Source: Octopus bimaculoides (lineage: Eukaryota). Taken from it: a stretch of DNA of 64,000 nt. The notes below the pieces were generated by a model. It had not been told where the DNA came from, ran no database searches, and was given only the letters and a program-made list of their open reading frames with translations. Below, one piece after another: positions 1 to 64,000 of this stretch. Numbering within the stretch: position 1 is the first letter of the stretch; each line of letters opens with the position of its first letter. The stretch spans positions 25,598,399 to 25,662,398 of the forward strand of contig NC_069003.1 of the NCBI RefSeq assembly GCF_001194135.2, in the 5' to 3' direction. A program made the position numbers and the translations under genes.

Positions 1-296
1 ATGCTGGCATGGGTTGGATAGTTTAGATGACTGCACCAGGCTTCAGTGTGTTTTGGCATGGCTTTTACAGCTGTATGCCCTTCTTAACACCAAGCTCCCT
101 ACAGACTGGACTATAACACTCACTGATCATAAAACTATTGATCATAAATCATAAACCACTGATCAATATCACTGAAAGAATTTATTGTTTTATTTTTTTA
201 GGTTTTTTTTACACCACTGCCATTCCATTGATGTGTGAAACACAATGGGGCTACCATGTTGCATCTGTCACCATACTGAGGCCCTGAACAACATAC

Positions 297-324
297 ATAA
301 TTCAGCCTGCTCCAGTTTACTTGA
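297..324 (-). CDS. Candidate 28-nt microexon (exon 4) of unidentified gene, SSKLEQAEL
   Basis: Strong pyrimidine tract and CAG acceptor (ttttgtgcttttattttactcag), GTATGT donor; open in phase 0 and continues the preceding exon (...EELLTI|SSKLEQAEL). Confidence 0.35.
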
Positions 325-1329
325 CTGAGTAAAATAAAAGCACAAAACAGACATCACTCAATCTTACATGCTTGAGAGACTTTAGAAGAAGCAACCATCC
401 GGAAAAATTAGTCCAACAATAACTGCAGCTGACCCATCCATGCATGAAAAAATTGCTGTAAAACAGGTTTTAAAAAAAAAAAAAGAATAAAGAAACCCCA
501 GAAACATATCTACATATACTGGAACTTAAATTTTATAAGTATTTTAGTAATTGAGAGATCTCTGCTCCTGGATAGGATGCTAGTCTATCAAACACTTTGC
601 TTATGGGAGAAAGGAATAAACACAGCACTGCAGCCTAAACCCTTGTTCCTGCAAATACTATTTACATTGGTTGATGACCTGTATTCAACTATACTACTGA
701 ATCACAAATAGGTAGACTTGGTCAAATAATAATAAGCATTTTTTCTTTATTCACCACTGAGGGTTTATATAAAAGATTGGAGACAGCACAGGACAAAACA
801 ACACAAAAAGAACGGGATTTAACTGTATAAAATGATAATAACAATAATAAATAAATCCCCAAAAGAGCTTTTTGCTCAATGACTTGCACAAATGATTTGT
901 TAATAGTATTCAAATGTATGTGCTACACAATAGCTCACTCTCTACATCAAATCGATGTTGCATGAACAGGTGCACAAAGAACCACATGTCAGGTGTTGAA
1001 GTAATCACAGAGCAACACAAGATGAAATGTTTTGCTCAAGAACACAATGTGCCACCCAGTCTAGGAACTGAAACCATGATCTCACAACTCTGAGTGCAAC
1101 ACCCTAACCACTAGGCCATATGACCTATATAATAATAATAATAATAGTAATGATTTCTTTTATTGGCCACAAGGGCTTATGACATGAAGGACAATATCAA
1201 AGGAGGAGTTATGGCACATAAAAACAAAACCAAAATAAAAAACTAAAAACAGGTAGGGGTTTACATCGATCGAAGGGAGTCACTACCACATTAAAAGATA
1301 TAACAAAGGATATATAATAGAAATAAATA

Positions 1330-1362
<33 letters not shown>

Positions 1363-1971
1363 CCTTTCTGCTATGGGCACAAGGCCTGAAATTTGGGAGG
1401 AGCAGGATAGTTGATTACATCAACTCTAGTACTTGACTGGTACTTAATTTATCAACCCCGAAAGGACAAAAGGCAAAGTCATCCCCAGCAGAATTTGAAC
1501 TAAGAATGTAAAGACAAACTGCTGCTAAGCATTTTGCCCAGTGTGCTAATGGTTATTATTATTATTATTCGAACTGGCCCTTGTGCCGGTGGTATGTAAA
1601 TAGCACCTACTACACTCTCGGAGTGGTTGGCATTAGGAAGGGTATCCAGCTGTAGAAACTCTGCCAGATCAGATTGGAGTCTGGTGTAGCCATCCGCTTC
1701 GCCAGTCTCCAGTCAAATCGTCCAGCCCATGCTAGCATGGAAAGCGGACGTTAAATGATGATGATTATTATTATTATTATCATTATTGATCAAATTCCAC
1801 CCAGGTCAACTTTGCCTTTCATCCTTTCAAGGTCGATAAAAAAAAGTACCAGTGACTCATCGGGAACGATGTGATCAACTTACTCGCTCTCCACAAATTT
1901 CAGGCCTTGTGCCTATAGTAGAAAGGATTATTATTATCATGATATTAATAAAGTTGGTATTAGTAGTGGTA

Positions 1972-2015
<44 letters not shown>

Positions 2016-2896
2016 CACCATCATCAGTGACATTATCTCTGCTCTAAAATACAAATGGGATTGTCAAAGCTGGGATACCTTTCATTATAGGTCTGTTGGA
2101 TCACAGCTGACCTGGGGTCAAACACCATCACCAATAACAACATCAAGCTTCTATGCAGTTGCTTGGTCAGCTAGTAAAGGCGCACAGCTCAGTGGTTAGA
2201 ATATTCAGCTTACAATTTTTAAGGCTGTGAGTTCGAAAACCAGAGGCATGTTGTGTCCTTGAGCAAGGTACTTTATTTCACATTGCTCCAGTCCACTCAG
2301 CTGGCGAAAATGAGTAGTACCTGTAATTCAAAGGGGCCAGCCTTGTCAAATTCTACATCATGCTGAGTATCCCTGAAAACAGCTGGACACCTTCTTTGTC
2401 GTAACCGACAGAATGTCAGTTTTAATGTAGTTGCTTGGTTAGCTAGAAATACAAGTCAAATCTTCCACAAATAACACTCTACCCTCTATACCCTTTATAC
2501 AGTTAAATCCCGTTCTTTTTGTGTTGTTTTGTCCTGTGCTGTCTCCAATCTTTTATATAAACCCACAGTTCTAAATACATTGACTGGAAAAAAATAATAA
2601 TGGATTGTTATAGTATCGGGGATGATATGGGGCTGAACAACAGCAGTAACAACAACACCCATGTGATCTGCTAGAAATGGCAGCCAAACCTTCATCAAAT
2701 GATAAAATATATTCTCAAATAAAGAAAAGACTCATTGGATAATGTTAGTCCTAGACACACCACTAAACTGACAGAATGGGCATGGCTGGAACGCCTATGG
2801 TTAATCAGGACTTATCTGAAACTAAACAACATCAATCAAGATTGACCTGGGACTAAAACCCAACATCATTCAATCAATCAATCGATCAATACTTAC

Positions 2897-3004
2897 AATG
2901 GTCAATAATTCTTCTCCCAATTCCGTCTCCAAGGTTTGGATCTGGTCCTTCGCTGCTCCAGTGAGAACATGGCTGAACTTCTCACAGAGTTGGTTCCAGT
3001 AATC
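2897..3004 (-). CDS. Exon 3 of unidentified gene, DYWNQLCEKFSHVLTGAAKDQIQTLETELGEELLTI
   Basis: 108 bp, ttccattttcag acceptor, GTAAGT donor, only one of three frames open, phase 0-0. Confidence 0.7.
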
Positions 3005-4813
3005 CTGAAAATGGAACAGACACAAGAAACACATTGAACTCGGAACATTAAAGACGGATGAAATGCTGCTTAGCATATGGATAAGGTGGTTGTGTCTTGG
3101 ATGCTGATCATACTGGAGCACCACCTTGAAAGGTTTTAGTTGACTAGATGGACCTTCAGGGCTTTTATACTCACTTTATTTATCAAATGGCTAAGTTTAC
3201 CTGATCAGTTACATCATTTTAGTGAGTTACTTCATCTTTAAGCGATGTAAAAAACTGTTAAATATGGAAGTAGTGCATAGCTTGTTAGTAATAACAGGAA
3301 TGAAGGATGTTACTCCCAGACTATAACAGCACTAGGGATTTTACTAAAGCCCACCAAGAGCCAGATGGTGGTATTAAACTGGGTGAAATCTACCACCCAA
3401 CAACAAGAATAGTTACCCTGATGGGCTTTCCAAATAATTTTTGTCAATAAAATTTCACAGGTGAGAGTCAGTGTAGTAATAGTATGCCCATCGTTGCTTA
3501 ACTCCAGGATAGCCTTGATCCAACAGACCAAAGATCAAAAGCATACCAACTATGATCATGATCATCATCATTTACTGTTTGTTTTTCCATGCTGGCATGG
3601 GTAAGACAGTTTGACTGGAACTGATAAGCCAGAGAGCTGCACCAGGCCCCAGTCTGCTTTGGCTTGGTTGCTACAGCTCAATGCCCTTCCTAATGTTAGC
3701 CATTCCACAGAATGTACTGGGTGTCTTTTAAGTGTCCCAGCACAGGTGCCTGGACTAAAAAGGACCCCCATTGCTCATGAATGACCGTGGAATTGCATCT
3801 AGAAAGTTCCCCTCCGAGGCACAAGTCCGGGCAAGGTTGTATCATCTGATTTATGTTTATGGAAGGACAGCAGTTGCCCATGCATACTGCACCACCAATG
3901 TTATCCAAGGAAAAAGGCAAAGATCGGTAATGCTCAACACCAGTGATGTCACAACTTATTTCTACAGCTGAGTGAACGGGAGCAATGTGAAAAAAAGTGT
4001 CTTGCTCAAGAACACAACAAACAGCCCAGTCCAGGAATCAAACTCACTACCCCATGTGAGCCCAACACTCTAACCACTGAGCATGCCTGGACTACATTAA
4101 CTAATATGCCCATATGTTTTGCCAGCAGGAACCAAATGACCATGAAGGGGTTTGGTCCCTAATAAATGTGTTTAAAACCCTATAAATAATGTGAAGAGAA
4201 GGTCGCATGGGTTGACATGCTTTGTAACCATGAATTATGCTTCACCCTAGGCCAACACTTTGGTTCTACAGACCTGTAGATCAGATGATGCAACTTTACA
4301 AAATTTGAACATAACATGTTACAATGGTGGGGTAGAATGCAGCATATTTTTTTTTATTGTTTAATCAGGAGAGAAGGGCTTTGTGAGAAAGAGACCAGAA
4401 ATCTGTCCTAAATGCTTGCAACAAAATGAATTCAGCTAAAGGTGTCAAGGGCTGGGTGGAAGGGTATCAAGGATGGGTGATGGATAGACTTAATCCATCA
4501 TTAAGTTGGGCAATGGATTAAGACAAGGAAGCCAGGATTGGATTTCCAGGAGACAGACCCAATAAAATACAAGGTATACAGTCCAACAACGACCAGTGTC
4601 GCCGGTTAGCACTTTATCAACTCCCAAAGGATGAAAGGTAAAGTTGACCTTTGGTCGGATCTTAACTCTAAAAGGATTTGGAATAAATACCACAAGGCCA
4701 TTTTGTCCCATACTTAATGACTCTGCTAAAGTTACTGTCAAGTGATTTAGAGTTGGGGGTAAAGCAACAAAAACAATAAAAAAGACTAAATGCAAACACA
4801 AAAAAGAAATATA

Positions 4814-5037
4814 CAGTAATCCCTCATCATATTGTGGTTCACCTATCACAGTTTATTATTTAAGCTTATGTCAAATTCCTCTGTGGTGTTGCTTTGCATT
4901 TATAATAAAATAAGTATATACAAATTATAAAAATAATATAAAATAACATACAGTACAGTACTGTTTCTACTTTGCGGATTTTCACCTATCGCAGGGCTTT
5001 TTGGAATGTAACACCCACGATAGTCAAGGGATTACTG
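4814..5037. mobile_element. Tc1/mariner-pogo (Tigger-like) MITE
   Basis: Terminal inverted repeats CAGTAATCCCT / AGGGATTACTG flanked by TA on both sides. Confidence 0.7.
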
Positions 5038-5067
5038 TATATCAAATAAACATAAAAATGGTCTCAC

Positions 5068-5116
5068 CACTTCTGTGATGTCTCCAGTCTGGAATTTGTT
5101 CTGAAGATCTTTTACA
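5068..5116 (-). CDS. Exon 2 of unidentified gene, (I)VKDLQNKFQTGDITEV
   Basis: 49 bp, ttcttgttcttctctag acceptor, GTGAGA donor; its phases (2 in, 0 out) join exon 1 to exon 3 without a stop. Confidence 0.6.
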
Positions 5117-6269
5117 CTAGAGAAGAACAAGAAACGAAAGTTGGTTAGTTCACATAATTCTGTAAGAAGCACAGGACCAGTTTCCCAGGTATATATATAT
5201 TCCTCCCTAGACAAGATGCTGGTCCATTGCAGGATTACTCATTTTTACCAGCTGAGTGGACTGGAGGAGTATGGAATGAAGTGTTTTGCTCAAGAATACA
5301 ACACCTCACCAGGCCCAGGAATTAGAACGACAACCTTACAATCAGGATTCCAACACCCTAACCACTAAACCATGTGCCTCCACATGCATCGGAATGTTCT
5401 GTGTAAACCAGAGCAAAGTACAAGCTGGCCCTACTGCCTGGTGAGATTCAAGAAATGATAGAACGAACTGACATAAATGTGTTTTATGTGTGGGAGAAAA
5501 AGAGAGGTTATGATAAAAGGTGAGACTCCTCAGTTAATACATTCATCACCAAGAAAGAAGAATTGGTTATGTCCCAAGGGTATTTCTAAATTATTGAAAT
5601 CAATTTTTAAATTAGTCAAAGAAAATGAGAATAAGTAAAGTGAAATACTGTTAAAGTAATTTTCATCATCATCATTGTATTAATGTATATTCCTTCAAGC
5701 TTGCATAGATCAGATGGAATTCAACTAGGCAAATTTTCCGGAAGCTGGGTGCTCTTGCTATCACCCACCCTCACCTGTTTCCAAGCAAGGTAATACACTA
5801 TTTTGAGTGTGGCCGTTGCCAGTACCGCCTGACTGGCCGTCGTGCTGGTCGCACGTAAAAGCACCCACTACACTCTCAGAGTGGTTGGCGTTAGGAAGGG
5901 CATCCAGCTGTAGAAACTCTGCCAAATCAGATTGGAGCCTGGTGTAGCCATCTGGTTCACCAGTCCTCAGTCAAATCGTCCAACCCATGCTAGCATGGAA
6001 AGCGGACGTTAAATGACAATGATGAATGAACATGATTTCAAGAAAAATTGGGAACAAATGACACTGCATGTATAATGGTGACACTTGTTTACAACTATCA
6101 TGTGATGTCAAAACAAGGCAACACACACGTGTATGTATATATATATATATACATCTTAGGTCGAATCAAAAGTTGTTTTCAGATTTTCACTGACAATTTT
6201 TGGTACCTTGTATCTTATATTAATTTGATACAACTTGAGGTCTAATCATTGCTGAATTGTTTATTATTT

Positions 6270-6430
6270 TACAGCTATGATAATGAGTGATGAAAAAAAT
6301 TTCCAATTAGAGCCTCTTTACGCTACCTGTGGAAAAAAGGACAGTGCCAGAGCAGCAGCAAAAGAAATTAATAATGTGGAAGGCTCAAGAACTGTTAATG
6401 AATGTGTAGAATAAAACCAGCATTGGTTAA
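6270..6430 (+). mobile_element. Degenerate mariner transposase N-terminal fragment
   Basis: Translation ARAAAKEINNVEGSRTVNECV resembles the mariner HTH region (A.EAARNI..VYGE..V.ERT); contains stops. Confidence 0.4.
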
Positions 6431-7906
6431 TTGAAGACACATACAGTATAACCATGCCCCAGCATACATTGCTAATGCGACCAGGTGCAAACTTGAGAAA
6501 GCGGGAGTGCTGCCTTACCCTGGATACAGTCCAGACCTTGCACTATCAGATTACCTTTTCCGAGCCAACAATGTGGATGAGGTTGAAAATAGGTGTAGGG
6601 AATTTTTTGCCTCTAAACCAGCCAAGTGGTATAAGTGTGGAATTGAGCTTTTTGGTACAATAGTAACAGACAACAGAATTTGATGGGATATATGTTGCTG
6701 AATAAAGAATAAATACTTTTCATATGTAATTTGTCTCGACTATTAATTAAAGTTTTAAATATTAAAAAAAAACTTTTGACTCAACCCAGTATATATTTAT
6801 TTATTTATTTATTTATTACTGAAGACTTAACCTGTCTGGTACAGTTGTACACAGTACCCAAAGTCTGCTATAAAGTGGTTGGTGATGGGAAGGTTATCCA
6901 GCTGTAGAATCCCAATAAGAAATGCTTTGAATATTGTGATGACCTGTCCAACCCATAGCAGCATGGAAAGTGGATATAAAAATGATGATGATGATATATG
7001 GAAGGTTATTGATGTGTCTGAAGGATAAGTTAGAGAATGGAAATGTCAAGTAACTCAAGAAAAAGGAATAAGTGATGAAGTTTGATTTCAGAATGATGGA
7101 TCTCACAATGAGCATCTTGAACAACAGTAACAAGTGAGGAGACATTCAAATATTGGTTTCAAATTTTGGCACAAGGCCAGCAGTTTCAGTGGAGAGGATA
7201 AGATGACTAGATCGACCCTCAGTGCTCAACTGGTACTTATTTTATCAACCCCAAATGGATGAAAGCCAAAGTCGACCTCAGTGGAATTCGTGCTCAGAAC
7301 ACGAAGACAGACGAAATACCGCTAAGCATTTTGCCCGGTATGCTAACGATTCTACCAGAAAGGGATCAACTAGAATATTCAACGTCGTAACCAACGGAGT
7401 GCTAGTTATTATCAATAGAGAACTGGATGTATATACTCAGGGCTAAGACGCCAGGTAATGATGAAACTGATAGCAATACCATGTAGATATGAACACTGTA
7501 ATGTGTATAAAATCGAATCAATCGTATATTTGAATAAAGACTATATTAACGATATATATACGGAGCGGGCGTAGTAAGAAGTTCTGGGTTCAGTCCCAAC
7601 GTGTGGCACCTTCAGCAAATGTCTTCTACTATAGCTTCAGGCAGACCGGAACCTTTTGAATGGACTTGGTAGATGGAAACTGAAAGCTCATTGTATAATG
7701 TGTAACTTCGTGCTCCACCATCGCTTTACAACCGGTGTTAGTGTGTTTATGTCCCCGAAACTTAGTGGTTCGGTATAACGGACCGATATAATAAGTACCA
7801 GGCTTTAAAGAAATAGTCGATTCGTTCGATTAAATCCTTGAATGGCGATGACGCTGAATGGCCAAAGTCTAATGATTGAAAGTAAAAGATAAAAGCTATA
7901 TATGTA

Positions 7907-7970
<64 letters not shown>

Positions 7971-7979
7971 GTACACATA

Positions 7980-8660
7980 CAGGGTGCGATGGGTAGATTG
8001 TCGCCATTTTATATTTTTAATTGCGCGCATGCGCATTGTTTTTGATTTCGTCGACTACACAGTATGGTAGGGTCAGTTGGGCACCGTCTGTGAGAAAAAC
8101 AGCACCATGACGCAATTCACTCTGCCGGAAATTTGATAACGACATGCTGTACTGCTTAGCATTCGCGCCGGAAGTTCCAATACGAACATTCCAGAGTGTT
8201 TGGGTGTCAATCTGAGTGAAGAGGGTGACTGCTGGAAGACCCTATGTCTGGCAACAGGACTCTGCACCATGCCACACAAGTAGAAGGACCCAGTCATGGC
8301 TGTCAGACAATTATTGCGACCACATCACCCCTAACATCTGGCCACCTAACTCCCCAGACTGCAACCCCCTTGATTATTATGTGTGGGGCACAGTTGAGCA
8401 AAAGATCAACAAAACTCCTTGTAACACCAAAGATGAACTGAAGGTAAGGATTATGGCAGCATTCACCAATTTAAACAAGGAGACCGTCCAGAATAGTTGC
8501 AGGAGATTCCGAAGTCAATGATGATTTTATTGAATAAATTTACTCCTTAGTATTTCACGATATTTTTATGTAACTTTAGTAAATATATCTGTTAAAATGA
8601 GTTGTCAGTGTCATTTTCATTTTTGCGTAATTTAGACGACAGTTTATTCACCGCATCTTG
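7980..8660 (+). mobile_element. Internally deleted DD37D (maT-type) Tc1/mariner element
   Basis: TA-flanked, degenerate TIRs (cagggtgcg.. / ..cgcatcttg); ORF 8216-8521 has QQDSAPCH...WPPNSPDCNPLDY with 37 residues between the last two Asp; N-terminal remnant from ATG 8107 with stops. Confidence 0.85.
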
Positions 8661-9769
8661 TATATATATATATATATATATTTATATATTAGATATATAT
8701 AGATCATTTCCATTATTTGAGTTACCATTTCAGATAATCTCCATAAGATAAAACCCCATTTATAAAGATGTGGTGTTATGCAGAGCGAGAAAGACTAACA
8801 AGTGTTATGTGTTCTATACAGTCGTTAATTAGTTACTTCAGTCCATATAATGTTACAACTTTCGTACCATTTCCGCTTTTCTGAAAAAAGAGCCTCTACG
8901 TGGTCGGTCAAACTGGTAGAAATAGCAACTCGATCCCTCTTAAATCACACTCAACTGCCTTAAAAGACAAATATATATTATAATAGGGACCCAGACAAAC
9001 CTGAAAAGAAAAAAAAATACTAGAAATGTTTTTAATCGTAGGTCAGTTTAAGCAGGGCTGCGTCGCAGTTAAACAAATTAAACAGAAAGCTGGATCATTT
9101 AAAGCTAGATTCGGTTTCGGTTCTCATTTTAAATAGTTTAATTTATTTATATTATTAATGCCATTGAGAAAGGAATTGCACCATGGATTCCCACTTTTTT
9201 CTTCTATTTCCTTGAAATCTCAAGTTTAGTGATTATAAATACTGTTGTTTGTTTACTTTTTCCCGCGTTATTGTTACAAATTTTGGTAGTGTGCATATAT
9301 AGATACGCAAACGTGTGTGTTTGATACTATTGACTCCGAGTACAGTCATTTCCATGCAACACATAAATATTCTTTGTAAATTGAGCTTAAAAGTTTTGGC
9401 GATCTTTCGCTAATCATCATTCGGTAATTATAAGAGAGTTGACCAAGACTAGAATTCCGTGAATTAAGTTTTAACATGTGTGTACAGATATACATACATA
9501 TACATGCATATACGTATATTTATAAAATATACACACGATATAAAAACAAAGTCAACAGATATATGTGACTGTTTGTATCAAAGAATATATATGTATAAAA
9601 TCGGTGTATGTGTTATGTATAAAATTATATCCATGTGCATTTCAGTCTTTCTGTGAGGTCTTAAACGCTAGAATTCGGGTTTTTGTTCGGCAATTTTGAA
9701 TGAAGATCGCACCAACTTTTAATATTCAATACATATGATTTTTATTAAATAAATCAAAATCGGACTTAC

Positions 9770-9840
9770 ATTTTATTGGATTCCCTAAGTTTTGGCGAAG
9801 ATATTGTAGTCTTTGAGATTGATGAAGTCCTAGAAGGCAT
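9770..9840 (-). CDS. Probable first coding exon of unidentified gene, MPSRTSSISKTTISSPKLRESNK
   Basis: ATG at 9840-9838, GTAAGT donor at 9769, phase 2 matches exon 2; CpG-richer sequence just upstream (9900-10030) fits a 5' end. Confidence 0.55.
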
Positions 9841-10979
9841 TCTGGTGTTTTGTTTTAGATCGTGAAAGGTGGTGGTGGTTTTAAAAACAGCTTAGTGCCC
9901 CCCACAAAAGAAAGCGGACTGTGAAAGAGGGAGATGTCGGAGGCAACGATTAGTGGTCGGCGAGGGAGAAAAGAAAAAAAGTTTCCAGAAACACACCACA
10001 AAGAATAAAAAGACGCGCACACATACGATATATATATATACACAATCAAATAATAACAAAAACAAAAACGAGAAGTTTACTTAAACTTCTGAAATTAATC
10101 AGAAGAAAATAAATAACATTGTCCTCANNNNNNNNNNNNNNNNNNNNNNNNNNNNNNNNNNNNNNNNNNNNNNNNNNNNNNNNNNNNNNNNNNNNNNNNN
10201 NNNNNNNNNNNNNNNNNNNNNNNNNNNNNNNNNNNNNNNNNNNNNNNNNNNNNNNNNNNNNNNNNNNNNNNNNNNNNNNNNNNNNNNNNNNNNNNNNNNN
10301 NNNNNNNNNNNNNNNNNNNNNNNNNNNNNNNNNNNNNNNNNNNNNNNNNNNNNNNNNNNNNNNNNNNNNNNNNNNNNNNNNNNNNNNNNNNNNNNNNNNN
10401 NNNNNNNNNNNNNNNNNNNNNNNNNNNNNNNNNNNNNNNNNNNNNNNNNNNNNNNNNNNNNNNNNNNNNNNNNNNNNNNNNNNNNNNNNNNNNNNNNNNN
10501 NNNNNNNNNNNNNNNNNNNNNNNNNNNNNNNNNNNNNNNNNNNNNNNNNNNNNNNNNNNNNNNNNNNNNNNNNNNNNNNNNNNNNNNNNNNNNNNNNNNN
10601 NNNNNNNNNNNNNNNNNNNNNNNNNNNNNNNNNNNNNNNNNNNNNNNNNNNNNNNNNNNNNNNNNNNNNNNNNNNNNNNNNNNNNNNNNNNNNNNNNNNN
10701 NNNNNNNNNNNNNNNNNNNNNNNNNNNNNNNNNNNNNNNNNNNNNNNNNNNNNNNNNNNNNNNNNNNNNNNNNNNNNNNNNNNNNNNNNNNNNNNNNNNN
10801 NNNNNNNNNNNNNNNNNNNNNNNNNNNNNNNNNNNNNNNNNNNNNNNNNNNNNNNNNNNNNNNNNNNNNNNNNNNNNNNNNNNNNNNNNNNNNNNNNNNN
10901 NNNNNNNNNNNNNNNNNNNNNNNNNNNNNNNNNNNNNNNNAAATATATATATATATATATATAGATATATATATATATA

Positions 10980-11144
10980 TTAAAATTGAGGAAGACCGGT
11001 TTATGGGATTAACTTAGGTTTCCCGCCCACAAAGGGTTTAGCTATGACGTATCGTCAGATCCCAAAAACCTGTTGGTCCATAACCTCTTAAAAATGGACG
11101 GGAAACCTAAGGTAATCCCATAAACCGGCCTTCCCCAATTTTAA
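10980..11144. mobile_element. TA-flanked MITE with about 50-bp TIRs
   Basis: ttaaaattgaggaagaccggtttatgggattaacttaggtttcccg matches the reverse complement of 11099-11144 with few mismatches. Confidence 0.7.
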
Positions 11145-11862
11145 TATATAGGGGAAACCGGGGCAAGATGGTCCACTGGGGTAAAACGGACCAGCTCCAT
11201 TTTAGACATCTAAATGGGACTTAACAGTCGTGAACGTTTCCTAATTCAAACTTACTTCCCTTCGATATCACGTCCCCAAGAGTTTCATTTTGAAGATTCA
11301 ATAAACAGTTACCAGGGTAGCAAAATTAAGACCCGTTGAGACCCTAAGCACTTAAAAGATTTTGGTGCCCCCATGAAAGATTATGTAATTCAAAATATAA
11401 ACAATAACAAACCATAAAATAAATTTTTACTTTTCAAAACAAAACGGTAAGATGGAAAATAATGTTTATTTTTGTATACTTCCACTTTATTTATATTTGA
11501 AAAGTTACCTCCTACTTTTTTGAAATGCTAAGTCTTTGATCAGATCCTCAAAATTAATTTTAGGTAACACATTTGCATCTATACTTAGTAGAGATAACGG
11601 CATCCCAAATATTATTTTAGCAAGTTTAAAATGATTTCTTTCGTGCCGTAAACCATTTACCATTTCTGTGGTGCCCCCTCCTTCCCTTGATGCCCTAAGT
11701 ACATATTTCTTTTGCTTAATGGTTAATCCAACGCTGATTGTGATGTTGGAAATCTTTCCATATCATCAGCAGGTATCTCAGGGTCACAAGCATTTTGCTC
11801 CTTAACCTGTATGCTTCACCTGAGTGAGGCAGCAAGGACTGAGCTAGTTTTCACCTACTGAA

Positions 11863-12058
11863 GGATTCCACTTTTGGTGTCTTTTCAACCATATCCAACT
11901 GGAGATGGTTTCAACTGCTGTGCCTATTTCCTTGGTAGCTTTCTTTAGTTTGCCTGGGTTCTAGACCTATCTTCTGCAGGAAATTTCTACATTGTCAAAT
12001 AAATCCTCAGCCAATTGTTCTAACTTCTTTGGCCTTTTTTAAGCATTCATTGATCAAA
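11863..12058 (-). mobile_element. Non-LTR retrotransposon C-terminal (restriction-like endonuclease) fragment
   Basis: Minus-strand translation LINECLKKAKEVRTIG*GF...LQKIGLEPRQTKKATKEIGTAVETISSWIWLKR resembles the GCRGF...AS.WLWLKR end of RLE-type LINE ORFs. Confidence 0.45.
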
Positions 12059-12419
12059 GCTGATTAGAAAGAAAAATTCGTTTTAGCTTGACCTTATTTA
12101 GCTACATAGAATATAAATACGAAAAGCTAAATCGTTTTCTCCCTCTTTGGATCAACCTGCCTCATGGTCAAAGAGGAACTCTTTCAGTATGCTGATAAAC
12201 ATAGAATAGATTTATTATCCTTTCCATCTACCTACATTCCTCTTACTCCATCTTTTTCTAGTAGTCACTGAGATGAAACTAACTTCTAACTATTATGCAA
12301 AATGAACTGGAGATCTACAAATAACTTGTATACAGAAGCAACTATAAAAAGTTATTTTCTATTTTATAACAACTTACATAATAATCATCTTAAATGGCCA
12401 TCTTTATAATCAATGAATA

Positions 12420-12730
12420 ATGTCATTCTTTAATCATATCACTGACTCCTTTACCTGCACTTCTAGCAACATCATCTCCTGCTCTTTTTGCCCTTCTCTG
12501 TACATTGGTCAAACAGGACGCTGCTTGGCTGACCAGTTTGCAGAGCACCTCAGAGACATTAGGCTCAGCAATGAGACCTCAATCTTGCACCATGTCCGCT
12601 TTACCAGTCATTTGTTACAACTGTCTGTGTTTGGATTGTCTTTGCATAGGGGCTATCCGGACTCCTGCCTTCATCATGAAGAGGAATTAACCTTCTCTCT
12701 TTGCTCCTTTGCACCATATGGGCTCAACTC
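12420..12730 (+). mobile_element. Penelope-like element GIY-YIG endonuclease fragment
   Basis: FTCTSSNII...SLYIGQTGRCLADQFAEHLRDI...LSVFGLSLH...PYGLN, typical of the PLE C-terminal endonuclease. Confidence 0.8.
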
Positions 12731-14516
12731 CCTTCCCCTCTTCATCTCTTTATTCCTACCCACCTCTCCTCTCTTGCTCTGACACTTACTTCCTCTCTTT
12801 ACCCCTACCCACCTTCTCTCTTCGTTGATACCCCTTCCATCCACCCCAACCCACCCTCACATCCCTACACACACTAACCACTTCCCAGCACCCACACCAC
12901 ACACACCATCATCTGCACACCCACACATTACAAATGCATACACTTACACATACACACATCCACATGTCAAAGTCACTAGCCCCTATCCACACACACACAC
13001 TCACCTACATACACGCATGTGCACCGGTGTTCGGATCATCAGTGCTTTATTATCTCCCCTTCTTCTTAGCCCTCCTGTCAAACTACCTTTTCCCAACTAG
13101 TCACTATGATTGATCACTAAATCGGCAAGGTTTTTAAAAATCTCTCTCTGTTTATTTCCTCATGTTACTTTCTGTTGGAGTGATGTCAAGCAGTTAAAAT
13201 AATCAAGTTTTGATTTTTGAAAGTCTTTGGCCAAGTAGTTAGAGCTAATACAATTCTTGGAGTAGATAGTGTTGTGTTCTTGAGAAAATATTTCATTTTA
13301 CATGGCTCTGTTCTAATCAGCTGTAAATAAGTGCTAGCAAAATGCTGGTGCAGCTCTCTCTCTCTCTCCATTTGTCACAACTTGGAAGTTCTACTGGCTG
13401 AGAGAGTGTCATGATTGTGAGCCCAGCACTCTAACCACTGAGCCATGTGCCTTCACTAAATTAAAATATATATAGTTACTCTTTCTTTATGATATTGGGA
13501 ATAGTTCACTTTGATCACCTTGTCAGTCTGGACAGGCATGTCATACTTGTATCAATTAGTTTCCTCATTCAATTGTGGGTCTTTCACTTAATAGATGTGG
13601 CTGCCAACTCAGTCATATCTGTAGACTGTCTTTGTAAAATTACATAGTCTCAAGTTGATATTACTTAACGACAACAGTATGGACCTTGAACCTTTCTTAG
13701 GCTTCTGATTTTGGTGGAAGTTGGGAGTTACCCCCAGACCAGAGACATATTCCAAATATTTGCCACAATTGGTATTAATTAACTTCTTATGTTGAGACCC
13801 CTTATGTGGTTAAACATTGATCTTATACAATTAAAACCAAACCTTCTGTTACTAATTTTACACCAGAGATTTTCAGCCATTGTTGGTTTCCATGCTGACT
13901 TATTTTCTGTCAAGTTTTGCAGGGTTTTCTGTATTTTCTGAGTTACATTTTCATTTTATTCGTTTTAAGCTGTTCTGTTGTTTTAATCCGATCAAAACCG
14001 TTTCTCATGTCTTTTCCTTTTTGTAGTCATACACATTAGCATGTGGTTTGAAGACAGATACTGGTACATCTCTGACTAAGGAAACTCTTACAAAATTCTA
14101 CAACTTATAGACATATATAATACTTTTTCATTCAACATAGGCTCGTTCTCATGGGGTCAGATACTGCTATCTATGATATAGCTGATAATCTGTTGTATTA
14201 CCAATTGTGGCCGACAGTCTGCAAAGATGAACCATCATCGCTGTAAAAGATACAAATCACTCATTGGTTTGTTAAAGGTAAAGGGAGATAAATCGGTTGT
14301 CGTAAACAGCAGTGGGCTGGATATCACCTTGTAACAGGTTTCAGAACTTCTGTCCTGAGAGTCTGGTGGGGCCTTAAACCATAAAGTAGCTTGTATGTAG
14401 GCTTTGCTGTTAGAAAAGACATTGTAAAAATATTTTCAGAAGAAAATCAAAACGGATGAATGAGATTAATTGGTCGACCCATTCTTTTTGTTGCAATATT
14501 CTTCATATTTCTACAG

Positions 14517-14998
14517 CAGTGGTTCTTAATCTTTTTCAACACCCTTTTAAAGTAGTTGTTATGCTTAGCATCCACCTAAGTGAGAAGTGAGGTATCATAA
14601 CTAAACCAACTTAACATGGATGATTATTTATAAATCTTACTCTAAAAATGGATTGTATAAGCTTTTAACAGAGAAAAGATTAAAAAATTAATAAAGACAA
14701 AAATTTACTTTATACATTGCAAGTTAACGACTTCTCTGTGCCTGATGAGATCTAGCAAAATTTTCTATATGAAGTTGAGCAACTGCATAGATTCTACAGA
14801 GTTGATCAACCTGCTAGAAATAGCAGTACATTACTTACCTTTCATTTTACCTTAATAACAATTACTAGTTTTATCATGTATAATTACTACTACAGGTAAA
14901 ATTTAGTTATGTTACCTCACCAACTCCTAAAGCCTAATGCCTCCCTCAATATGCCCAACACCCCTTAGGGGTGGTAGAGGCCATGTTGAGAACCTCTG
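14517..14998. mobile_element. hAT (Charlie-like) MITE
   Basis: TIRs CAGTGGTTCTTAA / TTGAGAACCTCTG; 8-bp TSD ttctacag / ctctacag. Confidence 0.7.
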
Positions 14999-17213
14999 CT
15001 CTACAGTATTAAGGATCTGTTATTAGTGTGTGATGTATATTTCAGGTAATGGTACAACTGACTGTGGTGTTAAACTACTTAAAGTCTGCCTGTCTTTAGT
15101 TCAACCTATCTACTATCTACTTTTATAGCATGTTGATGCAGGTAGTTTATCCAGTCCCCCTCCATCTTTTAATTCATGCAATTGAAGAAACTGCATTATT
15201 TATGGGGTGACCCAATATATATATTTATTTGTGTCTGTGTTTCTGCCCCCACCTTTGCTTGACAACCGATGTTGGTGTGTTTACATTCCCATAACTTAAC
15301 AGTTTGGCAAAAGAGGCCAATAGAATAAGTACTAGACTTACAAAGAACAAGTTCTGGGGTTGATTTGTTTGACTAAAGGCAGTGTTCCAGCATGGCCACA
15401 GTCAAATGACTGAAACAAGTAAAAGAATATAACGTTGTTGATCTTTCTACCCTGACAATGGAGGCTGGTTTTACCATAATGTTTATATGCATCCTCTAAT
15501 GGGTGCATATCTTTGACGTTTTGCACACTCCATCTACCAATTATGAACATTACAACTATTACATAATTCTGAGCCCACCAGAAACAGCTTTTGGATTTGA
15601 AATACCATGCCTTCTCCCCTTAGTTTTTCTGTATTTTTTGTACTCCATGTAAGTTTATTTTTTTTTGTAACTATACAAATATCTATATGCTTATACACGA
15701 GTGTTCATCTTTTGAATATTTTCAGTTTTTTTTCTGTCTCTGTATATCCCTATATATTTACATGTGTTTATGTATGCAAGTATATTTTGTATATCAAACA
15801 CAAATGTGTTTATCTGTATAACTATATCTCTCTATATGCATATATATATATATATACAGAGAGATAGACAGAGTATGAAAGAAACATTAAAATGCTTGAT
15901 GTCATGATGTCAAATAATCAGTGTTGAATCAGTGACACCAAAATGGCTGCTGCCAAAACATCTCAAAGCCAGCTGACTTGAGGTTTAACAGCAAACACAA
16001 ATCTCCCAAAATACAAGAGTAATCCTTTCTCATTCACTGGTCTGTCATTGTTATCGTGATATAAAGCAGATGCAAGAATCAATGAAAATGAAAAGAAAAA
16101 CTTCAGAGAATGAACAAAAGATTTTTACAGTAAAATATATAGTCCTTTTAATTTTTTTTTTTTGAAGAACCAGTGCAGTATGACCATTCTGGGGCAACAC
16201 TTTCTAAGGGTTTAGTGACGCCAGAACTTTGCTTTGATATCTTGTTCTTTCAACCTAGTAAGGAAGGAAGAAAATACTTGACCCAAACAGGATGGGAAGT
16301 CAGATGGTAAAGGGATGTAATCGAATATCACAAAGTATTTTGTCTGATGCTCTATCGATTTTACAATACACATATATACATATAATTGTATGCATCATAT
16401 ATATATGTATGTATGTATGTATGTATTTATGTATGTATGAATATATATTTATATATATATATATATATAATATAATATTATATATGTGTGTGTGTGTGTA
16501 GTGTGCATATGAAAGGGCAGTGAAGAGAAGATTGACAAAAGTAAGGTGAAGGGCTACAGGAAATTCTTAAACAAATGCTGATGTTTCTATGAAGCAAGCT
16601 AAGCAAATATTGCTTACAAATATTATTGGTGTCTACTGTTAATGAGCATAGCCCCAAGGTAGTAAATGAAGTAAGAAATTTCTGATAGAAGAAGTGAGGT
16701 ATGTTCCCTGAACTAACACATGGCAGTGCTAGAAATAATGTGATGGATAGAAGAGCATAGCCATTGTAGTCTATAGAATGTTGCATTTGCCAGCACAGCA
16801 AAGTAAAAACAGCCCTACATAACCAGGTGAGGTGCCTATACTGGGTCAGATGGTAGCAACATGAGTATTAAGAGAGTTAAAAAGAACTTATATATCAATA
16901 TACATCGTCAACAGATACTGATGAAGAGAGATTACTTTATAAATAGAGAAAAGAGATGGTGTTATTGCAAATTATAGTTTTTGTTTGGTCAATCACTTTG
17001 TTATAGAAACATGCTTTTATAGACGTAAATTGTGGCTGCCAAATACTAAAATGGTCACTGCACATAGTGATAATTAAAGTACTTCCTTCAGTTATTGTTA
17101 AGAAAGGTTTATCTTCTTTATCACCTGAGTTGGAATTGATTAAAAAAAAGAGAAGAGTGAGAGAGAGAGAGAGAAGACAGAAAGAAAAGAAAAAAAAAAG
17201 CACAAAGCAAATA

Positions 17214-17610
17214 TCAAAGATCAAAACTCATGTCGATATCTTCATCTAAATAAATGACAGCATCGGGTCGTCTGTCATTTTTCTTTGAAGACATTGACAA
17301 TTGATCTTGCGTTGTGGAATCCTTGTCTGTTTTCTCCTCAGAACAATCAGTCATGGTTTGTTGTTCACTTTGATATTCTTTGTGACGTTTCAGGAGGTCA
17401 GACATGTCCATATTAACTGGGTCGTTTGAAAGTTCAGAGCTGTTACTTTGTGAATAACTGTCTTTAGAATTACTGCTGGTGTCGTCACTGACAACAGCAG
17501 CCAGTCGGTCTTCCTTCTGCTCACCACTAACAGTTTCCATAGTAACATTCTCGGTGGAACCCATATCAGCTTCCATTCTCTTCTTCAGTTTGTTCTTGAA
17601 GCGTTTTGCC
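17214..17610 (-). CDS. PHAX: PHAX exon 5 (last coding exon, acidic C-terminus, TGA at 17216-17214)
   Basis: tttacag acceptor; phase 2 in; AKRFKNKLKKRMEAD...DEDIDMSFDL*. Confidence 0.85.
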
Positions 17611-19096
17611 CTGTAAATTCAGAAAATTTATTCATTAAATGTAAACTGTTATATTTTGTAAGTTTCTTCTCTGACAATGTTTTGGTAATAATGCTCTAAC
17701 CTTCACAACACACCGATCCACAGAACAAGCTAACAAGAGTATATATGGGGTTGTTTGATCTGTTAAATATAATAGAGAGACAGAGATAGTTGTCTTATGA
17801 TAGAGGAGATACTTGGCTACCTTAGGACAGAGAAGGAGAGGAAGGTGGAAGAGAGAGTTAGAGAGAAAGATAAAGAGACAGTCTGATTGAGAGAGGAGAA
17901 AGAAATAGNNNNNNNNNNNNNNNNNNNNNNNNNNNNNNNNNNNNNNNNNNNNNNNNNNNNNNNNNNNNNNNNNNNNNNNNNNNNNNNNNNNNNNNNNNNN
18001 NNNNNNNNNNNNNNNNNNNNNNNNNNNNNNNNNNNNNNNNNNNNNNNNNNNNNNNNNNNNNNNNNNNNNNNNNNNNNNNNNNNNNNNNNNNNNNNNNNNN
18101 NNNNNNNNNNNNNNNNNNNNNNNNNNNNNNNNGGGGGGGGGGGTGTTAGGAAGATGGGTGATTTGGTAGGACAGATAATGTGTGCATGTATGTGTATGAG
18201 AGCCATGGTTGTATTGGACCACCAGGGAGCAGTTGAACCTGTCAAAGGATTTCTCCAATGTCAACAAGAGCCAAGCACAGTGGTTCATTTTTGGCAAAAT
18301 GCTTCTCCTGCAGCTGCCTCATCAGAAAGATACCACCAATAGTGCTTCACCCAAGCACAAAACCAAACTGCATCTCGTCTCGTCTAACTTCGTAGTAGAA
18401 TACAGCCTGAAAATACCGTGATATTAAGTTATCATCATCATCACTCTCTTAGCACATAGATCCTCAAGTCTTCTCACAACAACCTGCAAATAGCCTTCTC
18501 CAGACATCCCCATTGCTTGATTTCCACCTGGCTCCAATGAGATGCAGTTTGGTTTTGTGTTAAAACTAATCAGTTGTTTAGATCCAGGTGAGCTGTGAAT
18601 GAGTAAAATTATGATGAAAGACAATCCAGCCATTGAAGACATCTTATACACATTCATTACACACAAATATGAGTATGTGTGTGGTTTGCCTACATGATGT
18701 GGTTTGGGGTTCAGTTCCACTGCATGGTACCTTCAACAAGTCTTTTCTTCTATAGACTTAGGTCAACTGAATCTTGTGAGTGGATTTGGTAGTGAAAAGC
18801 TGAAAGAAGACCACCTCTGTGAGTGTGTGTGTGCTTGCATGTGCCTGTGTCTTTGTTTACATCTATGAATGCTTATGCAAAAGTCCAGAAGGTGGTGTTG
18901 TTAGTTTCTCCCATCATCATGCAATCATCCGATTACTTCAAACCTTTGAAACTGTGAGGAGTAAGTGACCCCTTGTTTGAAAAACAGATGTAGTTTAATA
19001 TTAGAAAGGGCATCCATGCCTCAATAACATATTCATTCAATCCATGAGGCATTGGGAAATGGGACATAAAATCAACAAAAAAAAAAACATATTTAC

Positions 19097-19233
19097 CTTA
19101 GAATCTTCTTTGTTTTGGCTTTTTCCTTCTTTTCATCATTAAATATGTCTTTCATATTCTGCTTTGTTACTTCAGAATCTGTTTTCAGAAGTTGGAAGAA
19201 TACACCACCAGGAGTCCGTCGGCGTCCTCCATC
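19097..19233 (-). CDS. PHAX: PHAX exon 4 (RNA-binding domain)
   Basis: DGGRRRTPGGVFFQLLK matches the PHAX signature RRRTPGGVF; CAG / GTAAAT sites. Confidence 0.95.
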
Positions 19234-20944
19234 CTGCATCAAGAAAAGACACCACATTGATAAGTTCTGAAAACTTATTACACACTCAACCCTTTCGCAT
19301 TGAAACTGGCCATATCCAACCAAAATATTCTACCTGTTTCATGTTCAAAGTGGCCAGATCTAGTCTTTCACATCCGTTCAACAATGTCATAAAAAATAAA
19401 AAAATGATCACAGCATCAAAATCACCAAGCTATGTGCTAATGCATCAGTAATTCAAAACAATGTGAATGAATAAACATTACAATTGATAAAGGAATTCGA
19501 ATGCTAAAGGGTTAAAAGACCATTTAAAAAAATTTGTTTTGAAATCTTAATGCTGATGTCACTGGGATATATCTTTTGAAACAGTACACCTGCCATGGAA
19601 ACACATTGAGGTGTGAGATAGCTGAAAGGTTATCTATCCTTCGACTTTACTGATATATGGCAATATCAGTGAATCTCCCTCAAATCACACCCCATTTTCA
19701 AAAGATTAGGAACATACTGGATTATGTAGTCCTCATTATCATGGGTTGGATGGTTTGACTTTTGTGTCTGTTTTGGCATGGTTTTTACAGCTGGATGCTC
19801 TTCCTAACACCAACCACCCAGTCCTAGTTATCTTGGAGGAGAATAGGGTAGTCATGGCAGGAACACCTTTGAACCATTTAACATTTACACTATATTGCAA
19901 AGTGAAAAAAATTCAGCAAATGGTTGTTGCAGGAAGTGAATGAGAAACAAATAAAAAAGCCATTGTAAAATCTGTTCAGTATTTCTTTTGTGCAACAAAA
20001 ATATCAACCATTTTTTAGAAATTGTATTGTGATGTGTGGCAAAAAACACCACCTCATGCAGTGGCTGCACTGAGGTAAAGCCTCCAAAACAACCTTCCAC
20101 AAACCAAAGCTGCATTAAAAGTTTACGGTCACTATAAAATCATCCACCAGAATTTCTCAAACATAGGTAAAACCACCACAGTACAGAATTAGTTTGCAAG
20201 AGCCTTGTGCTGGAGCCACATAAAAGCACCCATGCTGGCTCCACATGAAAAGTACCCAGCACATTCTGTAAAGTGGTTGGCATTAGGAAGGGCATCCGAC
20301 ATAGAAACCAAGCCAAATCAGAATGGAACTTGATGCAGCTTTCCTGCCTGCCAGCTCTGGTCAAACTGTCTAACCCATGCCAGCATGGAAAACAGGCATT
20401 AAATGATGATGATGAAGATGCAACATTTATATCTAGCATTGGTTATGACAATATCTGTCCATGTATTGCAAATGATTCTGCAAAAATTAAAGGAACTGCA
20501 TTAAAAAAGTTGTCACCTGAAAGACAAGTTTTTCTTCATCAAGACTACAACTTTTAAATCATGGTTGTACACTGAACTCACCCTATTCTATCCTTAATAA
20601 AACCCAACACATATCAAGGAAACATTCTTCAACTATAACCTCTTAATGGATGAACAGCACAACAAAGCTAAAAGCCTCAAAATCACTACAAATATTAAGG
20701 TTCCTAATCTGTTATTTCAGTTATTTTTGATAGCAGAAATGTAGGATGAAAGGTCATACAGAAGTAACCATTTCATCTTCCTTTCAGATATAATATATCT
20801 ATGACTACATTGTATAGTGTCCATCCTTTCTAAAGGCAGTACAGTGTGATTTGATTGCTATTTTTAGCATTTTGGGTGACAATAAAAAACAGGCATGGGT
20901 AACCCGTATAAAAAAGTGGGTCCATCATCAAACATGACACACTA

Positions 20945-21335
20945 CTCTTTTACTTGTTTCAGTCATTTGATTGTGGCCATGCTGGAGCACCGCCTTTAGT
21001 TGAGCATATCGACCCCAGGTCTTATTCTTTGTAAGCCTAGTACTTATTCAATTGATGTCTTTTGCTGAACCGCTAAGTTACGGGGGACATAAACATACCA
21101 GTATCGGTTGTCAAGCGATGTTGGGGAGATAAACACAGACACAAACATATACACACACATACATATATATATATATACATACGACGGGCTTCTTTCAGTT
21201 TCCGTCTACCAAATCCACTCACAAGACTTTGGTCGGCCCGAGGCTATAATAGAAGACACTTGCCCAAGGTGCCACACAGTGGGACTGAACCCGGAACCAT
21301 GCGGTTCGTAAGCAAGCTACTTACCACACAGCCAC
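20945..21335 (-). mobile_element. tRNA-headed SINE with internal (TA)/(TG) microsatellite (family B), near full length
   Basis: Reverse complement of the 21632-22002 copy; many partial copies across the window (e.g. 7560-7900, 15220-15430, 32480-32830, 60520-60680). Confidence 0.8.
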
Positions 21336-21631
21336 TCAAAAAAATTTCAAGATAATTTATAATTGACATGTCATTCAGAAAGACCTGTGTGCTACAATTC
21401 TCCCATGACCCATCTTGAGGCTTCCATGTTGGCTTTTAGTGTTCTCCCATGGCTGACCTGATAAAAAACTTGCAAGAATGAGCTTCATCTTTAAGGTCAA
21501 GAAATATTTCAGCACAGATCAGGTACTCGCTATCAACAATGAGTGACTTCACATTAAATTGCAAGTTTTCGTGTACCAAGAGATCTCCACCCTAAACACA
21601 AAACCTCCCCACCAGCTTTAAAGAAAGCAAG

Positions 21632-22002
21632 AGTGGCTGTCTGGTAAGTAGCTTGCTTACCACCCACACGGTTCCAGGTTCAGTCTCACTGCGTGGCATC
21701 TTGGGCAAGTGTCTTCTGCTATAGCCTCGGGCCGACCAAAGCCTTGTGAGTGGATTTGGTAGATGGAAACTGAAAGAAGTCCGTCGTATATATATATATG
21801 TGTGTGTGTGTTTGTGTTTGTCCCCCCGAGCATTGCTTGACAACCGATGCTGGTGTGTTTATGTCCCCGTCACTTAGTGGTTCGGCAAAAGAGACCGATA
21901 GAATAAGTACTAGGCTTACAAAGAATAAGTCCCGGGTTCGATTTGTTCGACTAAAGGCGGTGCTCCAGCATGGCTGCAGTCAAATGACTGAAACAAGTAA
22001 AA
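21632..22002 (+). mobile_element. tRNA-headed SINE (family B), near full length
   Basis: A-box-like GTGGCTGTCTGGTAAG and B-box-like GGTTCAGTC head, internal microsatellite, A-rich end. Confidence 0.8.
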
Positions 22003-22220
22003 TAAAATAGTAAATAGTAAACGTCACATGCTACTTTTGTCAAATAGCACCCATCATTACACAATCAGTGAACAGCGCATCAGAGAGGGTAACATACGAG
22101 ATAATAACGAACAGGGGAATAGGCAGAGATGAATGTGGGACATAACAAAAGCATAGAGCAAAGCATGGACATCACAACTTCCTAAGGCCATGTAAAAACC
22201 GGTTATTATTTGTTACTCAC

Positions 22221-22312
22221 ATTGGTCATCATTCCACCATGTTCTTCAACATCTCTGGTAAGACGGGCCACGTCTAGAGCTTTCTTCTTGCCCAAAACTT
22301 GGACAACTTTCT
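22221..22312 (-). CDS. PHAX: PHAX exon 3
   Basis: (E)KVVQVLGKKKALDVARLTRDVEEHGGMMTN resembles human RVVRIIGNKKAIELLMETAEVEQNGG; CAG / GTGAGT; phases 1 in, 0 out. Confidence 0.92.
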
Positions 22313-22790
22313 CTGTATAAAAAAAAAAAAATTAAAATAAAAAAAGATCAAATTGAGAAATATTCAGATATTTCCAACATTGAAAATGTATCTTGAAAAC
22401 CTCAAGTGGTTAAGGGGATTTAGTTCCTAATTCTGCTTTATGATACTGAACAGATAATTCTCTTCCTTTGAAACATTGCTTGTCTAGTAACATTCTCTAA
22501 TCTTGTCCCCGACAACTAAGTGAACAGTGGTAATATAGAATAATGCCGTGTTTCTGAGGTACCATCCCTCTTTTTTTTTTTAACTTTGTTTAGTCATTAG
22601 ACTGTGGCTATGCTGGGGCACTGCTTTGAAGACATTTTTAGCTGAATGAATTGACCTCTACTTATTTATTTTGTTAAGCCTGGTGCTTATTCTATTGGTC
22701 TCTTTTTGCCAAAATGCTAAGTTATGGGGATATAAACAAACCAACACCAGTTGTCAAGTGGTGGTGGGGGACAAAGACATACACACACAC

Positions 22791-22848
<58 letters not shown>

Positions 22849-23447
22849 CATCATCGTTTAACGTCCGCTTTCCATGCTAGCATGGGTTGGACGATTTGAC
22901 TGAGGACTAGTGAAACCGGATGGCAACACCAGGCTCCAATCTAATTTGGCAGAGTTTCTACAGCTGGATGCCCTTCCTAACGCCAACCACTCAGAGAGTG
23001 TAGTGGGTGCTTNNNNNNNNNNNNNNNNNNNNNNNNNNNNNNNNNNNNNNNNNNNNNNNNNNNNNNNNNNNNNNNNNNNNNNNNNNNNNNNNNNNNNNNN
23101 NNNNNNNNNNNNNNNNNNNNNNNNNNNNNNNNNNNNNNNNNNNNNNNNNNNNNNNNNNNNNNNNNNNNNNNNNNNNNNNNNNNNNNNNNNNNNNNNNNNN
23201 NNNNNNNNNNNNNNNNNNNNNNNNNNNNNNNNNNNNNNNNNNNNNNNNNNNNNNNNNNNNNNNNNNNNNNNNNNNNNNNNNNNNNNNNNNNNNNNNNNNN
23301 NNNNNNNNNNNNNNNNNNNNNNNNNNNNNNNNNNNNNNNNNNNNNNNNNNNNNNNNNNNNNNNNNNNNNNNNNNNNNNNNNNNNNNNNNNNNNNNNNNNN
23401 NNNNNNNNNNNNNNNNNNNNNNNNNNNNNNNNNNNNNNNNNNNNNNN

Positions 23448-23500
<53 letters not shown>

Positions 23501-25071
23501 GACATTCACATACATACATATATACATCTTCAAGTATGTAGTTTTGTCCTACCTATGTTCTGAGTTCAAATCCTCTCAGAATTGATATCAAACATGTAAT
23601 TAGTTGATTTAATTAACATGACCCCCACCAGCACAGCCACTACTATCACTACCACCACCACCTCTTCACTAGAAATTTATGTAACATTATGCTGATTATT
23701 AGATATAATATTTCAATCCATGATAGAATACAAAGCCACAAATTTTTAAATACCAAATACACCATCAAGGTATGACTGTGTATGTGGATAAGATGTTCAT
23801 TTTGTAACCATGTTGTTCTGGGTTTGATTCTACTGCATGGCACTCTGGTGAAGGGCTTTCTATCAGAGCCTAACCAGAGGTTAACCACTACGAGTTGGAA
23901 CTGGTAAGTAAAAACTAGATAAGACATGAGCGTTTATAGGTGAATGTTGTGTCCTCGCATTCATAAAAGTGCACATTTTTTATTTGCAGTTGCATATCAA
24001 TGGGGGAAAACCCAAAATATGATGCCTCTGAAATAAGTTTCCTATGATATTTGTTCTGTGCTGAGTAACAGACACTCCTTTGCCATTCTCATTGTCAGAC
24101 AAGCATGTACCAGTCATTTGGTCCACTGAAAACTTGTCATCAATGACATTATTGTTTACCAACAGTGAAATAATCAAATAAATATAAAATGCAATCATCA
24201 TCAACATCATCATCATCATCATCATCATTTAACGTCCGCTTTCCATGCTAGCATGGGTTGGACGATTTGACTGAGGACTGGTGAACCAGGTGGCTACACC
24301 AGGCTCCAGTCTGATTTGGCATGGCTTTTACAGCTGGATGCCCTTCCTAACGCCAACATAAAATATAATAAATGATATCTATGTGAAGTCTAACTGATAC
24401 AGCCTTTAACACTTTAGCATTCAGATTATGTGATGCTTATTTATTCACGTTATTTTCAATTACTTATGCATTATATGATCGGTGAGAGAGAGAGAAAGTT
24501 TCATAAATACAGAATATATTTTTAACAAGTTGAAAGAACGAAAGGAAAAATATATTCTGTATTTATGAAACTTTCTCTCTCTCTCTTGCTCTCTATGTGA
24601 TGTCCTTTCGTTCTTTCAACTTGTTAAAAATATATTCTGTATTTATGAAACTTTCTCTCNNNNNNNNNNNNCTCTCTCTCTCTCTCTCTCTCGGTCACCG
24701 ACCATCGCTTTCTTTCTTTCTTTCTTTGTCTAAAGGTCAGTGGTGCTTTCCATCCCTCTCTCAGAACAGCTTGAGTCAGTGGTGATGCCAAGCAGGCAAG
24801 CAATTTCACGGAAAAGGCTGAAGGCCGATTAGATGCAAATAAAACCCATGTGCTTGGCATTTCCTCACATCAAATCGAAAGATAGCCATTCACGTTATTT
24901 TCAATTACTCATGCATTATCTTTTTGTGCTGAGATTTTGATGATGTGCTTGTATATTTTTAGTAGGGTAGGTGTGAGAAGCTGAATATGGCCAGTTAGTA
25001 CATAAAACAAATATATTTGGGCCGGACATGGCTGATTTAAATGCTAAAGGGTTAATAAATAGATATCTTAC

Positions 25072-25780
25072 CTATGAGGTACACTTTTGATTCTTCAAGA
25101 AAATTAGCAATGGCTTCTGTAATTTTTTCATCATCATCATCATCAGCTGTGACATCAAAAGCCTTCCTGCATGACTTCTTGTCATTTGGTTTCGGACCGA
25201 GACGCTTTTTGGCACTGCGCCTTCTTTTCTCAGCTTTTCTATACACTCCATTGAAGTTCTCTTCAAGTTTTTCTAAATCAGGGACACTATCAAACAGGTC
25301 ATCATTTTTCTTGCTGGTCGTCACAGAATCAATGTCTGGTTTCACTGGCCAAGGCCGGGTGTCTTTCAGAGCCTTTTTGTAGCTGTAAGATTCTACCTGC
25401 CGATCACTGTAACTGTCGCCTTTGTGCTCCATGTCAAATCCGTGGAAACCTTGAGACAACATCTGTGATTGTAATACAGAACCCCAAATATTCTTATTTT
25501 TCTTTGGTTTGCTACTAGTGTTAGAATCTGTGACATCCTGGCCAAAGGAAAACTGCGTATTGTGTACTTGGAAAGTGTAGTTCTTGTTAATAGAATTGCT
25601 GAAACTATACTCCATAGAACTCTGCTGGTCTTTTGAAGCAATACCATACCGTTTCTTTTTCCAGGTAAACTTTTCATCATCGCTGTCATCTGAACTTGAT
25701 GCAATCTTTGCATCTGATTTGCAGCGATAGGACGTGGGGTTCACTGGCTTTCTGTAATTCTGAGAAATGGTTGATGATGT
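25072..25780 (-). CDS. PHAX: PHAX exon 2 (709 bp)
   Basis: SSDDSDDEKFTWKKKR, NKNIWGSVLQ, RQVESYSY, KRRRSAKKRLG motifs match PHAX; CAG / GTAAGA. Confidence 0.92.
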
Positions 25781-27214
25781 CTGTAACAGAAAACGAGCAA
25801 ATCATTCTTAATAAATAACATTGTGCAACAAGATTTTTGTCCTTGGGTAGCAACTGTTATTTCCTATTTGCTTTTACTCCTAGTAAGTATGAAAAATGGC
25901 TAATATTTCTTTCAAATGGGAAATATAAAAGAAAAAAAAAAACGTTTTCAAAATAGTCAATATTTTTGTAGTTCAAAAACTGTGATTTATGACATAAAAT
26001 GTCCTCTAGAATTAGCCAGGGATAATAACAACAAGCTTTAACTACTAAATATTGTTAAACACACCTCTGCAAATACAATGTACATAAGCAATTCACTTTA
26101 AATACAACGAACAACTGTCAGTGAGACTGTTTTTAGCAGATCCACAAATAGGGTTCATGGCAGGCAATGGGTTAAACAAGGAACGAAACACTGGATAATT
26201 GAGTCTTACCTAACCTTAAAAAGGTGGGATGGTTATAGTTGGAATGCCTTTGATTATAGGTTTGGCTGATCAAACTTGACCAAGGGTTAAACAACAACCT
26301 CTCCTTAAGACTGTACAAAAGTTCTTTCATTGATGGCAAGGTCAAAATTGGATCATCAGTTAGTGTGGTCAAATGGTAAGATTAATCCATTGTCCAGTTT
26401 AACACCACAGTAGAGTCCACTACAAGAATTCAGGCTAGGTGTCTGGTCTGTGGTAAGTTGCACTACTCCCTGAATCAATTGTGGGGTTTTTTTTTCCTCT
26501 CTGAAATACCTCTTCTCCCATCAGTGTCAGACACAAATCTAATGGATGCTGCCTTTCGTCCACTTTCATAAATTACAACAAAAATGTTTTGTAAATTGGC
26601 TTACATAAGATGGTCGAGACTTCTAAACACCATACTCCTTTTACTACTCTCTTTCTGACAATATTTTTTCATACAAGTCAGACACAAGACACACGCACAA
26701 AAAAGTAACCCGGACAGTTCACAAAGTACAGTATACACCCAGTTTGTCAGTCTACCCTATACAATTATCAATAGCAGGCTGGAATATGTATTATACTTCT
26801 AACCTACGTACAGGCACGTTCGAATAATAATAGATCTGTGGATCACACTTAGGCATGTATGGCATGGGTCCGCTTTATCAGCTGATTTGGTAGGGGTTGG
26901 ATACACAAGAGAACAGAATAACTTACACTACAGTTTGAAAATCACAAAAAGGAAAATTAATCTGCAGGGTTTATCTATCTATCTGTGTGTGTATTACTTG
27001 GTATTGTTGATCAACTTGTTGAAACCAATAAAAAAATTACTGATGGTGGGACTCAAATTTCGTGGAACAAAAGTTTTGGTTTTATTGGGTCTTCCAAGTT
27101 TCGACTATAACGGTTTATTCAAGTAGACGGATTGAATAAGCCGTTAAAGGGGAAACTCGTAGTCCTGGCCGAATCAACGTGTGTGTGTGTGTATATACAT
27201 ACATACGCAGCCAC

Positions 27215-27258
<44 letters not shown>

Positions 27259-28172
27259 TCTGCAAATGTATATTTGAAAATTTATACCTTCGATAGATAG
27301 AACCAAGTTTGACAGGAAAGTGAGACGTTCATGCTTTTTCTAAATAAATAAAAGATTATACAAACGCAAACACACATGCAAGGTATAACAGTACTGTAAC
27401 TGTAAGGAATGTAAAAATGATGATACACAAGAACAAAAATACATTTAACAGGAATAAAACATTTATTACTCAGATGCAATTAAGCCTGTAAGTTTTGATC
27501 AAAGATTAACAATCTGCAAAAAGTTTTAGAAATTATTTTTTTTAATAATAATCATTTTGTTTAAATCAGAAATTGGTAAGTAAGACTGGGGAGTTTACAA
27601 TTGTTTTTATTTTTTAAACGTATCTACCTAACGAATATTGAAACTACTTTTATTTTCGCTATATATGTATTTGCGTCTGCAGTGGTGTGTGAACATAAAT
27701 TGTGTAAGTGTTCGTACATTTTCAACCTTAATTAACTGAAACATCATTTAAAAATTTTCTGGAAACGAAACAGTTTAATATTAATTATTCATCGAAGACT
27801 GATGAAAATGGAAATGATATTTAAAAAAGAAATAATGAAGTTCGAGGTTGTTTGTTAACAATATATATCGATATAGTTGTAAAATGAAAAGAATTATTGT
27901 TTTATATGAATTTTACAGGCATTAATGAATAATAGGAAGACTATAAATAGGATAATTTCTCATTTAAAATAATTTTATAGTTTCATAAACATAGTTTTGG
28001 TAGGGATTAATTTCCCCAGTTAAACTACCATTAAGTCTTAACATAATCACGCACCACTTCAATGGGAGGAACTGTTCACGTTAAAAAAACATAGAAAATG
28101 TGCAATAATAACGACAACCATAATAATTTGTAAAGACACGGATATAAGAAGACTGTTATAAACCCTGATTAC

Positions 28173-28247
28173 CTGGATATTTGACGAGGCTTCATTATCA
28201 GAATCAGAATCTAACAATTCACCGTCTTCCAGTTCCAATGCCGCCAT
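28173..28247 (-). CDS. PHAX: PHAX exon 1
   Basis: MAALELEDGELLDSDSD resembles human MALEVGDMEDGQLSDSDSD; GTAATC donor, phase 0. Confidence 0.92.
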
Positions 28248-29390
28248 AACAGATTCAGTTTCGCGGCAGAAACAACTTCCGCTGCCGAAACCACGATTTG
28301 AAACCGTTTCGTCTGAATCACCTCACCAATTGATTCTCTTCTTAGTTTATGTCATACGCATTTTTGTTAACTTAGCCTCTATGCTAAACCACATTCCTAA
28401 CGAATTAAGCCTACGAATCCCATTAAAACGTTCGCAAGAAGCCACAAACCACGGGGAAAAGACCTTTGAATGAAATCACCCCAAGGGCTTGACTGATTCT
28501 TTTATTTTATCAACAGAAAGTTGAATGAACAACGTTGACTTCGGTGGGATTTGAATTCAAAGCCTAAAGTGCTGTTATTAAATCCCACGAGGCATTTTCT
28601 TCGACTACCTAATGATTCGGTTAATCCACCGACTTAGATTTAAACATTAATCTATAACGGAGGTAGGTAGAAGACCACACAATTCTGGAGGAAGAGGGTA
28701 TTGCTAATTAAATTGTTACTTGTACTTATCTTATGGACCCCGGAAGTATGCAAGGGAGAAAATCGACAGGAATTGAACAGGGGAATATGATGGGCCGTAG
28801 TTAAATCCTTCAGGTTCCGACGATCGAATAATTCTCTGCCAAACCATTGCCCTCCTCGGTCCTTCTTAATTGTTGATTCTGATTTAGTGGAGTAGGGTTA
28901 GTCGATTACATCGGTCCCAATACTTGACTGGTACTTTATTTTATGGAACCTGGAGGGATGAAAGGCAAAGTTGATCTCGGAAGAAATACTGTAAAGCATT
29001 TCTTCCCAACCTATCGCCTTCATCAGTGCTAAAAATAAGAATTTCTTACATTGGTACCAGGTCACACATTAGCATATCTGTGAGTATCCTTGGCTCATAG
29101 AATAACTAAATGATGCTTATTTTATTGACTTTTAGGTATGATGCTGGAAATAAGGGAAGTCTAATTAAACTGTAGAGCGATTGAACGAAAATACTACATA
29201 TTTCAGCTTTTGCCCATTTTCTGCGAATATTTGTTTTAAACCCTAGATTAGAGCTAATTATTTCTAACAGAATTTTGCAACAGGTCGATCAGCCTGATTG
29301 ACTTACGAAAGTGAATAGAGAGTTACTCAAATGACACTATGTTTGGGAGGTAGAATAATAGCTTAGGGGAACCAAAGGAACATACCTGAA

Positions 29391-29436
<46 letters not shown>

Positions 29437-29599
29437 TATATAAAATCTTTAGCCCAAACCAGTTTTAGCTTATCCCCTTTTTCAAGGTGCCATGCAGTAG
29501 GACATCCGGGCACCATGTACTTGGGAAGCAAGCTTCTTATCACGCAACCATGACTGCATCGTTTTACATATCTTATTTACAATCCATCCCCAATATTTG

Positions 29600-31390
29600 A
29601 GGACCTAACAGAAGACTCACTGAAGTGCCATGTGATTGAAGAAATTAAGAAAAATCCTGACACAGAAGACATCCAAATTACCATTAAACAGATAAATTTG
29701 AGGAACCCCCATCTCTGGAACTGATAGTATACCAGCTGAGTTTATTAAACAGCGTGTATGTAAGAGATTGACAATAGGACTACATTCGATGTCAATATGT
29801 GGAATGGTTCATTAGTTCCACTGGATTGGAAGGATACTAGTCTAATGTACAAGGGAAAAAGTGCCTAATTATACTGGGGTAACTTTCATAGTATTTTCTT
29901 ATTACTGTGGATAGGATGTACATCAGACTTTTATTGAAACCACAGCAGACACACACATGCTCCATAGTTGTCCCAAAGACTTAATATGGATTTAGATTGA
30001 GAAGCAGTAATTCAAATATGATCTTTAGTGCCAGTCTGTTGCAAGAGAAGTGTATAGACCAGAGACTTCCTCTTTTACCAATTTTTCTTTTATTTAATGA
30101 AAGAGCAGTGGTGATTTAAAACCCAACTGCTAGATAACCAGTCTGACACCATAAACAAACCACCACAGTTCCATGTGATCAGTCTGTCAACTGACCACTC
30201 AATGTGAGTTTGTGACGGGGTATGGTTCGCTTAAATGTTCTTGTTACCAATAGGAACCGCTTTTGCCACTCGATAAACTGCAGAGTGTTGAAGGCAGCCG
30301 AGCGATGTGCCTCCAATCTTGCCATGGTCATTTCTTAAAAGCACCCAGTATACTCTGTAAAGTGGTTGTTTTCATGATGTATGGAATGTGAAAAAGTTTC
30401 AGTTTTTATGAGTGAACCTTTAATAATTATCAAAAACTAATTTTATTCATATAACGAGTATGATTGTTTTCCAAACACTTTTTGGGCTTAACAGGTATAC
30501 CATGACAATTTTCAGTCTACCCAGATTCCTATACTAAATGAAATATACTATATATCTGTAGAATCACTTCTCTCTAACACCAGATATATTCTTTATATTT
30601 ATTGTATGGGTAAGATTAATTTCTCAATGAACCATTATTTGACCAAACTACCTAAACACACTCCTTGAATGAGACAGAAACCATGCACGATGATAAAATG
30701 GAGCCCAGGCAGTTCTCCAGTGGACCAGCTCCTATCAAACCGTCCAACCCATGCCAGCGTGGAGAATGGATGTTAAATGATGATGAACTCCAGGTTCTTG
30801 GACAGACCCTCTCTAAACATTCACCCAATGTCTTGTAACTTCTATGGATGCAGTGCAGTTTCTCTCTCTCTTCCAGTTAGCAATTATTAATGTTGTTCCT
30901 TGTAAATAGCCAACATCAAATATCTTTATGTCCAGCAATAAATATTCGTGAGTTGCTTCCGTCATTATTCAAGCAGTCAACAAATATCTTCATTCATTGC
31001 TACTTGAACAACCAATTTACCTTATGATAAAAGCTCTTCGACATGGTCGATAGAAATGCACTGAAGAAAATCTTGGGAAAGATGGGTGCCCATCTGAGAG
31101 TGAAGATCTGTTTGTCCAATAACACTGGTGCAAAGGCCTGTTTCAACTCAAATAGTGCTTTCACAGCCAATTCAAATTTATAACTTTGTTGAGCAAGGGG
31201 ACATAACTGCGTCAATTTTGTTCTCCATAGATTTTGCAATTATAAAAGCTCATAAATTTAAAGACTGTAATCTAGGTATCTCTGTCCACTATTGTAAACT
31301 TTTTATTCCGAATTGATTCAAACCTAAATGAAAGACCTTTATAACTTTTGTTCCTGATACGCTTTATGCTGATGACTGTGATATTGTGGT
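29600..31390 (+). mobile_element. Degenerate RTE-clade LINE reverse transcriptase fragments, interrupted by SINE pieces
   Basis: Broken translations ..PLDWKD..MYKGK.., KLFDMVDRNALKKILGKMG, DTLYADD. Confidence 0.65.
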
Positions 31391-32154
31391 TCATTAAGGA
31401 TATTGGTTTCAAATTTTGGCAGAAGGCCAGCAATTTCGGGGGAGGGGTATGTTGATTACATTGACCTCAGTGTCCAACTGGTGCTTACTTTACTGACCCT
31501 GAAAGGATGAAAGCAAAGTTGACCTCAGAACAGATGGATGAAATGTTGCCCGGCATCTTGTCCAGCATGCTAATGACTCCGCCAGTTTACTGCCTGGTAG
31601 TTCATTAAAAATATTAAAAACAATTAATGAACTTCTGCCGTGCCAATCTTGCTTTTGAACATAAAATACTAAGTCTGAAGAAAACTAAGGTGATGTTTAC
31701 AACTGCTCCAGGAAACATGTATGTGTAATCAAATACAGTTATCCCAGACACCAGACAGTGGATTTTGTAGATCTCTTAATCTACGTTCAGTGGAGGCGCA
31801 ATGGCCCAGTGGTTAGGGCAGCAGACTCGCGGTCATGATTTCCAGACCGGGCGTTGAGTGTTTATTGAGCAAAAACACCCAAAGTTCCACGAGGCTCCGG
31901 CAGGGGATGGTGGCGAACCCTGCTGTACACAACTTTCTCTCACTCTTCCTCACTTAATTTATTGACCCTGAAAAGATGAAAGGCAAAGTCAAAAGTCAAT
32001 CTTGGTGAGATTTGAACTCAGAATGTAAAGATGGATGAAATGCAGCTAAGCATTTTGCCCGGCATGCTAACAATTCTGCCAGCTTGCCGGTTTGACAATA
32101 AATAAATGCAAACTCAACACCAGGATAAATACAAAAAAGAAATAGAAAAAAAGT

Positions 32155-32160
32155 TTTATT
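32155..32160 (-). promoter_or_regulatory. AATAAA polyadenylation signal of MED22, 4 nt after the stop
   Basis: AATAAA on the minus strand followed by a T/GT-rich tract. Confidence 0.5.
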
Positions 32161-32164
32161 GTAA

Positions 32165-32383
32165 CTATTTATAAACACAAGAATAATATTCGTCTTCAAG
32201 TTCATAAAGTTCAGTGGCCATGTCATCTCGTAAAGTTAGTAACTTTGTGTCCAGTTCGCTCTGTTTCTGTTTGTATAGTTTTGTGTTCTGACCAATGACA
32301 TCATTCACCGATGGGAAGTCGTTTAAGATGAGAAACTGCTTGAGATCTGATACGAGCTTCATGAGGGACTCTCCAGCACGAAC
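32165..32383 (-). CDS. MED22: MED22 coding exon 3
   Basis: [27 protein letters not shown] is identical to human MED22; ends [14 protein letters not shown]. Confidence 0.97.
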
Positions 32384-33601
32384 CTGTCCATATGTGGAAT
32401 AGAAAGGAAGACAAATGAAACCAGGTGAGCTGATAGCCAAATAATTAGAAGTGTGTGTGTGTGCATCTAATTCTATTTTATCTTTTATCTGTTTCAGTCA
32501 TTAGACAGTGGCCATGCTGGGGCACCACCATGAAGAGTTTTTGGCCAAACAAAACAAACCTCAATGCCATTAAAAAAAAAAGCCTGGTACTTATTCTATC
32601 AGTCTCTTTTGCCAAACTGCTATGTTATATGGATGTAAACAAACTGGCATTGGTTGTCAAGCAGTAGTAGGGGACAAACACTGATACATAGACACCATCA
32701 AATACACACACATTTATATATACACATACACATGACAGATTTCTTTCAGTTTATGTCTACAGATCCACTCACAAGACTTTGGTTTGCCTGAGGCTATTGA
32801 GATGCAAACTTCTTACCAAACAGTTACAAACGCATGCATGTCTATCTAGGAATACATCATCAAATATAAGTACAGGTATGTATGCAACATCAGCTGAATG
32901 GTTAAGAACTTCTCTTCACAATCACAAAGTCCTTGGTTCAACTGCAGTGTATGGCACCTTGGGCAAGGGTCATTTATAATGTCCACAGGCTGACCCAAGC
33001 TTTGTCTATGAAATTGGATAGATAGAAACTGTGTAGAATCTCACTGGTTGGATTATACCTGTAGTACACTCTCATCACCTTAATGAAATTCTCAATCTGA
33101 ATTCTGATTCAGGTTGTGGATTTCATAAAGGGTACATGTGTCACTTAAATGATAATTTAATGACAGATAAAACAATTGATCAAACATTTGATATGTGTTG
33201 TCTAAATTGACAGTGATCTTATTGTCTTTACATTATTAAATATTGGAGTTGTTTAGCCCAAGGACAGCTTGGACCAAGTTTATCTCTCATTTAGACCAGT
33301 GGTCCTCAACTGGGATCATATGGACTTTGGGGGTTCACATAAGATTTTGTTGTTAAAATTTATGTGAGCTGAAATCCGTTATACTTCTACCATGCACAAA
33401 ATATTTTGACATTTTTTAAATACAATCCTTAATATTTAATTATAAAGATATAGTAGGGTTATTTTAAACATTGAATGGCTATGAGGGTCCATCTGAGTAA
33501 AATAGGAATCAAAGGGGTCCATAGGAAAAATGGTGTATCTAAGATTGACTTGAGAGAGAGAGAAAGAAAGAGAGAAGCAATGCCTCTTCACTACGACTTA
33601 C

Positions 33602-33682
33602 AATATTTGAAGCACGGACTTGCATCTCATATTGATCTTGTTCTGCTTGAGTCATCCTTGAGATTTGTGTATCGTCTTCCAC
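33602..33682 (-). CDS. MED22: MED22 coding exon 2 (81 bp)
   Basis: VEDDTQISRMTQAEQDQYEMQVRASNI resembles human IEDETQVSRATQGEQDNYEMHVRAANI; CAG / GTAAGT. Confidence 0.97.
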
Positions 33683-36600
33683 CTGAGACACAAAAAAAAA
33701 AAACCCCATTAATTACAAGACGTAAAGAAATATTTTTCATTTTCCTATCACTGTCATTGAAAGACAATTAACCAAAGTCATCTGTTCTTTATCTGAAAAT
33801 GCAGACCTATGGATCAAGAACAATCCAGCCATGAACAACCTGTCTTTTGGTTGTCATGTTGTTAATCAGGTCTTATGTAGAACTATGCTATCCAGCCTGT
33901 CTACTTTTAACCCTATGGTATTTAACCCAGCCATATCAGGCTAAAATATTCCACCTGTTTTATGTTAAAAATTGCCAGCAATTTTTTATTTAATTTCGTT
34001 TGTAAAATAATCTTTTGTTTTTAATAATACTTCTCTATTAAGACCACAATTTACTTCAGTCAACAGGGCAAATATATATTCGAGGTTCAGTCTCACTGCA
34101 TGGCACCTTGGGTCAGGTGTCATCTACATATATATATATATATATATAAATATTCAATATATATATTTATCAAAAGATAAACAATCACATCTCCAAAATC
34201 TCAATAATCTGAATGCTAAAGGGTTAAAGGCTGTATATAGAGTGATTTGAAGGAGATTTGGCAGCTATTCCTATCATGTCAAGTAACTTTAGATACCCTG
34301 CGACTTTGATACTCTATAGGTTGGGGGTAACCAAAAGGTTGTGACCTTCATACCTTTCTATAAAGCATGAATACAGAATTGAAAGTTGGTCAGTCAGAAT
34401 TTAGGCCAAGTGCTCACACTCTGTCACAGAAAAGGTATTGTATAAGAATGGTATGCATCTGTTGTTTCTGACAATGTGATAAAAAAAAAAAATGGGAGAG
34501 AGTATTTTATCAGAACTGCTTTAAGCTGTTATGAGTAGTCCTTGCACTTATGAAGGGGTTTCTCTCACCCAGGTTTCCCTGCTTCAGAGGAAAAGCAAAG
34601 CCACTATGTCTGAGAGAGATAACAAGGTACAGGGGTTAGCAATGTTAAGCCATGTTGCTGGCTTCATTGCTTACGGCCCAACCATGAAACAGGCGATACT
34701 TTATTTTCAGAGTTGATGAAAAATACTGATGCTATCATCATCATTGGCAACACTAACTTGTATCCAGGTTGTTAATTTGTAGTGAGTGATTGTGCCTCTT
34801 CATCTTGATGGGTGTGGAGGATGCTGGTGTCTGAGGTGGCTGTTCAGGCTAAGGGCAGTATAGAAGAGCCAAGGGAATCTATCACAGGGTAGGGGTTGAC
34901 AGGGGACAAAGAAATGTGAGTCACTCTTTGTGTCTTTGATGTCTGTTATTTTCCATTTGGTCCATTCCCTTAACTATGGCATGCTGCCAATTTGGGGGAT
35001 GTTATAGAGAACAGATTAATTACAAGTTTTTTATTTAATTAAAAACAATAAAATTATTTCATTTAATCATTTAACATTTTTTCCATACATTGAAAATAAA
35101 AACTGATTCTACATTCTTTTTGTTTTTCACTTATTGGGCTATGGCCATGCTGGGGTGTTATTGATCTCTGTTTGTTGAAGTGTTAAGTTACGATAAGTAA
35201 AGGGGAACATGACATAAACACACAAAGGTTTGGTGGTTATAATGAGAGAAATAGAACTCAATATGCAAAATAGAGCACATAAAGAAATAAACACACACAC
35301 ACACACACCTCATTGGTGCTGGTATGACATAAAAAGCACCCAGTCCACTCTGTAAAGTGGTCGGCATTAGGAAGGGCATCTACCCATAAAAACCATGTGG
35401 AGCTTGATGCAGTCCCCTGGCTTGCCAGCTCCTGTCAAACTGTCCAACCCACACCAGCATGGAAGACAGATGTTAAATAATGATGATAATGATGATTGCA
35501 TGTTTTCCACACAATTTCTGTCTATCAAATTCAACTCACACGTTATTGGTTAGCCCAATAATTCAATAGTCTATATGCACACACAGACAGACATACACAT
35601 ATGTTCAAAACATTTAAGGTGTAAAATGTAGTCATTAATTTCAGCAAATTAAGTCATCAATAAAAATTAACATGCTTTGTTAGTCACCAGTTAGTAGGTA
35701 GCTGAACCAATGATGACAGTGGACAGTGGAGTTAGTTAGGTAGTGGACAGAGGAGTCAGTTTTATCTAACCAATAGACTTTGTGGCTTGTGTTGACCATT
35801 ACACTGTAACACGATTTCTGTCTTTGGGTAGCAACTGTTATTTCCTATTTGCTTACCCCTAGAAAGTATGAAAAATGGCTAATATTTCCTTCAAACTTTG
35901 CTTTTGTTACTTTTATTCAAATCCCAAAGAATCCCCTTCAACACATGGCTATGATACTTCCCCACTACTCCTGCTCATGATCAGAAATGCATGTCCCACT
36001 AAGGAACATACTCAAGTGGTTATGGTCAAGCAATTGACATGCAAATCTGTGGTATTGAACAGAATATTTGGTATAATGATATCTCTGCTTCAGCAATTCA
36101 GTGCTGAATTTGTCTGAAATGTAATGGAGAACAGGTCAGTTTTAAGACATTGATGTCCAGGTGACAAAAGCAAAGTTTGAAGGGAATAGTTGCCATTTCT
36201 TTTGATTTCCAGGTAGAAGCATATAGGAAATAATACTTACTGACCAACGACAGAAACAAAAAATTTTGTTACACAGTGTTAGCGAAGCAGTAAACAATGC
36301 AGTGAGAGTTAGTTGTGTCAGTCCAGTGTTAACTGGTCAGTAAAGCCACCGAAGCAGTGACTGGTGTGAACCCTGAACACACAGTATTGGTCCCATCAAT
36401 CTTAGACAAGACACTGGGCCAAGACAGTACCAAAAATACTAAACCCCACACTAACCCACCCAGTCCATTGCTTAAAACTACCAGCACCTCCATAACAACC
36501 CACCCTGCACCTATGAGAAAGGTAAACCAGGTGATAAGAAAGCCTTAATCTTGTAGCATTTAAACTGGCCATATCCGGCCCAAATATTCTATCTGTTTTG

Positions 36601-37807
36601 TGTTCAAACCAGCCAGTGATCTGGTCTCTCACACCTACCCTATAATGTTATTCTAAAATTATACAATTACATTATTGAAATGTCAAAGCTACAAAGTTAA
36701 TGCATGATTAATTCAAAACAGTGTGAATAAATAAGCATTACATGTTACACAGTAAGCTGAATGCTAAAGGGTTAAGCATGCGACTTACAACCCAGACACC
36801 CACCTATCTCTGTCCCTCATCATCATTGGTGGTTCTATAACACTAACAGATGGACTAAATAAACAAAAAAAATACCCCCCCCCCTCATACAATAAAAACG
36901 AAAGTGAAACAACAACAACAACAACAAAAGCTATGGAGATATTTAATGATAGTTTGCAAAATAATTTCACAAATGAGAATAAAAATAAATAAATACATCC
37001 TACTGAGTGGAGGGGTTAATCTTTTTAATTGTAGTTAGGGATATGTCAGTTTAAAGGAAGCACATAGCTTAGTGGTTAAGGTGTTGGACTCATGATTGTA
37101 AAATTGTGGTTTCAATTCCTGGACTGGGTGATGCATTGTGTTCTTGAGCAAAACACTTCATTTCATGTTGCTCTCGTCCACTCAGCTGGCAAAAATTAGT
37201 AACGCTGCGATGGACTGGTGTCCCAGCTTGGAAGGAATATACATGTCACAGAAACTGGGGCCCTATGCTCCTTGTAGACTAAATAGCCAACTCCCTCCCA
37301 ACCGGTCTAAAGGAGTTGATACCCTGCAGGGTTATATCCAACTGCAGTAGAGTTTGAGCTCAGTACTTGTTGGTTATAAAACATTGCCACATCACCTACT
37401 TAGTAGTGAGTTGCACTATCATAAATTACAAGGTACCTACTTAGAGGAAGGTGGACTGTACCTCCCCATGGTTCTCAATCATACATTTTAGGTGAGGTAA
37501 CAAGAGAACCACTTTGTTGTCACTTGCTCTGCTAAAAATAGCGACCAAATTTCCTACCAAGAGGACACATAATATAATCTACTCTTAGACTCCTCCTGCC
37601 ACAAAGAAAGATGGGATGGTTGCGACAAGAGTGTCTTTGACTGAAGGTTTGCTTGTCCATGACTGACTTGGGGTAAAAACCACACCAACCCATAACCCCC
37701 TAGATATACTACACTTCACCATGGTACCTATGTATAGCAATGTGTGTTACAGTTCCTCATGATACCTAGGTAGGCTGCAAATCATCATGGTATGTAGTTA
37801 CAGTTAT

Positions 37808-37962
37808 ATTGGTTTCAAATTTTGGCACGAAATCAATCAATTTTGGGGGAAGGGTCAAGTCAGTTATGTTGACCTCGGTGGAATTTGAACTCAGAAAGTA
37901 AAGACAGATGAAATGCCACTAAGCATTTTGCCCAGCATGCTTACAATTCTGCCAGCTCGCTA
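37808..37962 (-). mobile_element. tRNA-derived SINE (family C), representative copy
   Basis: GAGCTGGCAGAAT..GCTTAG..GAGTTCAAAT head on the minus strand; similar copies at 1365-1550, 7155-7360, 31405-31600, 31950-32090, 59540-59700. Confidence 0.7.
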
Positions 37963-38061
37963 CTTTAGTTACAGTTATATTGACAACAACTTCTTGTGGT
38001 ATCTACTTATGAGTTAGGTGGACTGCACTTTATCATGGTACCTCTTTTCAGACAGACTGAA

Positions 38062-38513
38062 ATCTATTAATGCTGTGCCAGTGGAGCACTAACAGCACCG
38101 TCCGAGCGTGATCATTGTCAGAGCTGGCTTCTGTGCCAGTGGCACGTAAATAGCGCCATTTGAGCGTGATCGTTACCAGCGTCGCCTTACTGGCACTTGT
38201 GCCGGTGGCACATTAGAAAACATTCGAGCGAGGTTGTTGCCAAACCTGCTGGACTGGCTCCTGTGCAGGTAGCATGTAAAAAACACCATTTTGAGTGTGG
38301 CTGTTGCCAGTACCGCCTGACTAGCCCTCGTGCCGGTGGCACGTAAAAGCACCCACTACACTCTCAGAGTGGTTGGCGTTAGGAAGGGCATCCAGCTGTT
38401 GAAACTCTGCCAGATCAGATTGGAGTCTGGTGCAGCCATCCAGTTCGCCAGTCCTCAGTCAAATCGTCCAACCCATGCTAGCATGGAAAGCGGACGTTAA
38501 ACGATGATGATGA
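38062..38513 (+). mobile_element. SINE-like element (family A) with five ~64-bp internal repeats and a GGACGTTAAA(CGATGAT)n tail
   Basis: Repeat units start at 38075, 38133, 38199, 38263 and 38330; the 3' part recurs at 1575-1765, 5800-6025, 20200-20420, 35310-35495 (+) and 1-100, 22849-23012, 24207-24357, 61403-61600, 63817-64000 (-). Confidence 0.8.
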
Positions 38514-39228
38514 TTATGTAGGTGGACCTTACAGTGATTAAAGTTAGAAGGGTAGCACATCCCATGGTACTTATTTATAGTCAGAAAAGCAGTTTCTTCT
38601 TACAACATCTATTTCACATTAAGATGAATTTGTTCTGTTTTGGGCCCTTAACTCCTCATAAGGTCATAGAGGTGTTATTGTAAAATATGGGTGTGCCATC
38701 AGCAATTAAAAACCTGATGGGGCCTATCCCTCTCCAGATCTGACCACAGTAAATTTCTTTTAGAAAGAGAGAAGAATCAACATCTGAACTTGACTGGTAC
38801 TCTGTTGACCCCAAAAGGATGAAAGGTAAAGCTAACTTCAGTGGGATTTGAACTCAGAGTACAGAGAGCTGGAATGTGGATGAACAAAAGCAAGAATTAA
38901 GTGTATTTGGTTATGAGTAGTATACTAGTAATAGTAGTGAGAAGGCCACAAATGATGGCACCTCTCAACAGTTAGATGGTCTTGGCTACAAAGAATGAAA
39001 TGTCCTTTGGTCACAAACAGCAGTGGTGGTGGTGGTGGNNNNNNNNNNNNNNNNNNNNNNNNNNNNNNNNNNNNNNNNGGGGGGGGGGGGCAAGGAAGTT
39101 GGAAATCTTAATGGAAATAAAATGAAGAAACAGAAGAGAAGAGAACACGATAACATTTCACAGACAACACCAGACAAATATCAAACATGAAGAGAATGGA
39201 AGAATTTTAAACACACAATTCTACAAAC

Positions 39229-39357
39229 CCGAGCTAGTTTGATAATCTCTCGAAAGTTATCAACCATTGATTTCACGTCATCTTTCAGGCGTTTATTGTA
39301 GGATCTGAGCAGAGCTTCTTTGCTTTGGGGTAAAACTCTTTGAGGGTGTGCCGACAT
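39229..39357 (-). CDS. MED22: MED22 coding exon 1 (exon starts at acceptor 39388)
   Basis: [43 protein letters not shown] resembles human [33 protein letters not shown]; cttctctcag acceptor, GTTTGT donor. Confidence 0.96.
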
Positions 39358-39729
39358 AATTATATGTTCATGTGGTAATTAAGATAATCTGAGAGAAGAG
39401 GAAAAAAAAACAAAACAAAAAACAATAAATGAAATATCTGAGACGAGTCATTAAAAAAATATTATAATTAATCAAGAGCGTTGTAGAATAATGAAAGAAA
39501 TGAGAAATAAGGAAAGCTTTTAACAAAGCAGAAATTTTTAAAAATCTTTGGCGCAAAGGCATATGATCCGAAGGGTAGCTGCTGCTACTAACACAGACAC
39601 CGGACTACCCGAAATGGCAGTATCTATATAATAAATCAATATTTCTTTGACTGTAGTTTTCTGAAGATAGGTCTTTGTGCCTGAATTATTAAGTTTTTTT
39701 AAAAAACTTTCTGCACTATTAGAAGCTTC

Positions 39730-39930
39730 CCTTACTGTCAAGGTATTGGTTGCTCTCCAACAGGTTTATGGTTGAGTCTGTGGCAGTGGAAATCTCTGGC
39801 ATTCTTGGCCCCTGGACCATATCCCTGCTCACTGCTATCAAAGCAGAGATGGCTGTCTGCAAGTGCAAGCCCTGTGGGGCAACACCTTTTCCATTTCGTC
39901 TGCTGGGGGCCATGAGAAGAGTTTCTTAAT
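39730..39930 (+). mobile_element. Possible non-LTR retrotransposon C-terminal fragment in MED22 intron
   Basis: VESVAVEISGILGPWTISLL resembles the P.AVET.G..GP motif of RLE-type LINEs; short and degenerate. Confidence 0.3.
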
Positions 39931-40662
39931 AAAGATATATAAACAAGAATAAATAAATAAATTTTTAAAAAATGATTAAGAATTTCTCATTTCATTCATT
40001 ATTCTGCTACTCTTATAATTTATTTTTTAATTATTAATCTCATCTTAAGACATAAATCAACATCATTATTTCCTGCTTAGGAAATCACAGTACTCGGGTT
40101 GTCAAAACAATGAAGATATGGAGTGAACGAATCACTTCAGTAATAAATTACTTAAATTGATATTTTTACTTCTACTTTTAATGGTATTAAAGTTCAATAA
40201 CAGAAAAATACAACTGAGGGGGTTTTTGTCCTATTTCACACTTAGGGGGTTTATTCCTAGGAGAATTTTGTCTGGATCCCAGTTTATGATTATATTCACT
40301 GGAGATAATAATAATTTGTTGGCAACTCCAGGTCTGCCCTGATATATACTTTTTCGTTTCCAGGGACTCAACGAAATAAAAATGTTTACCTTGTCAAAAG
40401 TGGAGCTGAAAGTGTTTTCTTTTGCAAAAATGTAAAAACTGTTTTCCTAGAAAATGAAATTATATTAATTCTTTAGCATTCAGATTATTCATTCTTGGTT
40501 TGTTGAATTAATCTTGCATTACCTCATAACTTCGAGATTTCAATGATGTGATTCTTTATTTTTAGAACGAGATCGCAGGACAGGTGTGAGAGGCTGAATC
40601 TAATCACTTTGAACATAAAACATAGAAATTTGGGCCTGATATTACCTGTTTAAATGCTAAAG

Positions 40663-40956
40663 CAGTGATTCCCAACGTGGGACATATACCCCACCGGTGG
40701 GGCCTGATGCCATAGTCAAACCCTTTAGTTTGACCGTTCTCATTAAAGGGATTCACTTTTTTTTTTATATTAGTCAATGAGGTACATTTTTGGGGGACTC
40801 AGTACTTAAAAGCGTTACCGGTAGATTCTCTAGTATTTAAATAATTGTGATAAAGTATCAAAATTAAGTTTTTTTTTTCAACCACCGGTGGGGGTATACA
40901 TTTTCCTGGAACGTTGTAGTGGGGTCTGGGGTGGTGGAATAGGTTGGGAAACACTG
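40663..40956. mobile_element. hAT MITE nested in a piggyBac-type MITE end
   Basis: TIRs CAGTGATTCCCAAC / GTTGGGAAACACTG; TSD tgctaaag / tgctaagg. Confidence 0.8.
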
Positions 40957-41604
40957 TGCTAAGGGAATGTCTGTCAACTTAACGCGTGATTATTAAAAAC
41001 ATCTTTTTCCTCAAAATTATGGACTACATCTTCGCATACAATTAGTCTCATATTCAATGGAGTTTGATGCATTTTGCATTTCCTAAAGATGGTACTGAAA
41101 AATTATGGACAGATATTAGATCCTTTCATTACTTGATTTAAATAAATAAAAATGTGCATTTTTCAACCAAGGAAAACAAGTTCATTTTTGACAATGGGAC
41201 CTTGGAAATGGACCATGCCCAACGATCTAGTATACTTGTGATTAAAAGCGTTCCGACTGCGATCATCCCGGCTTTCTTAAATTTAGGTATAGTATATTTA
41301 GGAGTATAATATCCAAACATGTCCTCTCTTTTTTAACGATAGTTGAATGTGATTTGGCTGCTATTTCTGCAGTCTCCTTGATGGATCACTAATCTGATTG
41401 CTTAAATGTTTCATCACAACCAATTTTGACAACCCAGGCATTATAAAATCGACAGAGTGGTCACGGATTTTATCCGTCACATAAAACAATGCTTTTAAGC
41501 TTAAGAACACGCATATAATTTATATATATATATGGGGAGAGAGAGAGAGGGGGGGGAATAAATTACTGATAGATATAAGTATATTATAAACACCGAATAC
41601 TTAC

Positions 41605-41700
41605 AAATAGTGACAACCCTCGAAGTTCAGGTCTTCTAAGGAAACACCGGTTTGTAAAGGTTTTAATGGGTTTCAAAATATTTTTGTTGTTGACATATCC
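41605..41700 (-). other. MED22: Probable non-coding first exon of MED22 (5' end approximate)
   Basis: GTAAGT donor at 41604 on the minus strand; CATTTCCGCCGG motif near 41700; the next exon begins with an acceptor, so an upstream exon is required. Confidence 0.55.
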
Positions 41701-41895
41701 GGCGGAAATGAGGATGTAGTTAGTTTCGATGTAATTATTGATAAAATAATGGTATAAGTATAAAATAATATTTTAAATAGGAAATTAAGATTATATGACG
41801 TGATTAAATTTCTAATATCTAAAATACATTCTATTAATATTATTTGCAATAATATAATAGGGCTGTTTGTAAAAATTACATATACGATATTCCTG

Positions 41896-41935
<40 letters not shown>

Positions 41936-42100
41936 ATTTAGGTTTATTTATACTAAATAATATCATGCAATAATAACTTTTATTTCATTTCTTTTTTTTA
42001 ACATAATTTCTGCCTTGTAGTAATTTGTTTATACGGAAATGTGGCTTCAGAATAATCTAGTAAGGTAGCTTTATTTAATTCGGCCACCTATCGGCCTTTT
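41700..42100. promoter_or_regulatory. Bidirectional MED22/RPL7A promoter with TCT initiator (5'TOP)
   Basis: cCTTTTT at 42095-42101 fits the TCT motif of ribosomal protein genes, 21 nt before the ATG; CGGAAATG (ETS-like) at 41703 and 42034; (TA)n near 41898-41931. Confidence 0.65.
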
Positions 42101-42116
42101 TAGCTTAGGACTCATC

Positions 42117-42119
42117 ATG
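42117..42119 (+). CDS. RPL7A: RPL7A exon 1 (coding part is the ATG only)
   Basis: ctcatcATG|GTAAGT after a TCT motif; same ATG-only first exon as vertebrate RPL7A. Confidence 0.85.
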
Positions 42120-42546
42120 GTAAGTCATCGTGTCATTTGATTGTATTTTGTAATCGCTAAACATCTATATTTATTTCAACTTTAAATCAAGCATCAAATA
42201 TGTATTTTGTATCTTGTAAGAGTCTACTACATATACGAAGAGATATTTTGTAAAAAATATTGTATATTTTTGTGAATTTAATTGCAAAAAAATTTGGTAA
42301 GCTGTGCTTTTTCTTCATCCATTTTACAATTTCTCTTGTTACTTTTTATTTTAAGGTGGAGTTTAGTAATTATTGGATTAATTTTAATTATTCTAAAAGA
42401 ATTACCATCTCAGAAAAAAAAAAAAAACGTTATTTGTGTGTCCTTATATAATGTGTGGCTGTATATATATATATATATATTAGAATTATGTGTGCACGTG
42501 TATATCCACTCCAGTCCTCAATGCTAATCCCTGTATATTTATGATG

Positions 42547-42577
<31 letters not shown>

Positions 42578-44372
42578 GTGAATGTAAAATATATTTTTAT
42601 AATTCTATACTTTATAATATTTTTGAAGTTGATCAAGGCCTTGACCGAGCGGTCCATTAATTTATTCCTAAAAAATGGAAAGATTTATGTCGGCAAGATT
42701 TGAATTCAAAGCATATAGGGACGTAACTTAAATACGGAAAGTGTTTAAGTAAAAAGACAAAAATTTTTGTAAAATGTAAATCGGCAAAATATATTTATCC
42801 TAAACGCGAGAAATAAACGAATTTGAGTAGAATCAATTGTCAAGTTGCAGGTTCTGATGAGGGCTTCCCTTAGGCATTGTAGAATATCTATATCGAAAAG
42901 AAGGCCTTCCGGCGATCTTACGGTACGAGTCCTAAATATCGGCCTTTTCCGTAAAAAGTGTCTTCGGCGATCTTTACCAAAGATCGGCTCTAAAATATCT
43001 ATATCGAAAAGAAGGCCTTCCCCGATGTCCATCTGTTAAATCTGTGAAGCTTTTTCAAGTGTCAATGGAAACAATTTGCTTGCCCTTTTTTGATAAGCTT
43101 TCTGATAATGTCCTTAAATATATTCACATTAAGTTTCCTGTATACACACGCACACCACACGTGTCCGGTGTTATCCTAACCGCCGAAAACGGGTGGTGTG
43201 CGTATTCTTTATCTTCGCCATCTTAAAGTAACACTTGTTAAGCAGTGGCAGGACAGCCGTGTATATACAACGGGCTTCTACACATTTTCGGAATTCACTT
43301 AGAAGGTATTAATTGGTCCGAGGCTATAGTAGTTGTCCAAGGTGTCGCACATTGGGGCTGTACTCAAAACCACATGGTTTCGAAGCGAAATTTTTAATCA
43401 GTCATACCTGCACCTATATGTGTTTGACGATATAGAGTATATAAACTAGGGCTTCCTTACTCAGTAAAACGTCTGAGCCATTGTATGACTACATGAAATC
43501 ACAATGGGAGAACGTAGTCCTTGAGAACTTTGCCACAACTGGAACGCCATGAAATTTGTTCGATCAGGGCTGATGTTATATCTAACAATTTGTCTATCCT
43601 CTGAAGATTTACGGTACTTCATTATTTGATAGAAGCCAATGTTTTGTGTAGAAGAGTGGCTGGCAGCAAAAATATCCAAACACTTATTCCGCTAATTTTT
43701 TCTCTCTTAGTTCCTGGGAGAAATCAAACATTTTTATTTTTCAATATATGTCCAAGTGTGTGTGTATGGGTTACTTAAGGTCCAGTATTTATATTGTACC
43801 TCAGTTGCGGATTTAAGACAGTCGTCAGATGGATGCTTTTATCCCTCAGGGGTCGATAAAATATAAGGATCAGTCATGTGTTGTGATCTCTAGAGCTGAA
43901 TAGAAGCGTGATAGGATAATTAATTCATTGATATTTTGATTTTATGTCTTGTACAATGATCTAATTAGAAATATACATTCAACGTCCGTTTTCCATGCTG
44001 GCATGGTTTGGACGAAGAGGATTCGAGTGGTAGCTTTTCTACGGCCAAATGCCCCTTATGATGCTCCCTTCCATGTTCCCAAGTAGGAAATTATTATTCT
44101 AATTATAAATTACATTATCATTTGTCATAAAGTTTGCTTCATATTAATTTACATTAGCAAGTGATTGTCTTTCCAAAGTAGTAAACATTCTCAGAAATGG
44201 TTGGAAGTTGCAAAAAATGACATGTCTTGGGTAGAAATGAAGTGCTCCATGTAGCAATGTAGAGGAGAGGGTTAATGTAGTACTGGTAGGGATAGGGAAG
44301 AAGTAAGTGATGAAAATGTTTTTCAGCAATGTACTATACTTGAGATCATTGATTTGTTCTAAACAAACAATT

Positions 44373-44436
44373 GACTATGATGACACTTGTTGGATATGTG
44401 ATTGTCTGTGAAATCGATCCCTTGGCTGTCTGAGTC
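44373..44436 (+). ncRNA. Box C/D snoRNA, SNORD53(U53)-like, copy A (RPL7A intron 1)
   Basis: GACT/AGTC stem, ATGATGA, CTGA; D guide TCCCTTGGCTGT is complementary to LSU ACAGCCAAGGGA, and the +5 rule gives the human Cm3848-equivalent C. Confidence 0.85.
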
Positions 44437-44848
44437 CACCTTATTTCACCTTATGNNNNNNNNNNNNNNNNNNNNNNNNNNNNNNNNNNNNNNNNNNNNN
44501 NNNNNNNNNNNNNNNNNNNNNNNNNNNNNNNNNNNNNNNNNNNNNNNNNNNNNNNNNNNNNNNNNNNNNNNNNNNNNNNNNNNNNNNNNNNNNNNNNNNN
44601 NNNNNNNNNNNNNNNNNNNNNNNNNNNNNNNNNNNNNNNNNNNNNNNNNNNNNNNNNNNNNNNNNNNNNNNNNNNNNNNNNNNNNNNNNNNNNNNNNNNN
44701 NNNNNNNNNNNNNNNNNNNNNNNNNNNNNNNNNNNNNNNNNNNNNNNNNNNNNNNNNNNNNNNNNNNNNNNNNNNNNNNNNNNNNNNNNNNNNNNNNNNN
44801 NNNNNNNNNNNNNNNNNNNNNNNNNNNNNNNNNNNNNNNNNNNNNNNN

Positions 44849-44965
44849 GCCACCGCTACAACAGAAAATAGTATTAATTGGCTTAAGAGACATGGACTTT
44901 TAAATACCCCAAAAATATGCCCCTCGTGTGGAGCTAGCATGATGGAAGTAGCCAAAAAGTTTTTT
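44849..44965 (+). mobile_element. Merlin/ISXO2-like transposase N-terminal fragment
   Basis: SINWLKRHGLLNTPKICPSCGASM, typical WL..GLL....CP.CG..M zinc-ribbon start. Confidence 0.55.
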
Positions 44966-45276
44966 TTTTTCTAATTTGATAAATTCTACGGAAACAAACG
45001 AAGGTGGACGAGTGATAGAGAGATAGACAGACAGATAGATAGATAGCTCCGGCCAGTCAGTAGCCAAAGAAACAGATTTCAACTCAAACCAGCAGTAACA
45101 TTCCTTGTTTAGATTTTTCTACTTTCGCTTCTGACAGCTAATACCATGACAGTGCCGTGCTCCATGTAGCAATGTAGAGGAGAGTACTGGTAGGGATAGG
45201 GAAGAAGTAAGTGATGAAAATGTTTTTCAGCAATGTACAATACTTGAGATCATTGATTTGTTCTAAACAAACAATT

Positions 45277-45340
45277 GACTATGATGACACTTGTTGGATA
45301 TGTGATTGTCTGTGAAATCGATCCCTTGGCTGTCTGAGTC
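45277..45340 (+). ncRNA. SNORD53-like C/D snoRNA, copy B (intron 1)
   Basis: Body identical to copy A; flanks differ (11-nt deletion, substitutions). Confidence 0.8.
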
Positions 45341-46084
45341 CACGTTATCTCACCTTATGATGCCCCCCCCCTCGTGTTCCCAAGTAGGAAATGTTTTCCG
45401 TCCTATCTAGTGAGACAAGCTCTCTAACCACACAACTATATGTGTGTAAAAAATCCGATCCTGCGGAAGGCACCTTTGAGGAGCCTGGCCGTTTCGTGGC
45501 CCTGTACCCTTGTGCAATGAAACTTATTTCTGCAAATGTGCGAAGTCCTGATGCTGATCATAGTTTAATCAATGAGCGTAGGAGCGGGGTAAATGCAGTA
45601 AAAATAAGGTGGGGTGGGGATCAGTGGGACTCCATTTCAGCAACCCTTCAGAAATTGAACGTCATTACGACACTCTCTGGGAGTTCATGGTACGAAATTC
45701 ATTGTCATTGCTTCGATTTGGTTTAAAAAATGCAGTAAAAATAGGGAGTTCAGTGGGGCCCCTGGGATTAGGAGAGTTGCTGGTTTGAGTGTTGTCCTTG
45801 CACCAACGGTCTCGGAGTTAACGGACATAAAAACGTAACTGACAGAAACATCACTCAAATTTAAATTAAGATAGAGGGTAATTCTTCAGGGTTGTGTCCC
45901 TTCATTTTTTTTTTTTACACACTTGTAAACTGAACAATTAACTATATATATATATGAGGGGGTTTAGATTTAGACAAGATTTATTGGTGAAAGCAGTTGT
46001 CAAGCACATCAGGTTTTGAAATACAGAATTTTGTGATTAAATTTTCAATTAGAATTCACATTTCTTCATTTGCATCTCCTGCAG

Positions 46085-46202
46085 CCTAAATTCAAGAAAG
46101 GAAAAAAGAAGTTGCCACCAGTTCCTACTGTTGCTAGGAAGGTGGAACCAAAGAAAGTGGTCAACCCACTGTTTGAGAAAAGACCAAAGAACTTTGGTAT
46201 TG
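46085..46202 (+). CDS. RPL7A: RPL7A exon 2
   Basis: [40 protein letters not shown]; CAG / GTGAGT. Confidence 0.97.
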
Positions 46203-46740
46203 GTGAGTAAATTTAAATTTCTGTCTTCATTTTATAATAAAGTCCAGTGCTAGCATTATTTTATGGAAGAACTTAATGTGTGAACTACAAATTTTATGGT
46301 CATATTTCCATTAACAGGTCAAATTTTGAGGAGTTTCATAGGATTTTATTTTTGGAATATCCAGTGAATAGAACTGGACGGTTCTATTTAGCCAAAGTGT
46401 TTCATCTTTCATTATCCAGTGAGTCCTTTCAATTTGTAAAACTGATTTGAGGAAAATTTAACCACTTCTAATGGATTGAATAATCATTTGAAAACAGCAA
46501 TGATTCTTTCTTCCACTTCTTTCATTTCCCTCATTGTTTTCTATTCAAATATGACATCATAGTAAGATTTTCCAGGAATATTAGATTATAAATACACATA
46601 GCTTAGATTTATTTATACACATTTTGTAATTAATGTTGGCTTATTTATTTCCTTGCCATTATGCAGATCCTTAATTCAGTGTTCAATTTTATTTCTGTGG
46701 TAAAGAAATTGAGAGGTGGGCTCATGACTTCAGAAAATGT

Positions 46741-46812
46741 TCAGGCAATGATGGAATTAAGAATATTTGCTACATGAATATTAATGATTACAAATGTTTT
46801 TGCTGAGCCTGA
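46741..46812 (+). ncRNA. C/D snoRNA, U24/SNORD24-like carrying only the D' guide (intron 2)
   Basis: TCAGGC/GCCTGA stem, C ATGATGG, guide GAATATTTGCTAC plus D' ATGA, C' ATGATTA, D CTGA; the guide matches human U24 AAGAATATTTGCTAT and pairs 13 bp with LSU GUAGCAAAUAUUC. Confidence 0.88.
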
Positions 46813-47729
46813 CCAAACTTCAAACTTTTCCTGGTTACAACGGTTTACAGTGCCCTGTTGACTGAAGTAACCTGTGGTCTTAATAGAGAAGTATTAATAA
46901 AAACAAGATTATTTTACAAACAAAATTAAATAAAAAAATTACTGGTTTTTAAAGATTATTTTAAACTGACCTCCAGTTTGTAGCAGATGAGATGTGGAAA
47001 TAAAAATAAGTTTGAAAGGCTTTTTTAAAGTTTTCTCTATTTGAGAATAATTTAAAGAAAATAAAAGGTGTACACATAACCTGAATAGTTAAATAGGTTT
47101 TTGCAAGTATGGTTTTGAGTTTCATGTTACTGTGGACCTGTTTTAACTGAGCTTCAGATTGATCAATCNNNNNNNNNNNNNNNNNNNNNNNNNNNNNNNN
47201 NNNNNNNNNNNNNNNNNNNNNNNNNNNNNNNNNNNNNNNNNNNNNNNNNNNNNNNNNNNNNNNNNNNNNNNNNNNNNNNNNNNNNNNNNNNNNNNNNNNN
47301 NNNNNNNNNNNNNNNNNNNNNNNNNNNNNNNNNNNNNNNNNNNNNNNNNNNNNNNNNNNNNNNNNNNNNNNNNNNNNNNNNNNNNNNNNNNNNNNNNNNN
47401 NNNNNNNNNNNNNNNNNNNNNNNNNNNNNNNNNNNNNNNNNNNNNNNNNNNNNNNNNNNNNNNNNNNNNNNNNNNNTTTATATTGCTCGAAGAGAGAAAA
47501 TATTTTAAAACATGCAGTTGATGATGCCTGTAAAGCCAATTGGTGGAAGTAACACATGTTTCACCCCTATTAAATATCCTGTGTGATATATATATATATA
47601 TATATATATATGAACATAGTGATACTGTAGCAGGATATTAATTCATTTCATAAGTAAATGGTTCATGAAAATGTAAAATGTCTATAAATTTTAAGTTATA
47701 GAAATTAAATTATGACTGGTTAACTCACT

Positions 47730-47915
47730 CTACTGATCGCCAAAAGGTTCCTGATTGCTCCAGTAATTTCTAATCTTGGGTAACTGTCTAATACCTATAA
47801 TAATATTTATGGCAAAAAATGCCCGTATTTCTACGGTTGTAGGAAACCACAAGCTATCTTTTTTCCAGCTTGTTTTCATTCTGCGTAACTTTGTTTCCGC
47901 AGTGATCACTTCAAA
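47730..47915 (-). mobile_element. piggyBac transposase fragment
   Basis: WFPTTVEIRAFFAINIIIGIRQLPKIRNYWS resembles the piggyBac W.PTT..EI.AF.G..I.MGI..LP.I.DYWS motif. Confidence 0.75.
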
Positions 47916-48038
47916 CAAGCATGTAGCAATGTAGAGGAGAGGGTTAATGTAGTACTGATAGGGAAGAAGTAAGTGATGAAAATGTATTTCAGCATTGTAC
48001 AATACTTGAGATCATTGATTTGTTCTAAACAAACGATT

Positions 48039-48102
48039 GACTATGATGACACTTGTTGGATATGTGATTGTCTGTGAAATCGATCCCTTGGCTGTCTGAG
48101 TC
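48039..48102 (+). ncRNA. SNORD53-like C/D snoRNA, copy C (intron 2)
   Basis: Body identical to copies A and B. Confidence 0.85.
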
Positions 48103-48672
48103 CACCTTATCTCACTTCATCCCTGTGTTGATAGTGAGGGTTAGGGTCCTGTTGACTGTCTTAATCACAATTTGATAATTGTTTTGCTACCCATAGTGGC
48201 TAGCTAGTTAGCAATTTGTGCTGCACTGGGTAAATGACTGGTATAGCTCTAGCGATACTGTTGACATGTGTATAGCCTGTTATTTTTATAGACTAGTATT
48301 GGGAACTTTAGCTTTTAAGAACAAATCTTGAAATAATACTGAAAATAGTAAGCTCTAGCATTTTTGTTGTCTTTCTTTCATAGGAAGAGTGCTCTACATA
48401 TGGACTATCATTTTCTACACCAGTGGTCACTTCAATTTGTCTGTGTATGTATATATGCACATACACACATCTATGTTCACTTAGTAGTAACAGTAGGCTT
48501 GATTGTATAAAATAACGATTAAAATAATTTGCCATTTGAGTCTGTTCTGTATAAGTTGAATTGTATAAAATGCTTATGATTTATTTTGTAACTGATATTT
48601 TCTGAGAAATGTAAGAAGGAAATATTTAGTTAATCTAAAGGATCACAATAATTACAAGGCATATAATTTCTC

Positions 48673-48738
48673 AGCTATGAGGTTTACCTTGCCCTCTCTG
48701 ATATTGATGAGACATTTTTTTATACGCATTTCTGAGCT
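48673..48738 (+). ncRNA. C/D snoRNA, SNORD103/SNORD85 (snR40)-like, copy 1 (intron 2)
   Basis: AGC/GCT stem, variant C ATGAGGT, D' CTGA preceded by CTTGCCCTCT (pairs with SSU GGAGGGCAAG, Gm601 equivalent), C' TTGATGA, D CTGA. Confidence 0.75.
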
Positions 48739-49398
48739 TTGAAAGAATATGCTTTTGTATTTATGTGACCCCCAATTTTATTGTCGAAGCGTTGTTACAT
48801 ATTTAATAGATGGGGATGTTGAAATATTAGATATTCATATCACTATGAATATCTAATAAATATATACATGTATTTATATATTATACACACACATTACAGA
48901 GGGATAAGAATTGGACTATTATAGGAATAAAATTACTCTTGAAAGTGTATGTAGCTGATAGGTTTAGATGTCTTTTCTGACACTGACTGAATGGCAATAG
49001 TTCATAGCCTTGCTTCAGGGATCTGATGTTTGAAGAGGTTTAAACTGGTTACGTTTTGGTAGTTGTTTTCTATCCCTAAACAATATTTAGGGTTTAGATA
49101 ATTACAAGGACTGACACTTAAACAATTGGGAAATAGATGAAAAGCTTGGTGAGTGAGCATGGCTGGAAAGTGGGTACTAGGATAGGAGTATGTCATGTAG
49201 AAGATGCTAATATTGGTCAAAGGCAGATGAGATAAACCTGAAATGCTAAACCTTGATTAAATATGGAATACAATGGGTGAGTAGGACTCATCAACGCTAA
49301 GAACTTGTTTTGTTAGACCTCATCAGCCTAAAGTGACATGTTTACTAGAGAAGCCTATCTGTTGGACTAAGATGACAATTTCATTTAATTTTGTAGAT

Positions 49399-49527
49399 TG
49401 GAAGAGAGCTGCACACTTGTATCCCATGATACATTTGTACGATATCTCTTCCTACATTAACTATGACAGTTGTAGGACACCGGTCATTATTTTGTGTATG
49501 AACTGGTGATAAATACCTGTTACATTC
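49399..49527 (+). ncRNA. Box H/ACA snoRNA, copy 1 (intron 2), target unassigned
   Basis: Hairpin GGAAGAGA/TCTCTTCC, H box ACATTA (49454), hairpin GACAG/CTGTT with CACCGGT/ACTGGTG, ACA at 49522, 14 nt from the pocket. Confidence 0.8.
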
Positions 49528-49735
49528 GTGTTAGATATTCAGCTTTAATATAACATTTGGCATGACCTGTCCCATTAGGAAGAGACCAAGAGAATATATC
49601 TGGAATGATTTGTCTACCATTCCAATATCTGAAACAAAGATGAACCCTTTAGTATTTAGATCAGCCATATCTAGCCCAAATATTCTACCTGTTTTATGTT
49701 CAAACCAGCTAGATCTCACCTCACACCTTCTCTTT

Positions 49736-49776
49736 CTGACATTGATGAGACATTTTTTTATATGCATTTCTGAGCT
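49736..49776 (+). pseudogene. 5'-truncated SNORD103-like copy (D', C' and D only)
   Basis: CTGAcaTTGATGAgacattttttt..atatgcatttCTGAgct matches the full copies; box C and the D' guide are replaced by a piggyBac-MITE fragment. Confidence 0.65.
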
Positions 49777-50324
49777 TCTAATGAATATCTCTCTGTAAAT
49801 TCTTATTCTTAGTTAAGGCTTATGTAACTAAAATGCCCACCCCCATGTAGCTGTAGTTAACTCAAATACACTTCCCATGTGTAAATTCTGAAAAGTAGAG
49901 ACTTTTGACTGAATGGGCATAATTTCATATATGGAAATGGTGCTTCTATTATGAAATTCAAGATGTATTGGTTTTATTAGTGTTCAATCTGTAGATTGAA
50001 CACTAATATATCTGAGGTGTGTATATAGCTCATTGTATATCTGTATTTGTCTCTTTGACATTGTGTGATAGTTGCCACCATACTAGATGTCATTTCCAAT
50101 ATTTCATGAGCATATCTGGCCATGGAGAAATATTACCTTGCTTGAAATCAGGAAGGGCATTCAGCCATAGGACAGTAAACTCTGCTTGACCCATGCAAGT
50201 ATGAAAAAGTGGACGTTAAAATGTGTGGAATTTTTTGTATTTATGAAGGACCTGAACGTGATTGTGTAATATGTTCAGAAATTTGTGTTTATTTTTTTAA
50301 GACAAACCCTGTCAGTTTGTTTAT

Positions 50325-50456
50325 TGGAAAAGAGCTGCACACTTGTACCCTATGGTACATTTGTACGATATCTCTTCCTATATTAACTGTGACAGTTGTA
50401 GGACACTGGCCATTATTATCTTGTGTATGAACTGGTGATAAATGTCTGTCACATTA
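50325..50456 (+). ncRNA. Box H/ACA snoRNA, copy 2 (intron 2)
   Basis: Paralog of 49399-49527; H box ATATTA, ACA at 50451; compensatory change GTATC/GATAC to GTACC/GGTAC. Confidence 0.8.
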
Positions 50457-51241
50457 TTTTGTGTTAGATCAATGGATATTCAAAGAATTTATTAGAATTT
50501 TTAGGTACATTTTGGACCTACCATTTTGGTATTAACACTTTAATATATTTTGGTACTGAAGATAGGGTTTTGCTTAAGTTGATGACGGCTGGTGAAGTAA
50601 TAATAATGAAACCTGATTAGGAAAATTTAGTGGTTAATGGATTTCATTTTCTTGTCAAAGTAAGTAAGCATAGAGGATTGTGATTTTAAATTTTGGTATT
50701 GGTACTGTGAACAAAACAATTGATGTAAAGAGAGCTAAAAGATAAATCATTTAGAAACTACTATTAGGAGATGAATAACTGTGCTGTTTCAATTACAGAA
50801 AGATAAGGTTTTATGAAACTAGTCTTAGTTGAGGAACTCGGTTTCAGCCTGTCAATGGTATATTTAAAGTATTTTATTGACTATAGTCTACTATTGTTAT
50901 ACGAAGGGAGATAACTATAGTTTAACCATATTTTTAAATAATTTCTCTTGCTTTCTGTAATTTTGTTTCTCATCCCTCTGTTATATGCTTATTTCTCCGT
51001 TGGGTGCCAAATGGATGGCTTCAAAATGACTGCACCAAATCGTCCATTTGTTATTTCATTGTACCTTGTGATATAATGGAATCGTTTGAAATATCAGACT
51101 GGAGTAATTTGTTTTCCTTTGCAACATTTATGAATCTGACATAATGGTTTACTGTTTTTTAGATATTAAAATTGTAACGTTTTCCATGATATTCTACACA
51201 AATAATACTTTAGATGGCTTTTGCGAAGCATATAATTTCTC

Positions 51242-51306
51242 AGCTATGAGGTTTACCTTGCCCTCTCTGACATTGATGAGACATTTTTTATACGCATTTC
51301 TGAGCT
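51242..51306 (+). ncRNA. SNORD103/85-like C/D snoRNA, copy 2 (intron 2)
   Basis: Near-identical to 48673-48738 with the same boxes and guide. Confidence 0.75.
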
Positions 51307-51455
51307 TTGAAAGAATATGCTTTTGTAGTTTCTTTGTGGAGCTTAATTAGAATTAGATCTTTTGTTTCAATATATTATAACTAGAATACATTTTAAACAT
51401 AAATGTTCCTTTCATAAATTTATAGAATTTCAAATCTAATAGCTAAGTTATTTAA

Positions 51456-51674
51456 CCCTTTAGAATTTAAACCGGCCATATCCGGCCAAAAGTATTCTGC
51501 CTGTTTTGTTCAAACTGGCCAGATCTGGTCCCTCACACCAACCCTACAATATTGTTTTAAAAATTAACAGCTACCTCATCAAAATTCATAGCTACAAGGT
51601 AATGTATGATTAGTTCAAAACAATGTGGATAAAAAAAGCATTAATTTTGGAAGAATAATGCAAACACTAAAGGG
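51456..51674. mobile_element. piggyBac-type MITE (abundant family)
   Basis: TTAA|CCCTTTAG ... CTAAAGGG|TTAA; related copies near 24403-25054, 33906-34225, 36546-36775 and 61978-62185. Confidence 0.8.
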
Positions 51675-51807
51675 TTAAATTTTGTGATATCATCTAACAT
51701 GATAATATACTGAATATTGAGAAAGAAAGGAGTGGGTGTATGTGGTGAAAGCAGTATACTAGATTTTTAGTTACTATTTCAAGGTTTCTGTGATTTCCGT
51801 ATAAATT

Positions 51808-51873
51808 AACTGTGATGACAATCGTTATTGGTATTGAATTTTCTGTGAAATATACCCCTTGGCTGTCTGAGTT
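51808..51873 (+). ncRNA. SNORD53-like C/D snoRNA, divergent copy D (intron 2)
   Basis: AACT/AGTT stem (compensated relative to GACT/AGTC), GTGATGA, guide CCCTTGGCTGT plus CTGA; 5' half diverged. Confidence 0.85.
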
Positions 51874-51906
51874 ACTTGAAAATATGGCAGAACAAATATT
51901 AGTGAA

Positions 51907-52115
51907 AAAGCAATTGTTTACTGTCAACGTAATGTGACAGACCCATTAAGGGAGTCATACTGCTGCTATTTAGCCCTAGGAAGCTAGACCGCTTCCTGTT
52001 GGCCTTGACACATTTCCTGTGTCCTTATATTTGTGAAGCTTCCTAGGGCTAAATAGCAGCAGCATGATTCCCTTATTGGGACTGTCACATTAAGTTGACA
52101 ATAAACAACTGCTTT
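51907..52115. repeat. Foldback / MITE-like inverted repeat, 79-bp arms, 51-nt loop
   Basis: 51907-51985 is the near-perfect reverse complement of 52037-52115. Confidence 0.9.
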
Positions 52116-52706
52116 ATCGTAACACTGCTGCTTATGTCTCTCTGTGAGATTTATAGTTAGATCATTTCTAAATATTAGTGAAAATCATATGAACTGAATT
52201 AGGTCTGTATATGTATTTTTTATATAGTAATAAGGTTTGACTTGCAGCTGGAAATTTTAAGGTTCTCTTGTTTGAAGAATATAAATTATAGAAATATTAA
52301 CTCGCAAGTAGCTTCCAGTAATTTCTCAAACGGAATCTTGCTATCTTTGTTGTAAAATGCTGCATTTTATTAATTAGGGCACTAGTTCAATAATAGTCGA
52401 TTATGTAGTTGCTTTGATATGATTTGTTATGTTAGTTTTGGGTTATCTTCTGCTTTTTTCTATACAAGTTCACTATGAAGTTATTGTTTTTTGTATAACT
52501 TATCCTCACTGTATTTGAACCTTTGCATTGTATGGTTTGTGCTGAGGCCAAGCAACAGTGGAATATGAATACCAGTTCTGAAACCTTGGCATCCTCACTG
52601 ATAGGGTTGTTGATTTGGAAACTGTTCACATGATTATTCTCTTGTTTATAAAAATACCTGATTACAAATTAAACGTGGCTAAATTTCATTGTGTATTTTT
52701 CTTCAG

Positions 52707-52856
52707 GTCAAGATATCCAACCCAAGAGGGATCTAACACGTTTTGTAAAATGGCCCCGTTACGTGAAGATCCAAAGGCAAAGGGCTGTTCTTTATAAACG
52801 CCTCAAAGTTCCACCACCAATCAATCAGTTTAGGCAGAATCTTAGCAAAGATTTAG
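52707..52856 (+). CDS. RPL7A: RPL7A exon 3 (150 bp)
   Basis: [41 protein letters not shown]. Confidence 0.98.
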
Positions 52857-53675
52857 GTAAGTCCAGTTTTATTTTGATTTGAGAAGATATACTTGCTATG
52901 TTGAGGTTGAGGAAAATTTATGAAAATATATATAAGCAACTCTTGATTATGTAATAGGTATTTTGGTATACTTTTGATGACTTGACAAAATCGAAACACT
53001 TCAATTCGGCTGCTTCCGTGGAAGCACATGTCAACTGTTAGTTGACGAAATGGGAGAAGGAGAAGAAAGCTAATCAGTTGTACGTGTGTGCTTGTTCTTG
53101 TCTGCCTGTTCTGTTATGTATTTATGTGTTGTGGAATATAGATAACGTAATTATGCCAGCAATGTCTCATTTTAAACTTGAAGGGAAAAAATCATTACAT
53201 ATTTGTTCTTACCTGCTTCACGCCAAGCAGAAATATTGCAACATGCATGGAGAAAAGGAGGGACTATACAATGCATTTTATGAATTTCATAAAAAAACAT
53301 TCTTGAAGTTTAAATTATACAGTATAAAGCTGCCTTCGCTATATCTATAGTGTTTTGATTTTATCGAGTTATATCAAAAGAATACCGGTATTTTTCGAAA
53401 AGGAATAAAAAAATTGTCCTGACTAGAGAGGGGTCGAAATAGCTATTACTTGGTACCTGTCCCCATGCTGCCACTGAGTACTCTTATACTACTGTAACTG
53501 ACTGACCATACCGTGGTATATAACTTACAGCTAATGCAGTACCAAGCTTGATCAAGGTAAACTGTGCCCCCAGTTTACTTTTCATAAAGAAATTATTAGG
53601 ATTGTGCAAGTGTATAAAAAAAGTAGTCTACATTGATAATCATGTACAAGTGTATTTACCATAGAATGTTTATAG

Positions 53676-53939
53676 CAGTGTTTCTTAACCTTTTGACCTT
53701 TAAAATAGTGTGTGTGTATATATATATATATAATGTTGTCCATAAATTGCAGACATCACTAAATATATCCTCAATGGTTATATTTTTTGATAACATAATA
53801 GGTTAGATAGGATGATGTCTATATTACAATAGCCAATAATATGTTGTGCATGTATAGTAATATTACAATCATGAAATTAGTATTAGCTTATCTCACTCTT
53901 TCTCATGGAACCTTGGGAAACCCTGGTTGAGAAACGCTG
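53676..53939. mobile_element. hAT MITE in RPL7A intron 3
   Basis: TIRs CAGTGTTTCTTAACC / GGTTGAGAAACGCTG; perfect 8-bp TSD gtttatag. Confidence 0.85.
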
Positions 53940-54061
53940 GTTTATAGGTTCGTATTTGTCGGTAAATCTATAAGTCCTGTAATTGAATCCACCCAGAATG
54001 TAATTAGGTTGGATTTTAGTGCAATTACTTTAATGTATTGTTTTTTTGTTCCAAATTGCAG

Positions 54062-54282
54062 CAACTCAGATGTTTAAACTTCTGGACAAATATCGTCCAG
54101 AAACCAAGCATCAGAAAAGAGCACGTTTAAGGGCTCGTGCCGAGAAACGAGCTGCAGGTAAAACAGATACACCAACAAAACGCCCCCCTGTTGTTAGGTC
54201 TGGAGCCAATACTGTGACCAGCCTTATAGAACAGAAAGCAGCCCAATTAGTTGTCATTGCTCATGATGTTGATCCCATTGAG
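54062..54282 (+). CDS. RPL7A: RPL7A exon 4 (221 bp)
   Basis: [16 protein letters not shown]...[14 protein letters not shown]; CAG / GTAGGT. Confidence 0.98.
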
Positions 54283-54893
54283 GTAGGTGTTTCCCCTAAC
54301 TGCATTAGGTTTATCTATATGTGCGTATGTTCCTTATGCATTCCAAAGCAAAAGATTCAGTAAGCTTTTGGCTACCAACTAAACTATTTTCATACAAAAA
54401 ATTAAGATTATCATTTTTCTTTTAGTCACCTATCATAAATGACATCTTTTACCACCACAATGATGTCACATTTTCTATATGTGTTCGTGTGTTTGTTGCG
54501 TACATTAGGCTGATGACTGACAAGTATATGTGTGTAATGGTGTTTGTGTCTGTCTGTATACATACATTTTTTTGATGACTGACACAGGTAGACGCACACA
54601 CGGAAAGATATGTGCTGATACTGAAAGTTATGAGTAAGTTTCATTAGAAAGTGAAAATAGCTTCACTCTTTCAATTTCAACCAAAATTACAGTATTCAAT
54701 TACAAGACCAATGTGTGAATAATGAAAGTAATGTTTCTCCGAATTAGTCACATATCTGTATTATAATAAAGTTGCTTAGGTGATCTCTCATTTTGATTTG
54801 CAGAGCTGTCATGTGTGTTAATTAGCTTAACTGTTATAACTCTCCAGCATACAAGTGTTTAACTATAGGATGAGATAAGTGATGTTAAGACTT

Positions 54894-54969
54894 GGATAAT
54901 GATGAAGTAAACATGTCAGATCCCTGCATGGTGATAATACAATCACTACCAACCGAGATCTCTGAGTCC
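54894..54969 (+). ncRNA. C/D snoRNA, U24-like carrying only the D guide, copy 1 (intron 4)
   Basis: GGAT/GTCC stem, ATGATGA, D guide ACTACCAACCGAGATCT plus CTGA pairs with LSU AGAUCUUGGUGGUAGU (Cm2338 / yeast Cm1437 equivalent). Confidence 0.8.
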
Positions 54970-55306
54970 AGTTTTAACTGTTGTGAATGATATGAGCGAT
55001 TATCTTTCTTGAGCTTTGTTATAGCAACTTAACTAGATATTAAAAAAAATTTAATGCATAACTCTTTTTGGTACCAACTTACCTGAGATAGTCTCTATAT
55101 AAATTTTCTGTTTAAAATTGAACTAAATTAAAATCTTTTATATGTGTTTGTGTGTTTGTTGCATACATTAGGCTGATGACTGACAAGTATATGTGTAATG
55201 GTGTTTGTGCCTGTCTGTATACGTACATTTTTTTGATGACTGACACAGACAGACTTACACAGGGAAAGATAGGCTTGAGGTGTGTGTTAATGGTATGTCT
55301 GTTATA

Positions 55307-55350
<44 letters not shown>

Positions 55351-55546
55351 NNNNNNNNNNNNNNNNNNNNNNNNNNNNNNNNNNNNNNNNNNNNNNNNNN
55401 NNNNNNNNNNNNNNNNNNNTAAAGTTGCTTAGGTGATCTTTCATTTTGATTTGCAGAGCTGTCATGTGTGTTAATTACCTTAACTGTTATAGCTCTCCAC
55501 CATACAAGTGTTTAACTATAGGATGAGATAAGTGATGTTAAGACTT

Positions 55547-55622
55547 GGATAATGATGAAGTAAACATGTCAGATCCCTGCATGGTGATAATACAATCACT
55601 ACCAACCGAGATCTCTGAGTCC
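55547..55622 (+). ncRNA. U24-D-guide snoRNA copy 2 (intron 4)
   Basis: Body identical to copy 1; lies across an N-gap from it, so could be a haplotype or assembly duplicate. Confidence 0.65.
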
Positions 55623-56512
55623 AGTTTTAACTGTTGTGAATGATATGAGCGATTATCTTTCTTGAGCTTTGTTATAGTAAACTTACTAGATATTTAAAAA
55701 AATTTGTTAATGCATAACTCTTTTTGGTACCAACTTACCAAAGAGATAGTCTCTATATAAAGTAATGTTTCTCCGAATTAGTCACATCTGTATTATAATA
55801 AAGTTGCTTAGGTGATCTTTCATTTTGATTTGCAGAGCTGTCATGTGTGTTAATTACCTTAACATTTTTTTATTTATTTACTTCTGTTTTAAAGTGCAAG
55901 TGAGGAGAAAATGAAAGATGTATGTATGTGTTAATGAAATGGACGTGTGTGAGAAAGAGAGTAAGAGTGACTGAAGGGGTGTGTTATGTATATGTACATA
56001 TATCAGTACATATGCATACATATTTTTCGTATGTGTGTGAGAGTGAGTGAGTGAGTGAACATATGTTGTTTAAGTGGCACATGAAAGCACGTAGGTGATG
56101 GGTGGGTGAGATGGAGGAAGGAGCATTGAGTGTTTCTTTAACAAAAATTAAACTAAAAAATATGTATCTCTCAGATTTGTAATCTCTATTTTTTCTACAT
56201 AGATAAAAAAGAAATTCGAAAAGTTATTAAAACATTGCAGTGAGGATGGGGGAGAATAAAAATGCTGAAAACGTGATTTCTGGACAAAATCAAAATCGTA
56301 CTAACCCCCTTTTATACGATGAAACAATACATAGTTTGTAATTCTTTTTTTAAGTACAGAAAGTACTTTTATGCAAACCCATGCAAATTGTACCCTCCCC
56401 TTCACTTTTAAACAAACAATAACTTCTATTATGCCATTAACTAATTATCAGCTGTGCCAATTTTGCCCATAAGAAAGGAACAAATAATACAATGTGTCTG
56501 TAGGTTATAACA

Positions 56513-56539
56513 CCTGGCAACGCCGGGATGCATTGCTAG
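56513..56539 (+). mobile_element. Helitron-like 3' terminus
   Basis: GC hairpin CCTGGC-AAC-GCCGGG followed by CTAG|T; ends an insertion (from about 55863) that interrupts the snoRNA repeat array. Confidence 0.5.
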
Positions 56540-56695
56540 TCTATATAAATGTAATACATGGTGTATTTATCTATAAGCAGTGTTTAAATTTTTATGGTAG
56601 TCATTATAAAAATATTTAACTGTAACTGCTAACACAACTGTTATAGCTCTCCAGCATACAAGTGTTTAACTATAGGATAAGTGATGTTAAGACTT

Positions 56696-56771
56696 GGATA
56701 ATGATGAAGTAAACCTGTCAGATCCCTGCATGGTGATAATACAATCACTACCAACCGAGATCTCTGAGTCC
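56696..56771 (+). ncRNA. U24-D-guide snoRNA copy 3 (intron 4)
   Basis: One substitution relative to copy 1 (aaacctgtc). Confidence 0.75.
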
Positions 56772-57154
56772 AGTTTTAACTGTTGTGAATGATATGAGCG
56801 ATTATCTTTCTTGAGCTTTGTTATAGTAACTTACTAGATATTTAAAAAATTTATTGTTAATGCATAACTCTTTTTGGTACCAACTTACCTGAGATAGTCT
56901 AAATAAATTTTCTGTTTAAAAGTGATCTAAATTAAAATCTTTTAAATGTTAATTTATATTCCAAACATTAAGCTTAATTCATGAGTTATTTCACTAAATT
57001 TGTCGTTATTTTCTCAATGAAATATTTCACGAGTGGAAAGCACTAACATGATGGAGAGCATGATTTTTAATTAGCTGATGATAGCAATGATGAAATATAT
57101 TGGATTAGATTCAAACATTTTCAATTCTACTTTGCACTCATTTTCTTTTATATT

Positions 57155-57189
<35 letters not shown>

Positions 57190-57927
57190 NNNNNNNNNNN
57201 NNNNNNNNNNNNNNNNNNNNNNNNNNNNNNNNNNNNNNNNNNNNNNNNNNNNNNNNNNNNNNNNNNNNNNATATATATGAGAGAGAGCAAGAGGGGTGGG
57301 GTATTTTAATTATTTGAATAAACCTATTATAAATATTTCAATTACTCCTGTATATAAACCTACATACAACATTGTTTGAATTACTCTTGTATGTACTCCA
57401 GTACAGTTTATTGTTACCATATTTTCTATATATGGTTAGTGTTGAGTTATTTCCCTTCTAGCCAGTTTGAATTTGCTCTTATCCGAACCCATAGCTTGAA
57501 ATTTTGCAAACAAAGCAAAGGATGCTTGATCCCTTAGAAAAAGTGACCAAGTCCCCCCTTCGTTATATCTATCTCAGGTAATCTCCGGTTGTTTCAGATG
57601 AAAATTGTCGAAGTGTAGTACAACAGTTTAATATTTTTCAAAAATATAGCAAGTCCCACATAAGACAGTTTTGCAAAAATACTTCTGGCTGAAAATATCA
57701 TGCATAGAGTTACGATTTTATGCATCCAACAAAGTATATATGAAAGCTGAAAGTGTTGCCAATGTAAAAAGAAATGGAACGGTGAAACTATTTTTTTCGC
57801 TTTCTGAAAATGCAAGACTTTTGCATAATTATGATATACACAAACACACACTAATAGTAACAAATGATAAAGTATTTACTTCATTGTAACAGCAGTAAAG
57901 GAGTTTGAAGCTATGTTGTAAGCAAAT

Positions 57928-58002
57928 TGGACAATGATGATGACAATTTATCAGTTACATCTCCATGGTGATATTTTATTTACTACCGAGATCTCGAGTC
58001 CA
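57928..58002 (+). ncRNA. U24-D-guide snoRNA, divergent copy 4 with defective box D
   Basis: TGGAC/GTCCA stem, ATGATGA, contiguous 14-nt guide TACTACCGAGATCT, but box D reads CGA (1-nt deletion). Confidence 0.65.
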
Positions 58003-58727
58003 GTTGTTTGTAATGATTTTTTTTACCTTTTGGCCTATTCATTTAGGTTCATTTGAATAGTTTTGTGTGTTTTGTTAAAATTAAGGTTTTATTTTGTAAA
58101 ATGTCGAATGAATAATGGAGAAATAAAGCAAGAACTTGATGACTTATACAAGATATGGTGGAGGTGGGGAATTCAGTGTGAGTGAGATAATTTGTGTTTC
58201 ATATACATCATCATTGTTTAACGTTTGCCTTCCATGCTAGTGTGGGTGGGACTATATATATTTGTACACACACTTGGTTATAATTTTTCTTTGTCTCCAT
58301 TAGCATACTTTGTCAACTCTGTACATACCATTATTATTATCACTTCATTTTCTTTACTATTTTTATGTTAACTATTGTTAATGTCACCTTTAAAACACAT
58401 TCAGATTTGAATGGTTTTACACACACACACACACACCTACTCTACAGATGGTTGAATCAGTGACTTGTTTATTCCATGGAGGTCAATGAGTATCTTAAAG
58501 GAATGTCACAACACCAGATCCTCTTTCTTTACACTGTCACAAGAACAAAGACTGTTAGATAGAAACAATTTCTCAGATACTGAAATCGTTGTTGGCCATT
58601 TCTTTTGAAATAGTATTTTTTGTGCATTGCTGATTGTGTCTGTTGAGGAAGTGGTTAGATAAAACAATAGTTTGAATAATTCTGGTTTAAATTCACAACA
58701 TACTTTGGCTTCATTTTTACTCAATTG

Positions 58728-58799
58728 GATCACAGTGATGCTTGAATTTCTTCAACTGAATTTTTTAAATTTGAAGACACTGACGACTTCTGAGTGATC
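58728..58799 (+). ncRNA. C/D snoRNA, SNORD36(U36)/snR47-like (intron 4)
   Basis: GATCAC/GTGATC stem, C GTGATGC, D' guide TTGAATTTCTTCA(A) plus CTGA matches human U36C GAATTTCTTCACCTGAAT and pairs with LSU UGAAGAAAUUCAA (Am3703 equivalent), D CTGA. Confidence 0.88.
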
Positions 58800-58919
58800 A
58801 TTTCTAATTGTATCCCCTGCTTTCCTTGTGACTTAATTCGAAATCAGATCTTGTCCTTTTAATATCTGTACAAGACTTCTTATTATTTAATATTAAAAAG
58901 TTTTCAACCAACTTTTCAG

Positions 58920-59050
58920 CTTGTGCTCTTTATGCCTGCACTGTGTCGTAAAACTGATGTCCCCTATTGCATTGTAAAAGGAAAGGCTCGTCTTGGCAGA
59001 GTTGTCAACACAAAGACCTGTTCATGTCTCGCCATCACCGATGTCTACCC
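58920..59050 (+). CDS. RPL7A: RPL7A exon 5 (131 bp)
   Basis: [43 protein letters not shown]; CAG / GTGAGT. Confidence 0.98.
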
Positions 59051-60226
59051 GTGAGTATTACTCCTTCCACTTGTTTAATGTTAATTATATTTAGAACAAT
59101 TTAATTAGTAAGTAAATGTCAGACAAACATTGTTAAAGATGATAGAAAAAATTCTTGATATATAATTTCCTTAATTTAGAGTAATAGGGTTGACATGGAT
59201 CAGTTAATTGTACTAGTGTGAACCGGGACAACTAATTGATCAATATCAACTGTTGAGTGGAAGTATCAATATCGCCACAACAATATCAACCTATTTATAA
59301 TATTAACTAAGTTTAAACCTTTCGTTACTGTATTTATTTTGTGATGCTCTGTGTTTCTTTCAATTACTTTATATATAACAAAGAATTTAGTTAAATAACT
59401 TGGTTATCATTCAGCTAGTGTTAGAAGCATAAATTGTGATTATGGTTTGGTGGAAGGTTTTAATTCAAAACTTATGCAAACAAGACCTTTGTACTCAGAG
59501 CTAGAGCTGGTTTCAGCCGGGTTGGTAACGAAAGGGCTTAAGGTGGTGAGCTGGCAGAATCGCTAGCTTATCCCTATTTCGTCCATATTTGTTTTGAGTT
59601 CAAAATAAATACCAGCTGAGCACTGGGTTGATATAATCAACCCCCAGAAATCCCCAAAGTTGCTGGCTTTGTGACAAAATTTGAGACCAGTATTAAAGTT
59701 TAAACTTTACAATACCATGATATTGCAGTGTAGATCCATGTGTTAGAGGATAACGTTGTCTATCTTGTATCTTCAAGATTTCAATGGTGTGTTTGTATAT
59801 TTTTAGAATGACTTTATACTGTAGGTGTGAGAGGTTGGATCTGGTCAGTTTTAATGTAAAACAGATTGTGCTAGATCAAATGCTAAAGGGTTAATGATGA
59901 CTATTTCAGTTGTTTGATGTCTGCATATACCACAATCATTTGCAAGTATAACATAATTGTGAAGTCTATAATCAAGAAGCCTAGACCATTGTATTATAAG
60001 CACAGGCTTTCACAATATTTGTAGGCGTGAGGTTATCGATAGAAGCACAGGTGGGGATTGAACCTTGTGCTTTATGATTACATATACTTTCTAATCATTC
60101 AAAACAATTGTTTGTGAAGGGTGGAATTTTATTACATGTGGTTTTATATAGTTTTCTTCAATCACCTGTATAAGTGAATTACTGAGATCTGTTAATTATA
60201 ATGGTTCTTATATGTTAAAATTTCAG

Positions 60227-60296
60227 GGAAGACAAGTCAAATTTGAATAATTTAATCACAGCCATCAGGACAGACTTCAACGACAGGTTTGAAGAG
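60227..60296 (+). CDS. RPL7A: RPL7A exon 6 (70 bp); final exon not visible
   Basis: EDKSNLNNLITAIRTDFNDRFEE resembles human [23 protein letters not shown]; CAG / GTCAGT. Confidence 0.95.
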
Positions 60297-63200
60297 GTCA
60301 GTTATTTGTTATTGCTCTTGTTTTTTTTTGTTTTGTTTTTTCAAATTTTTTTGCATATACATAGGATGTTAACTACTTATGCATGACAAAATTGACCAAA
60401 TGTAAGAAAGAGGCACCCAACATAATGCCAGTTTGTTGCAGGGGAGAGCAACGTGAAATGAAATGTTTTGCTCAAGAACACAAGTTTGTCAACCAGTGGT
60501 TGGGGACAGACGGACACATGCACATGTATATGTGCACACGCACACACAGCCTTCTTTCAGTTTCTGCCCATCGAAACCACTCAACTTGGTTGGCCTGTGG
60601 CTGTAGAAGATACCTGACCCAAGGTGCCATGCAATGAGACTAAACTTGGATCCATGTGCTTGGGAAGCAAACATCTTAGCACACAATGATACCTGTGTGT
60701 GTGTGTATGCACATATATATATGTATATATATATATATATATATAAAACTTACACAAATGACAAGGTATAAACTTCACTATATACTTAAACTACTTGCCT
60801 ATGTAATATGATTTGTAAAGGCTTTGTGTGTAATTTTACAACCTGACAATTAATGAAAGAATCAGTTATGATCTTGAATATTTATTTAAGCAGATTTTGT
60901 GACTCAGTTACTTTTTAATTATGCACTTAATCTTTTACGAAGTGGCCATTGTTTTCAGCAATACTATTTCATATTAATTATATTGTGATTTAGTTCGACA
61001 TTATGTTGTTAGATTTAGAAGGTTTTGTTTACTAATTCCATTGCATGTGNNNNNNNNNNNNNNNNNNNNNNNNNNNNNNNNNNNNNNNNNNNNNNNNNNN
61101 NNNNNNNNNNNNNNNNNNNNNNNNNNNNNNNNNNNNNNNNNNNNNNNNNNNNNNNNNNNNNNNNNNNNNNNNNNNNNNNNNNNATACTAAAGAAAAGAAT
61201 TGTCGTTTTGTTATTCTTTGTCAGAGTTGTGGACAAATGTTCATGTGTGATAAGGGCACATGTGCGGGAGAAATTCCATGGTGATAAGGCCAAGATCCCA
61301 CATGGTAGCTCTACCTGCCACCAACTGTTTTAACATGAATCTCCTTAATACAGTCTTTGGTTTAAAGATACAAAACAAGGTTTTAATTAAAAGCCTTCCT
61401 ATCATCAACATCATCGTTTAACGTCTGTTTTCCATGCTGGCATGGGTTGGGCGGTTTGACTGGGGATTGGCAAGCCAAGAGGCCTCATCAGCTCAAATCT
61501 GATATGGCAATGTTTCTACAGCTGGATGCCCTTCCTAATACCAACCACTCTGAGGGTGTAGTGGGTGTTTTTTATGGGAGCCAGTCAGGTGGCACTGGCA
61601 ACGACCCAACATAAATGGTACTTATTGTGTTCCACAAAAAAGATATACTGCTACACGTTGGAAAGAAAGGTTGCTTCCACTTGAGTTGGTATCTGATATT
61701 GTCATTTAACTCTTGGAATTGGAGGGAAATGAGATTAAAGTATTATTGTATGATGCCAACATCAGTAATTATGAAGTTGAATGTATGTTATGTAAATTTA
61801 GATAATATGGTTGATGTATAGAGGCAGTATTAATGCAGAGGTTATATCCCCCACTTGAATGTGGGTGTACTGTTAGAACAAGCTATACTGAAGTAGAAAC
61901 CTTTGCACCAAAATCCAGTATGAGTTTCTCTTTTGGTGTCTATTGCAGTATAATTTGTTCAAACAGAACATTCATGTTTAACGCTAGCGTTTAAACTGGC
62001 CATATCCAGCCAAAATAAGATTTTATCTTCAAGATAGCAAGATCTGGCCTCACAACATATGTATTCTGAAAATAAGCAATCACATCATTGAAATCTCAAA
62101 AACTTCAAGGTAATGCTTGGCTAATTTTTATCAATGTGAATAATTAAGCATTACATTTGACAAATCTGAATGCTAATGGGTTAGGTGGTGGTGGGGGATA
62201 AATAGTAAATAAAATGGATCAAATTGGGGGTAGAATTTTTTTTTTTTTGCTTGATGATTCTATATAAACTGATTTTGGTTGTGACTAGTTGTCATTGTTC
62301 CATCTGTAATTATGCATGCACAAAGTGCCAGTTCTCAATAGTGGTTGTGTTAATGTGAGATATTCATGTTTACATAAATGGTGGGGAGGGTGATGGCAAG
62401 TTGTAATACTGTTTTTTCCTTTTGCTAAAATTAGCCCCTCTAACTGCCACAATAGATTAAAACATTTAATCCAGTGACATTAACACTGTCAGGTCAGACA
62501 TTAATCCTACTGCTAATGCATTATTAAATCACACTACCACTAAAGCAAATCTCCTCACACTGCTCCTAGATTTGTAATACAGATGAAGCCAAAAGATGAT
62601 CTCTTTAAGACTTTAACTCCTCCTCCTCTCTTACCTTGAGGGTGATGATGGTGGTGGTGGTGTATCAGTTTATCAATTCACTTGGTTCTTATGCAAGGTC
62701 TTCGTTGCATTGAAGAAATCTTACCTGGAAGTGGTTCTCTTAATATTTCTGTCCTGGAACTTCAATAATCTCAGCAGTGAAACATCAGGTAATTGTTCAT
62801 TTACATACATGTTAATGTGATGAGAATTTAAATGCACATGTGTATTATACACAATCATTTAATGTCCACTTTTCCAGGCTTCTATGGATCAGATTATATA
62901 TACACATATCGTGTGTATGTATATATATATATAATATTGGGGACAAAATCCAAAATTACAGGTAAAAACTCAATTAAAATCAATTTATAAAAAATTAAAA
63001 TTAAATTGAGCTTTACAGAGTAAAATATATATAAATAAATATAGTTTTAGGGAAAAGAACCAAGGTTCATGAACTCGTCGATGAAAATCCACTGTCACAG
63101 AAAAATTAATAATTAAAAGCACAATAAATGAGTGTAATATACAAAGTAAATATAAGAAAGATATTTACTAACGAATCTAAACTAACTTTTCCTTTCAAGG

Positions 63201-64000
63201 AAACTAAATTTGTTTCTAATTAATTTTTACAAAATTATCTCCCTTTTTATCTGCTGCCAATGATTGTTGCTGGAGTTTTTGTTTAAAAGACAATCATTTC
63301 TAACGTTGGGTATATCAGTATTCACTTGATTTACCTCGGATTAATATTTATTTCAAGGAGATTTTGGCTACTATTTCAAACAGACTTAGGAAGAACTTCT
63401 TTTAACGGGTTTGCTAATAATTCTTGATTTTTTACTCCATCCCCACCCCTCGTATAACAGTTAAAGCTGCATCCTTAAAGACTTCAGCCCCGGAAATTGC
63501 TGTACTCTTGCTGGCCCCTAATAAAGCTAGTACACCGTTCTCAGATCTAGGACGGTGATACTGCCGCTACACATATTCAAAGCCATCCAAACCAATTGAT
63601 AAAAATTCCCAAAGCACATACCATAATCAGTTGTCTACGAGTGGAACACCCTGTTCATTCTCTCACCACTCCTCCAGTTATAGTACAGACTACGTCAAAA
63701 CAAGGGAGACAACTCAACCAAACCGATTAAAGGTTGGAAGGGGCATAACTGCGGAGGGGGTTTGATGGGTGATGAATACGGTGACTCCAGATGTTTCAGT
63801 TATTAGACCTTAGCATTCATCATCATCATCATCGTTTAACGTCCGCTTTCCATGCTAGCATGGGTTGGACGATTTGACTGAGGACTGGTGAAACCGGATG
63901 GCAACACCAGGCTCCAGTCTGATTTGGCAGAGTTTCTACAGCTGGATGCCCTTCCTAACGCCAACCACTCAGAGAGTGTAGTGGGTGCTTTTACGTGTCA

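What the first reader, a model, noticed from the sequence alone, without database searches (positions are those of the whole stretch)
32165..46202. MED22 (Surf-5) and RPL7A (Surf-3) head-to-head: a Surfeit-locus core in a mollusc
Seen: MED22 on minus and RPL7A on plus, with first exons about 400 bp apart. Known: mammals have this divergent pair in the Surfeit cluster, whose genes are dispersed in Drosophila. Inference: the pair may be an ancestral bilaterian bidirectional unit rather than an amniote feature. PHAX, not SURF6, follows MED22 here, so only the core is kept.
Basis: partly seen in the sequence, partly recalled or inferred. Interest (0 to 1): 0.75.

Follow-up and report, generated by a model that had tools for sequence, protein, structure and literature searches.

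The report
Octopus MED22–RPL7A divergent gene pair
The octopus genes MED22 and RPL7A lie back-to-back as in the vertebrate Surfeit locus, and this pairing is found in most animal phyla sampled, but their first coding exons are about 2.8 kb apart here, not 400 bp.

Summary
The window is Octopus bimaculoides chromosome CM046623.1. MED22 (minus strand, 3 coding exons, 39357→32165) and RPL7A (plus strand) are real, adjacent and divergent, and PHAX follows MED22.

The "400 bp" spacing is wrong. It rests on a chance ATG|GTTGAG at 39768, which is a poor splice donor and is lost in O. sinensis. The real first coding exon of RPL7A is a TOP-like CCTTTTT plus an ATG-only exon at 42117–42119. The start codons are therefore 2,760 bp apart (4,311 bp in O. 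sinensis).

Both flagged gaps are intronic. A gap-free, collinear O. sinensis assembly bridges them, so a misjoin is excluded.

The same divergent pair occurs in a gastropod, a bivalve, a chiton, a nemertean, a brachiopod, a hemichordate (with SURF1 alongside, as in vertebrates), a starfish and insect-like contigs. Start codons there are mostly 0.4–1.2 kb apart. The pair is absent within 10 kb in one annelid and one scorpion. The ancestral-bilaterian reading is supported.

Whether octopus still uses one shared promoter is unknown, because the MED22 transcription start is not defined. This is a solid but modest result: one more ancient conserved head-to-head pair.

The parts
39229..39357 (-). 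MED22 first coding exon (ATG at 39357; donor CGG|gtttgt; an alternative donor 12 nt further on gives isoform X1)
33602..33682 (-). MED22 coding exon 2
32165..32383 (-). MED22 coding exon 3, including the stop codon
39389..39409 (-). Polypyrimidine tract plus CAG, an acceptor-like site 31 nt upstream of the MED22 ATG. It suggests an upstream non-coding MED22 exon. A 3-codon uORF (ATGAACATATAA) lies in the leader.
   Evidence: Similar acceptor-like sites lie 12-90 nt upstream of the MED22 ATG in 8 of 9 other species. This is inference only; there is no transcript evidence.
39358..42116 (.). Spacer between the two start codons (2,759 bp). It holds one SINE-like repeat at 40484-40662 and an (AT)17 run at 41898-41931.
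39768..39770 (+).
42095..42119 (+). RPL7A exon 1: a TOP-like CCTTTTT start, a 5'UTR of about 22 nt and the ATG only (42117-42119), then GTAAGT
46085..46202 (+). RPL7A exon 2
52707..52856 (+). RPL7A exon 3
54062..54282 (+). RPL7A exon 4
58920..59050 (+). RPL7A exon 5
60227..60296 (+). RPL7A exon 6
61050..61183 (+). Assembly gap that hides the last RPL7A coding exon
39039..39078 (.). Assembly gap inside MED22 intron 1; its flanks abut in O. sinensis
44456..44848 (.). Assembly gap inside RPL7A intron 1, flanked by near-identical snoRNA-like units. The flanks are collinear with the gap-free O. sinensis locus.
58730..58798 (+). SNORD36 C/D-box snoRNA in RPL7A intron 4
17217..28247 (-). PHAX, downstream of MED22 on the same strand (CDS start at 28247)

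Best explanation
This is a real, inherited head-to-head gene pair, the invertebrate counterpart of the RPL7A(Surf3)/MED22(Surf5) core of the vertebrate Surfeit locus.

Shown:
- Both genes are intact orthologues, adjacent and divergent.
- RPL7A starts with a TOP-type leader and an ATG-only first coding exon at 42095-42119.
- MED22's ATG exon lies 2.76 kb away.
- The same arrangement occurs across Spiralia, Ambulacraria, vertebrates and insect-like contigs, usually with only 0.4-1.2 kb between start codons.

Inferred:
- The bilaterian ancestor had the two 5' ends in one short promoter region of about 0.4 kb.
- The pair persisted because a break there is both a small target and likely to damage one or both housekeeping promoters.
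- In octopuses the spacer was stretched to 2.8-4.3 kb, in keeping with their enlarged introns, without separating the genes.
- MED22 probably has a short non-coding first exon and a 5'UTR intron. The stretched DNA may therefore be that intron, with the two transcription starts still close together near 42.1 kb. This is not shown.
For: Gene identity.

Adjacency and orientation in the annotated chromosome.

Real RPL7A exon 1.

No misjoin: the gap-free O. sinensis locus is collinear from MED22 intron 1 to RPL7A exon 3.

Cross-phylum survey. There are no gaps in those spacers, and the MED22 and RPL7A exons were re-found by tblastn. Adjacent locus tags in Sinanodonta and Solemya, and same-contig hints in Pinctada, Tubulanus and H. 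rubra, add to this. Twelve metagenome contigs carry the divergent pair, eight of them insect-like.

Vertebrate arrangement SURF1-> <-RPL7A MED22->: PMC5377540 Table 1 and the Garson 1995 title.

Acceptor-like site upstream of the MED22 ATG in most species.

CpG o/e is about 1 to 1.4 around 41.6-43.3 kb against a window mean of 0.40.
Against: - The octopus start codons are 2.76 kb apart, beyond the usual limit of under 1 kb for bidirectional promoters.
- A second patch that is not CpG-depleted sits at 39.2-39.7 kb. About 0.9 kb of CpG-depleted DNA separates it from the RPL7A patch. This fits two separate promoters equally well.
- No convincing donor for a non-coding MED22 exon was found near 42 kb.
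- No transcript, CAGE or chromatin data were available.
- The pair is absent within 10 kb in Paralvinella and Centruroides and, from the literature, in Drosophila and C. elegans. It can therefore be lost.
- No transcription-factor motif shared across phyla was found.
Confidence: 0.85

Rival explanations
1. The adjacency is an assembly artefact: a scaffold misjoin at one of the gaps brought two unlinked genes together.
For: Two N gaps lie inside the finding, at 39039-39078 and 44456-44848. The second sits between RPL7A exon 1 and exon 2. It is flanked by 98%-identical 177-bp duplicates, and the sequence to its right (44849-45150) has no O. sinensis counterpart.
Against: The independent, gap-free O. 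sinensis assembly has the same genes in the same order and orientation, with collinear flanks across both gap positions. MED22 exon 1 and RPL7A exon 1 lie in one uninterrupted stretch, 39079-44455. The same adjacency occurs in at least eight other species.
Confidence: 0.02
2. The pair is real and inherited, but octopus no longer has (or never had) a shared bidirectional promoter. MED22 starts just upstream of its ATG at about 39.4-39.6 kb, RPL7A starts at about 42.1 kb, and the two have separate promoters about 2.5 kb apart.
For: The start codons are 2,760 bp apart. There are two separate patches that are not CpG-depleted, 39.2-39.7 kb and 40.8-43.5 kb, with depleted DNA and a SINE-like repeat between them. 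No good donor for an upstream MED22 exon was found.
Against: A strong polypyrimidine+CAG acceptor-like site lies 31 nt upstream of the MED22 ATG, and similar sites occur in 8 of 9 other species. This argues for an upstream non-coding exon whose position is unknown. The CpG counts are small, 6-7 per 300 bp.
Confidence: 0.45
3. The deep conservation is passive. A spacer of about 400 bp is simply a very small target for rearrangement, so the pair persists without any functional coupling or co-regulation.
For: The spacers are very short in most phyla, 383-1,207 bp. No cis motif shared across phyla was found. The pair has been lost in some lineages without obvious consequence (Drosophila and C. elegans from the literature).
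Against: The pair survived in octopuses and in Solemya after the spacer grew to 2.8-4.3 kb. By published accounts octopus genomes are heavily rearranged; this rests on my own knowledge and was not tested here. Irimia et al. 2012 found 5'-5' pairs enriched among conserved microsyntenic pairs and attributed this to regulatory constraint.
Confidence: 0.4
4. The arrangement arose independently (by convergence) in molluscs and vertebrates.
For: None beyond the patchy distribution: it is absent in the sampled annelid and scorpion, and in fly and worm.
Against: The two genes, their orientation, the three-coding-exon MED22 layout and the ATG-only RPL7A exon 1 are the same in nine lineages spanning Spiralia, Ambulacraria and vertebrates. 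A hemichordate also keeps SURF1 in the vertebrate position. Chance adjacency of two specified genes is roughly 1 in 10,000 or less per lineage.
Confidence: 0.02

Closest known systems
Vertebrate Surfeit locus (SURF4, SURF2, SURF1, RPL7A/Surf3, MED22/Surf5, SURF6)
   Same: RPL7A and MED22 are transcribed divergently from adjacent 5' ends (PMC5377540 Table 1; Garson 1995 title). RPL7A exon 1 ends at the ATG. RPL7A hosts SNORD36.
   Different: Only the two-gene core is present in the octopus window. PHAX, not SURF6, follows MED22. No SURF1 lies in the 2.8 kb left in the window after RPL7A, nor within 10 kb downstream in O. sinensis. The start codons are 2.76 kb apart, whereas the mouse 5' ends are about 0.16 kb apart (my recollection of Garson 1995).
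Conserved ancestral microsyntenic pairs (CAMPs) of Irimia et al. 2012, e.g. HSPD1-HSPE1
   Same: This is a head-to-head housekeeping pair kept across protostomes and deuterostomes, mostly with very short spacers. That is the class the paper describes as enriched and attributes to shared regulation.
   Different: I could not check whether MED22-RPL7A is already in their list, because the supplement is not held. Co-expression was not tested here.
Ribosomal-protein genes as intronic snoRNA hosts (human RPL7A hosting SNORD24 and SNORD36A/B/C)
   Same: SNORD36 lies in an octopus RPL7A intron. SNORD24 and SNORD36 lie in RPL7A introns of Haliotis, Liolophura, Lineus and Lingula; Glandiceps and Acanthaster gave SNORD36 only. 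The human host relation is given in PMC3511933.
   Different: The octopus SNORD24-like hit is below threshold (28.8 bits against 41). Octopus introns 1-2 carry several extra, partly duplicated C/D-like units.

Membership tests
MED22 (Mediator subunit 22 / Surf-5) | Full-length match to Pfam Med22 (PF06179) and to solved MED22 chains | tested here: met
   124.7 bits against a cut-off of 26. PDB MED22 chains match at E=1e-57. The translation is 100% identical to RefSeq O. bimaculoides MED22 X2.
RPL7A / eL8 (Surf-3) | Ribosomal_L7Ae domain plus full-length similarity to eL8 of solved ribosomes; an intron-containing gene, not a retrocopy | tested here: met
   PF01248 at 80.6 bits. eL8 chains match at E of 1e-149 to 1e-107 over residues 1-231. 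Six coding exons are found in the window, and the last one is hidden in a gap.
Vertebrate-type Surfeit locus | RPL7A and MED22 adjacent and divergently transcribed | tested here: met
Vertebrate-type Surfeit locus | 5' ends of RPL7A and MED22 within a few hundred bp | tested here: inconclusive
   The start codons are 2,760 bp apart. The MED22 TSS is unknown, and a possible upstream non-coding exon was not located.
Vertebrate-type Surfeit locus | SURF6 downstream of MED22 | tested here: not met
   PHAX (PF10258) follows MED22.
Vertebrate-type Surfeit locus | SURF1 tail-to-tail with RPL7A, then SURF2 and SURF4 | tested here: not met
   tblastx with the Glandiceps SURF1 segment found nothing in window 61-64 kb or in the 10 kb downstream of O. 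sinensis RPL7A. Sensitivity is limited, and sequence beyond 64 kb could not be read. SURF1 is in the vertebrate position in Glandiceps.
Bidirectional (head-to-head) promoter pair | Opposite strands with TSSs less than 1 kb apart | not testable with these tools
   This needs CAGE or RNA-seq. The orientation criterion is met. On start-codon distance the criterion is met in Haliotis, Lineus, Lingula, Glandiceps and Acanthaster (383-956 bp), but not in Liolophura (1,207 bp), octopus or Solemya.
Conserved ancestral microsyntenic pair (bilaterian) | The same two orthologues adjacent in both protostome and deuterostome lineages from several phyla | tested here: met
   Mollusca (4 classes), Nemertea, Brachiopoda, Hemichordata, Echinodermata, insect-like contigs and vertebrates. 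Absent within 10 kb in Paralvinella and Centruroides.
RPL7A as SNORD24/SNORD36 host | SNORD36 and SNORD24 in RPL7A introns on the sense strand | tested here: inconclusive
   SNORD36 is met (36 bits against a gathering score of 30). The SNORD24-like unit at 46743-46810 scores only 28.8 against 41.

The most novel reading that the evidence does not exclude
SURF1-RPL7A-MED22 is an ancestral bilaterian, possibly older, three-gene block. Its RPL7A/MED22 junction is under real regulatory constraint: a shared promoter region that couples a Mediator head subunit to a snoRNA-hosting ribosomal-protein gene. That constraint would explain why the pair survived even in the heavily rearranged, repeat-expanded octopus genome. 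In octopus, the stretching of the spacer would have been absorbed by a MED22 5'UTR intron, leaving the two TSSs side by side near 42.1 kb.
Probability: 0.3. Interest if true: 0.55.

Novelty: new member of a known kind. Interest (0 to 1): 0.4.

Why it matters
The classical view comes from fly and worm (Armes & Fried 1996, cited). It holds that the Surfeit cluster is a vertebrate peculiarity and that its genes are dispersed in invertebrates.

The survey here shows that the RPL7A/MED22 junction predates vertebrates and is widespread in Bilateria. In a hemichordate SURF1 is kept in the vertebrate position as well. Flies and worms are therefore the derived cases.

This gives a clean, small test system for why some head-to-head housekeeping pairs resist rearrangement for more than 500 million years. 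It offers natural variation in spacer length, from 0.4 kb in Lingula and Lineus to 4.3 kb in O. sinensis, and natural losses in an annelid, a scorpion and Diptera.

It is still one example of a phenomenon described genome-wide in 2012, so the advance is incremental. On the practical side, the work corrects the O. bimaculoides RPL7A gene model. The RefSeq 5' end is partial, and the C-terminus is wrong because the last exon lies in a gap.

Tried and rejected
Rejected: poor donor, no TOP tract, and not conserved in the sister species.
- **RefSeq partial start at 42282-42296 (LQKNL).** Rejected as coding. It has no ATG, a stop codon lies just upstream, and a 1-nt indel in O. sinensis breaks the frame.
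- **Footprinting O. bimaculoides against O. sinensis to find a non-coding MED22 exon.** Uninformative. Identity is 85-98% nearly everywhere.
- **Donor-PWM scan of the minus strand, 39.4-42.7 kb.** Only one candidate scored above 5, at 40695 close to a SINE-like repeat. MED22's own exon-1 donor scores 0.16, so the scan cannot discriminate.
- **Shared transcription-factor motifs in the spacers** (ZNF143/SBS-like, ETS, YY1, DRE). An SBS-like TACCCACAATGC occurs only in Lingula and Glandiceps, and nothing is shared across phyla.
- **SURF1 search by tblastx** in the window and all loci. Negative except in Glandiceps itself.
- **Look-up of MED22 isoform X2.** Not on record; the longer isoform X1 worked.
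- **Identifying the organisms behind metagenome contigs L066 and L067** with the last homologue search. The top hits are unnamed environmental sequences.
- **Literature.** No paper in the searchable library discusses MED22-RPL7A linkage in invertebrates. The Irimia 2012 supplement and Armes & Fried 1996 are not held.
- **Cnidarians, sponges, placozoans and amphioxus.** Could not be sampled.


Full report
**Source and gene identities.** The window is 100% identical, gaps included, to Octopus bimaculoides chromosome CM046623.1 (GCA_001194135.2).

MED22 is on the minus strand. tblastn and splice-site inspection give three coding exons: 39357-39229, 33682-33602 and 32383-32165. The 142-aa product is identical to RefSeq MED22 isoform X2. 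It matches Pfam Med22 at 124.7 bits and solved human MED22 chains at E=1e-57.

RPL7A is on the plus strand. Its exons are at 46085-46202, 52707-52856, 54062-54282, 58920-59050 and 60227-60296. They match Ribosomal_L7Ae and eL8 chains of solved ribosomes.

The PHAX exons are visible from 28247 down to 17217 on the minus strand.

**The gaps (tested first, as asked).** Gap 39039-39078 lies in MED22 intron 1. Its 100-nt flanks map to adjoining positions in O. sinensis (L002 5326-5420 and 5413-5511), so the gap is essentially empty.

Gap 44456-44848 lies in RPL7A intron 1. The O. sinensis locus has no N at all. It is collinear with the window from MED22 intron 1 through RPL7A exon 3, on both sides of the gap. 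Only about 1.4 kb around the gap is unalignable. The first ~300 bp right of the gap is absent from O. sinensis, and near-identical repeat units flank the gap.

No reading frame crosses either gap. MED22 exon 1 and the true RPL7A exon 1 lie in one uninterrupted stretch. A misjoin is excluded.

**The spacing claim is wrong.** RPL7A exon 2 begins with codon 2 (cag|CCT AAA TTC…), so exon 1 must end exactly at ATG. Nine ATG+GT sites lie between the two genes.

It reads ATG|GTTGAG and fails on three counts:
- Its donor score is -5.1, against 3.6 to 6.2 for the five other RPL7A donors.
- It has no pyrimidine leader.
- In O. sinensis it reads GTG|ATTGAG, so both the ATG and the GT are lost.

The site at 42117 reads cggCCTTTTTagcttaggactcatcATG|GTAAGT. 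It is the orthologue of the CDS start of the complete O. sinensis model, which begins MPKFKKG…. The same layout recurs in Haliotis, Solemya, Lineus, Lingula, Acanthaster and Paralvinella: a C+pyrimidine TOP-like tract 20-30 nt upstream, an ATG-only coding exon, then a GT donor.

The current O. bimaculoides RefSeq model is marked 'partial'. It starts at 42282 with LQKNL and has no ATG. A 1-nt indel in O. sinensis breaks that frame.

The start codons are therefore 2,760 bp apart in O. bimaculoides and 4,311 bp apart in O. sinensis. The difference is due to four insertions in O. sinensis.

**Where MED22 transcription starts is open.** A strong acceptor-like site (tttttttttcctcttctctcag|) lies 31 nt upstream of the MED22 ATG. 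Comparable pyrimidine+AG sites lie 12-90 nt upstream of the ATG in Haliotis, Solemya, Liolophura, Lingula, Glandiceps, Acanthaster and Centruroides. MED22 may therefore generally have a short non-coding exon 1 and a 5'UTR intron. In octopus that exon could sit next to the RPL7A TSS.

I could not locate such an exon:
- The two octopus species are 85-98% identical throughout, so conservation does not discriminate.
- A donor scan was uninformative.
- The CpG o/e profile shows two patches that are not depleted: 39.2-39.7 kb, and a broader one at 40.8-43.5 kb around RPL7A exon 1. Depleted DNA and a SINE-like repeat lie between them. This fits separate promoters about as well as a shared one.

**Microsynteny survey.** I used the look-up of encoding contigs on homologues. 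The same divergent arrangement was found in the species below. Distances are between annotated start codons.

| Species | Group | Distance (bp) |
|---|---|---|
| Haliotis rufescens | gastropod | 645 |
| Solemya velum | bivalve | 3,285 |
| Liolophura sinensis | chiton | 1,207 |
| Lineus longissimus | nemertean | 419 |
| Lingula anatina (two contigs) | brachiopod | 417 and 389 |
| Glandiceps talaboti | hemichordate | 383 |
| Acanthaster planci | starfish | 956 |

In Glandiceps the order is SURF1-> <-RPL7A MED22->. This is exactly the vertebrate consensus (PMC5377540 Table 1).

tblastn re-found the exons of both genes in all these loci. None of the spacers contains a gap.

A scan of metagenome contigs added twelve contigs with the divergent pair:
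- Eight have MED22 84-91% identical to insect MED22s and are presumably host DNA.
- One is arthropod-like.
- One is vertebrate.
- Two are unidentified metazoans.

Two loci were negative. No MED22 lies within 10 kb of RPL7A in the annelid Paralvinella, and no RPL7A lies within 10 kb of MED22 in the scorpion Centruroides. Both loci are gap-free.

SURF6 was not seen beside MED22 in any invertebrate locus. The downstream neighbours differ from lineage to lineage.

**Interpretation.** Two specified genes sit in the same orientation, with the same exon layouts, in lineages spanning Spiralia, Ambulacraria, vertebrates and insects. This cannot reasonably be chance or convergence. The pair was present in the bilaterian ancestor and was later lost in some lineages, including Drosophila and C. 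elegans according to Armes & Fried 1996 (cited; the paper itself is not held).

The short spacers in most phyla suggest an ancestral shared or tightly abutting promoter region. Conservation could reflect regulatory constraint, the explanation Irimia et al. 2012 give for the excess of 5'-5' conserved pairs. It could also reflect the small rearrangement target. The survival of the pair after the spacer grew to 2.8-4.3 kb leans mildly towards constraint. I found no motif shared across phyla.

**Novelty.** I found no paper in the searchable library that reports this linkage in invertebrates. Genome-wide lists of conserved pairs may contain it, but the relevant supplement is not held.

I rate it a new member of a known kind. 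It is a sound, modestly interesting observation that corrects an old generalisation. It is not a new kind of system.

**Side observations.**
- RPL7A is a conserved snoRNA host. SNORD36 lies in octopus intron 4, and SNORD36 also lies in RPL7A introns in six other phyla. SNORD24 accompanies it in Haliotis, Liolophura, Lineus and Lingula. Human RPL7A hosts both.
- Octopus introns 1-2 hold several further C/D-like units. Some are near-identical duplicates next to assembly gaps.
- The last RPL7A exon falls exactly in gap 61050-61183. This explains the aberrant C-termini of both RefSeq models.

Noticed in passing
window 61050-61183: The last RPL7A coding exon (O. sinensis L002:32811-32921, about 37 aa ending QKLG) maps exactly into this assembly gap. 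Both O. bimaculoides RefSeq RPL7A models therefore read through into intron 6 (…FEEVSYLLLLLFFF…) and have a false C-terminus.
   Followed up: yes
window 58730-58798; L003, L005, L006, L007, L009, L010: SNORD36 sits in octopus RPL7A intron 4. SNORD36 is also found in RPL7A introns in Haliotis, Liolophura, Lineus, Lingula, Glandiceps and Acanthaster, with SNORD24 as well in the first four, as in human. This host-gene relation appears as old as the gene pair.
   Followed up: partly
window 44372-44437, 45276-45341, 48038-48103, 51807-51874, 46743-46810, 48670-48741, 51239-51309, 52504-52633 (+): Several further snoRNA-like units lie in RPL7A introns 1-2. They have clear C (ATGATGA) and D (CTGA) boxes and terminal stems, and one H/ACA-like unit is present. 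All score below the Rfam gathering scores, and three are identical copies.
   Followed up: partly
window 44279-44455 vs 45183-45359 vs 47920-48115: Near-identical (94-98%) repeats of 177-200 bp containing the C/D-like unit flank gap 44456-44848. A third copy lies about 450 bp downstream of gap 47169-47476. These duplicated units probably caused the assembly breaks, or one copy is a collapsed or duplicated artefact.
   Followed up: partly
window 44849-45150: The sequence just right of the gap has no counterpart in O. sinensis. It carries an ORF fragment (…NWLKRHGLLNTPKICPSCGASMMEV…) that looked transposase-like by eye, with no Pfam match. It could be a species-specific insertion or a misplaced piece.
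   Followed up: partly
window 42282-42296: The current RefSeq RPL7A model (XP_052832069, 'partial') starts here with LQKNL, using the donor TTG|GTAAGC at 42296. This may reflect an alternative donor of a longer exon 1, but the frame is not conserved in O. sinensis.
   Followed up: partly
window 39217-39229 (-): Two MED22 donors 12 nt apart give RefSeq isoforms X2 (142 aa) and X1 (146 aa, with an extra VCRI). O. vulgaris is annotated with the longer form.
   Followed up: no
window 39364-39375 (-): A 3-codon upstream ORF (ATGAACATATAA) lies in the MED22 leader between the acceptor-like site and the main ATG. It is kept in O. sinensis, with AACGTA in place of AACATA.
   Followed up: no
L009 1-3932: In the hemichordate Glandiceps, SURF1 lies convergent to RPL7A, giving SURF1-> <-RPL7A MED22-> exactly as in vertebrates. 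The conserved Surfeit core there is three genes.
   Followed up: partly
L009 13889-21299; L010 16212-25355; L003 21475-23138; L005 17920-22722: Lineage-level neighbours differ. A SET+zf-MYND (SMYD-like) gene flanks the pair in both ambulacrarians, on opposite sides. A protein-kinase gene with a weak ARM_LRRK2 hit lies convergent to MED22 in both Haliotis and the chiton, but not in octopus.
   Followed up: no
window 40484-40662: A SINE-like repeat lies in the MED22/RPL7A spacer. Copies at 69-75% identity occur at 19292-19474, 24887-25049, 36554-36734 and 59768-59863, and in O. sinensis introns.
   Followed up: no
window 1620-1682, 5878-5970, 61489-61551, 63909-63971: A dispersed repeat family whose translation (…RLQSDLAEFLQLDALPNANHS…) gave spurious weak MED22 tblastn hits.
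   Followed up: no
L007 29-40 and L009 19-30 (RPL7A side of the spacer): A ZNF143/Staf-site-like TACCCACAATGC motif lies next to the RPL7A leader in Lingula and Glandiceps only. It is not found in octopus or the other species.
   Followed up: partly

Follow-up and report, generated by a model that had tools for sequence, protein, structure and literature searches.

Single-guide relatives of U24 in Octopus bimaculoides RPL7A

The Octopus bimaculoides ribosomal protein gene RPL7A contains two kinds of box C/D snoRNA gene, one with a D' guide only and one with a D guide only, which are probably descendants of the ancient two-guide box C/D snoRNA U24 (SNORD24, yeast snR24) that became single-guide through complementary loss. 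The host gene in the window (the whole stretch of 64,000 nucleotides analysed here) was identified as RPL7A (eL8) by tblastn and splice borders; its exons have GT-AG borders and join in frame, and the intron numbering is therefore valid (Table 1). The guide matches are far above chance: 0.12 occurrences of GAATATTTGCTAC with at most one mismatch are expected per window and one was found, exact, while 0.01 occurrences of ACCGAGATCTCTGA are expected and three were found.

The anatomy of both kinds of gene agrees with the initial annotation, which had described an intron 2 gene with the D' guide alone and an unrelated D segment, and an intron 4 family with the D guide alone. In the intron 2 gene, the D' guide core AATATTTGCTA is invariant in all 10 sequences compared, whereas the slot CAAATGTTTTTG, where the D guide would lie, is poorly kept among cephalopods (identity 0.51). 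The gene shares a CAGGC/GCCTG terminal stem with the chiton U24, and the final A of the C box consensus RUGAUGA, missing here, is missing in outgroup U24 genes as well. The D' box is ATGA in Octopus versus CTGA in Argonauta and the outgroups; both this box and the C box, ATGATGG, are off consensus in the Octopus gene. The slot CAAATGTTTTTG is complementary, non-randomly, to the D' guide of the same gene.

Intron 4 contains three intact D-only genes of type I, in which the guide CTACCAACCGAGATCT is followed by CTGA, and a fourth gene, of type II, with a damaged D box. The intact genes have the C box ATGATGA, the C' box GTGATA, the D box CTGA and a TGGA/TCCA terminal stem with one extra wobble pair; across the D-only genes the internal D' box is degenerate (CAGA or CTGC), degenerate internal boxes being common in box C/D snoRNAs. 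The type II copy has TCGA where a box C/D snoRNA has its CUGA D box, owing to a 1-nt deletion relative to its O. sinensis orthologue (L010:21117-21191), which has CTGA, and is likely a pseudogene or variant. All three D-only copies of Sepia also have TCGA as the D box. The presence of several snoRNAs within one intron is unusual for animals and might limit processing.

Table 1. Coordinates of RPL7A exons, U24-derived genes and assembly gaps, numbered from the first nucleotide of the window.
Feature	Start	End	Strand	Details
RPL7A exon 1, ATG	42117	42119
RPL7A exon 2	46085	46202	+	tblastn and GT-AG borders
D'-only gene (U24-derived box C/D snoRNA gene)	46741	46812	+	intron 2; terminal stem TCAGGC/GCCTGA, 6 bp
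D'-only gene, C box	46748	46754	+	ATGATGG
D'-only gene, D' guide	46759	46773	+	AAGAATATTTGCTAC
D'-only gene, D' box	46774	46777	+	ATGA
D'-only gene, C' box	46784	46789	+	ATGATT
D'-only gene, former D-guide slot	46791	46802	+	CAAATGTTTTTG; degenerate, non-U24
D'-only gene, D box	46803	46806	+	CTGA
Assembly gap 1	47169	47476	.	within intron 2; no exon or U24-like gene expected inside
RPL7A exon 3	52707	52856	+	tblastn and GT-AG borders
RPL7A exon 4	54062	54282	+	tblastn and GT-AG borders
D-only gene, type I copy 1	54892	54971	+	C box 54899-54905; C' box 54931-54936; guide CTACCAACCGAGATCT 54946-54961; D box 54962-54965
Assembly gap 2	55351	55419	.	intron 4, between two type I repeat units; adjoins (TA)n run
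D-only gene, type I copy 2	55545	55624	+	guide 55599-55614; D box 55615-55618
D-only gene, type I copy 3	56694	56773	+	guide 56748-56763; D box 56764-56767
Assembly gap 3	57190	57270	.	intron 4; matching O. sinensis stretch ~20 bp
D-only gene, type II copy	57927	58003	+	guide CTACCGAGATC 57983-57993; TCGA instead of D box CTGA
RPL7A exon 5	58920	59050	+	marks end of intron 4; tblastn and GT-AG borders
RPL7A exon 6	60227	60296

All three assembly gaps are intronic and clear of the snoRNA genes. The O. sinensis locus, which has no gaps, aligns colinearly over all three, and a U24-model search found no U24-like gene in the O. sinensis stretches matching gaps 1 and 3. Because gap 2 lies between repeat units beside a (TA)n run and may conceal more repeat sequence, the number of D-only copies is a minimum. 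It is scarcely credible that the multiple D-only copies are themselves an artefact of assembly around the gaps; gaps do lie beside the copies, and the snoRNA sequences of copies 1 and 2 are the same, but the flanks of the repeat units are 93-96% identical (a difference of 4-7%) rather than 100%, and there are four D-only copies in the O. sinensis assembly and four in Argonauta. The divergence of the flanks and the O. sinensis copies together indicate that these are true duplicates and that the amplification is real.

Relationship to the SNORD24 family

The Rfam SNORD24 model (RF00069), with which a search had been proposed, gives the D'-only gene 28.8 bits (46743-46810) and the D-only genes 24.2 bits (54894-54969 and 55547-55622). 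Both kinds fall below the gathering threshold of 41 bits, as is expected because the genes are halves; the outgroup U24 genes that Rfam lists score 41-59 bits, above the threshold. A custom model built from nine lophotrochozoan two-guide U24 genes recovers all five genes at E = 1e-9 to 1e-6 in round figures (40, 34.3, 34.3, 31.7 and 30.3 bits; E = 1.5e-9 to 1.1e-6) and, with filters off, finds no further match in positions 42000-64000. In the best of these alignments (40 bits, E = 1.5e-9) the 5' part of the D'-only gene aligns and the D-guide block is replaced by 11 nt, and in the D-only genes just the 3' block of C' box, D guide and D box aligns (34.3 bits for copy 1). The outgroup two-guide genes score 63-89 bits with the custom model, but it gave nothing above 45 bits in the four cephalopod RPL7A loci or the window, where the Rfam SNORD24 model likewise had no hit.

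All five genes have internal D'/C' boxes and lie in RPL7A introns (2 and 4), all but the type II copy have C and D boxes with a terminal stem, and their significant similarity to the custom model shows homology to U24. Each carries one guide instead of the two per RNA that are standard for SNORD24, and we therefore class the genes as single-guide derivatives of U24 rather than as regular members of the family. That the D-only family derives from some other, unrelated snoRNA and came to share the U24 D target by convergence is highly improbable: the TGGA/TCCA stem is unlike the stems of outgroup U24 genes and the Rfam score is low, but the host gene is the same as that of U24, the 3' block is colinear with outgroup U24 (C' box GGTGATA, spacer, CTACCA(A)CC, AGATCT, CTGA), and intermediates with a decayed D' guide occur in Haliotis, Lineus, the chiton and Mercenaria.

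Distribution and conservation among lophotrochozoans

Comparison of the RPL7A loci of O. bimaculoides, O. sinensis, Argonauta hians and Sepia pharaonis found U24 genes that are solely D'-only and D-only in 4 of 4 cephalopods. Intact two-guide U24 is present in RPL7A of the other molluscs Liolophura (chiton), Haliotis (abalone), Solemya and Pinctada (pearl oyster) and in Lingula and Lineus (6 of 6 outgroups), often as two to seven copies spread over different introns. These outgroup genes thus document the ancestral state as well as the duplicates that a partition requires, and the direction of change, as read from this distribution, is from an ancestral two-guide gene to derived half genes. 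Half-guide copies also stand next to intact ones in Solemya, Haliotis, Lineus and the chiton. A model search of the Biomphalaria RPL7A locus did not find U24, and the U24 copies of Mercenaria RPL7A are D-only alone, indicating that U24 functions can reside outside RPL7A.

Copy number and intron position vary even between the two Octopus species. The outgroups have U24 in intron 2, 3 or 5, Sepia carries its D'-only gene in intron 3, and O. sinensis has D'-only genes in both intron 1 and intron 2, so the initial description of intron 2 as the orthologous intron is weak. The amplification of one half that was also proposed is borne out insofar as the D-only family is multicopy (with three copies in Sepia); it is not confined to that half, since the D'-only gene is present twice in O. 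sinensis.

The retained guide is 96-100% conserved between cephalopod lineages, whereas the vacated slots are 47-51% conserved. The D-guide core ACCGAGATCT is identical in 15 of 15 cephalopod D-only copies and the D' guide is 96% identical, while the vacated slots vary exactly at the would-be target-setting positions. Judged by this pattern of conservation, purifying selection acts on one guide per gene. It is very unlikely that the vacated slots have instead acquired new targets in rRNA, snRNA or mRNA, which would make these genes more than plain single guides: although the slots are of the right length and in the right position, and that of the Octopus D'-only gene has its non-random complementarity (to its own guide, however), slots are only about 50% identical between cephalopod lineages, and paralogues within a species differ at the target-setting nucleotides, the fourth and fifth before the box.

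The half-guide genes might also be redundant, decaying paralogues, with an intact two-guide U24 elsewhere in cephalopod genomes doing the work. The coexistence of half-guide and intact copies in outgroups, the broken D box of one O. bimaculoides copy and the lack of U24 from Biomphalaria RPL7A, which implies that other mollusc hosts must exist, are consistent with such decay; it is nevertheless unlikely, given that boxes, stems and exactly one guide have been kept in Octopus, Argonauta and Sepia while the remaining RNA and the introns diverge, and that 4 of 4 cephalopod RPL7A loci are without an intact copy.

Complementary guide loss following duplication inside RPL7A, before the coleoid radiation, is well supported by these comparisons, in keeping with what was originally proposed: outgroups are two-guide and multicopy, cephalopods are split, and one guide per gene is conserved. 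The ancestral lophotrochozoan RPL7A would already have held several two-guide U24 copies, of which, on the coleoid lineage, one would have dropped the D guide and a second one the D' guide, leaving coleoid RPL7A with no two-guide copy; copy number and intron position would have been changing ever since.

Predicted 28S rRNA targets

Box C/D snoRNAs are stable RNAs of about 60-90 nt whose guides measure at least 10 nt and adjoin the D or D' box. By the established rule for this class, each RNA would be excised from the spliced RPL7A intron, assemble through its C/D and C'/D' boxes with Snu13, Nop56, Nop58 and fibrillarin, pair with 28S rRNA through its single remaining guide, and direct 2'-O-methylation to the nucleotide opposite the fifth position before the box. 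The D' guide AAGAATATTTGCTAC is complementary to 28S …GUAGCAAAUAUUC…, a target read from 28S contigs, and opposite the fifth nucleotide ahead of the D' box stands a C that we take to match human C2352. The D'-only gene should methylate this C, in GUAGC, and the D-only genes should methylate the C in AGAUC equivalent to human C2338, 14 nt upstream; the two target sequences are indeed 14 nt apart in real 28S sequences. This assignment, with the D guide for the upstream C and the D' guide for the downstream one, agrees with chicken U24 (PMC2653536).

The 28S stretch assumed for both predicted duplexes is AGAUCU(U/C)GGUGGUAGUAGCAAAUAUUC. The conserved eukaryotic target stretch is present in 86 environmental contigs and the outgroup guides imply the same sequence; pairing with this conserved eukaryotic (non-octopus) 28S extends over 13 bp for D' and 10 bp for D, the latter core duplex being ACCGAGAUCU with AGAUCU(U/C)GGU. 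Guide position 7 is G in all cephalopod D-only copies, forming a G·U pair with the U of standard 28S and a G-C pair with the C that many uncultured eukaryotes have there. One possibility, an improbable one, is that this G tracks a U-to-C change in cephalopod 28S.

Human U24 carries both guides in one RNA, and both U24 guides pair to overlapping rRNA sequence. In yeast, all U24-guided sites need the helicase Dbp3, for which overlapping guide-rRNA pairing has been invoked (PMC8053091). We consider it quite unlikely that coleoids have uncoupled this pair of neighbouring 28S methylations, for which yeast, chicken and human rely on a single RNA; if they have, separate genes and separate dosage (1-2 versus 3-4 copies) would give independent control of each site, permitting for instance partial or tissue-specific methylation. 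The locus provides a natural experiment, if a small one, on the need to couple adjacent rRNA methylations.

Comparison with known systems

Like SNORD24/U24 (RF00069), the octopus genes are of the box C/D class, lie in RPL7A introns as in human (intron 2) and chicken, are predicted to target the same two neighbouring LSU rRNA sites, include a C box without the final A, and have colinear 5' and 3' blocks; yeast snR24 is intron-encoded too. Unlike SNORD24/U24, each octopus gene has a single guide, the D guide contains an additional A (CTACCAACC) and G at position 7, and RPL7A carries several copies, with more than one snoRNA in an intron. Host gene, guides and multiple copies within the gene are shared with lophotrochozoan two-guide U24, some paralogues of which have one decayed guide, but the outgroups retain at least one intact two-guide copy in RPL7A and the cephalopods retain none there. 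With the ancestral state surviving in sister groups and the derived state common to octopus, argonaut and cuttlefish, the locus offers an example, both clean and datable, of copies within a single host gene losing complementary guides. Annotation by Rfam threshold overlooks such half genes.

A second snoRNA family of RPL7A, SNORD36 (U36), occurs in Haliotis, Biomphalaria and Mercenaria as separate D'-only (AATTTCTTCAC) and D-only (CGAGCTTTTTAA) copies, and has two-guide copies in the chiton; it is separate from U24 in family and targets, and octopod RPL7A keeps D'-only SNORD36 alone. Paralogues with half the guides are common among other molluscs in both the U24 and the SNORD36 family. Human U32A/B and U69 are two-guide snoRNAs whose chicken counterparts are single guiders (PMC2653536), and the split of a two-guide snoRNA has been proposed for a fungal snoRNA cluster (PMC5824354). 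These precedents resemble the octopus genes in that two-guide functions are carried by separate single-guide snoRNAs in another lineage, and differ in family and taxon; in the octopus, neither half has left the ancestral host gene, and the direction of change is clear from outgroups. The U24 split leaves the understanding of how snoRNAs work unchanged and, two-guide splits having already been described, adds one modest new case to a recognised mode of snoRNA evolution.

RPL7A and its half-guide U24 genes

The window codes ribosomal protein L7a (eL8) on the + strand, as established by tblastn with the human protein and splice-site inspection. All listed exons have GT-AG borders, the reading frame is continuous across the joins, and the translated exons show full-length identity with the public L7a models of Octopus bimaculoides. 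The last coding exon (…IRRHWGGGILG…AQKLG) is missing because it falls in an assembly gap: the corresponding O. sinensis exon (L010:25811-25921), from a locus without gaps, aligns to the interval between 61049 and 61184 of the window, and consequently the public O. bimaculoides protein models run on into intron 6 (…FEEVSYLLLLLFFF…). The exons flanking gaps 1-3 join in frame into the conserved protein, and O. sinensis shows colinear sequence across each of these gaps.

Features of RPL7A in the window, and U24-derived genes in the RPL7A loci of O. sinensis (L010), Argonauta hians (L001) and Sepia pharaonis (L009)
Feature	Position	Strand	Placement	Detail
RPL7A exon 1	ends with ATG 42117-42119	+		tblastn, splice sites
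RPL7A exon 2	46085-46202	+		tblastn, splice sites
RPL7A exon 3	52707-52856	+		tblastn, splice sites
RPL7A exon 4	54062-54282	+		tblastn, splice sites
RPL7A exon 5	58920-59050	+		tblastn, splice sites
RPL7A exon 6	60227-60296	+		tblastn, splice sites
Assembly gap 1	47169-47476		intron 2	
Assembly gap 2	55351-55419		intron 4	between two repeat units, beside (TA)n run
Assembly gap 3	57190-57270		intron 4	
Assembly gap with last exon	61050-61183			
U24, D'-only	46741-46812		intron 2	TCAGGC, C box ATGATGG, guide AAGAATATTTGCTAC, D' ATGA, C' ATGATT, segment CAAATGTTTTTG, D CTGA, GCCTGA
U24, D-only type I	54892-54971; 55545-55624; 56694-56773		intron 4	ATGATGA, GTGATA, guide CTACCAACCGAGATCT, CTGA
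U24, D-only type II	57927-58003		intron 4	more divergent; guide CTACCGAGATC, TCGA at D-box place (57994-57997)
SNORD53/92-like	44372-44437; 45276-45341; 48038-48103; 51807-51874			D guide CCCTTGGCTGT before CTGA
SNORD103-like (weakly)	48670-48741; 51239-51309; 49725-49790			two complete copies and one truncated; guides CCTTGCCCTCT and ATACGCATTT, each before CTGA
H/ACA-like, resembling SNORA50	52504-52633		73 nt upstream of exon 3	42.5 bits, E = 1e-4, threshold 90
SNORD36	58730-58798			D'-only
O. sinensis, D'-only	L010:6159, 7477			
O. sinensis, D-only	L010:15992, 18509, 19683, 21117			
Argonauta, D'-only	L001:7161			
Argonauta, D-only	L001:13514, 15043, 15700, 16349			
Sepia, D'-only	L009:8060			
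Sepia, D-only	L009:9890-9966, 10134-10210, 10790-10867			TCGA in place of CTGA

The initial annotation suggested that the ancestral two-guide U24 (SNORD24) is split here into two kinds of single-guide gene, and the sequence bears this out. The D'-only gene is a complete box C/D gene with the stem TCAGGC/GCCTGA, and the guide strings of the half genes occur far above chance expectation. A search with the Rfam SNORD24 model, as the annotation proposed, does see half genes, but at 28.8 and 24.2 bits, short of the 41-bit threshold, as expected for a half gene. Aligned to a covariance model that we built from nine lophotrochozoan two-guide U24 genes, the D'-only gene fits the 5' part and has the 22-position D-guide block swapped for 11 unrelated bases, and the D-only genes fit CUACCA.CCaAGAUCUCUGA and not the D' guide. 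The segment next to the D box of the D'-only gene is complementary to that gene's own D' guide (46759-46802; predicted helix of 12 bp, z = -2.3); the predicted helix is kept in O. sinensis, partly kept in Sepia and absent in Argonauta, and, the guide core AAUAUU being palindromic, it may be due to chance.

The proposed intron-4 family with a D guide followed by CTGA holds for the three type I genes; the type II copy has a damaged D box, TCGA, and its O. sinensis orthologue carries CTGA. Either cephalopods tolerate UCGA as a D box or the TCGA copies are inactive; the same variant in three of three Sepia D-only genes suggests that it may be tolerated. The flanks of the intron 4 repeat units are 93-96% identical, and there are four D-only genes apiece in O. 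sinensis and Argonauta, so that the amplification of D-only copies is real; however, it is not confined to one half, as both halves vary in copy number. Gap 2 could conceal additional repeat sequence, and D-only copy numbers are therefore minima, whereas a custom-model search found no U24-like gene in the O. sinensis stretches matching gaps 1 and 3.

U24 in the RPL7A genes of relatives

The RPL7A loci of eleven other species were retrieved via their L7a proteins. Four cephalopod loci were compared (O. bimaculoides, O. sinensis, Argonauta and Sepia), the protein collection holding no Nautilus RPL7A; the Logan contig L097, considered as a second decapodiform, was rejected as a spliced mRNA without snoRNA. 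Intact two-guide U24 genes lie in RPL7A introns of six species: the chiton Liolophura (together with a second, D-only copy whose D' guide has decayed), Haliotis (two genes, the D' guide of the second partly decayed), Solemya (five, with two short D'-only copies), Pinctada (three), Lingula (two) and the nemertean Lineus (two, with one more whose D' guide is truncated). In the chiton, abalone, Lingula, Lineus and Sepia loci (upstream flanks of L002, L003, L007, L008 and L009), MED22 lies directly upstream of RPL7A in divergent orientation, as in the human Surfeit locus.

Intact training genes score 72-89 bits with the custom model; the three Pinctada genes, left out of training, score 63-77 bits. 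Applied to the window and to the loci of O. sinensis, Argonauta and Sepia, the model returns only half genes, at 18-43 bits, with no match above 45 bits, and Rfam at its own threshold reports no SNORD24 there. Multiple intact copies in outgroup RPL7A, and cephalopod genes that each keep one guide, support duplication followed by complementary guide loss, as first suggested. The split is common to all four cephalopods, but half-guide copies also occur outside them: Mercenaria RPL7A has D-only copies and no other kind. A model search of the Biomphalaria gene found no U24. U24 functions can thus leave RPL7A, and the absence of intact U24 from cephalopods applies to the four RPL7A loci searched.

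The idea that intron 2 is the orthologous location is weak, for outgroup U24 genes lie in intron 2, 3 or 5. In Sepia the D'-only gene occupies intron 3; O. sinensis has D'-only genes in introns 1 and 2 and carries two of its D-only genes in intron 3, in contrast to O. bimaculoides, whose D-only copies all lie in intron 4.

Age and conservation of the split

Octopods and Sepia share the same two kinds of gene, indicating that the partition is older than the octopus-cuttlefish divergence, about 250 million years ago or more. Compared across representatives of the lineages, the D-guide core ACCGAGATCT reaches 100% identity and the D' guide 96%, against 47% for the D' slot that D-only genes have vacated and 51% for the D slot vacated in D'-only genes. 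The fourth and fifth nucleotides upstream of the vestigial box vary between paralogues of one species, which argues against a second conserved target. The U24 split is old and under selection.

Predicted 28S targets

The fifth-position rule predicts that the D guide directs methylation of the C in AGAUC, and the D' guide methylation of the C in GUAGC. Both target strings are adjacent in real eukaryotic 28S sequences from metagenome contigs, AGATCT(T/C)GGTGGTAGTAGCAAATATTC, with the two cytidines 14 nt apart; the stretch holding both predicted duplexes is AGAUCUNGGUGGUAGUAGCAAAUAUUC. This assignment matches chicken U24, in which the 3' guide targets 28S C2112 and the 5' guide C2126 (PMC2653536), and the yeast sites Cm1437, Am1449 and Gm1450 (PMC8053091). 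In the chiton, both D guides (L002:7264-7343, L002:4738-4816) read CCAAAATCT. The fifth nucleotide upstream of their D box, facing the predicted methylation C, is A rather than G, which would mean that chiton 28S differs at this target or that the site is unmodified.

Guide position 7 is G in 15 of 15 cephalopod D-only genes and A or U in other lophotrochozoans, giving a G·U pair within the 10-bp duplex on the standard target. A C at the opposing rRNA base exists in many uncultured eukaryotes, so a matching U-to-C change in cephalopod 28S is possible; a full-text literature search for a variant 28S sequence found no paper. Upstream of the D core, CUACC could also pair with GGUAG if one base bulged out in octopods, or two in Sepia. 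When JGI metagenome contigs were scanned for AGATCTCGGT followed by GGTAGTAGCAAATATTC with 0-3 extra bases in between, 86 contigs from diverse unidentified eukaryotes matched, none informative on cephalopods; all had zero extra bases at the bulge point, lending no support to an inserted target that fits the full 16-nt octopus guide.

Other snoRNAs in RPL7A

Three of the four SNORD53/92-like genes are near-identical and one is divergent (34-39.5 bits; Rfam threshold 46); the RPL7A genes of Sepia (L009:6784) and Biomphalaria (L004:6017) contain similar ones. The SNORD103-like gene also occurs in Argonauta (L001:11496-11569). Octopod RPL7A holds the D'-only form of SNORD36 alone (guide AATTTCTTCAC; D-only guide, CGAGCTTTTTAA), Sepia has both kinds, and the chiton has two-guide copies. 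The fragment 61276-61298 (GGTGATAAGGCCAAGATCC), downstream of the last coding exon position (about 140 nt past it in O. sinensis), was considered as a relic of the U24 3' half and rejected as chance, having no C or D box and no model match; mir-297, mir-466 and similar matches at 60689-60770, the best regional Rfam E-values, are artefacts of (TA)n/(TG)n low-complexity repeats.

Vertebrate host genes habitually carry one snoRNA per intron. Octopus RPL7A, in contrast, has several in introns 1, 2 and 4 (42120-58919), with at least six in intron 2 and at least five in intron 4; possible release routes for such clusters are hidden mini-exons or endonuclease cuts.

Comparison with known guide splits

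A literature search found no paper on cephalopod snoRNAs, and a Drosophila methylation map mentions neither U24 nor RpL7A under those names. For U32A/B and U69, a separation of two-guide snoRNAs into single-guide ones is described between human and chicken (PMC2653536), and a two-guide split is one scenario proposed for a fungal snoRNA cluster (PMC5824354). Haliotis, Biomphalaria and Mercenaria have SNORD36 in their RPL7A loci as separate D'-only and D-only copies, much as U24 is split in cephalopods, and several outgroup species have half-guide U24 paralogues beside intact copies. The cephalopod U24 split is a new, well-documented case of a known process rather than a new kind of thing.
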